64,000 bases of DNA from Selaginella moellendorffii (lineage: Eukaryota > Plantae > Lycopodiophyta): positions 1,504,733 through 1,568,732 of the forward strand of contig NW_003314264.1 of assembly GCF_000143415.4 (NCBI RefSeq), in the 5' to 3' direction. The position numbers and the translations under genes were made by a program. Shown piece after piece: positions 1 through 64,000 of the stretch. Each line of letters begins with the position of its first letter. Positions within the stretch are counted from its first letter, which is position 1. The notes under the pieces are model-generated. The model was not told the DNA's origin and made no database searches. It saw nothing but the letters and a program-made list of their open reading frames with translations.

Positions 1-1823
1 GCTCTCTGTTCCTTGGTTGCAAGATTCTCGCAGCTCGGGCCAAGCTTTTGTGATAGAAGTTTGCCAACGTCGTAACCGCTGTTTACTTCACATACTAAAA
101 CCCGATGCATGTTTTCCACTACTTTCTGTAAGCCGGCAGGAAACTGAGAGACCACCGAGCCAATCCCGAACCTTTCTATGTTTCTTATGCAATCCTGGAA
201 GATGCTGCATAAGTCGTCTCGAGAAGCCCGTGAAAAATAGTCGTCTATGCTCTCAGGCAAGCAAGCAAGCGCAAGATCCTCAGAGATTGTCGGTTCAACT
301 TTTAGTGTTTTCACCTCCTCCCTGGTAAGTTCCATCTTTCTGGATTCCTTAAGCATTTTTTCTTCCCCAAGAGCTGTAGTCTTGCTTTCATCTACCTTTA
401 ATGTCTCTTCAGTCTCACAACTGATCATCGCTTCTTCAACGGCTTTCGAAAAACCTTGATAGCCATGTAAAAATTTTCGCCAGACTCTTCCATCCTGCAG
501 GGTGGAGACTAGCGTCAAGAGTTTGTAAACTGAAAAACATACCGGATGGGTAGTATGAACAAGATCAAGTAGATTCTTGTGTTCGGCTTCAGAAAGTTCC
601 TCAATCAACCTGGGACGGTCAATGCATGAGAACCTCGATTGTTAAAAACAACATCTCACTTCAACGCCATTTCTCCTTCTTTTCCAATCTCTTCCAGTTT
701 TTTTCGCTGCTCAATCTCCATTTCTTTCTGAGAGACAAACAAAAACGTAGTAAGGACTGTAAGAACGGAGGGAGATTCTTTCTACCTGGAGTGTTATTTT
801 GTGTTCTTCGATGAAAGCCAGCTCCCTGGTCACATCTTCGTTCTTTTGCTGCCTGCAAGCTTCCTTTCCAATGCGCCTTTCGAGGTCGTTGATCTTGAAT
901 TCTTGCACCAAACTTCTACGTTGCTGTGCTAGAGAAAATACGGGGTCGTCGAGAAGCATTTCATCCGTCAAATCCTTCCCCTCATTCTCGGAAAACTTTA
1001 CAGAATACTTCGTCCGTCTTTCGCATGTGTCAAGCAAAGCTTTCGCTCTCTCCAAGACACGGCTGCCGTCATCCCCCTTGGAGCACGCATAGCTTCCTAT
1101 GTCGAATAAATTCACATTCGACTCTTCGTGAAGTGACTCTTCAAGATCCTTGAATTTTTTATCTCTGGCTTCCAGCCCTTTAAGAACCTGCTCAAACGGA
1201 TCCTTGTTGGGTTGAGCATCAGAAAACTCAAGCCTCGTACCTGCATAGAAACACTGTTAAGAAAATCAGTGCAAAAAACTTCGATACTGGCATAGAAACT
1301 AATGGAAATACCTCATCTAAAGTTTTCCACACATCTAAATTTACCAAAGAACGCTCGTCATTCAAGAAGAGAAAAGGAAACAAAGAGCATTCCATTCACG
1401 GACACATAAAACGAAACTTTCATCTTAAAATGGCCAGGAAAGCGCTCGTAGCTCGAGAAAAACTCACTAAACTGCGCATACCACAGTGATCTTGAATGAA
1501 ACAAGGAGAGCAATCGAAAAAACACCCGCAATCTACACTAGATTCTTATTTGCTTTGTTGAGCATTCCCTTCACGGACACACAAAACGAAAATTTCATCT
1601 CAGAATGACCAGGAAAGCTTTCTTAGCTCCAGAAAACTCACTAAACTTTCACATACGACACAGGGAACTAGTGATCTTGAATAGCTCCAGGAGAGGATCG
1701 AAACAAAGCGATCAATCAAGAGAAAGCACCCGCATTCTACACTAGAATCTTACTTGCTTCGTTGATCACGTCAAGCATAGCTAAATCCCTGTCCCATTCG
1801 TCGTCATCGTCGTCCTCCTCCAT
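1..1823 (-). CDS. Multi-exon gene of unknown function, 3' end beyond window start
   Basis: ATG at 1823 (MEEDDDDDEWDRDLAMLDVINEA) then GTAAG donor; exons near 1240-786, 731-660, 635-543 and 495-1 read open with GT-AG borders; no family recognised. Confidence 0.6.
1385..1765. repeat. Two-copy degenerate tandem repeat (~180-200 bp) in intron 1 of the first gene
   Basis: gagcattccattcacggacacataaaacgaaa...ctacactagattcttatttgc (1385-1560) recurs as gagcattcccttcacggacacacaaaacgaaa...ctacactagaatcttacttgc (1560-1765). Confidence 0.85.
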
Positions 1824-1921
1824 AGCTCCTGCCCTAAAAGCTTTGAAAAAGTGCCTACGTGGCGGTTACATTCAAACGAGCTCTAGTGATTTAGGGTTCT
1901 TCTTCTTCTAGTGCCAGAGCA

Positions 1922-4900
1922 ATGAAGGAGCGTCGAGTGACAAATCGAGGCGCTCCGGCAGCTCCAGCTGCTGCTGCTGCGTCCCGGCGGAGAAAGAAGC
2001 CGGCATTTGATCCATCCGGCGGCTTCTTCTCTGGCGTCCGCATTGGAGCTGTCGCAGCATTCGCGATTTTTGTTCTCACTGCGATCACTCTCGTCGTTCT
2101 TCTCTCTGCTCTCTATCCTCGCGAAACTCCGAGATCCATCACGCCGGTGGCGCTTCCAAAGATCATGGATTTGCCTCAGGTAGGCATGAATTTCCACAGG
2201 TTTTTGCCTCAAATATTTATTTTCAATGAAGTTTCAAGGCGAGCACAAGGAGCGACTCTACTGGGGAACCTATAGACCGCATTTGTATCTTGGAATTCGA
2301 TCCAGGTAGAAATTCTCAGCTCTAAGTTTGATTGCTTTTCACGATGAACTTATAACATACTAGAACACCAAAATCATTGTTAGCTGGACTCATGTGGCTT
2401 GGTATCAAGGATGGATACTACGCTCTTCGTCACACCTGTGAAGACTCTGATGGACTTAAACGTTATGGTTGGGTTCGACACGATGGGATCTCTTATGGTC
2501 GCCAGGTATGCTGATTGTTATTGAGGCTTCTCTTGTTCTAACTATCTATTCAGGTGATTCTAGATCAAAATATGAATATCACCACTTTTTTCTCTAAGAG
2601 TTGGAATGACGGAAGTGGCTATGGAGGTGATTGGTCTGTCCGCGTGAATCTTCATCACAGCAGGTTTTGGTTTTTTCTAAAGAAAACCAGTTCTCATGCA
2701 GAGACTCGTTGTTCTGCAGTGAAATAAGTCGACTTCCGAATGGAGAGTCGTCTCTTTACTTTTACATTGCGGAGGAGGAAGGCAGCCAAATAAGAATATC
2801 GAGAAATGACGCATCTGGACTAGCTGCTTCGGGGCATAGACATGATATTGGACACTGGCAGATTCACATCAGTGCCGAGGTAGTCTTTTCTTTTCGTTTA
2901 TATCATTCGTCTTTATGCTCTTCGCGCAGAACAATACTTTTTTTCATTACGCTGGGTTCCGGACGGGAAACATGCACAATATAACACAGCTTGTCCAAAA
3001 TTCATTAATCGTTCAGGTTTTTCGTCATTTTTTTCTTTTTTCTTTTCCTCAAACACTCGCGCAGGAGCGTAAATTGCAACTACCTGATACTTATGAAAAA
3101 TCTTCAAATATAGTAGTTTTTCAGGTACGTAGTGTATGCATCCTCTATAAGTTCTCTGATTCCTCTATGATACTTTCAAGGTTTTAGGCCGCAACCATCT
3201 TCAGCTAGATGTGACTTTTCTAGCTGGTGTCGACGAGAAAAAGTTCTCGGTACAGTCTCGTCTTGACCGTTTATCTGGTGGGCAAACACTTTAATTTCTT
3301 CTCGCTACCTGTTCTTATACTGAATTTTAAAGGGATTCGATTGGATGAAACGTTAAGAGTGCAAGAGCAAATTTTTGATAAGCGTTTTGAGAACGCGTAC
3401 AAGCTGGATAACGAAGAGGTACTGGTAGTGATAAGAGCTGGAATACACAATCTTATGCTTCCTTTACATAGCTTTCTAGCTTTGGTGCTACCAACGCAGT
3501 GGAAATTGGCAAGGCTGCCCTCAGTAATCTTTTGGGAGGAATCAGCTACTTCTACGGCCAATCGCTTATTTCCATACCTTCAAAAGAGCAGGTACACGCT
3601 TCTTTCTCCATGTTTATTATCTAATACAACACATTTTAGAAACACCACCGAGAAAGTTTTTGGAAGTACTGGCCAGCTGCATTGTATAGTGCTGTTCCAT
3701 GCCGCTCTTTCTTCCCTCGAGGTTTTTTGTGGGATGAAGGCTTTCATCAAATAATAATAAGGTACATTGATACAGCCCATGCAAGAAATAATCTTTTTTC
3801 TGAAAGCAGTAGATGGGACCGAAACCTGACATACGATATCGTTGGGCACTGGTTAGACTTACTTAACGTCGACGGCTGGATTCCAAGGGAGCAGATTCTA
3901 GGAGAAGAAGCCCGAGTGTACTCCCTGTTTTGAGACGTTTCAAAGTGCTAACTGTTTACCTTGCAGAAGGGTTCCCGATGAGTATATTTTACAGCACACG
4001 GATAACGCGAACCCTCCAACGTTGTTTTTGCCATTGCATGGTCTGAAAGCTTGTTATCTCTTTTGTGACTTCTTTCTCTGCCCTGCTGCAGATATTGCAT
4101 TAGCATCACTAGAAAGTGGAAAAGAAAATAACGCTGAGAGGGCCTTCTTGGAAAAATCCTTCCCAAGGCTACAAGCGTGGTTTGGGTGGTTCAATAGAAC
4201 GCAAGCAGGTCTGTGTACTGTAATCTTCATTGAAGTTGAAGCTTCTTGTTGCGAACAGGTACATTTCCTGGGACTTACTATTGGCATGGAAGAAGTATTA
4301 CCGATAAGGAATTAAATGCCAAGGTAGGCACGTTTCATTCTGTGATTAACGCTCTAGACACCGGCTTCGTTAGAGTTTGTCGTCTGGTTTGGATGACTAT
4401 CCACGGGCTTCACATCCAAGTGCTGATGAGCGACACGTTGATTTACGTTGCTGGATGGCCTTGGCAGCGAAATCTATGGTTATGATTGCCAAAATCATCG
4501 GAGCACCACATGAAGTAAGGAAAAACTGGCACAGCATGGCTCGCAGTAACGATTTACTTTTTCAGAAATACGAGGCTATGTCACAGGTTTTGTCAGACTT
4601 TGATGTTCTTAACCAGGTCAGTGTCGATCTGTCCTCATGACCGAACTCACTCTATTGTTCTTAGCTCCACTACGATCGCAAGAGAGGACGTTACTACGAT
4701 TACGGCAATCATACTGAAAAAGTATCACGATAAGATCTCGATGATTTCAGCTCATTCTGTCCTCGACACAGGTGAAGCTGGAATGGGACAACTTCTTCGA
4801 CCCAAGAACCGGACAAGTACAGCAAGTTCTCCGCAGAGTCGTATCTGGACGTCCAAAGTTGCAGCTGGTTCCACAATTTGGCTACGTGAGCCTCTTCCCC

Positions 4901-5567
4901 TTTATAGTGAAACTTATTCCCGCGGTAAGCTCTTCGTCTATACTGTGTCATACAAGTCCTAACGATTGGTTCTCAAAAGGACTCGCAAATCTTGGAAGCA
5001 CACCTCAACCTTATCCAGAGCGAAAAGCTCCTCTGGACGAGCTTCGGATTGCGCTCGTTAGCAACAACAAGGTAGCGATTTCTACGTTTTTGTTGGAACA
5101 TTTCATCGACTCTTTCTTTGTTTCCAGCTCTATTTATAACAGACGTAACACCGAGCATGACGCTCCTTACTGGAGGGGCCCTGTATGGATCAACATGAAC
5201 TATCTCGTCCTTTCATCCCTTCACTACTACTCGCAAGGTAACGCGTGTGACTTTTGGCTGCAAGCGTTTGTTCCATCCACTGTGTGTGTGTGTTTTTAGA
5301 GCCAGGCCCATACAAAGACGCTGCTGCCTCTGTCTACAAACAGCTTCGTGCCAATCTGATAAGGTCGGCATCAAAGACAAAATGTGTTGGTTGATTGATT
5401 GATTGCTGTTGTTTGGGCACAGCAACGTTGCACGGCGCTACAACGAAATGGGATACATCTTTGAGCAGTATGATCATACAAAAGAAGGCGAAGGTAAAGG
5501 AGCCAGGCCGTTTACCGGTTGGAGCTCCTTGATACTACTGATCATGGCAGAGCAGTACCAACGCTAG
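1922..5567 (+). CDS. GCS1: Mannosyl-oligosaccharide glucosidase I (GH63), many exons
   Basis: N-terminal type II TM segment; motifs [61 protein letters not shown]; TAG 5565-5567. Confidence 0.95.
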
Positions 5568-5684
5568 AACGAGGCGTCCACACTGCTCTCACAAGTTAGT
5601 ATGTGGTAAAAACGTTGGATACTAACTTACTTTAATCGGTCAATCGTCAAGTGTTTACCAGAGGAATTCTTCCCAGACAAGGCA

Positions 5685-7171
<1,487 letters not shown>

Positions 7172-7596
7172 CCCGGAACTAAAACCCCCCCAAGTTAAAA
7201 TCAAATTAAACCTCATCTTCGCGGTCCCAGCCGTTGGATCCCACCGACGGCCGCGATCGCTTCTAGGGCTTTTCCATTTTGCGAGGGAGATCCCATTTGT
7301 TACATCGACGTGGCCCAAAGGTCACGGCCAGGGTTCCAATTATTTCTCCCTCTCATTCCCAGCGCGGGGGGATCCAAGAACAGCGCTAGGGCTAGCAGTA
7401 GATCGATCGCGCCACGGCTCCTGGAAGAAATCGCGGCCTAGAATCACAGCAGCAGCACGGTGAGTTCTTCTCCTTCTTCCTCCTCCCCCTCTTCCGGGAT
7501 TTCTTGGAGAATCACAGTAGATTTTCAAGGCCAGGGCCGCCCCAGCAAGTGCGCCCGGGACGAGCCGCCACAATGCGGGTCTGTCTCGTAGAGCAA

Positions 7597-7881
7597 ATGG
7601 CTAACAGTCAGGAAAGGAGTTGTGTAGCCAATCTGGAGAGTCCTAAGGGAAGAAGCAGCGACCGTGTGGGTCGTGCCAAGAAGCCGCCCTGGGATCGTGA
7701 TGTTCACGCTCCTCGTCTCTTCTCAGACATTGAGAACTATAAAGGAAAGCCATCTTCGCCATCGCCAGTGAGGCGCCTGGAAAGATTGGTGCGTCGGGTC
7801 TCTTACTGCCCCAAATACCCCCAGCCAGATACACCACACTTACACACTTATGTGGTCATTCGGCACTTCGCTGATTCCTAA
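7597..7881 (+). CDS. 94-codon ORF upstream of sHSP (candidate uORF or small gene)
   Basis: ATG 7597 just after an AG acceptor at 7591; TAA 7879-7881 immediately followed by GTAAG donor; no family recognised. Confidence 0.35.
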   Translation: MANSQERSCVANLESPKGRSSDRVGRAKKPPWDRDVHAPRLFSDIENYKGKPSSPSPVRRLERLVRRVSYCPKYPQPDTPHLHTYVVIRHFADS

Positions 7882-8047
7882 GTAAGCTGGATTTTTCTTC
7901 ACTTTTTTTTTTCTTCTTCTTCTTCGTCTTCTTCCGTTTTGTTCTTCTTGTTCTTCATTGCAACTGTTTGGTCAACTGTTTCCTTGTTTTGCTTTTCCTT
8001 TTATCATCTTCTAGTTTCTAATAGACTGTCGTTTCCAGGATTAAACC

Positions 8048-8511
8048 ATGACGAGCACTTGTGTAGATGTAAAGGAGCTTCCTAATTCTTACATCTTTGT
8101 GGCCGACGTCCCCGGCCTGAAGAACACGGACGTGAAGGTACGAGCGCTCTCATCCAAGTCATGCATAAAGTTTTAACACGAAACTCTCGCTCAATCACCC
8201 AACAAACAGAGGATGAGCGTGGGTGCTACTTGCAGGTACAAGTTGAGAACGATAGTATTCTAAAGATCAGCGGAGAACGGAAACGAGATGACAATCCCAA
8301 CCATGACATAAAATATGTTAGAGTTGAACGCTCGTCCGGCAAATTCATGCGAAAGTTTAACCTTCCGGCCAACGCCAATCTGGAAACCATCTCGGCTACT
8401 TGTCTCGACGGCCTTCTCACTGTTGTTGTGCCAAAGATCCCAGCGCCAGAGAGCCACAGGCCAAAGACTTTTGATATTGCAGTTGCCAACATCAACTTCG
8501 TCTACAAGTGA
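8048..8511 (+). CDS. Small heat-shock protein (HSP20, cytosolic class II/III-like), one intron 8138-8235
   Basis: MTSTCVDVKELPNSYIFVADVPGL|KVQVENDSILKISGERKR...VERSSGKFMRKFNLP...DGLLTVVVPK alpha-crystallin domain. Confidence 0.9.
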
Positions 8512-9167
8512 TGAGCTCGCAATCGTTCTTGTTACTTGGCGGTGGTCGTGGAGGCAGAAGTTTTCTGGTCTTTTCATTTGCTTTTTTCTTTCCTCGGTGG
8601 ATAGCTACTTGAGTAAGAATTTTAATTTGGCTTTGCATTGTGAGACTGACTTCTCTGTTTTAAACAAGGGAGAATTTGATCCATGGAACTTAAAACCAAA
8701 AGAATCAACGAGCGTCCTGTTTTGGATGTTCCGGGATGTTTCATCAGAGAACGAATAAGAACCTCAGAGGTTGTCAACAAATTGAGTGGAAAAGTCGAGC
8801 TTTATCGATGTAGCGCATGGTAGTGGTGGCGGTGGTGGTGGTCGCGCTGATCGATAGCTAAACCATGGTGGCCATGTTTTGGTGGGGGGGACTAGCGGTA
8901 ACTTTCTTCGGTAAAGCATATAAAAGGGGAGGCAGGAAGGGGAAAGGTCTTCTCTGTGGGTCATTAAACACGTGTAAGGTACGTGTTGAGGACTGCAGCG
9001 ATGTTACTGTTAGCGACCTTTTCGTGGCACATCTCTTCTTTCAGGTAGCGACATAGGGACCGAAGTTTGCTGCCGATCCAAGTTCGTCGACTACTGTGTG
9101 ATCTCTCACATCTGGTGAGTGCTTCCTTTGCTTCGAAAGATCGTGGTGGGGCTTTGGGTTTCCAGGA

Positions 9168-12055
9168 ATGGCACAGATTTTGCTCCATGGAACACTTCAC
9201 ATCACGGTCTATGAGGCCGCATCATTGGTGAACGAGAATCGGGTCTCTGGAGCCTCTCCCAAGTTCATGAGAAAAGTAAGTCCTAGGCAGGAAGTTTTGT
9301 AGCTTGTTAGAAGAACTTTACTCTTGGTACTCGATTCTTACTGCATTTCTAGTTGTAGTGGAAGTTTCTCAAGTTTGCTCACTCTATTTGTATTTTCTTT
9401 TTTTTTCTAGATGGTCGAAGGAGTGGAGGACTCCATTGGTATTGGTAAAGGCGTGAGCTCTCTCTATGCAACCATCGACCTCGAGAGGCAGCGAGTGGGA
9501 CGCACTCGCCTCATCCGCAAGGAGCCTACTAAGCCTGTGTGGAACGAGTCCTTCCACATCCAGTGCGCGCACAACATTGCCAACGTCGTTGTGAGCGTCA
9601 AAGATGACCTGGCCGTCAGCGCCTTCCTCCTCGGCCGAGCGAAAGTCCCCGTGAAGCGTATCATGTATGGCGAGCTTGTTGAAGGCTGGTTCGAGCTCTA
9701 CAACGACAGCGGCAAAAAACTCGGCAACTCTCGAGTCCGCCTCCGTCTCCAGTTCTTCGACATCACCAGAGATCCTCGCTGGGGACGCGGCCTCGTCGAT
9801 GGAACGAAGTTCCCTGGTGTTCCATTCACGTACTTCCCGCAACGCAAAGGCTGCAAGGTCACGCTCTACCAGGACGCTCATATGACTGACAACTTTCTTC
9901 CGAAGATCTATCTCCACGGCAACGCTGTCCGGGAGCCGACTCGCTGCTGGGAGGACGTGTACGAGGCCATCGCAAATGCTCAGCACTTTATCTACATCAC
10001 CGGCTGGTCGGTCTACGCGGAGATAACGCTCATCCGAGACTCGGCCAGGCCCGTCCACGGCGGTCTCAACGTTAAGCTCGGGGACCTCCTCAAGAAGAAG
10101 GCTGACCAAGGCGTAAGAGTTTTGATGCTCGTCTGGGACGACCGGACGTCCATGTCGGTGGTGAAGATGGAGGGACTTATGGCGACTCACGATCAGGAAA
10201 CTCTGAACTTCTTCTACGGTTCCAAAGTCAAGTGCCTGCTCTGCCCGAGAACTCCCGACAGCGGCCTGAGCTACGTCAAAGGTTTCCAGATCGGGACTAT
10301 GTTCACTCACCACCAGAAGACGATCATCGTCGACGCCCCGGGAAGAAGCCACCAGCAGCGGCGAGTCTTGAGCTTCGTTGGTGGACTGGATCTCTGCGAC
10401 GGCCGCTACGACACGCAGTTTCACTCCTTGTTCCGGACACTCGGGACTGTTCACAAGGAGGACTTCCACCAGCCAAACTACGCGGGAGCTTCCATCGACA
10501 AAGGTGGCCCGCGCGAGCCATGGCACGACATCCACTCCAAGCTCGAGGGGCCCGTGGCTTGGGACGTTCTCCGCAACTTTGAACAGCGGTGGCACAAGCA
10601 GGGTGACGGCAACCAGCACCTCGTCTCGCTCGGGAACCTGGAGCCGCAATCATCTCTAGTCGCGGACGAGCACGACGAGAACACCTGGAACGTCCAGCTC
10701 TTCCGCTCCATCGACGGGGGAGCAGCGGCAGACTTTCCAGAGAGTCCGGAAGCAGCAGCAGCAGCGGGGCTCGTCAGTGGAAAAGACTCGACGATCGACC
10801 GCAGCATCCAGGACGCCTACATCCACGCCATCCGGCGAGCGAAGGACTACATCTACATCGAGAACCAGTACTTCCTCGGCAGCTCGTTTGCCTGGGAGTC
10901 GGACCACGACGCGGAGGCTCATCACGTAATTCCTCGCGAGCTGGCGCTCAAGATCGTGAGCAAGATCGAGGCTGGCGAGCGCTTCTCCGTCTACGTCGTG
11001 CTTCCGATGTGGCCCGAGGGAGTCCCCGAGAGCGGCCAGGTGCTGGCCATCCTCGACTGGCAGAAGAAGACGATGCAGATGATGTACAAGGCCATAGCTC
11101 AAGCTCTCGACGCACAGGGGATCCGCGGCGTGTCCCCCCGCGACTACCTGGCCTTCTACTGCCTCGGCAACCGGGAACGCCGCCTCGGTGGAGAGTTTCT
11201 ACCGCTGAGCACTCCCGACGCGAACTCGGCTGGCTACCGGAGCGCTCAGGAGAATCGCCGGTTTATGATCTACGTCCACTCCAAGATGATGATAGGTACT
11301 CTCTCTCTCTCTCTCACGCATTCTTTGCTTTGATCGCATGGTTTTACTTCCTTTCCTCGATGCTTCTCTTCTTCCAGTTTGAGTTACTCTCGCTGGCATT
11401 TCTTCCTTTCTTTCCTTCTTCCAGTTTTAGTTTACTCTCACTTCCTTTGATCGCTCTTCCTCACTCTTTTGATCTCATGGTTTTCCTTTCCTCGACGCTT
11501 TTCTTTAGTTTACTCTCATTCACATTCTTTCCTTTGATCGCTTGGTTTGCTTCCTTTCCTCTATGCTTTTCTCCTATCATACTGGTTTCGTGATATCTCA
11601 CTGGAAAAAACTCGTTTTTTTTTCTCCTTGTAGTGGACGACGAGTACATAATCGTTGGATCCGCCAACATCAACCAGCGATCAATGGACGGGGGGCGCGA
11701 CACGGAGATCGCCATGGGCGCGTACCAGCCGCTCCGTACGTGGCCCACGCGCGGCCAGATCCACGGCTTTCGTATGTCCCTGTGGTACGAACACATGGGC
11801 CAGCTGGACGACCTCTTCCTCCGCCCTTCCAGCCTGGAATGCATGCGCAAGGTCAATCGGACGGCCGACCAGCTCTGGCACATGTACGCCGCTGATGAGA
11901 TGGTGGATCTGCCCGGCCATCTCCTCGCCTATCCCGTCGGAATCGCCAGCGACGGTTCCGTGGCGGAATTGCCAGGGTGTGCCAAGTTCCTCGACACCGA
12001 CGCTAAGATCCTGGGCGTCAAGTCCGACGTTCTGCCGCCAATCCTTACCACTTGA
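9168..12055 (+). CDS. PLDalpha: Phospholipase D alpha (C2-PLD), 3 coding exons
   Basis: [12 protein letters not shown]2 start; HKD motifs HHQKTIIVD and YVHSKMMI|VDDEY; IYIENQYF; C-terminal LPPILTT. Confidence 0.97.
11298..11580. repeat. CT microsatellite plus degenerate pyrimidine-rich tandem repeats in PLD intron
   Basis: (CT)n near 11299-11314; unit tgatcgcatggtttt...cctttcctcgatgctt recurs about 3 times. Confidence 0.6.
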
Positions 12056-12191
12056 CACAGACCATCATTCGCAATAATGCCTGTATCATATCAAACCTTT
12101 GTTCCAACTTTATAAGAATTTGAGCCATGGTCAGTAAAATAAGACTATTACAAATTTGACAGTGAAATTTTTTCTTTCTACACAATCACGA

Positions 12192-14714
12192 TCACGACTC
12201 GGCCATCACCTCGTCTCGTTGAGCCTTCTCGCTACTCTCCTGGCTTTTCTTCTCGCCATCAATCTCTCCCTCGGCTGCTACGTCCGGCTTTGCTGCTGCC
12301 GGTGGCTCCTCCTTCTCTACTTCTTTCGCTGCCTCGGCTCCATCTTCCTTCTTCTCCTGCGCCGCTGGCTCCCCCGCGTCCACCATCTCGGTGTCTCCAT
12401 CGCTCTTCTTGGTCGCCGCCTTGGCTTGGGACTTCTCCTCCTCGGCCTTGGCAGCCACGTTCTCTTTCTCGCCGGGCTTTGCCTTGTCCTTGTCGACCTC
12501 GTCGTCGGTGTCGGGGAGCTTTCTCAACTCCTCCCGTATCAGAGCCTTCGCCCGGGATTTCATGGTTCCGTCCGTGCAGTCGATGTTTAACCTTTCGCCT
12601 GTGACGTTAAACGGTGTCAGCATCTCTCTTTCAAAACCGTATGAAGCTAAGCTAGATCGCTTACCAAGTTTCTTGATGATAACAGTGAAAGAAGCCTGCA
12701 GATCGCAAACAAGAGAGGATGAAGTGAGACGCAAGCCTTCTTAATAACCAGCAACAGCCATACCTTCTTGAGGTCGAGAGTTTGGAGTAGGTCCTTGACA
12801 TGAGTCCGAATCTCCTCGTCCTTCGAATGGTTGGACTGAGCTTCATCGCCTCCCTCTGGAACCATCAATACAAATGGTTAGAAATGCAGCTACGGAATAC
12901 CACTGATCGCCCAGCCAACCTTTGTCGGTCGATTTCTCTTTGCCCTTCGTGGACTTCTTCGCTGACTTGGCCGGAGTCTTTTCCTTCTTCTTGGTTTTCT
13001 CCTTCTCGGTCTCCTTTTTCTTCCTGGTAAAAACTTTCGTATCCGTCTTCTGCTTCTTAGGTGGCGGCCTTTCGCCAGAGTCAGCTTCTGTATCGTCAGC
13101 GGACTCGCTCGCATCTCCTTCTTCATCTGACGTTTTCTTTTGCTCGATCTCGTCGTCGTCATCAGATTCCTCCTCGTCGTCCTCTTCCACCACCTGCTTT
13201 CTTTTTCTGCCGCTGCGTTTTGGTGGCTCGTCTGAGTCCTGCTTCTGCACATGATCATAAAGTGAGATTTATGCAAGTTGCCAGCACAAATACTACCTTA
13301 GGCCTTCCCGGACTTTTCCCCTTGCGTTTCTTTTCAGCCTGGAAAAAATAATACAGTAAAATGCATCTGTGGCAAAGCTACAAATACCTGCTCTTTTTCT
13401 GTGTCTTCCAATTTTATATCTGTTGTCGCGTGTGGAGCTGCTAGGAACTCGAAGACCTTCGCAACCAAGTCCTCCTACATTTGAAAGGTCATTAGTATCA
13501 GAAGCACAAGCTCGCTGCTATCAACAAACCTTTTTCCCCTTCATATTCAAATCCAAGATATCTATAAGCTCGTTTAGCTCGTCCTTATGGCACTTTTCAA
13601 GCCGCTCCCTCGCTTTAATCTGGTCCTTTTCCTGATTTATTTTGGCAACAGCCAGTCAAAACCACCACGAGCGCAGTAAAATAATACCTTCTCTCCCCAA
13701 CAATGGCCCGAAAACTGGAGAAGATTTTGCTTGACAGTAGCCGCCTGCGAGCAAAGACATCAGAAAAGAACAAACAATAAATGATGCGGTTACCTTAGAC
13801 CGCTGAGCGAAGAAGACGTAGTGGAGAGTCTTCAATACAGGATCGTTCTTGTTAATTTTACTTAGTTTGTAAGCCACTGCATCACCGAAAAGCAAACGAG
13901 CGGGTAAGCATCAGGCGACAGCGAAAGGAATAACGCAGATATACCATTCGGGATTTCTTTCAGAGGAGTGCCGCCTCCCTGCCAACGTGCTTCCGACTTA
14001 GTCACGCAGCCGAAAGAAACACAAGCGATAAAGAAGAAGATGTACCTTTCTGATATAAACGTCCTTCGACTTTGGCATATCCAGAGATCCTGCTCCAAAC
14101 CTCTCAATCGATTTCTTCTCCCGTGAAGGCCTGTCAATCGGAGGCGAGAACTCGGCTTTCTTCCTTCCCCGCTTGGACTTGGGTGTTTCCTCGGACCCCT
14201 CACCTTTCTCAGGCTTCTCGGTCGGAGTCGAGGGTGTGGCCTCTTCCTTCTCCTTGGCCTTGCTGCTATCTTTCCTGGGCCGTCCCCTCTTCTTTGGTTG
14301 CGGCTTGGACGCCTCAGCCTCGCCGTTCTCGGCATCCTCTTCGGCCTTTTCATCCTTCTCCTCAACACCTTCCATGGCCGTGGCATCACCACTCTCACCC
14401 TCTTTCTCCTTCTCTTTCTCCTTCTCATCTTCCTTCTCGTCGCTCTCGGCTTTCTTGTCCTCCTCCTCCTCGGCGGCCTTGGCCTTACTATCACCGTCCG
14501 CTCCTTCCTTCTCTTGGCCCGACTTACCTGGAGCTTCTTCCGGTGGCGCCGGAGCGGCTTCTTGGGTCTGGACGCCCTGGATAGACTCCTCGCCCTTCAC
14601 CTCCTCCTCGCTCTTCTTCTCCGTCAAATCTTTCGCTTCCTTGGCGGGCGCTAGATTCTCTTCGGCCGCCGCCGCCGCCGCCACGGGCGCAGCGTCGCCT
14701 TCCTCCGTCGCCAT
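12192..14714 (-). CDS. DEK: DEK-domain chromatin-associated protein
   Basis: E/K-rich N-terminus, DRPSREKKSIERF, GGGTPLKEIPN|VAYKLSK, C-terminal DEK_C (EEIRTHVKDLLQTLDLKK|ASFTVIIKKL...KALIREEL). Confidence 0.9.
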
Positions 14715-15165
14715 TCCTATCAACACTAGCCCAACGGATTTCTTTCGAGCCCTAAAACAAGGAAGAAGAAGAAGAAGAACCCTAACCTCGAAAAACAAGG
14801 GCCACTGCTACTTTTTTAGACGCGCATTTCCTTGTCCTCCTGCCACTGGGAGAAATCCAAGAACCCTAGCCCGACCGAGAAAGTAGAGAGCTTTAGAGAC
14901 GCCCTAGCCACTGGAGACGATGCGGACTCCAAAGCTTTTGTTGGATCACGTTGAATGCGCCTTCCGGATCCCAGGCACTTATCCAATCCGACCCAAGGAA
15001 TATATTCCCGCCAATAAAAAAAAGATGCCAACGGTGAGAAAACAAAATGGAAATTTAGGGCTCTTCCTCTTCCGCGCTAGACTGAAATTCACAAGAAAGC
15101 TCTGATCTATCGCATCCTCGCTGGGAGCTGGGCGCGCTACACTAACACACTGATCCAGGGATGAT

Positions 15166-15609
15166 CTAATAAGCGTAGAACTCGACGAGCTCCTCCACCG
15201 CGCCAATTGAATTGCCGTTGCCGCTGTCTAGCATCCAGAGCAGGTGCTCAAACATGACGATCTCGCAGGGGACGAACAGCCCACAATCTCCGGCGTCTTG
15301 CTGCTCGCCGCTGGTGGAATTGGGCTTGGATTTGTCGAGCAGGGATCGAAAGAGGGGCATCTGGAGGTAGTGCTCGCCAAGAACATACCGCCGGCGCTCC
15401 TTGCCCACGTACACTACGAACGTCCCCTCGTATGGGAGCTTGTGGCTGATCATCTGGTGATCATGGGCTTGCTCATCGTCCAGGCTCGCAATGGATTTCT
15501 TGTTGCGCGCGAATCGTTGCCAGGTGCTCACGATCCTCCTGATCTTGTTGTGCTTGTGTATGGCCGACGAAGACGACGACGAAGAAGAGGAGCTGACAAG
15601 AGTGGACAT
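15166..15609 (-). CDS. SAUR family auxin-responsive protein
   Basis: PYEGTFVVYVGKERRRYVL...PLFRSLL...GLFVPCEIVMFEHLLWML; start codon uncertain. Confidence 0.9.
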   Translation of the reverse strand: MSTLVSSSSSSSSSSAIHKHNKIRRIVSTWQRFARNKKSIASLDDEQAHDHQMISHKLPYEGTFVVYVGKERRRYVLGEHYLQMPLFRSLLDKSKPNSTSGEQQDAGDCGLFVPCEIVMFEHLLWMLDSGNGNSIGAVEELVEFYAY

Positions 15610-17862
15610 AACTTCTACAAAGAAGAAAGAAACAAACCAATGTGGTGGTGATCCAGCTCTGGCAATCACGAAGAATCTCACGAATCTCTGGGCCGATTCA
15701 ATCCAGAAAGCTTGAATCGTGGTCAATAGCGCTAGCGTTGGGCGATCTCCAATTGTGGAGAAGATCATCCACATCCAAGCGAGGAGCAAAGCACCGGCGA
15801 CCCAGAAAATCGCGGGGGATCTAGCGCAATTGCCATGATATCTTGGCTAGCAAGGAACTGGAAGAACAGCTCAAAGCTCCTCGCAAAGCCTCTTTTTTGA
15901 AGGGAATGAGACGTGTCCTTAAGCCTTGGCCCTTGCTAAGGACACCATGTCCCTCATCCTTGTCAATGACGGTAGTGAGGTGGTGGTGGTGGTCCTCCAG
16001 TTTTGTGGAGGTGGAGACAAAATATTTGGAGTCTTGATCGTCAATCCTGCTCTAGCCTACGCACATAAATGTTTCATGTTCCATTCATTAACACTCAACA
16101 TTGTAAACTTTGGTTTTTAGTTGTATTTTTATATTTCTTATTATATGGCTAACTTCATTATTACTATTAACTCATTAATCAAAGAAGTGATACAATCATT
16201 TGATCTAGTCATGGTCGTGTTGGAACACGTCTCCACAAGTCTTAGAGACGATCCCACACGGTTTCCGGCATTGGCAAAAACAACTCTTCCTCGAATTGAA
16301 TGTTTCATATCGCCGGAGATCGAGTTGGACCCCATTGGCTTCAATCTCTTTTTGTAATACCTGCGCATGCATGCTGGAAGTTTCTTCGAATTGGATTGAA
16401 TCACTTGACCACTGCATAAATTAATGTATAGCTTGTGAGAGACTCAGCTACGATTCCTGTCCTAGCAGCTGTTCTTTCGAGTCCAAGAGAAATTGATAGA
16501 AGCAACATTAAGATTGGATGGATGTTTGCCACCAAAAAAGTCTCCAATGGTACATTGCCAGGTATTTTGACGATATGAGATGCAAGCTTACATCTTTGAT
16601 CATGGATTTGTTTTGGAAGAGAAAATTCAACCAGCGTTGAGCCACTGTGGCTATTGCCAGCACCAAGGAAGGACAAAGAAAGTGATAAGTGAGTCCAACC
16701 AAGGCAGCCACAAATAATAAATTAGGACCACACCAAATGAGAAAATCCCATCAGGAATCAGCCATGTATGTGCAACTGCAAGGCTAGTGTAGACATATGA
16801 TCTGTGCTTTATTTCATTGTTGCTGCCTGTTTTTCCCCTGCCACTCCTGCCTGTTGGTACTGACTTGGTGGAGTGTAATAAAAGTAGTGGGAGAGATGGG
16901 AGAATGAAATTGATGTTATACTCTGCACTTTTGCTTGTCTTTTTGAAAGAAAAGAAAGAGAGAACCTCAGCAAAAACTTCCTCAGAGCCTTGCATCTGCT
17001 GTTTGAGCTTGCAAAAGCTGATAATGGGGGAGCACCCTTTCAATTGGGATAGATTTCACATCCCTGTCACAGTTGGTGGGCTTCTCTAGTTGCCTTTGAA
17101 GACAAAAAGTTTGTCCCTCTTGGTCTAAGGAGCAAAGCAAGATGCACATTTCACACAGCTAGCTGCACATACTGGTGTGCAGATCAAATGGACAAGCAAC
17201 TCCACTGTCTCAGGAGGCCCACATAGTTGCAGTGTACAGTGCTCTTTTACCTTTCACCTCTCAAGGATGAGGAGTGCTTTCTTGCCTTAGATGCAATTGC
17301 TGCTGCAGTTTTGGAAGTTGGAGTCAGAGAGGGGAGAGGAAGGGTTTGGAAGAATGCATACATGTTCAACCATACATGTTATCCAATTTGTCTCCATGCA
17401 GAGCTCAAGTTGCTGCTACACAAAATGTTGGGCGTGTCCAAAATTCTGTACAGCTTCACTCTCTGTTGAGTCCAAAATTATAGCAAGGATCAGCACAAGA
17501 TGATGATCCTCGTGGGAAGTTCAGCGACCAAACAATAAGAAAGTTGACAACCTTTTTCTCAAAAAGAAAAGTATGGTTCCAGGGTGCACATGAGAGTGTT
17601 TTGGAGGTCTGGAAGACACAGTTGGCCACCAACATTCAGAATTTCCGCTGCTGCACGTGTGGCAAGGACGAGAACCCTGATCAAATGGTGGTGGCCAGAA
17701 GATCGAAACGTACCCACACCTTCACGATTCGGTTCCAGAGTACAAAACCAAAAAAACAAAATGGGGAAAAGAAAGGTCAGCCATGTTTCATGTATAGCAG
17801 CTTTTTCTCTCTTTTCCTTCTGAGGAGAGCACATGAAGGCCACAAGGTCTAAGCATTCTTAC

Positions 17863-19971
17863 TTACAAACTAAACAAGCTCTCCGTTTTGCTAAATCCGC
17901 CATGGAAACCGCCAGTGTTCGAGCAGTGCAAGTTAGCGAGCAGAACGTATGCTGCTCCATACCCCGGATCCATCCCCAGGATTTGCCTGGTAGCACCAAG
18001 GCCGCCATGGATGCTGCTATGACTCCTTGACGCTCCAAGCAAGCACATCCAGTCCAAGCCATCGGCCTCGAAAGGCATGGTTTCGACGAGCTCCCCGGCC
18101 TTGGTAAGGCGCCCGGCACGAGCGAGCAAGTCCACCATGCATCGGTAGTGCTGCTTCGAGGGCTGAATCCCAAAGTCCACGCTCATCGACTGGAAGTATG
18201 ATCTTCCACTGCCGAGATCGCCCTGGTGGCTGGAAGCGACCAACACCGACGCGAAGCACGCATCGTCCGGGGCAAAAACCATCTTCATCCCGTGGAAAGT
18301 TTCGAAAGTCTGATTGCAGTGTTGCCTGCTTTGAGCTGACGCTGCAAGCACCGCATTGCAAGACACTACGTTTCGTTCCGGCATCTCTTTGAAGATCTTC
18401 CTGGCGTCTTTCACGAGCCCGTGTTGGATCGCGCACGTCCAGGAGACGACGTTCTTTTGTGGCATGGAGTTGAAAAACTCCTTTCCTTCGAAAATGCACC
18501 CGTTTAGCGTGTACGCAGCAAGCATGACGTTCCCTGTAACTACATTCCGCTGAGGAAATCTAAGGTAGAACTTTCTAGCCTCGTCCACGAGTCCACAGCG
18601 TGCATAAGCTTCCAGCATAGCGTTCCAAGACACCACGTCGTGCTGTGCCATGTCGCAATCGAACAGCTTCTTGGCCTCCTCCAAATGCCCAGTTCCGGCA
18701 AATGCCGCTAGCGTGGAATTCCACGTCACCAGATCCTTTGCTGACATGGACTTAAAGATTCCCAAAGCTCCGTGCAAGTCCTCCACATTAGCGTAAGCAC
18801 TAAGCATAGCGTTGTGCGAGAGTATAGTATGATGTGGCATGCTATCGTATAACGTCTTAGCTTCGTACAGATCCCCGCTTTGGGCAAATGCAAAGAGCAT
18901 CGTATTACACGACACTACGTTCTTATACGGCATACATTTGTACAGTATTTTAGCTTCCTCCAAGTTGAAAGCTTGTAGAATTGCAGCTATCATTGTATTC
19001 CAAATAATGATATTTACAAAGGGCAAGCTACAAAACAAGAGTCTTGCTGCCTCTAGATACCCGTGTTGCGCATAAGCGGCTAGCATTGCACTCGCTGTGA
19101 TTAAATCCTGCCAAGGCATACTATCATAAACTTGCTTTGTTTGCTCAAAATCTCCGACTAGCGAGAAGGCACACAACATACAAGTAAATGACACGGTATC
19201 TCTCACAGGCATCTTACTAAATATCACCTTCGCGAGAAGTATATGCCCGCTTTGAGCATAAGCCGAGAGCAGCACATTCCACGAGATAATATTCCACAAT
19301 GGCATCGACTCAAACAGTGACTCCACTTCTACCACTTGATCCTTGCGCGCGTAGCCAGACAAAATCGTGTTCCACGAGAATAAATCCGGGCCGTCTATCC
19401 GTCCAAATATCCTGTGGGCCTCGCCCAGATTCCCTTGCCGGGTATATGCCAGGATCATCGCATTGCAGCACACAACGTTGTGAAGCGGCATCGCGTCGAA
19501 AAGATACGCCGCATAATCCACCCTCCCTTCAGTGGCGCAGGCAAAGATCATGGTGGTCCAAGAGAAGACGTCTCTACGCGGCATCGCATGGAATATCCTC
19601 TGGCACTCGCAAAGATTCCCTTGTTGGGCAAATGCGTCGAGCATCGCATTCCAGGCGATTAGATTCCATCGCGGCATGGAATCGAAGACCTGCTTGGCTT
19701 GCCGCACAAATCCATTGCGGGAGTACGCGCAGAGCATGAGAACCCAAGAGAAAGAATCCCTCGTCGCGGCAGCCATGCCGCAAAAGAGCTGGAACGCAAG
19801 ATTGGGGCTCCCGCACCGCCCATACATCTCGATCAGCTTGTTACACACGAAGACATCGTCGATTAGCGCGGGATCCATGCGGGAGTGGATCAATCGCGCG
19901 TCGCTCAGGCTCCGGCAGCTACGCACGAGCTCCAGCCATCGAGTCCTGTCCATGCCATTCAAAATGCCCAA
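17863..19971 (-). CDS. PLS-class PPR protein with E domain, no DYW, intronless
   Basis: Long run of ~31-aa repeats (DVVSWNAMLxAYA); HYRCMVDLLARAG; WMCLLGA E-domain, AAYVLLAN. Confidence 0.93.
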   Translation of the reverse strand: MGILNGMDRTRWLELVRSCRSLSDARLIHSRMDPALIDDVFVCNKLIEMYGRCGSPNLAFQLFCGMAAATRDSFSWVLMLCAYSRNGFVRQAKQVFDSMPRWNLIAWNAMLDAFAQQGNLCECQRIFHAMPRRDVFSWTTMIFACATEGRVDYAAYLFDAMPLHNVVCCNAMILAYTRQGNLGEAHRIFGRIDGPDLFSWNTILSGYARKDQVVEVESLFESMPLWNIISWNVLLSAYAQSGHILLAKVIFSKMPVRDTVSFTCMLCAFSLVGDFEQTKQVYDSMPWQDLITASAMLAAYAQHGYLEAARLLFCSLPFVNIIIWNTMIAAILQAFNLEEAKILYKCMPYKNVVSCNTMLFAFAQSGDLYEAKTLYDSMPHHTILSHNAMLSAYANVEDLHGALGIFKSMSAKDLVTWNSTLAAFAGTGHLEEAKKLFDCDMAQHDVVSWNAMLEAYARCGLVDEARKFYLRFPQRNVVTGNVMLAAYTLNGCIFEGKEFFNSMPQKNVVSWTCAIQHGLVKDARKIFKEMPERNVVSCNAVLAASAQSRQHCNQTFETFHGMKMVFAPDDACFASVLVASSHQGDLGSGRSYFQSMSVDFGIQPSKQHYRCMVDLLARAGRLTKAGELVETMPFEADGLDWMCLLGASRSHSSIHGGLGATRQILGMDPGYGAAYVLLANLHCSNTGGFHGGFSKTESLFSL

Positions 19972-20042
19972 GAACCCTCGTTTAGACGGTGGAGATTTCA
20001 GCGCGTGGGACTAGTATCGCCAATTGTATGGCTGCGATGTAT

Positions 20043-20552
20043 TTACAGTGTCTTTCCGTGAAGAATGAGCTCAGTCGCTTCCTCGCTCTGGATCCACGGA
20101 TCATTGCGCTGGAGGAGGCGGAGGAGGTACTCGAACAGCGCGACCGGGCAGGGGATGAGGAGCCCGCCGCTGTAAGCGTAGCCAAATTCTTCCTCGGATT
20201 GCTGGAGCAGCGCCCCAAACACTGGATGCTGGAGGTAGCGCGTCTTGAGGACGAAGCGCTTGTGCTCCGGGCCGACGTAGACCGCGCAAGATCCTCGGTG
20301 GACGTCGCGCGGGATCGAAGGAGGTGATCTCCTGGCGATAATCTTCCTGTTCTTCGGCGACGCAGGGGAGGGCAAGGCGCAGCTCCTGGACGACGCCATC
20401 GCGCAAGAGAGGCGCTCGAATTTGTGGCACAGCCGCTTCAAGAGATTGGTGTGGTGATGGTGATGATCGTCCTGGTGGAGCTTGTGGTAGCGCGAGTGAT
20501 AATGCCGCCGGAAGAGCAGCGCCTTGAGCTTGATCTTCTTGAGCATCTTCAT
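20043..20552 (-). CDS. SAUR family auxin-responsive protein
   Basis: DVHRGSCAVYVGPEHKRFVL...HPVFGALLQQSEEEFGY...LLIPC. Confidence 0.92.
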   Translation of the reverse strand: MKMLKKIKLKALLFRRHYHSRYHKLHQDDHHHHHTNLLKRLCHKFERLSCAMASSRSCALPSPASPKNRKIIARRSPPSIPRDVHRGSCAVYVGPEHKRFVLKTRYLQHPVFGALLQQSEEEFGYAYSGGLLIPCPVALFEYLLRLLQRNDPWIQSEEATELILHGKTL

Positions 20553-21751
20553 CCTCTCCCTGCAGAGAAATATCGATCCTGCTCCTCCCCCCTAGAAATA
20601 TTTCGTCGCCATCGCGGCTCCTCTTACCCTTCCCTCTCGATTCGGCACGATTTCCCCTCGATTCCTTGCGGGAAATCGGAGGCCGTGCTAGAACACGCGC
20701 AAATCGACCCCGGGCACCTTGAGGAGGCCGCCAAACCAGAGAAGCACCGACAGGATCCGGAGCGACCACAACAGCCAAGATCTCTGGAAGAAGCACAAGA
20801 TCACAGGGTCCATGAAATGGAAGAAGCTAGAGAATCTAGAGCGAGCGATTGAAATGCGAGCGATCGCGACAAGGCACAGCAGCGATTCTCACGGGGAGTG
20901 GAGAGGGAAGGAGAGAAGCTGGAAGAACAACGCCATGATCGAAGCTCTTGCTTGCTCTTTCCAAGAAATAGGGCAAACCGGGGTTTAAATTGGCGTGCGC
21001 CGGACTCGAACAGGGGACCGTTTCATGCAAACCCGGTCAAAAGTGGCGTTGCATCGTATGAAGCGGCGCGTTGAAAAACGTGTTAGTTTTGGGTTCCTCT
21101 CCCGGGACGAACTCGTTTGATTAAAACTCCCCAAGGTTTAGTTCGCATGGATTCATAGTTAAGTGATATATCATACATTGTGTTAGATCAACTCGATTCT
21201 ATAAGGTTATAGATCTTCTCAATGCCAGAGCTCCCAGAGACAGTGAAGGACCATTGAGAGAGTGAGTGACACGGTTGATCCATCCACGCACGAAGGCAAC
21301 TTTTGGGCTGAAGAAAAGAAGAAAACGACCACTTGCGACCAAATTAAAATATAAAATAAATGAAGAATAAAAACCAACAATAATACAAAAATATAACATT
21401 AAAAAAAAAAAGTGTTAAAAATAATATTTTGGCTGCGGTCGACCAACACCACCACGAGTGCGAGGATATTTGGTTTTCCCATTGCAGCAAAAGGACTACA
21501 AAGTACAGTGGTACAAACAATATATGTTTTGTTTCCTTAGAAGCTTTGGTGGACCTTTGGATTCCCGCCACTCCTTTTCAATCAATCGACATAGCTTAGC
21601 TTGTGCTCGGCAGGGCCACTGGCAAGTTTTTAAAGTTGAAAAGCAAGATCAAAAGGGACCTGTCACATAGGGGCGCACGATAGATCGAGACGAGCGCGAG
21701 AAAAGTGATAGAAAACTATGTGACAATAGTACCTGGAGGAGAGCTCGAATT

Positions 21752-23437
21752 CTAAGTAGATTTTGCCGCTGGCCAAAGTGGATTCTCTAGCAAGTGTGAT
21801 GAGGCTTGGACACTCCTTACCACCACCTTGCAATCGGCATCAACTGTGTAGGAGATCTTCAGGCCCTCGAGAATCACATTGTAAAGCACGAGCTTTTCAT
21901 CCCCTCCTCCATTATGGAGCTCGGAAGAATCGCCATAGAGTGGCTGCGCGATCTCGCTGACCACTCCATCGTGCGGCCTCTGCCGCTGGCTCAAGGACCG
22001 AATATCGCAAGAGAGAACCTGCGCTATGAAATCATGTAGCTCTCTGGAACTGGAATAGAGTGAGAACCTTTCCTGCCGTTTTCCAACAGGAGACGCTTGT
22101 CAACGACAAAGCAAACAAAAGAAGGAAAGATAACTGCAAAGTGGTTTGCGTAAGGACTACGAGTGCGTACCATTTTGTTCCAGCACTCATCGAGGCCATT
22201 TAGAGAAGCTTCAGTGAAGGTGACGGAAGCCACGGCGAGTGGATCGTCCTCTCCGCCGGCCTGGAACAAAAGAGAGAAAAGATAAAATCTTGACAATCTT
22301 TCGCAAGTGATCACGGAATAAAATCGGGAAATCTTTGGCTCTTACATTGACCCACGTTGGTGCCGAAGCTTCTCTCACGGAATCGCAATATGGAAGATAA
22401 GGCTTTATGTCAAGCACGGGCTACAACATCACAAATACGACAAGCACCATAAAACCTGAGTAGAAAAGGAGGTCGAAGAATAGTATACCGTGCCATCAAC
22501 GAGATCAGCTCCGGAAAGCATTAGAATTCCATGCTCTAGACGTTCCACCTGAAGAAAAAACTTTTAAGATCAAACACGACAAGAATTTCGGGAAAAAGAT
22601 AAGAGACCTTTGCAACTGTTAAGCCGATAGGACACGGTCGATGTGGAGTTCTAGTCGCAAAAACTCCGAGTTTGGCACCATTGAGCCTTGGCACTCGTAC
22701 CTTTTACGCAAAGGAACTGGCTCAGCGCTAGAAATACAAAGAATGTGTTTGTTCTTGTCACCTTAGCCTTGAAGTCTCGATGGCTCGATAGCTCCCACAA
22801 GTTGTGTAAGTCTGTGTTCTCGTGAAAAACGTAGATTAACCAGCAGTGTGAGTACTGCTCAATCCCGTCCAGGGCCGCGGCAGGCACCCCGGAGGACAAA
22901 ACCAAGCGCGATTTAGCAAGTGTTACGAGGAGAGGTTGACGAGGAGTTCCATTTCTTCACAAAAAAAGAGAGAAAAACTTTTGTTCTCAAATAGAACTTA
23001 GATAAGAGTTTTGAGTACCTTGTTGAATAACATGATCTCATATACCCGATTGGTGTCATGGGAAAGGACGATGTGGGAGTTTTTCCAATGACATTGCATT
23101 GCATCAAGTTTTTTCGCAAGTCCTGAGCAATACTCAAAAGGTTAGAAAGGAAAACAAAAGGAAAGGAACGAAAATACTCACACGCTGTGCACGAATTCGG
23201 CCCGTCCTTTCTTCGGCTCTTTGCTTCTGGGATATTTGCAAAGCGTCGTCTGATTCAACGAGCTTGAGCTCCAGTTTGACACACTTTCTTGTCAATCTCC
23301 AAACTATATGATATGATCACACCAGAGAACGAAATTTAATCCTTTAGACACCCATCTTCCAAAAGAATTCGCGTACCTTGAATAAGCAAAGCTGTCGCAG
23401 TGGAAACTGAAACCACCGCTATAGCCCATCTCATCAT
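21752..23437 (-). CDS. tRNA (adenine(37)-N6)-methyltransferase, TrmO/TsaA family
   Basis: PIGYMRSCYSTR|NGTPRQPL, YSHCWLIYVFH, KVRVPRLNG..GVFATRTPHRPCPIGLT, DLVDGT|PVLDIKPYLPYCD; N-terminal hydrophobic MMRWAIAVVSVST. Confidence 0.9.
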
Positions 23438-25456
23438 TTCCGTGGCCTAGAGCTTAGGGTTCTAGCCTTTCTCGTGTCACTAGCGTTGACTTGGGCGTTG
23501 ACTAGTTGACTTTTCAGCCAGCTACTGGCCGATCGAAGCGTTCGCAGCTCGCCATCTAAAATGGCCTTGGCCATTTCTCGTCGCGGTTCGTGCACAATGC
23601 CGTGGACATCTCCTGCCTACAAGGAAAACAGTGATTGGATTTTAGCAAAGCTTTGCGAGAAAACTTTACCAAGTCCGCTGCTACATATTTCTCGATAAGA
23701 TTGTCGACCTGGGAGAGGATTTCTAGTAGGGCGCATCGATCTTTGTGTTGGTTATCTTGATCCCAGGAAAAATTGCCGCTCCCAGCGGAGCTCGCGTCCA
23801 GTCTCTCAAGTTCTGCCGAGAAAACTTGAATTAGTAGCAAAAGGAAGAACAGTACCTTCGGGGGTTTTTGCGCAAAGAACTCGAGCAAAACTGCGAAGGC
23901 CGGGTGGAATTCCATTCGGATTTGAGTTTATATCCCTGAAGAAACAAGAACAAAAGACAAAAGTGGGACTCCGTAAGAATATGCTCTTACTGGATGACAA
24001 AAGCTTTTCCCATACTGCCATCTTCTTCCTCTGTTATTTTGATCTTGTTCCTGGAGAAGACGTCAAGTTTTGCGTCGTAGAGCGGATCGTCTGGGGAGAT
24101 GGTCACCCAGATTTCCGCCTGCGAGCAAAGTCTCAAGTGGCAAGATGACAGTTGGTGTGAAGTTTTACCTCGTCAAAGGGATTGTAAGAAAGAGCGAATC
24201 CATAGTCCACAGCCAGTGTAACATTTGGAAGCTGGCCATAGCTGATGAACACCTATACTTGAGATTAATTTCGGGACAACAGTGATGCAAAGTAATCTTA
24301 CTTCATCACCAGTAGCGTAATCTCGATCTGCTATAACCTGAAAGATGCAAGGGTCAGTACATTGCTTTCAGAGAAAAAGGCGAAGGAACCATACTACGAC
24401 GCAGTTTTTATCGGGGTCATGCGAAAGAATAGACTCGCACTTCCAGTCGTGATTGATGAGATCAACGTAAGGAACCTGGTAAAAAATTCCATGGATGAGA
24501 AAGTGAAACTCTATCGAATGAGATCACCATTCCCAGCTCGCAGATGTCCGTCACTCGCCAAGAGCGCGTCGCCACTGTAAAAAACTTGCTCGAGAAATCA
24601 AGAAGAAAAACATTTACTTACCTATCGAGTATGCGTGCTTGAAGGCATCGTAAGACGCAGTTTCTCCAAAGATATGGCGACAACGAGAGATTGCCTGCGA
24701 GAAAAAAATTAAAAATCCACAAATTTGAGTTAGCACCGAAAGAAGATGATCCATTTGTGATACAAACGCTCTGGACGTCCGAAAATTCCATATCCAGCCA
24801 CCTCTCCCGTTGCGTAGTCTTGAAATAAACCGGACTGTGCCTCACACATTGAAGCTCTTCCTGCTTCCAAAACACCTGGAGCGCTACAAAACTAAGAACA
24901 CGAGGGAGAAGAAAATGGTAGACTTAACTGTGTTGTTTAGTTCAACCAGCGAGGGAAGAATTCCCATGTAAGGATCCCAGGCTGAGTTCTACGATAGTTT
25001 CTTAGCTCTCGACTTTGCGATGAATGAAGAACACTAGTACCTGGCCTTTGTTCCACTGGGCGAGGATGAAAAGGGCCAGCCGCGACCATTCCGTGGCCTG
25101 CGCAGGCAAAAATCTCGCGACTTCGTCTTGTAGGCATCGAGAAGTGATCATCTGTCAAAGGAGGTAAGCAATGCACATATGTAGAACAAGCGAGCATCTT
25201 ACAAGACTAGGTGGAACTTCCAGCATGCGCTCTCCAGCTCGAATTGGACGAGACGCAAACATTCCACTGCAAAGCATTGATCTTGCTATCAAATGGGGCA
25301 AAGAAAAACGAGTGAAAGATCGCGATGCTCTCACCGCCCGGAAGAACAAGCGCCAATCGAGAGCGCCGATTGCTGCGCATTGCTTAGGGCGCCTTGCGTC
25401 CTCAGCCACGAGAGGAAATGGCTCGTCTTCGAGCCAAGCGCCTTTGAATCGAGCAT
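23434..25456 (-). CDS. SET-domain protein lysine methyltransferase (Rubisco LSMT/SETD3-like)
   Basis: FLSWLR, MFASRPIRAGERMLEVP, VPYVDLINHD, VIADRDY, VFISYGQLPNVTLAVDYGF; last exon AGDVHG...REMAKAILDGELRTLRSASSWL...PRK* ending 23434. Confidence 0.85.
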
Positions 25457-25636
25457 TCCTTGCTCAGACCCTCAGATCCTCCGTCATCCAGCGGCTCAAA
25501 ACCACACACGTGGAACGATCTTACGGTCGGAATCCACCCTATCCAACGGCCGCAGGGTTTTAGATCCGACGGCTAGAGCTCCAGTGAAGGCATTAGGGTT
25601 TTACGATCTTTAGGGTTCTTGGAGGGCGGCCGCAAA

Positions 25637-26537
25637 ATGGCGGAGAGGGGAGGAGGAGGAGGAGGCGAGCAGCGCGAGCGCGGTGGATTCGGCCGGGGCT
25701 TCGGCGGTCGCGGCAGGGATCGCGGCCGTGGCGACCGCGGCCGCGGCCGGCGCTCCAGGCGCGCGGACGAGGAGGAGAAATGGGTGCCGGTGACCAAGCT
25801 CGGCCGCCTCGTCAAGGACGGTAAGATTAGGAGCCTCGAGCAGATCTATCTCTTCTCCCTCCCCATCAAGGAGCACCAGATCGTCGAGTTCTTCCTCGGC
25901 AGCGCGCTCAAGGACGAGGTGATGAAGATCATGCCAGTGCAAAAGCAGACGCGCGCCGGGCAGAGGACGCGATTCAAGGCCTTTGTGGTGGTGGGCGACA
26001 ACAATGGCCACGTTGGTCTGGGCGTCAAGTGCAGCAAGGAGGTGGCGACCGCGATCCGAGGCGCGATCATCCTCGCCAAGCTCGCGGTGATCCCAGTGAG
26101 GCGAGGCTACTGGGGAAACAAGATAGGCAAGCCACACACCGTCCCGTGCAAGGTCACTGGGAAATGCGGCTCGGTGACTGTCCGGATGGTGCCAGCGCCC
26201 CGAGGAGCTGGGATCGTTGCCGCTCGCGTCCCCAAAAAGGTGCTCCAGTTTGCCGGGATCGAGGACGTTTTCACCTCGTCGCGCGGATCGACCAAGACTC
26301 TGGGAAACTTCGTCAAGGTGAGGATTGATCTGATCGTTCTTCTTTCACTCTCGACGAGTTTTTCTTGGTTTTTGGCAGGCTACGTACGACTGTCTGTTGA
26401 AGACGTATGGGTTCCTCACCCCGGATCTGTGGAAGGAGACCCGGTTTACCAAGTCGCCGTTCCAGGAGTTCACGGACTACCTGTCCAAGCCTACCAAGTT
26501 GGTGATCGAGGACGTCGAGAAGGCCCCGGTGTACTGA
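25637..26537 (+). CDS. RPS2: 40S ribosomal protein S2 (uS5), intron 26318-26378
   Basis: RG-rich N-terminus, [39 protein letters not shown]|[18 protein letters not shown]. Confidence 0.98.
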
Positions 26538-26752
26538 GTAGTACTACTACTATTCCCTGTTTCATCTTTTTGGAGCTTGAATACCAAAGTTTTTGATTTG
26601 CTCAGTGATATCGAGTAAGATGATCTTCTAGACAAGCTGCCAGAAACGAAGAAAGAGAGAGAGATCAGAGTTTTAGATCGAGCTCATGTTCTTTCTTACA
26701 TCGAGAACTGGAAAGCCTGGAGTTTTCTCGTAAGCGTTTGGGAGAAGTTGGA

Positions 26753-27493
26753 TCATCCGGCGAGGGGATTCGAGTGCATGGTGACTCTGTTTAGCCTGAT
26801 CTCCGCCAAGGGACGATCTCCAGCACCTGTTTGTGTCTGTAGCGAAGAAACTGTGAAGAACACTATCGATCGAAAGCAAGAAAAGCGTGTTAACCTTCTC
26901 CATGAGGTCGAGAACTTCGAAGCCATGGATGACTTTGCCAAAGACGGTGTAGAGGCCGTTTAAGTGGGGCTGCTTGGCATACGTGACGAAGAACTGGCTC
27001 CCATTCGTGTTTGGTCCGCTGTTGGCCATGGCAAGGATTCCTCTCGCGTTGTGCTGATACAGGAAAGAGAGTAAGAACAATCGCTCAGCTCAATCTTATC
27101 ATCCAAGGAGAAGAAAGAAAGAAAGAAGAAAATTTTCTACCTTGAGAGACTCGCGAATCTCATCGTTAAACTTGCGACCCCAAATGCTGGTACCTCCGCG
27201 CCCAGTTCCAGTGGGATCGCCTCCTTGGATCATGAATCCTTTGATGTTGCGGTGGAAGATTGTGCCGTCGTAGTAGCCGCTCGCGCACAGCGCCAGGAAA
27301 TTCTACACCTCCAACATGAAATTCTTTCAGTCTCTCTCGCGCTCTCTCTTCTAAGATTTTACCTCGGCTGTCTTTGGGACCTCGTCGCAGAAGATCTCGC
27401 ACTTGATATCTCCCAGATTGGTGTGCAATGTGATCGACTACAATGAAACAAGAAGATTTCAGCTCCAATCGCAGCAGAGACTCTGCTCACCAT
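26753..27493 (-). CDS. CYP18-1: Cyclophilin PPIase (PPIL3/CYP18-1 type)
   Basis: ATG|intron|[62 protein letters not shown]. Confidence 0.93.
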
Positions 27494-27557
27494 CGTCTCC
27501 CTCCCAAGAACCCTAGACTTGGGTTTTAAGTTAATTCTTTACACAAAGCTTTAAAGA

Positions 27558-30500
27558 CTATGTGGCTTTCTCTCGCAAATAGTTTTCCCACCCCATGGCT
27601 TCCAATCTCTCTGCCTTCTCCATCACCTTCCTTTCTAGCTCCTCTTTGTAGGATATCATCCTGGAAGAGAAGAAACGAGGTCGTTTTAATGGGTGAAACC
27701 ATTGCAAACTCACTTGTCAAGCATTCTCGGGTCCCAAACTTGCAAGAACCTCGCAGCTAAAATCCCTGCGTTTGCTCCATTGTCCACTGCAACCCACGCA
27801 ACCGGCTCTGGCTACGATCACACAAAGTGACAGTTGGTCGATGATTCTTTCAGCTGAACTGGTAACTTACTTGCACAGCGATTGGATGCTCGACTCCGTG
27901 CTTCAATGAGCCTTTGCTGGTTGGAACCCCGATCACTGGAAGTGGCGTGGCACCGGCAACAATGCCTGCGAAAACAACGAAAAGATAAGCATACGAGTAG
28001 AAGATCACCAGGGACTGACCAGGTAACTCGGAGTAACCGATCGATACGACGACGAGAACTTTGAGACCTTTCGCGTGAGCATTTTTCACATAGTTGCTGG
28101 ATACTGCTACGATCTACACAAGAATAGAGTTAATGCTTCCATCAAATATAACAAAACGATTTTAGTACCTCACAAGGCACACCAAACAATTCCAGCGCTG
28201 CGGCAGCAGCCTTCTCGGGAGTTCCCGCGCAAGTCGTCAAGATTCCCACGACAGGAGGAGCAGCTGCGGAGTTACATTCGCTCGGTAGTCATTCGTAGAA
28301 TTAATCACAGTACCAGATTCCTTTGCATTGTAGATGTCGCTGCCAACAAACGCTTCCAGCTTTTCCAGACACTGCGATCTCCTCTCTTCTCCTTGGTGTG
28401 CGATAACCCTGTACAAAAACAACGTTTGGAAAAACCAAGAGAACGGAAACACTTCGACGTACTTCGATTGGAGGTGTTCGTCGGAAGTACCCAGTATCCT
28501 CACGGCTAGAAGTCCTGCGTTCTCCGCATCATCGACGGCTACAGTAGCAACAGGAATTCCCGTTGGCATCTGTCGTGAAAAGAATTTCCTTCTCTTTCTG
28601 ATTGCGAAAGCCAACTGTTTTACCTGAGCAATCGACAAGAAGGAATCCAGTCCTCTTAATGCCGTGACATCGACCGGAACACCGATAGCTGGGAGAGGCG
28701 TAATGCTGCCAACCATTCCTGAACCAAACCTCGAAAAGTCGATAGAGAAAACAGAAGAAAAAATTCTACAAAAAGAATTGACTAACCGGGAAGGTGCGCA
28801 GCACCACCAGCACCAGCGATAATCACGTTGAGATTGTCAAGGTGAGCATTCGATGCGTAGCTATACATTCGTTCCGCGGTCCTGTGAGCCGAGACAATCG
28901 TCATCTACGCACAAACAACTTAGCTAGAAAAACGGCATACTAATTCACATACCTGATACTTTACACCAAAACGATCAAGAAGTTTTCCGGCGTGTCTCAT
29001 GGTAGAAAGATCTGAATCCGAACCCATGATAATTCCCACAGCCGGTTTTTCTAGCTTTGAGAAAACTATATATTAAGTGAGACAGGGAAACGAAAACATA
29101 AAACCGATCTTACCTGTCGGATGTTTGCATTCAGCTTCTGAACCATCCGTGATTTGACGCATTCGTTGTTTCACGATGGCCATCGATGGCCCCACAACTG
29201 TGACATGACCCATTTTTCGTTGTCTCCGAAACGCTACGCTCAGTGTGAAGCCCAAGTCGAACTACTCAATAATGATAGCAAACCTCGCTTGTGGTACCAA
29301 TGTACACTAGCACCTGGAATGCTAAACGCCTTGTTCATTATCTTTTGTGCGATAGATGCACCGAGTTCACCCTGAATGCTCGCAAACAATGAGCTACAAC
29401 ACGAAGAAATAAGAACGTTACCTCTTCAGCCAAAATGTTATACATTCCTGCTGCTGAAACTTTCATGGAAGTGTCACCGAGTGGCAAGCCTAGGACAGCA
29501 CGAAGGTGCTGTTCAAACTGCGAAACGTAGCATGCTTCGATAGTAAGATGGCCACTGTTATGCGGTCGTGGTGCAACCTCATTCAGCAAAATCTACAAGA
29601 AAAGATAGAAACAATCAAGAGAAAAAAACGTATACCAGATTATCAGAAGCCAAAAACTGCTCGACGCAAAAAACTCCAGCGCCACCAAATGAGGCTACAG
29701 CTTTTGCTGCTATGTCCAGTGCTGTCTTCTCGGCAGCTTTCGGAATCAGGGCCGGTGCTAGCACTGTATGGCAGATGCTCCTCCTGGACAAATCAGAGAA
29801 GTTCTGAATACAAAGGAAAACGAGTAAGCTAGCCTTGCCTTTGAGTAGTCTCTACCAGTTGATAGCACCGTGTTGTTCCATCTATGCCACGGGCAACCAT
29901 CACTGCTAGTTCCTAAAAGAATGAATCAAGCAGGTGCAAACGCAGAAAAACTACAAACCTTCTCAAAAGACACCCACTTCTCCGCAAACAGACCTTGCTC
30001 AAAACCTCCCAATGCTGTGGTGACAAGAGAAGAACCACTTAGCGAGCATTGAACACGGAAGGGCTATCTTACCTTTCACAGACGGAAGCAAGTCACTTTT
30101 GCTTCTCACTGCGATGTTCCCGCGGCCATCGTAAGCAAACCGGCGGCATTTTAGCATGAACGGGTATCCCAGAACAGAAGCTGCATCCTCCAAGCTTTCT
30201 AAGCCAGTAACCTGTGAACTAATGTCGATCAAACATTTCAAAACTGTAGAGCTCTAGACAAACCTCCACGAACTCAGGAACTGGAACACCATACTTTCTA
30301 AAATGCAGCTTCTGACGATACTTGTCCTGCAAGAAGGAAACAACGATTATCTACATTTGCTCGGAAACTGCTAACCTGAATCGTCTTAATAGTACTCGAG
30401 CTCGGTTCCACGCGAACTCCCTGCTTTTCAAGCTCGTCAAGTGTTCCCGCATCAACATGCTCTATCTCCATAGTCACGACATCACACCTGAAATGACGAA

Positions 30501-30939
30501 ACGAAGTTTAGCAACGAAAGAACAAGAAAAGCTGGTATACGCTTTGGCGAACTCCAAAACAGCATATCTATCGTCAAACTCCGCAACAACATGACGGTGA
30601 GCAAGAGCACTGGCAGGACAAATCGCCGAAGGGTCCAGAACCGCGACTTTGACACCCATCGCCGAGCCAGCTTCGCACAGCATTCGGCCCAATTGCCCTC
30701 CTCCCAGGACTCCCACCACAGCATCGTCTAGCCAAAACCTCCTGCCAGAGCAAATTCTTCTTCTAGAACGAAAGAAAGACTAAGAGGATTTACCCCGATG
30801 GAAGCTGCTGCTGCTGTAAAGCCGCTTGGTTCAGCGCTCTCGCAAAGGAGATCCGAGCGGCAGTGCTCGCCTCGCCGATCCGGAGACGGCATTGGTTTGC
30901 AAAGCATCGAGAATGCGGCGGCACGGCTGACGCTGCCAT
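27558..30939 (-). CDS. ADE2: Plastid phosphoribosylaminoimidazole carboxylase: PurK + PurE + extra degenerate PurE
   Basis: Transit peptide; [37 protein letters not shown]; Pur[25 protein letters not shown]; second PurE-like unit 28263-27558 ending [14 protein letters not shown]. Confidence 0.93.
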
Positions 30940-31062
30940 GAGCTAGAACCCTAATTTCACTTCGAGGGTTTTAGGGAACCGTTAACTTCGGCTTGAGGGA
31001 GGAGTGGACACACAAAACGAGGAAACTAACTGATACAATGACTGCTCTCCCTATCAAAGCTA

Positions 31063-31807
31063 TCACTCCGGCACGAACAGATCGGTGACTACGACGAGGA
31101 GTGGGCGATCGAAGCCGAGACCGCCTTCTCCTTCCTGGCATCGCTTGTGCTCGACGGTGCTCGACTTGGGCACGATGATGCGTAGAATTCCCTTCCAGGC
31201 CTGCGCGGTGACGCCCTCGGTGCATGCATTGCGCGGGAGAGCAAAGCGGAGCTCGAAGAGCCAGTTGAGAGCCCAGTCGGGGAGTTCGAGCGCTCGGGGG
31301 ACCGCGGCGCTGTAGCGAGCTCGGACGCTGATAAAGCCGTGCTGCACCACGACCTCGAGCTCCTCCTTCTCGAACCCGCCCGCGACGGCGCGGATTTGCA
31401 CGGCCTCTGCCTCGCGGAAGTACTGCCGCACGAACAGATTCTTGCGGGGGCGCAGCTCGCCGGTGAGATCGATCACCATCCAGTTCACCCAATCGCCGTT
31501 CCCGTCGTCGTCGTCGCCAACTGCGCGCACAGATCGAGCAGGATCGAGCAAAGGATTAGCGGAGGAGGAAGAAACAAAGAAGAAAGAGATAGAGACAAGG
31601 GAAGTCGATCGGATCGGCGAGTGCGGATGGAGGAACTAGAGCTCCTCGCGAGCCGCTGCGCTTGATCTTGATTCTCGGACTGAGCTCCTCCTTGCGCACC
31701 GCTGGCGCCTTGACAAAGCCAGCGCCTTTGGCTGCCGCGGTGGTCGCCGCCATCGCCATCGCAGAGACGCCGCGAAAAACACCGGCATTCCCCAGCAAAC
31801 GATCCAT
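31063..31807 (-). CDS. Divergent alpha-crystallin-domain (HSP20-like) protein; first exon uncertain
   Basis: GFEKEELEVVVQHGFISVRA...FELRFALPRNACTEGVTAQAWKGILRIIVPK resembles ACD beta-strands; acceptor gcgcag near 31522. Confidence 0.65.
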
Positions 31808-31987
31808 CCCACCTCGCCAGAAACATGGAACGATGGATGCTTAAATACGTACTACTGGCGATACGGTCGTGAAGCGAGACACGCTAGCATATTCCGTTCC
31901 GTCAGTGGTGCTATTGTATATTCTACTAGATAAATAAAACTTTGCAAAACGTCGTTTGTAAAGAATTTAAGATGAACCTTCATCCCC

Positions 31988-32226
31988 CAAGCTTTCCAAG
32001 CCAGTAACCTGAGAACTATCGTGAGCGATTCAACATATCAAAACTGTAGAATTCTAGACAAGCCTCCACGAACTCAAGAACTGGAATACTGGAATGCAGC
32101 TTCTGACGATTTTGTCCTGGAAGAAGGAGACGAAGATGAGAACCGCTAATCTGAATTGTCTTAATTGTACTCGAGCTCGGTAACTCCCTGCTTTTCAAGC
32201 TCGCCAAGTATTTCCGCATCAACATA
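31988..32226 (-). pseudogene. Degraded duplicate of an ADE2 internal segment (source about 30190-30460, introns included)
   Basis: caagctttc.aagccagtaacctg, aaactgtaga..tctagacaa.cctccacgaactca.gaactggaa and gtactcgagctcgg...ctccctgcttttcaagctcg shared, with indels. Confidence 0.9.
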
Positions 32227-32314
32227 CTAACATAGGTTTAAGATTTTGCTTCCAGAAGTTCTCGACGGCGCGAACCTCAAAAGTCAGCTTTATATTCAGA
32301 AAAAATCACTCAAA

Positions 32315-32472
32315 CACGAGACCTTGTAGCCGCTCTTTTTTTGCAAAGCTTTGGTGGAATGACTCATGCTGTAGATGTAGAGCGGCTGCTTGCTCGAAAA
32401 TCCTCGCTTCCAAAGCAAAAAGACGTCAGAAACTCTTACACTATGGTAGAACCGCGGCCAGATTTCTCCAGG
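32315..32472 (-). pseudogene. Degraded duplicate of TMEM53 3' exons (source about 38190-38472)
   Basis: cacgagaccttgtagccgctcttttt, tgctgtagatgtagagc, gcggctgcttgctcga, gtagaaccgcg shared. Confidence 0.8.
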
Positions 32473-32576
32473 GCGAGAGAGGAATCTCGATCGAGGAGGA
32501 AACGAGGAAGAACGAAGAAGAAGGGGAGGGTGGCAATTCTTCTTTCTTCTTGAGATAGGGTTTAGGGCTTCTTGTC

Positions 32577-33440
32577 ATGGGAGGACTGCCCGTTTAGAAG
32601 ACCGCAGCACACTGGAGGTGGTGAACCACGTGTTCGCGGGCTCGGATCCCGAAGAAAAGCAAAGAATTGTGGAGCTGCTGCATTGTGTCGGTGTCCGTTT
32701 TGGCAGGGACATTGCTCGCCGCCTTGACGAGCCAGAGGAAGTGCGCAAGTTACTTGGACGCCCTCTTTCGAGCTCCATCGCCAAGCCGCTGATAGCTCAC
32801 AAGCTGCTCAATCAATGTAAGTAGTATTCTATGGTTCCACTAATAACTGCCTAATATCTTACTTGTCCCCTTGGCGGTGTCGCCTATGCGTAGGTGCGCT
32901 TTATCTTGATCACAAAGAGGACAGGCAATCTAAGCTCGCTGATTAGACACATGTTCAAGCGAGTTACGGTTCCCAAGCACATCTACAAGCCCTTGTTACT
33001 GCCGCTGATAGATGGAGTGGACCAAACCTTTGATAATTCAGATGATGCTTACGATGCATACGAAGCCATGGTAGCAACATCTTGGCACTGCTGTGACATT
33101 CGACAAGGTCGGACGAACCATGTGACAACGATTCCGAAGTCTTCCGCTTTTGTTCCCAAGAAGGCAAGCTGATGAGAGCCGGCCCTGAGAACACTAGTGA
33201 TACTTCCTGCGTCGGGGCGCTCATGTACGATATGGACGAGGTTTTCAGCTAGGACGCAATCGGAAGCTTTGCGATCGGCGTGGTTCTGATCCAGGATTTC
33301 ATCTGGGTGTTCAAGTTCATTCCGGAGAGCTTTGATCCCGTGGCATGTCTCTACGTGTTGCTCCGCGAGGGTGGACTTGGACTGAAGATGCTCACCAAGC
33401 TCATGTGCGCCCAGCCGGTTCTACTTGGTGTTCTCTGAAC
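32577..33440 (+). pseudogene. Possible orphan gene or pseudogene with interrupted frames
   Basis: Telobox tagggtttaggg at 32556; ORF pieces 32618-32824 and 32894-33172 bordered by gtaag/tag; ATG out of frame and internal stops. Confidence 0.3.
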
Positions 33441-34283
33441 CTTCCTCTTGTTCCTTGCTTGATGTTTCCGAAGCAACAAAACATATGGAGTTTTATAGTT
33501 AGTCCATTTAAATTGGTTAAGGTGTTTTGGATTTATCCTCAACTAAAGATATATTACATTTGTCAACTGATTTTCGTCAACTTTCATTTCTTGGATTATA
33601 TAAAGGCCTTCCACAAAGAAATTCTCTTCTAGATATCATTGTGATTGTTTTTGCTTGTACTTTTGTAAGTGTGCATTTAGATAGAACATGGAATACTTTG
33701 CTGCTAATTGCTAAATACCATGCCAAATGCCAAAACATTAACCACACTGAAGAGAACACAAGCAACTCAAGTGTTTATACTTTGCATCATGAGTCATAGT
33801 GATTGATTTTCTTATTTTTTCTCCATCTTCTTGTTCTCAAATGCAAAAGAGGATTTTCATTTGTCCTATTTTGGCTGGTTTGATAGATCGAATGAGGTTT
33901 CCGTCCAGCAAGCGATTTGGTAGGCGCCGAATATTTGGATTTGGCACGCAACTTATTTTTGTCAGCCCGTTGGAACAAGCGCAGATAGATGCCGATTTGA
34001 AATTCCATTTTGTCATGGATCATGGTCGCCTCGGCTCACATAATGGTGTTTTGTGTTTCGGCCCGTTCTTCCTGCTTCTTCAAGTAGGTATTGGATAAGT
34101 GTGGTTTCATTCACTGTTCCTCACATCGATTGGCGCAAGGCTCAAAAATATGCTCAATGCATTCTCTTGGAAAAAGAAGGCCGTGTGCCTTGGTGACGTC
34201 GTGGGAGTCCTTGAGATAGATAAGGGTAACATTCCATTCTCAAATAAAATTAAACTTAGATTCAACTTATTCTTTGAGATTTG

Positions 34284-34420
34284 TAGGGCGGGCCTTCCAG
34301 AAATTCTCGACGGCCTCCCAAAGGAGACACGAAGAGGGGGTTTGGAAATAGTTTTCAACCAGCAATTGACGCGTCTCGGTAAAACCTCATAAACTGCGTC
34401 ATTGCCCCAAGCGCAAAGAT
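34284..34420 (-). ncRNA. U4: U4 snRNA, variant copy with shortened 3' stem-loop
   Basis: Reverse complement begins ATCTTTGCGCTTGGGGCAATGACGCAG, includes TCAATTGCTGGTTGAAAACTATTTCCAAACCCCC and Sm site AATTTCTGG; lacks 12 nt of the 3' hairpin versus the 37769 copy. Confidence 0.88.
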
Positions 34421-35574
34421 AAATTAAACCTCCATCCTAGCTTGGTTTATATACCCGCGGAGTGGCACGATTTCAGTCCTTGGCTCGTGGAATAGGGCTG
34501 GCTGGCGCAGCATATTCCTAGAAGTCAAGGTCAACGAGAATATGCATTGCTGGCCAGAAAGCTGGAAGCACGAGACCTTTGTAGCCGCTCTTTTTTTCTG
34601 CTGTTATGTGGAAACCAGGAGACTTATCTCCATTTTGTTCTGCAAGCAGCTGATGACAGTCCGAACGGGACTGACCGACACCGAGAGAACAAATCATGGG
34701 CTTCTCCCAAAATTCTTGGCGCATGAATGCACTTTTCATGATTCTACTGTTTGTCATTTTATATCAACTCTATAGTTAATATAAACCTTCATTTATAAAC
34801 CCCTTGCACAAGAATTGTTATGGAATTGTGATTGGTTTTGCTTGTACTTCTACAAAGACATACTCTTACAGCACTATAGCCTTTCGAAATTGCCTTGGAA
34901 CATTTCATACTGGACTATAGAAGAGTTTTCTAGGTTTGCATCTTTCTTTCTTTCTTTCTTCTTGTTACTAATTGAAAATTGTATAGTGCTCGAGTCGGAC
35001 CAGATCTTATGAGTGCTCTCAAGAAGCAATATTCCCCATGTAACCCATAAAATGGTCTGGGCATATGCCACGTGACAGTCGTGGCCACATGCTCAAAATA
35101 TATCTGAATCGTGTCATAACAAAAAGGAGAAAAAAAATTTGAAGACAAAACAATGGAATTTATAGGGCTATAAAAGTAAAAGATAAACCTCTATTACTTT
35201 AAAGAAAGAAAAGTTTAACACAATTCTTTCTAACAAAAAGTCAAGGCTCTAAAAGTTAATTAAAAGCAAAGGGATCTGTAGACTTTTGGCCTCTGCAGAA
35301 AGAAAATTTTGGTTAGAACTTCACTGACCACATTTATTTTTTCTAGTGACTCCAAGTGCACATATGCATTGCCATTGCCAAGACACCTTTGGGGCAAGAT
35401 AGAGAACCTAACAGGACATGAATGAAGAGTGCGATTTTAGAAGGATCAAGACGCTGCAATTGCCAAGGAAGTAGGGGAGGGGCAGGTGATCGGGGGGAGG
35501 GGATACTGACTACTACCACCCAGGGTTTAGGGGTGCAGAAACACAAGTAACTCCGAGTGTCTATACTTTGCTTC

Positions 35575-37638
35575 ATGAGTTCAAGCACAGTGATTGTTTT
35601 TCTTATTTCTTTCTTCATCTTCTCATTCTCAAATGCACAAGAGGACTCATCTGTGCTTTTGAGCTTCAAAAACTCCGTGGAAGATCCATCTAAAACTTTA
35701 TCCAGCTGGAATATAAGTGATAACTTCTGCCAGCACTGGAATGGCGTAGCCTGCACGACAAAAGGCCGAGTTTCCGTTCTTGAGCTTGAGCATTTAACGT
35801 TACCGGGCTCGCTCTTGGTTTCCACAATCAATGCTCTACCTTTCTTACTGGAGCTATCTGTCTTGGGAAGCAACTTCACTGATGCCATGAATTCCTCTGA
35901 ACATGCCTGCTCACTTGAGATGATCAAGCTGTCAAGTAACCAAAACATGACCTTCACGAGCAGTTTTGATGCTATGCTCAGCTGCCAAGGTCTAAAGGTT
36001 CTCAATCTTTCAAACAATCAAATTGATGGTAAGATAGAAGTGCCAATAGGCAATGCTTTGGAGGTAATAGATGTTTCACATAACTTACTTAGTGGTGAGG
36101 TGCCCCTCTTCCTGTCTTCACAGTGCAGGAGGTTGAGATATCTAGACCTCTCCCACAATCATCTCACCGGAGAACTTCCAGTGGATCTTCTTAAAAATTG
36201 TACTAATCTGCAGCAAATCTCTCTGGCCTACAACAGCTTCCATGGCCCGTCATTTCCCTCTATTCACTCCTTGCCATCGCTGGAATTTCTCGATGCTAGC
36301 TTCAATAACTTCACAGGTCCAGTTCCCGCAATTCATGAGAACCTCAAGCATCTTAATCTCAGCTCAAACAGTTTCAATACAACCAGGGAAAACTTATGTC
36401 CATCGCTCAACTCCTCGAGGCTGGAGAGTCTGATCCTGGTCAACAACAAGCTCACCGGAAGGGTATTGGACAGTGTCTTGAATTGCTCCAGCCTTAAGAT
36501 GTTGGATTTGAGCTTCAACTTGTTAGCAGGAGAAATTCCAAGCACTATCTGCAAACAACTTCCCAAGCTCGAGCATTTCCTTGCGTGGGTAAACAACCTC
36601 GAAGGGCAACTTCCCCCAAACTTGGCCTCATGCAGCAACCTCACCAAGATCATCCTCACTTTCAACAATCTCAGTGGAAACATTCCACCTGAGCTGTTAT
36701 CCAACACAAAGAGCCTCCAATGGTTAAGTTTGAGTAATAACAGATTGAGTGGAGAGTTTCCTGATTCATTGGAGCATGCAAATGAGCTGTTAGTGCTTCA
36801 GTTGAGCAACAACAGCCTGCAGGGCAAGCTGCCCAGCAACATGACCGTCCAGACGATAAATCTCCGCGGAAACAGCTTGAGCGGGAGGATTCCAGCCTCT
36901 TTGAATGGTTTCGAAGGCAGCAAACTTGCCAAGCCCAACGTTGCGGGGACGAGCTTGAAGATAGCCTCAGGGATCAAGACATGTGGGTGCATGGACAGCA
37001 TTTTCATGCTACAAGGAATCTATTTGGAAGAAATGGGGAGTCTACTCACAGCCAAGAGTGGTGGCTGCAAATGCTCCATAAGTTTCCTTCCAGCAAGCTT
37101 TTATGGTTTCTCCACCTCCAGTCCTTCCTTCATCGATGTTTCATTCAACAAATTGGTGGGAGGCATCCCTCGCGAGCTTGGGAGCATGCAGGACGCCACT
37201 TACATCAGCCTTGCGCACAACTTCCTGTCGGGAACAATCCCAGAGGAGCTCGGGGATCTCAAGAACATGATAGGAATGGATTTGTCATTCAATGGTCTCC
37301 AAGGAAGCATTCCAGGCTCGTTTTCCTCGCTCCAGTCCCTCACAGGGTTGAATGTGTCTCACAACAACTTGTCCGGTCCGATTCCACAGGGTGGCCAGCT
37401 TGCGACACTTGATGCCAGTAGCTACGCAGGAAATGCCGGTCTTTGTGGCTTCCCTCTAGCGTCGTGCACCACATCGCCACCAACAGCGACAAATCGTGCT
37501 GACCATGGCTATGGTGGATTTGGACCGGTTCTTGCGGTGAGCTTTGCAATTGGGGTGGTGGTCTCAGTTATCTGCTGCACAATGGTAGTCACCATTGATA
37601 GTAAAAAACGCTTTGTGGAGAGAGCTTGCTATGGATGA
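35575..37638 (+). CDS. LRR receptor-like protein with BRI1/BRL2-like island domain, TM helix, no kinase
   Basis: Signal peptide, LRRNT (LLSFK...WN...C.HWNGVAC), ~20 plant LRRs, ~70-aa non-LRR insert before last 4 LRRs, YAGNAGLCGFPL cap, TM VLAVSFAIGVVVSVICC, short tail then TGA. Confidence 0.93.
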   Translation: MSSSTVIVFLISFFIFSFSNAQEDSSVLLSFKNSVEDPSKTLSSWNISDNFCQHWNGVACTTKGRVSVLELEHLTLPGSLLVSTINALPFLLELSVLGSNFTDAMNSSEHACSLEMIKLSSNQNMTFTSSFDAMLSCQGLKVLNLSNNQIDGKIEVPIGNALEVIDVSHNLLSGEVPLFLSSQCRRLRYLDLSHNHLTGELPVDLLKNCTNLQQISLAYNSFHGPSFPSIHSLPSLEFLDASFNNFTGPVPAIHENLKHLNLSSNSFNTTRENLCPSLNSSRLESLILVNNKLTGRVLDSVLNCSSLKMLDLSFNLLAGEIPSTICKQLPKLEHFLAWVNNLEGQLPPNLASCSNLTKIILTFNNLSGNIPPELLSNTKSLQWLSLSNNRLSGEFPDSLEHANELLVLQLSNNSLQGKLPSNMTVQTINLRGNSLSGRIPASLNGFEGSKLAKPNVAGTSLKIASGIKTCGCMDSIFMLQGIYLEEMGSLLTAKSGGCKCSISFLPASFYGFSTSSPSFIDVSFNKLVGGIPRELGSMQDATYISLAHNFLSGTIPEELGDLKNMIGMDLSFNGLQGSIPGSFSSLQSLTGLNVSHNNLSGPIPQGGQLATLDASSYAGNAGLCGFPLASCTTSPPTATNRADHGYGGFGPVLAVSFAIGVVVSVICCTMVVTIDSKKRFVERACYG

Positions 37639-37768
37639 TCGACACACCAAAAAGAAAAAAATGCCCAGCCACGCTTAGTCAAAGCTTTTTTTCAAAGTCC
37701 ACCCCGATCAAGCTACTTTTGTGATCATGTGTACGTTACTTTATTATTCAACTTAGATTTAGGATTTG

Positions 37769-37917
37769 TAGGCCCGAGCCTAGGGCGGGCCTTCCAGAAA
37801 TTCTCGACGGCCTCCCGAAGGAGACACGAAGAGGGGGTTTGGAAATAGTTTTCAACCAGCAATTGACGCGTCTCGGTAAAACCTCATAAACTGCGTCATT
37901 GCCCCAAGCGCAAAGAT
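37769..37917 (-). ncRNA. U4: U4 snRNA, full-length copy
   Basis: Matches remembered plant U4 (ATCTTTGCGCTTGGGGCAATGACGCAG...GAGAATTTCTGGAAGGCCCGCCCTAGGCTCGGGCCTA), 149 nt; downstream CA..AGTTGAA 3' box. Confidence 0.95.
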
Positions 37918-37943
37918 AAATTAAACCCTCATCTTAGCTCGAC

Positions 37944-37990
37944 TTATATACCCGAGGAGTGGCACGATTTCAGTCCTTGGCTCGTGGGAT
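37944..37990 (-). promoter_or_regulatory. snRNA promoter: USE-like ATCCCACGAG (37990-37981) and TATATAA (37950-37944)
   Basis: USE at about -73 to -64 and TATA at about -33 relative to U4 start, Pol II-type plant snRNA spacing. Confidence 0.8.
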
Positions 37991-38064
37991 AGGGCTGGCT
38001 GGCGCAGCATATTCCTAGAACTGATTGTCCCTAAAAGTTAAAAAATATGCATTTATTCACTCGC

Positions 38065-39492
38065 TCATGCTTCATGGGCTAGAGTTTTCTCGGGGAGGAT
38101 CTCCTGGAAAAATTTCTCGAGCTGCTCGTGGTAGAGCGCCGGAAAGCTCCGCAAATGATCTACGTGAGGAGATATCCGCATGTCGAAGCACGAGACCTTG
38201 TAGCCGCTCTTTTTCTGCAAATCCATGAACTCTTCCACGTAGCTCGCTGGGATGACTCGGTCGGCACTGCTGTAGATGTAGAGCTGCGGGCATCGCGGCT
38301 GCTTGCTCGACAAAATGGAGATGATTCTTGCAAGTCTCCTGGTTTCCACAACAGAAAAGGAGAGCCGAGATGTTAGAAACTAGCGCCGCAGGAAAAGATC
38401 TAGCGAGGAAAGAGCACCTCTTACAGTTTGACAGCGGGAACCGCGAGTAGAACCGCGAAGAACTTCTCCAGGACTGCCAGGAGTAGAGTCTCGGACGCGC
38501 TCGGCTGCGCAAGGATTGCTCGCTCGGCGTCGGTCAGTCCCGCCAGCGACTGCGTCGAGAAGCTTTGCTTCTTGAGAAATGCTGTTGCGAACCCCGAGGC
38601 CCAGACCTTGTCAAAGCGTATCAGCTGGATGTAAGAACACGACCAGGATCACGTAAAACTTCGTCGGCTTACCTGGGGACTGAGCTCGGCAGCAGGCCCC
38701 GAATCTACAACGCATCCTTTTATTCTGCTCGTGAGGTGCTGCTGCCCTTGCTGCTGGAGTTTCTCGAGTAGAGCTCCATAGCTGTGAAGAAGGAGTCAAA
38801 TCAACACCATTGCTTTGACAACTAGGAAAAATAAGAAGACCACTCTAGAAAAACCATTAAAAATAAAAAATAAAATAAAAACCTGACTGCTAGAGAAAAC
38901 TTACTCTGTTGGGAACTTACAAGAACCAGCCGGTGTTGCTAAAGGTGTGGAACAGCACCGATTTTTCGTTTCTTCCACCGCTCGCTAGCCACTGCTTGAT
39001 TTCCGCGTAGAGCAAATCGACATGCCTGTCGGCCTTCCCAATGACGCCGAGGCTCAGCAAATCCGGCATTGGCATCACGAAAGTCATAGCACTGATCCCT
39101 CTCGAGTTATACCACTCGGCATATTTCTTCAAGTGCTTGTGTTGAGCACCCAGCCATCCCAGGAGCACTACCACCAGATCTCCCTCTCCATCTCCAAGCC
39201 AAGAATCTCCATCGCGGGCATTTTTCCTGTCCGAGACCCCGTGCATGACGATGCTTTGCTTCGCGGGATCCGGAGACACGCGATCTGTGACAAACGGGAG
39301 CTGGAATTTGATCCGCGCCGGCCAGAAGACATGGAAATGCGCCCGTTGCGAGCTGGAGCACGAGATTATAGGCCGCCTTTGACGACGCGGAGGAGCTACA
39401 CGAGCCACACTGGCGACACTGGATCTCGTGGAACGCGCATTCTTGCCTGTGATGCGGCCCGCAGCAGGACGCGCCAGGGAGTGAAGATTCAT
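38065..39492 (-). CDS. TMEM53/DUF829 alpha/beta-hydrolase-like protein
   Basis: VVVLLGWLGAQHKHLKKYAEWY, FHTFSNTGW, IRGLLPSS, CPQLYIYSSADRVIP, SPHVDHLR. Confidence 0.9.
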
Positions 39493-39784
39493 GGCGGAGA
39501 CCGGCCGATCGTGCCCTCCCCGTGGCAGAAGCCCTAAACCCTGTTTTAGGGTTCTTCGTTTAACATCCTTTTAGGGTTCTTCGCTAACATCAAGAGACAT
39601 AAAAAGAATCCTTTGCACATTATTGTGTGAGGCAACCAAACCCATCACCGAGGAAGAAGAAAGAAGAATCGTCACAGCCCAGCCAGCATTGTCCTGTGAC
39701 GCCCCATATCTCTACAAACCCCTGCCCCTCTTCTTCTTCGTTCTTCCTCGTTTCTTCCTCTATAGACCCGCCCAATTCCGCGGA

Positions 39785-41389
39785 TCAAGAGAAATCGTAA
39801 ACCTCTGGAATCGCCACCGGGAACTGGTCGATGCAATCCGCCCAGGGCCCCTTCTCGCTCGCCTTGATCGTCCGCAGCGCCCGCCACACGGCGCTGTTAC
39901 ACTTGAACCCGCTCCCAAACGCGATCTGCCACACGCGGTTCCCCTTCCTCATCCTCCCCTTGGCCTCGATGTACGCGAGCTCGTACCAGATCGAGGAGCT
40001 GGACGTGTTCCCGAATCGGTACAGCGTCATCCGCGACGCCTCGACGTGCTCCGCGGTGAGCTGCAAGTTCTTCTCCAGCTCGTCGATCACCGCGCGGCCG
40101 CCCGCGTGGATGCAAAAGTGGTGGAACGCCAGCCGAAAGTCCGGGATGTATGGCTTCACCGCGCGCTTGAACACCTTCCGCGCCACCAGGAAGCTGAAGA
40201 AGATGATCTGCTCGGACAGTGGCAGCACCAGCGGCCCCATGGTCGTGATGTTGGTCTTGAGCGCCTGCCCGGCGATGGCCATGAGATCTTTGGAGAGCGA
40301 CACGCCCATCTTGGAGTTCTCGTCCTCCTCCTGGTAGACGCAGCGAAACGACTTGTCGTCGGCGCCCTTGTGCGTCCGCACGGTGTGGAGGAGCTCGTAC
40401 TTGGCGCGGCGGCGGTCGGATCGTCGGTTGCTGAGCAGCATCGCGGCGCCGCCGACGCGGAAGAGGCAATTCGGGATGAGCATGGAGCGGCGGTTGCCGA
40501 AGTACCAGTTCTGGGTGATGTTCTCGGTGCTCACCACGATGGCGTAGTCGTTGCCGTGGACCTGGAGCATGTCCTTGGCGAGGTCGATGGCGATCACTCC
40601 CGCGCTGCAGCCCATCCCTCCCAGGTTGTAAGAGCGGATGTTGCCGCGCATCTTGTACTTGTTGACGATCATCGCCGAGAGCGATGGCGTGGGGTTGAAG
40701 AGGCTGCAGTTGACGACCAGGATCCCGACGTCCTTGGGCTTGACGCCCGTCTTGTGGAAGAGCTCGTCCAGCGCGCTAAACATGACGGTCTCGGCCTCCT
40801 GGCGCGCCGCATCCATGGATGGTCGCGGCGGGAGGTAGTGCATCGCGGGCGGGAGCGCGGTCTGCTCGCCCAGCCCGGAGCGCTCCAGGATCCGGCGCTG
40901 GAACTCGAGGCTCTTGTCGTCGAAGCTCCCCGAGAGCTTGGAGTGCTCCATGAAGGAGGCGAAGGGGACGCGGATGTTGGGCGATGGCTTGTGGCACGCG
41001 TAGTCGACGAGGAAGACGCTGCGCGGGCGGGACATGAAGTAGACGGTGGCGGCGAAGACGAGCAGCGCGGAGCACGTCATGACGCTGACGAGGTTGAATT
41101 TGAGGTGGATCCAGAGCTGGTGGATGTCCTCGGGGCCCAGGCGGCCGACCTCGATCGCTACCCCGAGCATCAGCGGGACGAGCGTGAGCGTGATGAGATG
41201 CGTCACCAGGTAGTGGTAGCCGAGCTTGACGTACTTGAGGTTGACGCTCTGGAGGAAATCCGGGAGCGGCAGCCGCCGTGATCCTCTGGACCCGCTGCTC
41301 CTCCGCAGCAGCCTCCCGCCTCCATCGCCAATTCCGATTCCTGAGGAGGCGCTAGCAGTGGCAGCGGCGCTGGGTCTCTCCTCGGCCAT
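39785..41389 (-). CDS. KCS: 3-ketoacyl-CoA synthase (FAE1/KCS), intronless
   Basis: [66 protein letters not shown]. Confidence 0.97.
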
Positions 41390-42084
41390 CGTTGGGATTG
41401 TTTCGCGAGCTCCTGTGATGCTCTGATCGACAAAAGCAGCGAACTTCTTGTTCTTGGATGAGATTTTTTAGGGTTCTTGGGAGTGAGGGAGGAGAGAGGC
41501 GTGGGTGGCGATGGCGATGGCGATGGCGCGACGCATTTAAGGCAAAGCGAGGCCGGATCAGTAGTGCAGTTAAAGGGGCATTCAATGGCAACACCAACCT
41601 CCACTTTCGGTGAAGAGAGACAGGGCAAAACACACGAAAGAGTTTGGTGCTTTTGTTTTTCTTTCTTGCGCGCTCCCTCGCTCGCTGGAGAGGAGGATTG
41701 GGGAGGAATCTCGTTTTCTAGCTGGGATTAGGAGGATGTGTTTGGGATGCTCTCGAGTTCCTAGTGAAGTGAAAAAGGTGGTACATTGGTGGTAATAAGT
41801 CGCTCCTTCATTGACTTGGCCGCTCCTCATTTATATCGGGTCTCTTGCGTACAGAGAGGATGGAGAGAAGAAGAGAGCAGCGCAGCAGCCATGCCAGCCA
41901 GCAGCAACAGGGGAGCAGCCGATTGGTGTGAATTTGATTCAAGTCGGTTGAATTTACAACCCTCTGGCAGGATTCAATCGTGTTCTTCAATGTCGCTCAT
42001 GGAGCAAATGCCACCGGTCAAGCATTTGCCCCGCCGCTAGATTCCTCGTGAACAAAGTCAAACCGAGAACCTTCATGGTCAGTC

Positions 42085-42325
42085 CCAAGTCAGTCAACCC
42101 ATCAGTCAACGCGGTCACCGATTGCTTCGATACGACGTCAGTCAACACGAAAGTACACATGCTGACTGTAGTGTACATCTGGACTCTGGACGCTACGTCG
42201 GCGGCAAAATGGCTGACACGTATCACTTCCAAGTCACAAGTCAACCATCAGTCAACGCACAATGACCCGCATTGGATAATATCCAGTCAACATGCTGACT
42301 GTAGTGTACATCTGGACGCCACGTA
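42085..42325. repeat. Two-copy tandem repeat rich in AGTCAA (W-box TTGACT on minus strand)
   Basis: acatgctgactgtagtgtacatctggac at ~42157 and ~42290; caagtca...gtcaacc.atcagtcaacgc duplicated. Confidence 0.8.
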
Positions 42326-42337
42326 ATCGAGCACGTG

Positions 42338-44404
42338 TCACTTCCTCAGGTTCCAGTGGAGCCGCTCGCGCACGCTACACAGGAAGTGGTGCGTTGCCTC
42401 TTCCAGGGACGCTGTTGGGACGGGCCAGGGGGCCATTTGGCATATAAGCTGGTCGCCCGGGGAGAGCTCCACTCGGTCCTTGCCATCAAACGAAGCCCAG
42501 GCGTTTTGGAGCGGGACCTGGACTTTGAGCGTCACGTAGCCGGGAAGGATGAGAGGCCTGAAGGACAGCGAATGCGGGCATATCGGCGTGAAGAGAATTG
42601 CTGGAACCTGAAAGACAAGTCGTTTCGATCCAGAAAAACAAAGAAAAAAGAGGTTTTTGCAAAGCTTACGTGAGGATGGACCATCGAGCCTCCGGCCGCG
42701 AGAGAGTACGCCGTGCTGCCCGACGTTGTGGAGAGGATGAGGCCGTCCCCTTGCACCGAGGTGAGGAAGACGTTGTCACAGTAGCACTCGAGGTTCGTGA
42801 GGCACGACGACATGCCCCGGTCGATGGAGACTTCGTTGAGAACCAGGTGCATCTCCGACGCCGAGCTCTCCCCGTTCCTTACAATCTGGCACTGCATGCG
42901 GTGCCGCAGCGTGATGCAAACCGGGCCCTTCATCACGTACTCGAGGCATTCCTTGTAGCGCTCGCTTTCTGTGAGTTTAGTTAAGTCGAGCAAAAAGAAG
43001 ATAAAACTTGGAAGGATACGGAATGCCGTCATGAATCCCAAGGAGCCCATTGAAAACGAAACCATGGGAGGGACGGGTCCTTTGAACAGCGACGCAGCCT
43101 GCAAAAGAAGCATAAGTCCGCCAATAAAAAAGCGCTGGTTGTGCTTACCCAGAGTACAGTGCCATCTCCACCCAGAGTGATAACAAGGTCGACTTTGGTG
43201 TGTAAGAACAATAACTCTTCTTCTGCAAAAAGCAGACGGCACAGTGAAGAAAATGCTTCGCTGCAAAGCTTTCAGCCTACCAGAATCCCATGTTTGTACA
43301 TAAGTGCAGTCCGAGCTTTCGTCAAGCTCATCCTTCACGCGCTGCTCAACGAACACAGTGATATTTTTCACCTCCTTCAGCCACCTGAAGGCTAGTTTTA
43401 CATCACGAACAAAAAAAAAAAAAAATTATTTTCCAGGTACCTGATCATTTTCTTGCACAGCTCTTGCACAGCAGAAGAATTTGGTCGGGTAAAAATACAG
43501 ACCGCTCGCGGTGTGGATTCCCAAACAAGTATAATCTGCAATGTAGAGAAACCAAGGCATCAGATTCCAAAAACGATAGTCTCAATTGCAATCAACCTGT
43601 TTGTTGCTACTGGTAACGGCACTAATGTTCCCAGAATCGTAGGACACAATGTCATGCTTGTGCCTTCTATGCCTGTCACCATTATAACTCCATAGCAATT
43701 TGAAGGAAGCCTGGAGTCGAAACAATGTAAAACTTTTTCTTTTCCGAAAAACTGCGTACCTTGTGGCTTGGATGTTGAACAAGAAATTTACAAGACCCGT
43801 TTTCTTCCTCTAAAACATCATGTTGCGGTGTTTCAAGCTCAGAGCCTTTGACTTCCCGGTTCTCGACACCTGAGAACTTCCATTAGCAACGAGCCAAGAA
43901 ATTTAATTTAAAGCGTACAAGTACCTGGAAGATCTTTTTCCTGTAGAAGACTCTCATATTTTCTTTTCCACTCGGCCGCCTCCAATTGAAGCTGAACGTT
44001 ACGCTCGGCAACTCTTTTCATCGCATTCGACACAGCTGTTCAAACAGAAAACGAGAGAAAAGATGTCAGCAGTTCTCACGAAATTCAAGGAGATCTCACG
44101 CACTCTGCAAACTGTTGCTAAAGTCGAAAATTTGACGACTGGCGTCCATGGCGGATTTCTCCGAGCGCGCAAACGTTTGCCATCCCTCGATGCCAAATCT
44201 GAGATTTTCCTGCTCCATCCGCGACAGGCTCGCCGACGAATCCTCCCTCCCCAGCGAGCACTGCCAAAAATCGAGAATGCAAGTTAGAACAATGCCGAGC
44301 ACTGGAAAAGGAAAAGGGAAATCACGAGCGCAAACCTGAGTGATCAGCTGGCAGCATGGCGCCAGAGGCCCGGCATCCGGGGCGCCGGACGCGCCTTGCG
44401 CCAT
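42338..44404 (-). CDS. NADK1: NAD(H) kinase 1-like
   Basis: [68 protein letters not shown]. Confidence 0.93.
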
Positions 44405-44554
44405 GAAAAACCTAATCGCCACAACGCGAACACGCAGCACGAGCCCGCTTTCACCATCCACACAACACACACACTCAAAGCGTCTCCCGCGAATATCCTC
44501 TTCTTACACGTCTCGGTTCGAATCCACCTGTCAGCAGCCCAGGTTCAAATCTCC

Positions 44555-46225
44555 TTACAAGCAAAATTCCTCTAGGTCGTTGAGAATATTCTCCGTCTCC
44601 CTCCTCCAGAGCCCAGCGCCCGCGCAGGCGCCCTTGACGAGCACCGGCGTCGCCAGATGCCCGAGCTCCAGCGCACGCGCCGCGCAGGACGCCGCGCGGC
44701 GCACATCGCCGTGGATCTTGCAGGAATTGAGGAATGTGATCCAGGTGAGGGCGTCGGGCTCCCAGGGCATGAGATCCATCACCTCCTCGGCGCGGGGGAG
44801 CTGCCCGACTCGCCCGAACAGATCCACCAGGCACCGATAGTGCTGTGCCTCCGGATCAATGCCGCGATCGCGCCACATTGACGCGAAGAACTCGCAGCCC
44901 TCGTCCACGAGCCCGCCCTGGCTGCACGCCGTGAGGAGATTGACGAATGTGACGCCATTGGGGCTCACGCCGTGGAGATCCATCGCCCGCGACAGTGCCG
45001 CCGCCTCGCCGCGGTGCCCGCTCTGGGCATTTGCCGCCACCATCGCCGTCCATGACACCACATTGCGCTCCGGGAGAGAATCGAACACCCGACGTGCGTC
45101 CCCGACGCTCCCGTATTTCCCGTACGCGGAGATGAGGGAGTTACCGACCGTACAGTCGCCCGCGAGGTCGCAGTCGCGGGCGCAAGCGTGGCACAGCCGC
45201 GCCTCTGCCGCGTTGCGACACGCGTCCAGTACGGCGCAGAAGGTGCCGCGGTTTGGCCGAAGCCCCTGGGCGTCCATTGTACGGAAGAGGAGCATCGCCC
45301 GCGACAGCTCCCCATTCAGGGCATATGCGCCGATCATGGAGTTAACTGTGACAAGGTCGCGCGACGGCATATTCCTGTACGTTTGCTCAGCGTCTTCCAC
45401 GCTCCCGGCGCGTCCGTACGCGTCGATCATGGCGTTCCAGGAGAAGAGATTCGAGACGGGCATCTTTCGCAGGAGCTCCTTTCCCTCGAGAATATGCCCG
45501 TTCTGGGCATATGCTACAAGCATCGCGGTCCACGATACCACGTCCCTTTCCTTCATGGAATCGAATACCATCTTGGCCCGCGGAATTTCACTGCATCTGG
45601 TGTACATTCCGAGGATTCCGGTGGCGATCCGGACGTCCGATTGGAACCCACATTCCGCGACCTTGGAATGCAACTCCCGTGCCAGGCCGGGGCAATCGAT
45701 GCACGACAGAATGCCCACGAATGTCACGCTGGACGGCTTGTGGCCGTCCGATTCCATGAGCCTTAGAACGCCCACGGCGTCGTGGGACCGCCCAGCCCTG
45801 GCGTAGAACGCGATCATCGCGTTCCAGGCGACGTGATCGCGCTCCCCGCGCATCTCATCGAAGATCCGCCGCGCCTCGTCGAGTTGTCCGTTCTGGGCGA
45901 GGGCGACGAGCATGAGATTGGAGGAGAAGAGATTGGGCACCGGGATCGCGCGGAACGCCCGCCGCGCATCGTCCACGCTGCCACACTTGCCATACATCTG
46001 GACGAGGAGATTGGCGAGGAATGTGTTCCTGTCCAGCCCGATTCGAGCCAGGTGATCGTGGAGCCACTTCCCCTCGTCCAGCGCGCCCAGCTCCCCACAT
46101 CGCCGCAGGAGCGTGGCGTACGCCTCCGGATCGAGCGCAGAGCCAGCGAGATTCTCCCTGCTGAACGCGCCCCTCAAGACGATCGAGCTCTCGGCGGCGA
46201 GGATCCCCCTTCTCGCCGCGCTCAT
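44555..46225 (-). CDS. PLS-class PPR protein with E domain, no DYW
   Basis: P/L/S repeats (LVQMYGKCGS, DVVSWTAM, PNGVTFVNLLTACSQGG), HYRCLVDLFGRVG, TWITFLNSCKIHGD. Confidence 0.93.
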   Translation of the reverse strand: MSAARRGILAAESSIVLRGAFSRENLAGSALDPEAYATLLRRCGELGALDEGKWLHDHLARIGLDRNTFLANLLVQMYGKCGSVDDARRAFRAIPVPNLFSSNLMLVALAQNGQLDEARRIFDEMRGERDHVAWNAMIAFYARAGRSHDAVGVLRLMESDGHKPSSVTFVGILSCIDCPGLARELHSKVAECGFQSDVRIATGILGMYTRCSEIPRAKMVFDSMKERDVVSWTAMLVAYAQNGHILEGKELLRKMPVSNLFSWNAMIDAYGRAGSVEDAEQTYRNMPSRDLVTVNSMIGAYALNGELSRAMLLFRTMDAQGLRPNRGTFCAVLDACRNAAEARLCHACARDCDLAGDCTVGNSLISAYGKYGSVGDARRVFDSLPERNVVSWTAMVAANAQSGHRGEAAALSRAMDLHGVSPNGVTFVNLLTACSQGGLVDEGCEFFASMWRDRGIDPEAQHYRCLVDLFGRVGQLPRAEEVMDLMPWEPDALTWITFLNSCKIHGDVRRAASCAARALELGHLATPVLVKGACAGAGLWRRETENILNDLEEFCL

Positions 46226-46505
46226 CCACCAAGACCCAGATTTCGAATCCAAAGAGCCCGCGAGAATCCAACGGCCGAGAGCGCAGTAAGCCCTAGCATT
46301 TAAATCCGGCCGATCGTGGACGTTGAAGCGTCAACGGCTAGGATGCGCTGGGCATGGCGGTGTTTCCCAGGCTCATGTGAAGGGCGCGCCCTGGCGGCAG
46401 GGCAGGCTGGGCATTTGCATCGATCGCTGGGCGGCAGAGTGTAGCATAGCTAGGGCGCGAGGTTTTTAGGTCTGGGCGATCCAGGGGGCGTCGGCGAGGA
46501 CAGCA

Positions 46506-47685
46506 ATGCAGGCGCCGCAAATGGGCCCTTACACGGGCACTATGATCACGACTGAGCTCATCCAGAAGGTATGTGTGTACTTTGGGGCTAATCTTCGCGA
46601 TTTTGTGCGAAATTTTGGTTCTAGTGAGTCTAAGCGCTGCTCCAAGATTTTCTTTTGTTCTTACATTTCTTTAAGGTTATTGATGAAGGCTTACTTTGTT
46701 CTCATTGTTTAGTACCTGGACGAGAACAAGCAACTTATCCTGGCGATTCTAGACAACCAGAACCTTGGAAAGCTTCATGAATGCGCAGCGTAAGCCTTTT
46801 TTTCTTCCAAAGCTTGATTGTTTTTTCTATGGATTGCCAATTCAGCTACCAGTCCAAGCTGCAACAAAATCTTATGTACTTGGCTGCCATCGCCGACGCG
46901 CAACCTCAAAACCCTCTTCCGGGTGGTCAGGTGTGTTTTTCACTTGCATTCTTTTCTTTTCTCAAGAGAAAAACGTCTCGCATTCTTTTCTTGTGTTTGT
47001 CTGAAAAGTCTTCTTTTGTTTCCGTAGAGCTTTTTCTTACTTGCATTGTTTTTCCTTCTATGCATCCCTTGTTATGTCATCTTTGCAGACTCCAGAAAAG
47101 GTTTTGCATTTAACTTTGGGATTGTTTTCTTGTGGTTGCCTGAAAAGTCTTCTTTTGTTCCCGTAGAACTTGCTGATATGATTTCTTCTCTGCACTCCCT
47201 CTCTCCAGGTTGCGCAAGCCTCCATGCTCCAAGGAACTCCTCAGTTCATGCAGCAGTCCCCGCAGCAAATGGGCATGATGGATCAGCAGCAGCAGCAGCA
47301 GCAAAACTACACACAAATCCAAATGGCTGCGCTCCATGCTCTCCAAGCGCAGCAGCGCCAGCAGCAGTTCCAGCAGCAGCAGAGGCTCGTCACCGCGGCG
47401 GCATCGGCAGGGATGCTCTTGCAGCCTCCACACTCGGAGTTAGAGCTGGGTGGCGGTGGAAATGTGAGCAACGGGAACAACATGACGGGCATGGGAGGAG
47501 CTTTTCCAGACTACGCTGCCGCTGCTGGCAACGGAGATCTCATGAGGAACTCCGCTGCAGCCGCCGTGAGCGGCGACGCCTCCAAAGGGACCAGCGCCGT
47601 CGCCGGATCGTCTGGAGCTACTGCTGCCGATGGTACCGGAGACGACGCTGGCTCTACGTTTCTCAAGTCATCAGAGGAAGAGTAA
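46506..47685 (+). CDS. GIF: GRF-interacting factor (SSXT/SNH domain)
   Basis: ITTELIQK|YLDENKQLILAILDNQNLGKLHECA|YQSKLQQNLMYLAAIADAQP; Q/G-rich tail. Confidence 0.95.
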
Positions 47686-47922
47686 AAAACACCAGGGAGG
47701 ATTGCAGTAGAATGAGCTACATTCCTTTCTTTAACTATGTTTATTTTCTTTGCTGTTAGTAGGATCATTTGTCACACTTCGGTCTCACACTTGTGCTAGA
47801 TCTTTTCTCCCGGCGTTACACCCGTTATAATGCTTCCCACTCATTGCCGGTCTACATATAAGTAGAGAGAAATGAGGCCAGCCAAGCTCACAATCAAGCT
47901 CTCGTTTTTCAAAGTTTTTTCC

Positions 47923-48429
47923 ATGGATTCCAAGCTGATGATCGTTCTACTTCTTGTAGCAGCCACAGCGGCAAACAGTCTCCAACTTCAAAGAAAGGTG
48001 GTCGAGAAAAACTCTTGCTTCCTCAAACTCTCTTGCTTGTCTCCGCAGATATCTTTCTTCGTTCGTCGCAACTGGGAGAACAATCCACCGCCATCTTCAT
48101 CCCCTCTATCTTCCGTCCGTGTCATTGATAGCCCGATCCATGGCACTCGAAGCAACTCGTCCGAGTGTATAGGCCGGCTCCAAGGATACTCCATCACGGA
48201 CGCTGCTGGATCGTCGACTCTCTTCTATCTGACGAGCTCCTTTAATGGAAGTACCATCAAAGGGAACCTCATCTACCAAGGCCGAGTCTCGAGCAGCGCC
48301 AGAACACCCGAAGTTTCGGTCACTGGCACCTCCGGAGTCTTTCGCTTTGCCAAGGGATACTCGCTCCTCTACATGGACAGCCAAGGGATGCCCGAGAGCG
48401 TCGAGAGCTACCTCTACAAGACACTGTAG
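47923..48429 (+). CDS. Secreted dirigent-like protein, intron 47998-48048
   Basis: Signal peptide; VRVIDSPI, IGRLQG, EVSVTGTSGVFRFAKGY motif V; TATA at ~47857. Confidence 0.75.
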   Translation: MDSKLMIVLLLVAATAANSLQLQRKVVEKNSCFLKLSCLSPQISFFVRRNWENNPPPSSSPLSSVRVIDSPIHGTRSNSSECIGRLQGYSITDAAGSSTLFYLTSSFNGSTIKGNLIYQGRVSSSARTPEVSVTGTSGVFRFAKGYSLLYMDSQGMPESVESYLYKTL

Positions 48430-48566
48430 GCGCTGCAAATCTCTTGAATAAAACTGCTATGTGAATTTCGTCGTCGTCATCTCCCTGGAACAAGGAAGAA
48501 CAAAACCCAGGCGTTATACAAAGACCTTCGCGTGCTAGCTACCAAGGCCATAGGGGTGTGCGTGTG

Positions 48567-49502
48567 TTAGAGGAGCTTTAAGCTGCCGGTTACTTCGTCC
48601 ACGAGTTCGTCGGGACCTGAGAGAACAAGATACAATCAAGTTATCTGCAAGTTTTGAGATGGATCAAAACATACCGAGCACGGTCAGGACTGTTCTCGAA
48701 TCTGCGTGAAAATAGTAGCATCGTAAGCTGAAGTCGCCACTTGGAAAAAAAAAAACATTCAAAAGAAAAAACTCACTTGCGGCAATTTGCGTTCTGCCAG
48801 CATCGATGGTTATGTGGGTCGGCAACTTCAGACTCTTGGCTCTACTCTGTAAGGGAGAAAAAAAAAAAATTCTGTAAGCTTACTCGGAAGAACTTTTAGT
48901 ACCTGAAGAAACAATAGCTCCTCTTCGCTCTCCGTCTTGGTGACGACTTTGACGCTTCCACACATCTCCCACCTTGCAAAGGAAAGAAAGCCAGTAAGAA
49001 TCCAGTAAGAACAAACAAGACAGGTAAATGCATACCTTTGAAGAGCTTTCGGAGCTCTAAAGAACAGCTTTTTGTACAAACCGAGACTAGAATGGCTGCC
49101 AAAGAAATGGAAAGGAAAGTTAACTTAGATCAATCAAATAAATCTCTCACCTGCATTGAGCGGCAATCTTCCCTTTCCCCATCTTCAAATCATTCCTCAC
49201 GACCAAGACCTGGAAAGAATCCACACTGATCTTCAGCGGCATTGCCCCCAATCCAAGCGAATCATCCCGCTCACCATCTTGAAATCCTCGTGCTTGTCCG
49301 CCAGAACCTCGACTGGATGTAGATCCTTCTTGCCATCGTACTGGTGAACCGCGGATCTCTTCTCCGCCTGCTTCTTCATCCTGGGAGGCAAGAGAGCCGG
49401 CCAGCGTCGGCACAGATAGTAGCCAGCGATCAGGCAGCCCGTCCCGACAAGGACAAGCTGCAAATACCCGTGGGAGCACGCCTCCACCGCGTCCTCCATC
49501 AT
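48567..49502 (-). CDS. PTH2: Peptidyl-tRNA hydrolase 2
   Basis: N-terminal TM; FKM|VLVVRNDLKMGKGKIAAQC, IDAGRTQIA, GPDELVDEVTGSLKLL. Confidence 0.93.
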
Positions 49503-49725
49503 CGCCTTGTTAGGGCGCCCGCCATAGCCATGTAGCCCTATAATACGTGGCAGCTATGACATAGGAAAGGAAAAACCCTCCATTTATGACATGAGTCAAC
49601 TTGAAAAGCACCTAAAACGAGAGGTAAAGTGGAAAAAAACTCCAGAATCCCCTCCAATGTCATAACGGGTGTGAGCTAAAACCCCTCCATGTCATAAGGG
49701 ATCCCTCCTAGCAAAAGAGAGAAAA

Positions 49726-51487
<1,762 letters not shown>

Positions 51488-51919
51488 TTACGCGGCCGCG
51501 CGAACCATTCACACCATTTCCACGGAACAGACACAACCGGTGAGTCGTCCATGTCACCAAGAATATTCTCGCTTTACAATGAACTCGATCAAAAACTAGA
51601 CAGATCTTGGATCGCTATGGTTTTTTTTTCTTCTCCTTGTTCTTCGTTTGCCCTTGCGAAGATCAAGTGTCAGCATTCATGAACAGTGATTCAAAGATTT
51701 GTGGTCTTCAGTAGAAAAGAAAAGGAAGGTTTCACACGTTTTTTAGGGAGCTACTTTGTGGAGCATGCCAAAATGGTGTGAAGGGCGCTCTCCTGGATCT
51801 GGGGAAGGAAGAAACAAGCTCGCCCAGATCAAACTCCAGCGCCCAACACATTCTCTCGCAAGTTTGCTAGGCCTAGAGCTAGATCATAGATTTTTGTTTC
51901 CAAGTTTCTTGGGATCCAG

Positions 51920-54360
51920 ATGGGTCGAGGACTCCAGCGGAGCCGGTGGATGGGACTTTGCGTGGGAATGTGGATGCAAGCCTGCGGCGGGATCTCGTAC
52001 GCCTTCTCGCTCTACTCGGCGGATTTGAAGCAAGTCATGGGCTACAACCAGGAGCTCATCGACGCGCTGGGCACCGCCAAGGATATCGGAGGGAATGTAG
52101 GCATTGTTTCTGGGCTCTTGATCGACAGGACCTCCGCGTCTTTCGTGCTCCTCGTCGGTGGCTTGATGCACTTGAGTTTCTACTCGATGGTATGGAGATT
52201 TTCTTTTGTGTTCTTACGTGTTTGTCTCACGTGTTTTTTTGTTTTTTTGTTTTTTTTGTTTTTTGTTTTCTCTCCTGGTTGGAACTTGGATCTTCCAATC
52301 CAGCTCTACCTTGCCTCTACAAAGCAGATCTTTCCTACACACTGGCAGGTATGATTCCAAGCGAAAGTTTGGATGAATCTTTAAAGGATTTGCTTGGAAG
52401 TTCTTCTTTTGTCTGTTAGATGTGTGGGATTATCATGCTCGGCACTAACGGAGCAACATGGTTTAACACGGCTGTTCTCGTCACCTGGTAATGCTTTCTT
52501 TCTTCTTATGATTGAACATAGGGAGTGTGTTTCGCTAAAAACTTGGTGGCAGCATGAGAAACTTTCCCTCGGACAGAGGCGTGGTTGTAGGCCTTCTCAA
52601 AGGATTTATTGGCCTCAGTGGTGCCATCTTCACTCAGGTTTGAAGAGCATTCTCGTTCTCAGTCTTAAGTTTTTGTTTCGTTCTTCGTTTTTGCTAAAAC
52701 GCAGGTCTATACTGCGATTTATGCACCACACACTGGCCCGTTTCTTCTATTCTGTGCGACGTTCCCACCAATGGTAGCACTTGTTTCCATGCTTTATATT
52801 CGTCCTATCGATCCTCCAAGGAACAAGGACGAATCAGACGATCACAAGTTTACAATGCTGTACGTAAGTTTAGGCCAGTGGTAAGCTACCCTTTGTCTGG
52901 ATCGATTCTTAGGCTTTCTTGTTTATCCCAGATCACCGGTCTCGTATTGGCATTCTACCTTATGTGCATCATCTTGCTCCAGGTAACCTTCGTTACTTTC
53001 GAGTTAATGGACCTCTGTTTCTCTTCTTCCAGGATTTCTTTGCCGTGAGGAAAGCAGCCAGCCAGTTTTTCATGTTTATCATGCTTCTCATTCTTTTGGT
53101 TCCTGGTGCCATCTCTGTAAGCATACAGTGCTCCCCGCTTTGCTGTTTTCTAAGTTTTCTAGCCTCTGCGTTCTTCCAGCTTCATCCTGCGGATGGAAGA
53201 CAGAAGATCCATCCTGATACTGATAGTCTGTTCGTCAAGACACCGAAAATGCTGAAGAACTCGATAAGAAATCCGATAACTGTAGACGTTGGACACAGGA
53301 TAGCGGAGCTCCGGAATGATGGAGCTGTAAATAATGGCGGCTTGCCCGGCTCTCCTTCAAAGTCCAAACTCCGCCTTGGTAGCGATTATACCCTGACTCA
53401 AGCTGTGAGGACGGAGGACTTCTGGTACGTAATTCTCTCCTTCGTTTATCTTCGTTTATCTTCTCTATTCACGTAGTGTTTTTGAGCTCGTTTCTTTCGT
53501 AGGCTTTTGTTCTTTGCAATGGGATGTGGCACTGGCAGTGGTCTCACTGCAATAAACAACTTAGCGCAGGTGTGTATGAGCTATCTTCACACCCACAAAG
53601 TTTTGCTCGCAGAACACTACTAAAGCTTCCTGATACTTTCAGATGGCCGAGTCTCTGAATTCCAAGAGCATAGGAGCATTTGTTGCGCTGGTTAGCGTGT
53701 GGAACTTCCTCGGCAGGCTAGGATCGGGGTAATGCTTTTAGATTCCTTTGTCTCCTCTGATTGTTCTCCCGCAGTTATATTTCCGAGTTCTTCATGAAAC
53801 GGTCCGGAACTCCAAGGCCGGTTTTTCTTCTGATTGTTCAAGCGCTCATGGGATCTGCGCATTTGCTCTTTGCTTCCTCGGGTAAAAAGTTTCTTCTCGA
53901 TTCTCATTGTGATTCTCACGGGTTATGAAAACGCAGTTCCTTCGTTGCTCTACGGAGCATCGATACTCGTCGGGCTTGCTCACGGAGCTCACTGGACTCT
54001 GATGGTGGCAACATCCTCAGAGCTCTTTGGCCTCAAGAACTTTGGGGCTCTCTACAACACACTCAGGTACAAAAAGCTTCCTTTCGTTTCCTCTTTGTAA
54101 CAAAAACCAAGAGTTTCTCTCGCAGCATTTCTTCCACTATTGGATCCTACGTACTGTCTGTGAAGTTGGCTGGCTATTTGTATGACCAACAAGCTGCTGC
54201 TGCCAACGTGAGGAGGTGCAAGGGACCACAGTGCTTTAGGCTCACGTTTCTTATCATGGCCTTAGTCTGCTTGATCGGTTGCGTTGCTCTTGTCCGCCTT
54301 GTGTCCCGGACGAGGCTAGTCTACCGTGATATTCAGAGGCTCAAGGCAGCTAGCCGATGA
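51920..54360 (+). CDS. Nodulin-like MFS transporter (NFD4 family)
   Basis: SRWM...WMQACGGISYAFSLYS, AKDIGGNVG, WFNTAVLVT, GLLKGFIGLSGAIF, INNLAQ, ELFGLKNFGALYN, CKGPQCFRLTF. Confidence 0.93.
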
Positions 54361-54499
54361 TCAGAGCTTGGCTGGAATTCAGAACTGCGGCATACATTCT
54401 TCCAAATGCAAGATGTCTAAAGCCTGGCGTATGAAAACATACCTGGGTTCTAATTCTTCCTAGGAGGACCGTGTACTGCGAAAGGCCATCGGGTCACTA

Positions 54500-57275
54500 A
54501 TTTTTCCCAGTAAGACTCTTGTTTTTTACATGAAAAAATATGTACTGGAATGGAAACTATATTTTTGGGCATGGTACCAAGTAAGTTTTGGGAGAATAAC
54601 CAGAGTGAACAAGCTGGTCAGGGTTTCTAATGAGGGTCTACTCAATTGATTTAGATGCTGTAGTTCAAGATATTGAGTTTTTGAACATTTTTGTGGATTT
54701 CGAATTGCTAGTAGAGTAGTAGATGTAGTTTAAAATTAATTGGAAGTTCTTAGTTCAAAAAAAATAAATGTTAAATTATATTTATAAGGTTTATATATAT
54801 TACCATGCTTATAGTAATACCATTTATTTGGGACGAATCCATTTTTGAATATATATAAGTAGGGGTTTAAACTCCAATTAATATATTTATTCTTATATCT
54901 CAAGCATTTACTATTGCAAATTGTGCTTGCAAGATAAAGTTTTTGGCAATGTTTTGCTTAATATTTGGGATTGTGCTTTTTTTTCTTCTCTAGATATAGT
55001 TTTTTACAAGATTTAGGATTGTAATTATTATATATGTTTTTTTTGTCTACTATACGATGTTGTTAATTGAAGTGTGTATCATTAAAGGCTATGGTTGATG
55101 TCTCATAGTTGTCATTTAATTCTATTGTTATGTCTTTTTGAGATAAGAGTTTTTGGTATTGTGAGGCATGATTATGTTAGTATTGCTCTTTAGTGTTTTG
55201 CCATTTTGAACTTTTGTAGGATGTAACTATATAATTTTTTATATTTTCGGTGTCTTGCATCTCCTATTGAAGTGGAGTGTGATTGTGATATTAATTAGAG
55301 AGTTGTGGATAATGTAATTTGGTTTTTAGAGGATGTTCAAGGATCAAGTTTATGGAAAGATGATGCTTACAAGCTCGAATGAATTCTTGTTGACAAAGAA
55401 TTTGATTACTTTAAAAAACACTTTAGAAACAAGTTAGAAAATTCAATCAATATTTTATTTTGCCATATAGTCCTTTGTCTTTACCTTTTGCTTTTTTCCT
55501 AACCATTTTATATTTTTTAATCTGATTTTTTTTATTAGGTTCCTAGCATATTAATAATTTTATGATTCTTGTTTCTAGTTTAACATTGAGTTGTATCCTT
55601 TTTAAAATGATTTGGATCTTGAGAGTGTATATGTAACTAAGAATAATATTTTTATTTTGTTGGTGAAATTTTTGATTATATTTTATATTGAGTATCCAAG
55701 AGTTCAATCACTTTTGCCAAAATTTTGGGTTATATATGTTTTCTCAATGTAAGAGTTATTGAGATTTTTTATTTTACAATTGCTATTATAGAGTTTTTCT
55801 ATTCCCTTGAGAGTGTATTAATTTTCTCATCACAAATGTTGAGTTGTGTGTTAAGGAACTTAAATGATGTGAGCGTTTTATTTATCTTGTGGTGGCCAAA
55901 GTATTTTATAACAAAATATCCCTTATTATCCAACTTTTCTACTTAAACAAAATCTTTATAACACAAGATCTCTTGTTATTCAAACTTTAAGCATATTTCC
56001 TTCTTTTTATTTCCCCATTTCTACTTAGATAACTATTGAAAATTTCTTTTTTAATGCTTTTTTATTCCTATTTTTTTCTTCCATGATGTAATTTTTACTT
56101 TATCCTCTTTTCTTTGACACTTTAAACTTTTTTTTTCTTTGGAAGAGGGGGTAGAGGGGACGAACAACAATTTGCACTTGATAATAGAGTGAGAACAAGT
56201 GGATATAATAGCGAAATGGAGATCAATGACATGGATTATGGAGTGAAACTAAACATAGTGAGTCTAGATGAAATTTCTATGTAAACAATTAAATTTTCCA
56301 TTTTATTTTGGTCCTTTAATCACACTTTTGACCACTTGAGAAGTCTCACTCACAACTTTCATAGGTTCTCATCTTAATATAAGATACTTGCTAAAATTAC
56401 TAAAAGAGGTATCAAAGCCATATCAACTTTGCATTTAGTCTAAATGTTTTATGTGTCTATATCCCACTTCAAACACCCTAAAGGTACCATTAATGTACCA
56501 ACCTATTACATTAAAACCACATGATGTCCATTCTTATTATCTCATTAGTAATCTAAAACCACCTATACCATATATCTATCTTTCTAAGATTGGACTATTA
56601 ATTCCATGTTTATGACTACTTTTTAAGAACACAGCCACCTCCACTATCCCTTCTTTGATCCCCACAAGTACTTGCCATCATTGCTATTTGGTTAAGGCCT
56701 ATATGCCCATCCACCAAGTCTTACTGACTTTTGGGACTTTTTCACTATGTAACCATATATTTAGTTACAAAACAAAAGGACCATTCCCTTTCTTTCCATA
56801 ATCAAGGACTTCAAGACAATATTTCAAAATATTACAACTTAATACAAGTTTTGTACGTACTCCCACCACCTTTAACCACTAAATTGCTCTAGCCACATGA
56901 CTAGAAAAGGTTTTAATGAGCCATACAAAGTATCCAAATAGGTAGTGTTACTTATACTTAAATTAGACTATAACTTTAGATTCCCCAATGTTCATATCAT
57001 CACCCATTATAAGGGTATAATTTTTCTTGATCACACTAGTTCTTTTAAAACATTCCCTCTATTATGCTTATTAAACCCCCTAGGGTTTGGAAGACAATTC
57101 CCTACCTTTGGATATATTTAGCCCTAGATATGTCTGACCTTAGATATGTCTGACATTTTAGACACTTGGTTTCTCGGTGGCGTAAAATAATTCTAACATT
57201 GTTCCATTTTAAGTAACACTTTTATGAGTCACAACACTTACAACATGTTGGTCATTCTTTTGGATAAAAAGGACA
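54500..57275. mobile_element. AT-rich, CpG-depleted decayed repeat; probable LTR-retrotransposon remnant
   Basis: Abrupt GC drop; purine tract 56141-56160; PBS-like GGTATCAAAGC at ~56408 (cf. tRNA-Met PBS TGGTATCAGAGC); no intact ORFs. Confidence 0.45.
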
Positions 57276-57375
57276 NNNNNNNNNNNNNNNNNNNNNNNNN
57301 NNNNNNNNNNNNNNNNNNNNNNNNNNNNNNNNNNNNNNNNNNNNNNNNNNNNNNNNNNNNNNNNNNNNNNNNNNN
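57276..57375. other. Assembly gap (100 N)
   Basis: Run of N. Confidence 1.
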
Positions 57376-58219
57376 CACGGCGCACAGCTGGATTATCAAT
57401 AGTGGGCGTTAACCAAATCCAAGTTAATACTTTTCTCAATGGTGGCTAATGAGTAAATTAGAGACAAAATATATTATTTACTACAATGATGTATTGTGGA
57501 TTAGTGGCTCCCGAAGTCCCTTGGTTTGGTTCAAAATTATCACTTTAAGGTTAGTTCAAGCATTTGACAATTGCATACAAAGTTGTAGCTAGTTATCAAG
57601 ATTTTATAGTTAATTAATACTTATGCCATGGTTTTGGGCATTTCTTATATCATGGTTATCAACAACTATATTGGTAGTTCTGTGAGAACTTTAAGTTCTT
57701 GTTCCAATTAATAATTGCCCAAAAGAAGCTCTAAATGTTCCACCTAACTTATTATCATCACCATTTCATTTTTTATGGTGTAAGATCTAAAAATATATGT
57801 ACATATATGCATGTATTATTTTGTTTGAGTAATATGTTAATTATAGTAGTATCACATATAGACCATCCAGTTGATATTGAACCTGATCCATCCATCACTG
57901 CATATAAGCAAGGTTATATACCTATTCCAAATCACTCATATATTTAATTTATATTTATTTTTAATTGTACCTGTATAAAACACTAATAATAATAATCTAT
58001 AAATTAATAACCACTAAATTATATAGATATGAATTTGTAGAATTATTCTCTTCTCTAATAAGCTATAATTTAACTTAGATGGACTAGAATTGTTTAGAGC
58101 CATAGGTTTTATAAAATGGATTTAACCCTTATATTTTGAATATTGTTATGTACAGTATATATTATTTTAGTTAAGTACTATTTATTTCCTATAATTTATA
58201 ATTACTTAATATCTATATT

Positions 58220-59166
58220 ATGTGGAATTTAGTAGCAACAGTTTTAACATCCTTAATATCTATTTGCCAATATCAACTTCAAATTAGTATAGCAATATTG
58301 CCACTTCATTTTTCAAATGCACATATAGATATAATAATTGCATCAATGAGATATTTACCCACTATGGCAGGTATTCATAATGAAAGTAGATATGAACTTG
58401 GCATTGCATGGGGGTATCCTACTAGAGTTCCTTTGACTTACATGAGGTTTAAAACCTTTGCACAAAGTGAAAGAATATCTGCACAATGTAGTGTAGAATC
58501 TCCTAAGGGAGAAAGAATATTTGTTACTGGTAGATTACTATTAGAAGCATATAAAGAAATGGTTGATTTGGTTGAATTTGCTGCACAAGCTAGAGCTTAT
58601 GGACACATTCAAGTTATTATGCCATATTTTCTTGTAGATTATTTCACAGTTTCAAATCCAACAAGAAATCATAATCAACCACCACAACCAAAATTACCTC
58701 CACTTCTCTCAAATGGAATGTGTTACAAAAGTTAGGAATAGAAAGGAAAGAAATTAGTAATATTCATTCTGATTTTGTAAAATGTTGGCCTTATAATTAT
58801 ATATTAGAAGCTGGAAATTTAAAGATGATAGGATCTTATATAACCTCAACGAATAGTATTGTTTCAGAAAATTATAAATATAAGCTTACATTATATGAGA
58901 ATTGCAATCTTGTGATTCATGATATTAAGAAAAGTTTTAACAATTGGTCAACAAAAACTGAAAATAAAGATAAAAATTGTTATTTACAAGTATTAATCAC
59001 TGGTAAAGTTGGGATATGGGGTGATAATGGTGTAGTTTGGCTAGTAAAACTAGACTGCAAGAAATTATATTGTATTATGCTTGGTCTTGTTTTATATGTG
59101 GCTAATTCAGGTATACTTATGTTAAAAAATACAACTACTGGAAAAGTATTTTCAATCTCAAATTAA
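58220..59166 (+). CDS. Unknown N-terminal domain + Pro-rich linker + bulb-type (GNA-like) lectin domain; predicted intron 58731-58807
   Basis: Two ORFs joined in frame by GTTAGG...ATTAG; C-half SIVSENYKYKLTLYENCNLVIHD..WSTKT..NCYLQV..GKVGIW..VVW fits B-lectin fold. Confidence 0.6.
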
Positions 59167-59469
59167 ATGGTAAATAAAACTACTCATAATCTCTTTTACC
59201 ATATAAAATCTTAAGATTGAAAAAAACCTTTAGATACAAGTTAAGCCATGCACCTTTACATATGTCTTACTTGATTTTTATTGAGATAAATCATGGTTTA
59301 GAATGGCTATTAATAAGTCAATATAAATTTTTGGTTTTAATTTTTCTCTTTAGATTTTTGATATAGCATAATTAAGGCCAAACAATGGCAACTAAACTTG
59401 AGGATAATGATAGTTTACAATAAATATCTATTATATTTTTTCTTTTGTGAGGTCTAAATGTATAGCTAT

Positions 59470-60175
59470 GATGCCATATACTAATATTAGCATAGTAAAA
59501 TTTTGATAGCCATTAAATTAATTTCAATCCAGACCACTCATTCTTATATATAAGCTATGGTTTGGGCTAATTGATATACACATTTCTATATTCCATTTCC
59601 ATATTCTATACATTCACATTGGTGGAGGTGAGAAGAAATTTTGATTATCTCTAAAAAGTGCTTGGATTTGAGCTTTCTATCTAGCTTTAATATCATTTAA
59701 ATTTCACTTTCTTCATAGTTTTTCAATTTCTTTTATTTTTTTTTTCTCCTTCTTGTTCATCTTCATGGCGGAGCAGCAACCTCCTCCTCTTTTGACTCTA
59801 GAGGAGTTATTGGTGCAATTATTCAATGTTATGTGATTACGGTTAAACAATTAAACTCAATTGATGGCAACATTCATAACATATAGTACAACTTCTTTTT
59901 CTTTTATTGCCAATCTTCACCTTTAGCTAGAGTTCTTTTGTGAAATTTTAAAGATGATATGTACCATTGGTTCAATCACTTTATGGTGATTGCCACTTAT
60001 CATTTTTGAGATGATGCTTGGCATTTGCATGAGTTTCCCATATATCTCTAAGGGATGATGTTATAATGGTACAATGGTTTGAGCATAGCCACTTATATGG
60101 ATTAGAATATTCTCTTGGAGGTCTTTAAATGTGCATTTAGACATGCTAGTGATTGTGATGAAGCATTCAAACTTG
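59470..60175 (+). mobile_element. Truncated retroelement copy (leader plus 5' gag), inverted relative to the downstream element
   Basis: Reverse-complement homology to 62570-63280; MAEQQPPPLLTLEELL and decayed gag-like WFNHF...WYNGL. Confidence 0.7.
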
Positions 60176-60299
60176 TGCAGATTGGAATATTCTTCTAAAT
60201 ATCTTTAAGCACGCATTTAAACATACTAATTATTCGAGCAATATGACCAACCAAGTTTCTCCACTTCAATAACAAAGTAATTGCAACATGATCACCTTT

Positions 60300-63280
60300 T
60301 GAGAACCATGTAGATAAACATAAAGTTTCTTAAAACCTTAAATTGCTATTAAACACTATTTTATTGTAGAGTAGTTCACCTTCACTGGTTGTAGCTAATG
60401 GATGCAATAGGATGGTGCTGACTAAACACATTTGGGCTTTTTTGCATCAACACACTTCCAAAATCAATATCTAAAGTATCCATGCACAAAATTAAAGATT
60501 GAGTGTAGTTAGAATAGGCCAAAACTAAAGGAGTCATTAACAGCACTTTGAGATCTATTGGGATCATATGAAAGAAAATATTAACAACTTCAATAATACT
60601 TGCAATGATGCAATACAATCAAAAAAATGATCAATAAAATGGCCAAGATAGTACATCTTTCCTAAGAATCGTTGCACATCATTCATATACTTTAGAGTAA
60701 GGAACTTAAGAATAACCACAAATTTATCAAGATCAACTCATAAACCTTCACGAGAAATACAGTATCCATGATAAGTGGTGTCTTTGGACCTAAATACGTA
60801 CTTTAACTATTTCAGCTTTAAATCAATTTTTTGCAATCAATCCAACACCTTATAAACATTATACATATATTCCTCCCATGTCCTCTCTAAGTGAATCAAA
60901 ACATCATCAATGAAGTTAGTAATCACATTCAACATATCGCAAAGAACCTCATCCATCATCCACTTAGAAGTTTCTAGAACATTGTTTAAACCAAACGATA
61001 TCACTAAGAACTCATATGAATCAAATAGTGTATAAAATACAGGCTTAAGAATATCTTTATTGGCTATCAGAACTTGCCAGTACCCAAAAACAAGATCTAA
61101 CTTAGTGAACTTACAACTTACTCCCAGACTATCTAAGAGATCAATAGTGTTAGGGAGAGGGTGCATATTTGGAATTGTCACTTTATTTAACAAATGATAG
61201 TCAATGCAAAAACAAATACTCTTATAAGGCTTTGTCACAAGATGAGGTTCACATGCCTAAGGACTCTACAACTTTCAAATAACACCCTTTTCTAACATCT
61301 CCTTGATATTTGAACGTAAAATCTTGATTTCTTTTAGTCTTGATTAAACAAGCATCCCTAATTAGAATAGGATAACGTATTGCAATATTAACCCCAGACA
61401 ATAGATCAAATTCAAAGAGATCAACATATGTTGATCCACTACTACAACACAAAGACCGTTAGAAGGATTAAAAGAGGGAATAGAGGAATAAGACAAAAAC
61501 ATAAAAAGGAATAATGGGGAGACAAAAGTAATGGAAGTAAAAGCAAAAATAAAGGGATGTAAAAGAACAAAAGTGAGAAAAATGGAAGAAATATAAAAAA
61601 GTATGAGACAAGGGGGAGAAGCCTCAAAGTCACACTTCACATGATTGCGCCACAATCAATCTATACTAAGGATGAGGTCAAAATTATGACTCAGCACCAT
61701 TTGCAACAATTATAACTCAAGCCTAAGATTGCCTACACACACAACTAGATTTGCCTCATCCTGTGTATGCAAATATACATAACAATGTGTGGCAACAGGC
61801 CAAACAATAGAAGATAAACTCGAGCTTATATTAATGAACATGAAGAGAATAATAGGAGACCTCTTGTTATAAATGGAAAGTAAACACTAGATGAACTAAT
61901 GCCAAGTGAACCCCTTGATGATATTTCTTTAAAAAAAATAAAGGAGTCACTAATTTATTCATGTAAAGTCTTTCCACTACTTGCTTGACTTTTCGTTTTC
62001 TGGAATCATCTTCGTGTCCAAGCCTTCCACTACAATAGCACTATCAAGACACTGTTGATGCCAAGGTCTTCACCTAGGAAATAGAGGTCACTAATCTAGA
62101 AAATGTTGAAAACACCAATAAGTGTGAGTAATTTCATCACATGCTCAGTAGCGGACATCACGACCATAACCACGTCCTCACCTTTATCCTTGAACTTGGG
62201 TAGTAATAGCATCAACCTCCATTGGAACAAAACTATCTCCTATAGGAAGTAGAGTTGAAGAACATGTAACGAGAAGTAGAAGAGGCAATGTCGCATAACA
62301 TTGTGCCAAGTGAAGACCATCATCAAGGATGTTTTCAAATACACATTTGGACATGTTAATGATTATGATGATGTTTTTCAACAATTTCATCATCTTTGTC
62401 AAGGCTAGAGCAAGTGCATATATAAGTCTTATAAGATCTTGATGAAGTGTTGGCTACAACATTCCCAACTTGATCTATTCCAATATATTTAGCTCTGCAT
62501 GAAGCAAGAGGCTTCGGAAATGAATACTAAATTGCATCATAGATTTAGATAGCCCTTGACAAAGATGATGAAATTGTTGAAAAGCATCATCATAATCATT
62601 GACGTGTCCAAATGTGTGTTTGAAAACGTCATGGAGAATGCCCTAATCCTCATAAATGGCTGTAGTCAAACCATTGTACCATTGCAACACTATCCCTTGG
62701 AAATATGTGGGAAACTCACATAAGTGCCAAACATTATCCCAAGAATGATATGTGGCAATCATCGTAAAGTGATGAAATCAATAATATACACCATCTCTAA
62801 GAATCCCATAGAAGAACTTCAACCGGATGTGAGGATTGGTAGCAAAAGCAAGAGTGTGTCATGCGTGTGCCGTGAGTGTCACCATCAACTGAGTTTGATT
62901 GTTCAACTATAACAACATGGCATCGAGCAAATGCACCAACTATTGCTCTAGAGTCCAAGGAAGAGGCTATTGCTCTACCATGAAGATGAATGAAAAAAAA
63001 AAAGCAAAAGAGAAGAAATTGAAAAATTTATAAAGAAAGGGAGATTTAGACAATGCAAAAGTTAGATTTAAACCAAAATCCCAAATCCAAACACTCTTTA
63101 GGGACAATCAAAATTGCCCCTCACCTCCACCAATATGAGTGCATGGAATATGGAAATATAATATAAAAATATGTATATTAATTAACCCAAAAATTATAGT
63201 TTATATATAGAAGTGAGTGGTTCAGATTGAAACCAATTGGATAGCTATTAAAATCCCACTACGCTAATATTAATATACAA
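60300..63280 (-). mobile_element. Decayed Ty3/gypsy retrotransposon (gag, RT, RNase H remnants)
   Basis: RT: FCIDYHLLNKVT..HPLP..LLD..FTKLDL..GYWQV..YEFLVISFGLNN..FIDDVLI (60837-61238); RT/RNaseH connection LKVLLMTPLVLAY..ILCMD...GSVLMQ..HPIA (60382-60618). Confidence 0.88.
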
Positions 63281-64000
63281 CATCGTAGCTGTACACTTGA
63301 ACCTCACAACATCTATTTATGAATGATCTCCTTACATCTTTTGCATGGTATGACTTCAATCTTACAGTTATGAAAAATATGCATTTCTTCTTTGTATACA
63401 TATGCCATACATTGCAAGTCAAACAAAATATTGTCATTGATAAAATTTTATACATCATTTCAAGAAAAATACATTAGAATGACTTCACCCTCAAGGACCA
63501 CCTTCATCTTAAAAGTAAGTTTTGTTAGAACATTAACATTTAATATATAGTTATGATCTTAGAATACATCATTTCAAGATAAATAAAAATGTCATGTGGC
63601 CACATGCTCTCACTCCTCACTATTATCAATTTCTTGTTCATCTTAAAAATGAGATTTATTAAGAACAACCAATTATTTATACTTGCTATTTTGAAAATTC
63701 ACCTTGAAAATGAGATAACCTTGGAGGATCTTGTTGCATCTTTTCTTTCTCATCCAACAATGCAAATGGTGGCTCACACAATCATCAGGAGATTGTTATT
63801 ATTCACCTTGAAAATGAGATTTATCAGAACACCCATATTTATACTTGGTATTTATATTCTCATCTTAAATTATATTATATTCTTTTGATAAACTATATTC
63901 TCATGTCAGACATATACTATGAATAGTATATATCTTGCAAAATTAAAAATACACTTCAAAACTAACTATAGTTTATATTAGATAAAAGTATAAAATATTA

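Follow-up and report, generated by a model that had tools for sequence, protein, structure and literature searches.

Close packing as the best-supported reading of a haplotype-specific stop/start overlap between a SET-domain gene and a TrmO-like gene in Selaginella moellendorffii

Introduction

Viral examples of termination-reinitiation include the calicivirus TURBS and influenza B M2. In prokaryotes, termination-reinitiation occurs at AUGA and UGAUG overlaps of stop and start codons (PMC6728339). A restart after a long open reading frame in eukaryotes normally needs a special element, and 433 codons without one would be unusual (PMC5972666). Polycistronic nuclear genes do exist in green algae (PMC7896298); in the cases covered by one account they are translated by leaky scanning (PMC11291117).

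The locus considered here comes from the lycophyte S. moellendorffii and was analyzed in a window of 64,000 nucleotides, by which we mean the whole stretch under study (assembly GCF_000143415.4, contig NW_003314264.1, positions 1,504,733 to 1,568,732). It holds a gene for a SET-domain methyltransferase and a gene for a TrmO-like methyltransferase, which are arranged head to tail on the minus strand with the SET gene as the upstream one. A first-pass annotation of this DNA had left two readings of their junction, namely an operon-like termination-reinitiation or a TrmO promoter lying in a SET exon. Of these two the second is now the better supported, and the operon-like mechanism seems unlikely. 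For the locus as a whole, the best-supported reading is that the last SET exon contains the promoter and leader of TrmO.

Results

Gene models and the stop/start overlap

Both gene models were derived exon by exon, from the phases and the translation of each exon. The main features are as follows.

23434..25456, minus strand: gene for a SET-domain (Rubisco-LSMT-like) methyltransferase, with 433 codons (window haplotype) in 14 coding exons
23617..23669, minus strand: last SET intron, 53 nt, GT..AG; joint of 23670 to 23616 present in 4/4 RNA runs
23434..23616, minus strand: last SET coding exon, which also carries the TrmO leader; AGDVHG...SRPRK, 60 codons, then the stop TGA 23436-23434
23431..23437, minus strand: ATGATGA, with the SET TGA overlapped by two ATGs of TrmO, then a second in-frame TGA
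21752..23437, minus strand: gene for a TrmO/TsaA-like tRNA methyltransferase of 372 aa, in 9 coding exons
23377..23437, minus strand: TrmO coding exon 1, MMRWAIAVVSVSTATALLIQ, membrane helix

The SET frame starts with the ATG at 25456, which is ~180 bp away from a divergent RPS2 (uS5) gene. An exon-by-exon walk through the phases showed that the frame is open over all exons; the introns measure 43-73 nt and are GT..AG throughout, and the majority of the splice joints are present in RNA contigs. GenBank calls a product here that matches Pfam SET (PF00856) and, weakly, Rubis-subs-bind (PF09273). A Pfam scan of the SET exons one by one, the last exon included, gave no match, and neither did a PDB sequence search with exons 5 and 8 as queries. 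A word search with the 60-aa last exon found no candidate for a comparison of the SET C-terminus across species.

The last SET exon is opened at 23616 by the acceptor ttgtag in front of GCAGGA, in phase 0 after ...AADL. This is how the first-pass annotation had read it, and the joint occurs in 4 runs from 4 studies. The same annotation had located the SET stop within the ATGATG that opens TrmO, and our models agree: the TGA at 23436-23434 lies inside aaATGATGAga and is followed by a second in-frame TGA at 23433-23431. In the window haplotype, the SET and TrmO coding sequences overlap by 4 nt.

The 372-aa TrmO model is identical to the annotated EFJ35499.1 / XP_024524333.1. A contig search with the 275-aa RefSeq model gave no match. 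PF01980 (TrmO_N) scored above the Pfam gathering cut-off of 26.8 bits in exon 4 (39.2 bits) and in exon 5 (38.9 bits). In the scan of single exons the domain was confined to these two; it is also carried by the annotated products and begins near residue 98 of the Selaginella protein. The TrmO (YaeB) family is the tRNA m6t6A37 methyltransferase (PMC4132733). Plant proteins with the name tRNA (adenine37-N6)-methyltransferase share 36-46% identity with the Selaginella protein, for which an activity of this kind is predicted.

Plant proteins of this family, including that of Selaginella, add an N-terminal membrane helix and a coiled coil outside TrmO_N. In land plants the helix, the coiled coil and an AERxGRIRAQ motif lie ~95-105 residues ahead of the NGTPRQ core; they were found in Marchantia, Sphagnum, the fern Adiantum, seed plants and transcriptome ORFs. 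The annotated protein (P0271) was used for full-length comparisons. MMRWAIAVV... is encoded from the ATGs at 23437 and 23434, and a stop codon in the TrmO frame lies 4 codons upstream of 23437. Because the Selaginella protein aligns with the land-plant N-termini from its first residues (MMRWAIAVVSVS versus Marchantia LLRWAAAAVAAV), the overlapping ATG appears to be the real TrmO start.

The overlap differs between two haplotypes

The window is identical base for base to scaffold GL377568.1 over positions 17752-27437 (9,686 bases). An allelic scaffold, GL377590.1, differs from it by about 2% across the locus, and one of the differences falls in the last SET exon.

23491..23493, minus strand: polymorphic codon, CAA (Gln) in the window, TAA (stop) in GL377590.1 and in the run X10 contig

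The exon reads GCC CAA in the window versus GCA TAA in GL377590.1, where SET stops 19 codons earlier and 53 nt before the TrmO ATG. The annotation of GL377590.1 agrees with this (CDS end 3947, next start 4001). Since the SET stop of this scaffold lies that far upstream, the SET/TrmO overlap is polymorphic and stop and start codons overlap in the window haplotype only. The claim of the first-pass annotation that there is no space between the genes therefore holds for the window haplotype and fails for GL377590.1. A single codon, CAA or TAA, determines whether the two coding sequences overlap.

An RNA contig from run X10 carries the same four changes as GL377590.1, while the contigs from the other runs have the window allele at the last SET exon. 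Both alleles are therefore transcribed and are spliced alike. As the allele with the 53-nt spacer is expressed, the exact ATGA geometry is not required. The part of SET upstream of codon 415 shows 10 synonymous and 5 non-synonymous differences between the haplotypes, which suggests that SET is a constrained, functional gene, of which the final 19 codons would be dispensable. In TrmO, codon 25 is T in one allele and K in the other, the sequenced plant being heterozygous.

RNA across the junction

The RNA data are assembled Logan contigs of 4 runs from 4 studies, a kind of record that shows no starts, ends or single molecules. The RNA origin of the contigs is evident from their spliced form, and all introns checked in them are GT..AG. 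Three features of the TrmO part of the locus are needed here.

23304..23376, minus strand: TrmO intron 1, 73 nt; contains ATTAAA at 23340-23335
21660..21732, minus strand: intron inside the TrmO 3' UTR, seen as an RNA-contig joint
21360..21460, minus strand: AT-rich 3'-end region, in which the TrmO RNA contigs end (21414-21461)

The joints of 23670 to 23616 and of 23377 to 23303 are both present in 4/4 runs, and 23377-23616 is thus one continuous exon that is spliced at each end. The first-pass annotation had also pointed out an alternative acceptor 4 nt downstream, the use of which would bring the SET stop to 23556; the ORF list confirms this stop. The acceptor is absent among the best 15 of 23 contig joints, and its exclusive use is contradicted by the upstream acceptor in each of the four runs.

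Two contigs of ~2 kb (from runs X2 and X6) run unbroken from TrmO exons into SET exons, and one of them reaches 25480. Contigs of this type are built from short words, and the 240-nt exon is too long to phase across; those that bridge SET and TrmO fit overlapping transcripts or a read-through RNA alike. SET and TrmO have similar contig depths in 4/4 runs, contig depth being no basis for ranking genes.

Downstream of the SET stop, as far as the 3' end of TrmO, there is no AATAAA and no ordinary AT-rich 3'-end region. The ATTAAA in TrmO intron 1 is the only hexamer resembling a poly(A) signal in this interval, and the only strongly AT-rich zone is at 21440-21360, where the contigs end. The missing 3'-end signal after the SET stop would fit read-through SET-TrmO RNAs. 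The 3' end of SET may lie within TrmO intron 1 or be common to TrmO.

Tests for translational coupling

In the SET mRNA, 25 ATGs precede that of TrmO, which rules out leaky scanning as a route to the TrmO start. The last SET exon contains no TGGGA, i.e. no UGGGA-type restart motif of the calicivirus kind; neither a TURBS-like tethering element nor a conserved geometry was found. A dicistronic SET-TrmO RNA, with 9 spliced introns after the SET stop, would furthermore be exposed to nonsense-mediated decay.

Other arrangements were also rejected. Read-through of the SET stop codon is ruled out by the two consecutive in-frame TGAs. The phases exclude a fusion protein through skipping of the shared exon: with phase 0 at the end of SET exon 13 and phase 1 at the start of TrmO exon 2, the joined frame would meet a stop almost at once. 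The joint from SET exon 13 to TrmO exon 2 is absent among the best 15 of 23 contig joints. Scans for tRNAs and Rfam families over 20-26 kb of the window gave no match, which rules out a dicistron of the tRNA-mRNA or snoRNA type there.

A promoter-type motif in the TrmO leader

The first-pass annotation had reported a telobox and three repeats in the last SET exon, and we recovered both; every position that it had given for the junction proved right.

23454..23461, minus strand: telobox-type motif AACCCTAA, the same in both haplotypes, 17 nt ahead of the TrmO ATG
23485..23511, minus strand: AGTCAAC in three copies (on the opposite strand, a W-box core), also coding for part of QLVNAQVNA

The AGTCAAC word occurs 10 times in the window, versus 7.9 expected, i.e. 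not above chance, and its local cluster is without explanation. The telobox-type motif, which stands close upstream of the TrmO start codon, is above chance: AACCCTAA has 9 copies in the window versus 1.58 expected, and all of 100 shuffles stayed below 9. All of the remaining 8 copies lie <=80 nt upstream of a long ATG-started ORF, as assessed from raw ORFs and not from mapped transcription starts; two of them are at the RPS2 gene. These 8 copies appear to behave as promoter or 5'UTR marks. The copy in the TrmO leader is the GAACCCTAA variant and not the full AAACCCTA, and GAACCCTAA is also one of the two copies in the RPS2 promoter.

Teloboxes occur mostly in 5' UTRs, with a depletion in 3' UTRs and coding sequences (PMC3022908). 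An enrichment in the promoters of translation-related genes, among them those for cytosolic and mitochondrial ribosomal proteins, has been described for plants that include S. moellendorffii (PMC3212954); a tRNA modification enzyme would fit this telobox-marked class. The 117 nt that precede the TrmO start codon are free of ATGs, which is weak evidence, as it is expected by chance in about 1 in 6 cases. The TrmO mRNA contigs of another plant start 26-47 nt ahead of the ATG.

The neighborhood in other plants

A conserved pairing of the two genes, which the first-pass annotation had proposed to check by synteny, did not emerge: SET-TrmO adjacency is absent in Marchantia and Sphagnum. The upstream neighbor of TrmO in Marchantia is a UbiA gene 3.5 kb away, and no gene is called within 10 kb of TrmO in Sphagnum. 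The same Selaginella window contains a second tight pair, a SAUR-like and a PPR-like gene on one strand with just 89 nt from stop to ATG. Near-zero spacers are thus a property of this genome region.

Discussion

Together, these results lead us to favor, with a probability of roughly 0.6, the reading that SET and TrmO are two co-oriented nuclear genes packed without a spacer, with the TrmO promoter and leader in the last SET exon and the overlap as a by-product. This promoter reading is better supported than coupling because a telobox lies 17 nt upstream of the TrmO ATG, because the last 117 nt are free of ATGs, and because neither the overlap nor the pairing is kept. In the very compact genome of S. 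moellendorffii, SET and TrmO are packed with zero spacer, and the TrmO core promoter and a short leader would sit inside the last coding exon of SET. TrmO protein would be made on a capped mRNA of its own, the 5' end of which most likely lies no more than ~120 nt upstream of the ATG. The SET frame of the window, which is without the TAA of the other haplotype, continues for 19 codons through the TrmO leader and meets its first in-frame stop, the TGA of ATGATGA, by happenstance. The overlap would then be a haplotype-specific by-product and no coupling device.

The preferred reading also implies that SET transcripts would have to end downstream of the TrmO start. They could use a weak site within intron 1 of TrmO, or they could extend as far as the poly(A) site of TrmO. 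A dicistronic structure may thus occur in some RNAs, from which TrmO protein would not be expected. The gene models, the splice sites, the overlap, the allelic stop, the expression of both alleles and the enrichment of the motif are observations; the start site of TrmO, the 3' end of SET and the identity of the translated RNA are the parts of this scheme that we infer.

A close relative of the preferred reading is a shared transcription unit that has no translational coupling, in which all SET mRNAs would reach the TrmO poly(A) site and give SET protein alone, and TrmO protein would be made from a shorter RNA of the internal promoter. The points that favor an embedded promoter favor it equally, and it would account for contigs that pass unbroken from SET into TrmO and for the lack of a 3'-end signal near the SET stop. 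However, its SET mRNAs would carry an intron-rich 3' UTR of 1.4 kb and would be prone to nonsense-mediated decay, and the ATTAAA in TrmO intron 1 could serve as a SET poly(A) signal. We consider a shared unit of this kind rather unlikely.

A true dicistronic mRNA would be a single capped SET-TrmO RNA of 2.7 kb, on which ribosomes would terminate at the UGA of SET and initiate again at the AUG that overlaps it. We judge it distinctly unlikely. The ATGATGA geometry does match known stop-restart sites, but it is not conserved, as the other, expressed haplotype has its SET stop 53 nt upstream. The X2 and X6 contigs bridge both genes, with 23377-23616 spliced on both sides, and no clear poly(A) signal follows the SET stop; on the other side, short-word contigs cannot phase the 240-nt exon, and the introns spliced past the stop would expose such an RNA to decay. 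Furthermore, the upstream ORF is 433 codons long and without a UGGGA-type motif, a promoter-type motif is present 17 nt upstream of the TrmO ATG, and the gene pairing is absent in other plants (Marchantia, Sphagnum). The wider claim, that a lycophyte nuclear locus makes a genuine SET-TrmO dicistronic mRNA and translates TrmO by restart after a 433-codon ORF, seems to us highly doubtful. If it were true, the two haplotypes, with their 4-nt overlap versus 53-nt spacer, would be a built-in test of restart geometry. Similarly, if read-through SET-TrmO RNAs were the main form, the locus would be a natural stop-restart test in plants; the present evidence makes that unlikely.

It is very improbable indeed that the overlap is an artefact of the gene models, with SET ending at 23556 via the acceptor 4 nt downstream or TrmO starting at an internal ATG: the tandem acceptor does exist, the GenBank SET model on GL377568.1 ends at 23447 in a different frame, and the RefSeq TrmO model on the other scaffold begins at the second ATG and is mis-spliced, but the upstream acceptor is used in 4/4 runs, land plants in general conserve the N-terminal helix that is encoded from 23437 on, and RNA is continuous over 23377-23616. 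The present analysis corrects these public models, namely one TrmO model in RefSeq and the SET models in GenBank, which are also without exon 1.

How does the locus compare with the systems described at the outset? It shares its stop/start overlap with viral and prokaryotic AUGA / UGAUG termination-reinitiation sites. It differs from them in that no UGGGA-type motif is present, the overlap is polymorphic, and the downstream gene is a nuclear gene with a promoter-like motif of its own. The green-algal polycistrons are alike in having two ORFs on RNA assemblies of the green lineage with a minimal distance between them. Leaky scanning is the mechanism in the algal cases so far as the account cited above covers them, whereas SET-TrmO has a 433-codon upstream ORF and 25 ATGs ahead of the TrmO ATG, so that leaky scanning cannot work there, and its RNA is represented by contigs only.

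A close likeness is to overlapping or abutting tandem genes of compact eukaryotic genomes, in which the upstream gene contains the promoter and 5' UTR of the downstream one. The SET-TrmO pair is likewise co-oriented, has zero spacer and has a promoter-type motif within the coding exon of the upstream gene. The 4-nt overlap of the SET and TrmO coding sequences, present in one haplotype, is rarer than an overlap of UTRs. The SET-TrmO pair is a further example of known gene packing, i.e. of ordinary compaction, and it shows how far this packing can go, with the leader and the likely promoter of one gene inside the coding exon of its neighbor.

Gene models and RNA evidence for the SET and TrmO genes

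The GenBank models of the SET gene (358 and 378 aa; L004 2176 and L001 2176, L004 being the window's scaffold and L001 the allelic scaffold GL377590.1) begin at the exon-2 ATG, 25262. Exon 1, with its ATG at 25456, is absent from these models, yet it is covered by the RNA contigs (25335-25484). The model on the window's scaffold ends at 23447 in a different frame, apparently to avoid an overlap of coding sequences. At 43-73 nt, the introns of the SET gene are extremely short; they are spliced in the RNA contigs, as is an intron in the 3' UTR of TrmO, which lies shortly past the stop at 21752 and is present in all four RNA runs.

23813-23855: SET intron of 43 nt, at the short end of the range
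21660-21732, minus strand: spliced TrmO 3' UTR intron of 73 nt, from the RNA contigs

For TrmO, the RefSeq model from the other haplotype (XP_024535499.1; L001) has 275 aa and begins at the second ATG. Because its exon 2 is in the wrong frame and exons 3, 5 and 7 are left out, this model is a mis-spliced prediction.

Promoter motifs and repeats

The SET gene and RPS2 (uS5) are divergent, with a distance of ~180 bp from ATG to ATG (25456-25637), and this interval is probably a shared bidirectional promoter. SET, RPS2 and TrmO form a row of three translation-related or methyltransferase genes.

25593 and 25610: two teloboxes between the SET and RPS2 ATGs

The motif AGTCAAC is the W-box TTGACT read on the opposite strand. 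Its total across the window shows no excess over chance; two local groups of copies are present.

23485-23511, minus strand: three copies within the final SET exon
42092-42291, plus strand: six clustered copies, arranged as two units of ~146 bp

A second closely spaced gene pair

The window contains a second case of co-oriented genes with a near-zero spacer. Only 89 nt separate the stop codon of a SAUR-like gene from the start codon of a PPR-like gene (19953-20045), and in the other haplotype a telobox lies within this spacer (L001 7442-7448).

20045-20043, minus strand: TAA of the SAUR-like gene (169 aa)
19953, minus strand: ATG of the single-exon PPR-like gene (696 aa)

What the first reader, a model, noticed from the sequence alone, without database searches (positions are those of the whole stretch)
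35575..37638. Kinase-less receptor with a BRI1/BRL2-type ectodomain and island domain
Seen: an intact single-exon 687-aa ORF with signal peptide, LRRs, an island (about 36900-37125), 4 more LRRs, cap, TM and only a short tail, then TGA; a U4 gene follows 130 bp later, so there is no room for a kinase exon. From remembered family sequences: the LRRs flanking the island (FLAWVNNLEGQLPP...LQWLSLSNNRLSGE...LLVLQLSNNSLQG) and the island (GSKLAKPNVAGTSL...TC...FMLQGI...KS...C, then FIDVSFNKLVGGIPRELGSM...GPIPQGGQLATL...YAGNAGLCGFPL) track BRL2/BRI1 closely. Canonical BRI1-family kinases are generally held to be absent from lycophytes although these plants respond to brassinosteroids. Inference: this could be an RLP-type steroid or small-molecule receptor that signals via SOBIR/SERK partners, or a relic or precursor of the ectodomain fused to a kinase in seed plants. 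The TM has a small-residue SxxxG motif.
Basis: partly seen in the sequence, partly recalled or inferred. Interest (0 to 1): 0.8.

Follow-up and report, generated by a model that had tools for sequence, protein, structure and literature searches.

The report
Kinase-less BRI1-like receptor in Selaginella
This spikemoss gene makes a cell-surface protein whose outer part descends from the plant steroid-hormone receptor family (BRI1/BRL). It has no kinase and lacks the residues that family uses to hold the steroid, so Selaginella does carry BRI1-family genes despite published statements, but this one is probably not a classical brassinosteroid sensor.

Summary
Window 35575-37638 (+) is an intact, intron-less 687-aa ORF: signal peptide, N-cap, 16 LRRs, a 77-aa island, 4 LRRs, C-cap, TM and a 13-aa tail. 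A U4 snRNA gene lies 133 bp downstream on the other strand.

- **Kinase:** none is present in the 64-kb window.
- **Transcript:** RNA reads show an unspliced transcript that ends just after the stop codon.
- **Organism:** Selaginella moellendorffii. The other haplotype is 97% identical and RefSeq already names it "BRI1".
- **Family:** the gene belongs to a Selaginella family of at least 5 kinase-less loci. In trees this family is the sister of all fern and seed-plant BRI1/BRL kinases. Grouping it with classical EIX-type RLPs is rejected (p-AU 7e-5).
- **Island:** it is BRL-type in position, length, cysteines and profile-profile match. It is also the most diverged part (17-22% identity) and misses Pfam's Island model.
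- **Steroid pocket:** the pocket residues invariant in ferns and seed plants (W564, L615, Y642, G644) are all replaced.

I read it as a BRL-derived receptor-like protein. It most likely senses an unknown ligand through SERK-type partners, which is inferred, not shown. BRL-like RLPs as a class were reported in 2024, and this scan has already found two paralogues of this gene elsewhere in the same genome. I rate interest as moderate.

The parts
35575..37638 (+). Complete single-exon CDS of the kinase-less BRL-like receptor protein (687 aa plus TGA)
   Evidence: ORF list and translation. It is 97% identical to the RefSeq 687-aa protein named 'BRI1' of S. moellendorffii.
35575..35637 (+). Predicted signal peptide (residues 1-21, MSSSTVIVFLISFFIFSFSNA)
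   Evidence: Hydrophobic N-terminus read directly from the translation. No signal-peptide predictor was run.
35638..35757 (+). N-terminal cap (LRRNT_2, residues 22-61, Cys52/Cys60)
   Evidence: Pfam PF08263, 1.4e-09; cysteine positions.
35770..36897 (+). LRR1-16 (residues about 66-441)
   Evidence: Sixteen regularly spaced beta strands in the AlphaFold model; Pfam LRR_1 and LRR_8.
36898..37128 (+). Island domain (residues 442-518, 77 aa, Cys470/472 and Cys498/500, core FMLQGIYLEE)
   Evidence: Same position and length as BRI1/BRL islands (76-81 aa), against 45-55 aa in EIX-type RLPs. hhalign against BRL islands gives E 4e-6 to 5e-5, and 0.37 against RLP islands. Pfam Island PF20141 does not match. 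Residues 447-472 have pLDDT below 50.
37129..37467 (+). LRR17-20 and C-terminal cap (residues 519-631, Cys624/Cys631); the region that binds SERK co-receptors in related receptors
   Evidence: Four strands in the model. It is 47-54% identical to BRI1/BRL over this part. The SERK role of this region is from Ngou 2024, not tested here.
37468..37518 (+). Extracellular juxtamembrane stretch (residues 632-648, TTSPPTATNRADHGYGG)
   Evidence: Read from the translation. It has one acidic and one basic residue, so it is not acidic as in typical RLPs, although the paralogues P0006, P0007 and P0008 are acidic here.
37519..37596 (+). Transmembrane helix (residues 649-674) with stacked small-xxx-small motifs
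   Evidence: Best Kyte-Doolittle windows start at 649-656. G650xxxA654, A654xxxA658, S656xxxG660 and G660xxxS664 are present, with no strict GxxxG. Helix 653-685 in the model.
37597..37635 (+). Cytoplasmic tail of 13 aa (DSKKRFVERACYG), no kinase
   Evidence: Translation. In the alignment all Selaginella paralogues end 4-16 aa after the TM, where the BRL kinases continue.
35522..37669 (+). Transcribed span seen in RNA data: unspliced, ending about 30 nt or a little more after the stop
   Evidence: Stranded reads cover bins 35509-37752. RNA contigs cover 35522-35907, 35554-36123, 36096-37197 and 36129-37635, and one X1 contig runs into sequencing adapter at 37669. There are no joints inside or leaving the gene.
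37772..37917 (-). U4 snRNA gene, convergent with the receptor gene (context: leaves no room for a downstream exon)
   Evidence: Rfam RF00015, 106.3 bits, full length. USE-like and TATA boxes lie upstream. Minus-strand reads cover it.
34288..34420 (-). Second U4 snRNA gene upstream of the receptor gene (context)
   Evidence: Rfam RF00015, 100.6 bits.

Best explanation
This is an expressed, intact gene for a type-I membrane LRR receptor-like protein of Selaginella moellendorffii. It belongs to a Selaginella-specific family of at least five kinase-less loci. That family is the sister lineage (co-orthologue) of the BRI1/BRL receptor kinases of ferns and seed plants.

The protein keeps the family's architecture: an LRR superhelix and a roughly 77-aa island placed before the last four LRRs. 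It has no kinase, and it has replaced the residues that line the brassinosteroid pocket.

Shown: identity, architecture, lineage, absence of a kinase, transcription, and weak purifying selection.

Inferred: kinase loss predates the family's diversification. The island plus the neighbouring LRRs bind a ligand that is probably not a brassinosteroid held in the BRI1 manner. The last four LRRs recruit a SERK co-receptor. Because the protein has no kinase of its own, output depends on partner kinases met through the ectodomain and the small-xxx-small transmembrane helix, in the way LRR-RLPs use SOBIR1 and BAK1.
For: Lineage:
- PDB phmmer scores are BRL2 432 bits, BRL1/BRL3 368, BRI1 355, against RXEG1 242 and PSKR1 190. 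The BRL2 match is one stretch running through the island.
- With the island-plus-4-LRR piece as query, only BRL2, BRI1 and BRL1 align across the island.
- In the ectodomain tree the Selaginella family is monophyletic (99), sister to all BRI1/BRL (98), and the joint clade has support 100. The island-plus-C3 tree has the same topology.
- An AU test rejects a clade with EIX-type RLPs (p 7e-5).
- The structure model matches BRI1/BRL1/BRL3 at Z 40-42, against 31-33 for PSKR1 and RXEG1. Foldseek ranks them the same way.
- Island profile against BRL islands gives E 4e-6 to 5e-5; against RLP islands 0.37.

No kinase:
- Pfam and tblastn on the window and on five paralogue or allele loci find none.
- RNA is unspliced and ends near the stop codon.

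Maintained:
- The ORF is intact in both haplotypes. There are 21 non-synonymous against 14 synonymous differences, P=0.016 against neutrality, NG86 dN/dS 0.36.
- Paralogues only 36-48% identical all keep an ORF, a TM and a short tail.

Pocket lost:
- W564T, K601S, L615I, Y642F, G643L, G644P, M657S and F681T in two independent alignments. The fern, Ginkgo and angiosperm sequences keep W564, L615 and Y642 without exception, and G644 in all but one Nymphaea BRI1 (Ser).
Against: - The island alone is not recognised by Pfam PF20141, by phmmer against PDB or by a family profile against PDB. Its homology therefore rests on position, length, cysteines and a profile-profile match of 68-87% probability.
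- No PSKR, PSY1R, EMS1, NILR1 or bryophyte BRL sequences could be put in the trees.
- The AlphaFold alignment was made of BRI1-family sequences, so the structural match is partly circular, and the first half of the island is modelled at pLDDT below 50.
- The partner-kinase mechanism is untested. This copy has no strict GxxxG, no acidic juxtamembrane stretch and no Kx5Y/Yx8KG island motif.
- ML dN/dS is 0.68, and 5 of the 19 allelic amino-acid changes fall in the island.
Confidence: 0.75

Rival explanations
1. It is the missing brassinosteroid (or related sterol) sensor of Selaginella. The island pocket still binds castasterone-like steroids, and the signal passes through SERK and adaptor kinases to BIN2/BZR1.
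For: - Selaginella grows in response to epibrassinolide and is stunted by propiconazole. It has BIN2, BSU1 and BZR1 but no BRI1-type kinase (Cheon 2013, PMC3862569).
- All Selaginella proteins among the 120 best hits of the full-length search lack a kinase.
- The island keeps BRL length and cysteines.
- The BRI1-family pocket is structurally plastic, and BRL2 binds C28 brassinosteroids with moderate affinity (PMC13481262).
Against: - W564 is Thr here and Val or Met in the paralogues. W564H costs about 100-fold in affinity and phenocopies a bri1 null.
- G644 is Pro, and G644D strongly reduces binding.
- L615, Y642 and K601, conserved from fern to angiosperm, are also replaced.
- Island identity to BRI1/BRL is only 17-22%.
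- Cheon 2013 found common brassinosteroids undetectable or very low in Selaginella.
Confidence: 0.1
2. It is a decoy or dampener rather than a receptor. A kinase-less ectodomain at the membrane would sequester a ligand or SERK co-receptors and lower the signalling of other receptors.
For: - Truncated LRR-only paralogues of LRR-RLKs are common, persist in genomes and were proposed to act like microproteins (Man 2020, PMC7318236).
- This copy lacks the acidic juxtamembrane stretch and strict GxxxG that typical signalling RLPs use for SOBIR1.
- Expression is low, 1-6x against 10-30x for the neighbouring gene.
Against: - There is no full-length BRL kinase in Selaginella for it to dampen.
- The family has diversified into several deep paralogues with fast-evolving islands, which fits varied ligand recognition better than one shared decoy role.
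Confidence: 0.12
3. It is a decaying relic: a truncated remnant of a BRL kinase gene that is transcribed but no longer does anything.
For: - The kinase is gone and the pocket residues are lost.
- ML dN/dS between haplotypes is 0.68, and allelic changes cluster in the island.
Against: - The 687-codon ORF is intact in both haplotypes, with fewer non-synonymous changes than neutral (P=0.016).
- LRR scaffold residues, cap cysteines, 17 N-glycosylation sequons, the TM and a basic stop-transfer are kept.
- Paralogues at 36-48% identity all keep the same architecture, so the kinase-less form has been maintained through a long diversification.
Confidence: 0.05
4. The gene model is incomplete, and a kinase exon lies further away and is joined by splicing.
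For: Man 2020 scored 9 of 30 putative truncations in Selaginella as possible annotation errors.
Against: - There are no joints in or out of the gene in two stranded RNA-seq runs and two RNA assemblies that do show the neighbour's three introns.
- One RNA contig (X1) stops at 37635, three bases short of the TGA, and another X1 contig runs into sequencing adapter at 37669.
- There is an in-frame TGA, a convergent U4 gene 133 bp on and then a minus-strand gene.
- No kinase-like sequence on the + strand in the remaining 26 kb.
Confidence: 0.01

Closest known systems
Arabidopsis BRL2/VH1, BRI1, BRL1 and BRL3 (LRR-RLK subfamily Xb, BRI1 clade)
   Same: - Intron-less gene.
- Signal peptide, N-cap and LRR superhelix.
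- A roughly 77-aa island with two conserved cysteines before the last four LRRs, then a C-cap and a single TM.
- Best sequence matches and best structure matches.
- A joint clade with support 100.
- It has 20 LRRs. BRL2 has 21 and BRI1 25 (PMC13481262).
   Different: - No juxtamembrane or kinase domain.
- The island is only 17-22% identical and below Pfam's Island threshold.
- The steroid-contact residues W564, K601, L615, Y642 and G644 are replaced.
- It lies outside the fern plus seed-plant clade in the ML tree.
[quoted passage not shown] 2024 (PMC10834447), and AtRLP2/RLP3 as truncated PSY1R paralogues (Man et al. 2020, PMC7318236)
   Same: Kinase-less proteins whose ectodomains nest with subfamily Xb receptor kinases. 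They share the island-plus-4-LRR layout, and their function is unknown.
   Different: - Ngou 2024 describes the BRL-like RLPs as highly similar to BRL1/BRL3 and as keeping the brassinosteroid-binding residues.
- This one belongs to an old, diversified, lineage-wide family in a plant that has no BRL kinase at all, and it has lost those residues.
Classical immune LRR-RLPs (RXEG1, RLP23, Cf-9, EIX2) working with SOBIR1 and BAK1
   Same: The domain plan is the same: LRRs, an island before the last four LRRs, a TM with small-residue motifs and a short tail. Dependence on partner kinases is the likely shared logic.
   Different: - Not in their clade (AU p 7e-5).
- Their islands are 45-55 aa, without the cysteine pair and unrelated by profile (E 0.37).
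- This copy has no Kx5Y/Yx8KG, no strict GxxxG and no acidic juxtamembrane stretch.
PSKR1 (phytosulfokine receptor)
   Same: Subfamily Xb, with an island before the last four LRRs and SERK as co-receptor.
   Different: PSKR1 aligns with this protein only over the four C-terminal LRRs, not the island. It scores 190 bits against 432 for BRL2 and Z 31.5 against 40-42. From my own knowledge, the PSKR1 island is about 36 aa.

Membership tests
BRI1/BRL receptor family (LRR-RLK Xb, BRI1 clade) | Ectodomain falls in the BRI1/BRL clade in a phylogeny | tested here: met
   The joint clade has SH-aLRT 100, with the Selaginella family sister to all fern and seed-plant members. The island-plus-C3 tree gives the same topology at 83/80. 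PSKR/PSY1R/EMS1 and bryophyte BRLs were not available as outgroups.
BRI1/BRL receptor family (LRR-RLK Xb, BRI1 clade) | Island of about 70 aa between the fifth-last and fourth-last LRR, homologous to the BRI1 island | tested here: met
   It is 77 aa at the same position, with both cysteines in register. hhalign gives E 4e-6 (87%) and 5e-5 (68%) against BRL islands, against 0.37 for RLP islands.
BRI1/BRL receptor family (LRR-RLK Xb, BRI1 clade) | Match to Pfam PF20141 (Brassinosteroid receptor island domain) | tested here: not met
   No hit even at E<=10, while a fern BRL scores 1.6e-12 and a BRL2 scores 1.1e-11. None of the Selaginella paralogues carries it in the precomputed lists.
BRI1/BRL receptor family (LRR-RLK Xb, BRI1 clade) | Cytoplasmic Ser/Thr kinase domain | tested here: not met
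   The tail is 13 aa. There is no Pfam kinase, no kinase by tblastn in the window or at the paralogue loci, and no splice to another exon.
BRI1/BRL receptor family (LRR-RLK Xb, BRI1 clade) | Conserved brassinosteroid-contact residues (W564, Y597, Y599, K601, L615, Y642, G644 and others) | tested here: not met
   W564T, Y597L, Y599I, K601S, L615I, Y642F, G643L, G644P, M657S and F681T; only F658 is kept. Two alignments agree on these sites.
BRI1/BRL receptor family (LRR-RLK Xb, BRI1 clade) | Binds brassinosteroids and recruits a SERK | not testable with these tools
   This needs binding assays.
LRR receptor-like proteins with island + 4 LRRs (Ngou 2024 class) | Signal peptide, LRR ectodomain, single TM, short tail, no kinase | tested here: met
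LRR receptor-like proteins with island + 4 LRRs (Ngou 2024 class) | Island placed before the last four LRRs | tested here: met
   Four LRR strands (519-521, 543-545, 567-569, 591-593) follow the island.
LRR receptor-like proteins with island + 4 LRRs (Ngou 2024 class) | GxxxG motif in the TM and acidic extracellular juxtamembrane stretch (SOBIR1 interface) | tested here: inconclusive
   This copy has no strict GxxxG, only small-xxx-small motifs (G650/A654/A658, S656/G660/S664), and its juxtamembrane stretch has 1 acidic and 1 basic residue. Paralogue P0017 has GxxxG, and P0006, P0007 and P0008 have strongly acidic stretches.
LRR receptor-like proteins with island + 4 LRRs (Ngou 2024 class) | Kx5Y or Yx8KG lysine motif in the island (over 75% of RLPs) | tested here: not met
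   Neither motif is in residues 442-518. According to Ngou 2024, fewer than 5% of Xb kinase islands have them.
LRR receptor-like proteins with island + 4 LRRs (Ngou 2024 class) | Groups with the classical RLP clade | tested here: not met
   An AU test rejects a clade with 12 EIX/RLP-type proteins (delta lnL 89.7, p 7e-5).
PSKR/PSY1R clade | Island and ectodomain similar to PSKR1 | tested here: not met
   PSKR1 aligns only from query position about 86-93 of the 216-aa piece, which is after the island. It scores 190 bits against 432 for BRL2. No PSKR sequences were available for a tree.

The most novel reading that the evidence does not exclude
The kinase-less BRL co-orthologues are how Selaginella perceives its own growth-promoting steroids. 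A remodelled island pocket (Thr, Val or Met in place of W564) would bind a non-canonical sterol. The signal would be passed to the conserved BIN2/BZR1 module through SERK and an adaptor kinase. That would be steroid sensing by a receptor-like protein, and it would date the island to before the split of lycophytes and euphyllophytes.
Probability: 0.1. Interest if true: 0.85.

Novelty: new member of a known kind. Interest (0 to 1): 0.5.

Why it matters
Several papers state that Selaginella has no BRI1 homologue, or that the island domain exists only in seed plants or from ferns onward (PMC3862569, PMC9223546, PMC4926431, PMC9478962, PMC13261678). Those surveys looked for kinases.

This gene and its paralogues show that the BRI1/BRL ectodomain lineage, island included, is present in a lycophyte. 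That places the island at or before the common ancestor of vascular plants.

In this lineage only kinase-less forms survive, with an altered pocket. That gives concrete candidates for asking how Selaginella responds to brassinosteroids. It also provides a natural test of what a BRL ectodomain does without its kinase.

The class of BRL-like RLPs is already published (Ngou 2024), and RefSeq already names the gene model. What is new is the lineage and its consequences, not the kind of protein.

Tried and rejected
1. The exhaustive representative search with the C-terminal 308 aa was uninformative. All 150 best hits were 1.2-7.8 kaa multi-LRR proteins apart from one Selaginella fragment (P0002), because scores sum over many repeats. 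It gave no outgroups and no lycophyte relatives.

2. The word search restricted to residues 425-640 was dominated by generic LRR kinases and EIX-type RLPs for the same reason. I used it only as a source of RLP and XI/XII outgroups.

3. The island alone found nothing with Pfam at E<=10, with phmmer against PDB or with a family profile against PDB (one chance hit). Only profile-profile comparison detects the relation.

4. I could not obtain PSKR, PSY1R, EMS1, NILR1, bryophyte BRL or other lycophyte sequences, so those branches are missing from the trees.

5. I did not send a complex prediction with a SERK.

6. Ferreira-Guerra 2020 (Curr Opin Plant Biol) is not held in the library, so its statement on lycophytes could not be checked.

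7. I considered retroposition as the origin of the single exon and rejected it as unnecessary. From my own knowledge, BRI1-family genes are generally intron-less.

Full report
**Observation**

The window holds an ORF at 35557-37638 on the + strand. Pfam finds an N-terminal LRR cap (PF08263) and LRR families, and no kinase.

An AlphaFold2 model (mean pLDDT 80.6, pTM 0.77) shows this layout:
- 16 regularly spaced LRR strands;
- an insert at residues 442-518;
- four more LRR strands;
- a cap;
- a C-terminal helix.

The hydrophobic segment is residues 649-674. The tail is 13 aa (DSKKRFVERACYG). The ectodomain has 17 N-glycosylation sequons and paired cysteines in both caps and in the island.

Rfam places a full-length U4 snRNA gene at 37772-37917 on the minus strand, 133 bp after the TGA, and a second one at 34288-34420. 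A BRL2 kinase domain used as a tblastn query finds nothing on the + strand in the whole 64-kb window.

**Organism and gene model**

The best database match is a 687-aa protein of Selaginella moellendorffii, 97% identical, which RefSeq names 'protein BRASSINOSTEROID INSENSITIVE 1'. Its locus (GCA_000143415.2, GL377590.1) has the same neighbours, including the downstream DUF829 gene and the U4 units. The window is therefore the other haplotype or another assembly of the same locus.

**Transcription**

I laid two stranded RNA-seq runs and two RNA assemblies on 34200-39800.
- The two assemblies carry the spliced form of the neighbouring minus-strand gene, so they are RNA.
- Sense reads cover bins 35509-37752 at 1-6x.
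- Contigs cover 35522-35907, 35554-36123, 36096-37197 and 36129-37635. One X1 contig runs into sequencing adapter at 37669.
- No joint lies inside the gene or leaves it, while the three introns of the neighbouring gene are all seen.

The mRNA is therefore unspliced and ends shortly after the stop codon.

**Family**

All Selaginella proteins among the 120 best hits of the full-length search lack a kinase. They are P0004 (641 aa, 48% identical), P0006 (784), P0007 (940), P0008 (893), P0010 (751), P0017 (749) and P0121 (699).

In alignment they all end 4-16 aa after the TM, at the point where BRL kinases continue into the juxtamembrane and kinase domains. Their loci have unrelated genes downstream and no BRL-kinase remnant. 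One locus holds a tandem pair.

The best non-Selaginella hits are angiosperm BRL2, BRI1 and BRL1/3 kinases at 33-39% identity. No Selaginella BRL kinase appears. This agrees with Cheon 2013 and Zheng 2022, who found none.

**Which lineage?**

Sequence comparison with solved structures:
- BRL2 scores 432 bits, in one stretch through the island.
- BRL1/BRL3 score 368 and BRI1 355.
- GSO1 scores 334, FLS2 310, the RLP RXEG1 242 and PSKR1 190.
- With only the island-plus-4-LRR piece as query, BRL2, BRI1 and BRL1 are the only chains whose best stretch crosses the island. PSKR1, RXEG1 and the rest align only with the four LRRs.

Phylogeny of the ectodomain (54 rows; outgroups are EIX-type RLPs and subfamily XI/XII kinases):
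- The Selaginella family is monophyletic (SH-aLRT 99).
- It is sister to a clade of all fern, Ginkgo, conifer and angiosperm BRI1/BRL (98).
- The two together have support 100 on a branch of 0.42.
- A careful tree of the island plus last four LRRs alone gives the same topology with weaker support, 83/80.
- An AU test rejects a clade of the family with EIX-type RLPs (delta lnL 89.7, p 7e-5).
- An AU test does not reject a position next to BRL2 plus the fern sequence (p 0.25).

Structure comparison agrees:
- BRI1, BRL1 and BRL3 match at Z 40-42 (rmsd 2.3-3.4 Å over 511-582 residues).
- BRL2 matches at 35, RXEG1 at 32.8 and PSKR1 at 31.5. Foldseek gives the same order.
- The model was built from a BRI1-family alignment, so this is not fully independent.

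PSKR, PSY1R, EMS1, NILR1 and bryophyte BRLs could not be fetched and are missing from the trees.

**The island**

Evidence that it is BRL-type:
- It sits before the last four LRRs.
- It is 77 aa, against 76-81 in BRI1/BRL and 45-55 in EIX-type RLPs.
- It has the two cysteines in register and a core FMLQGIYLEE that aligns with LLEFxGIRxE.
- Profile-profile comparison of Selaginella islands with BRL islands gives E 4e-6 (87%) and, with a second pair of alignments, 5e-5 (68%). Against RLP islands it gives 0.37 (0.2%).

Evidence of divergence:
- It is the most diverged part of the protein, at 17-22% identity to BRI1/BRL islands. BRI1, BRL1 and BRL2 share 37-42% among themselves, and the last four LRRs of this protein are 47-54% identical to theirs.
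- Pfam's Island model, phmmer and a family profile against PDB all fail to recognise it alone.
- Its first half is modelled with pLDDT below 50.

So 'BRI1-type island' holds, but 'tracks BRI1 closely' does not.

**The steroid pocket**

Hothorn and co-workers (PMC13481262) mutated 11 pocket residues of BRI1. W564H lowers brassinolide affinity about 100-fold and phenocopies a null allele, and G644D strongly reduces binding.

I mapped ten of those eleven residues, plus F658. In two independent alignments this protein has:
- W564T, Y597L, Y599I, K601S, L615I;
- Y642F, G643L, G644P, M657S, F681T.

The paralogues have Val or Met at position 564. The fern, Ginkgo, conifer and angiosperm sequences keep W564, L615 and Y642 without exception, and G644 in all but one Nymphaea BRI1 (Ser). 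Binding of brassinosteroids in the BRI1 manner is therefore unlikely. The pocket's known plasticity and the unusual steroid profile of Selaginella keep a small chance open.

**Is it maintained?**

- The two haplotypes differ at 35 nucleotides: 21 in non-synonymous and 14 in synonymous codon changes. Neutrality would give about 77% non-synonymous (P=0.016).
- NG86 dN/dS is 0.36 and ML is 0.68.
- Five of the 19 amino-acid differences lie in the island (P=0.054).
- Within the family the island is also the most variable part, at 20-37% identity against 49-68% in the LRRs.
- Deep paralogues keep the whole architecture.

The gene is under constraint, with a fast-evolving island.

**Mechanism**

Shown: a glycosylated type-I membrane LRR protein of the BRL lineage, without a kinase, and transcribed.

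Inferred from what is known of the island-plus-4-LRR class (Ngou 2024):
- The island and the adjacent LRRs form the ligand site.
- The last four LRRs recruit a SERK.
- Output needs partner kinases.

The TM has stacked small-xxx-small motifs but no strict GxxxG. The juxtamembrane stretch is not acidic in this copy, although it is in P0006, P0007 and P0008. The RLP lysine motifs are absent. Use of a SOBIR1-type adaptor is therefore possible but not indicated strongly. Decoy and relic readings are less likely, for the reasons given under rival explanations.

**Comparison with what is known, and novelty**

- LRR-only paralogues of LRR-RLKs are common (Man 2020).
- S. moellendorffii was among their 350 genomes but is not discussed.
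- RefSeq already annotates this model.
- This scan has already reported two paralogues in the same genome with the same conclusion (s1-408288 and s1-432167). I reached mine from my own tests.

What is not in the literature I could search is that Selaginella's only BRI1/BRL-lineage genes are a diversified kinase-less family with a BRL-type island. This contradicts repeated statements that the plant has no BRI1 homologue and that the island is confined to seed plants or ferns.

I file it as a new member of a known kind, of moderate interest.

Noticed in passing
window 34288-34420 (-) and 37772-37917 (-): Two full-length U4 snRNA genes in the same orientation bracket the receptor gene. Each has a USE-like box (TCCCACGAGCC / TTCCACGAGCC) about 28 nt upstream of a TATATAA box. 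The units of about 240-280 bp are about 95% alike, and the same arrangement is in the other haplotype. Minus-strand reads cover the downstream copy.
   Followed up: partly
window 36444-37378 (-): There is antisense RNA over the island and C-terminal LRR coding part of the receptor gene. In run X17 its depth (about 4x) equals the sense depth. It is not continuous with the U4 gene, and the library shows no strand leakage on the neighbouring gene.
   Followed up: no
window 34692-34727: A 36-nt expressed piece has loose ends on both sides in a raw RNA run and in an RNA contig. It looks like a short exon of a spliced RNA whose other exons lie outside 34200-39800.
   Followed up: no
window 38055-39532 (-): This is a DUF829-family gene with three introns confirmed by reads (38338-38423, 38605-38670, 38782-38920). 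The first intron has an alternative splice site 7 nt apart (38337^38417 against 38337^38424).
   Followed up: partly
window 54000-64000: G+C falls from about 0.5 to 0.28-0.33 over the last 10 kb of the window, and no ORF of 200 aa or more lies there. The nature of the region was not examined.
   Followed up: no
L005:6094-7722 and 10124-12202: The paralogue P0017 sits in a tandem pair of kinase-less BRL-like genes on scaffold GL377594.1. The annotated gene models overlap there.
   Followed up: no
I did not look at it.
   Followed up: no
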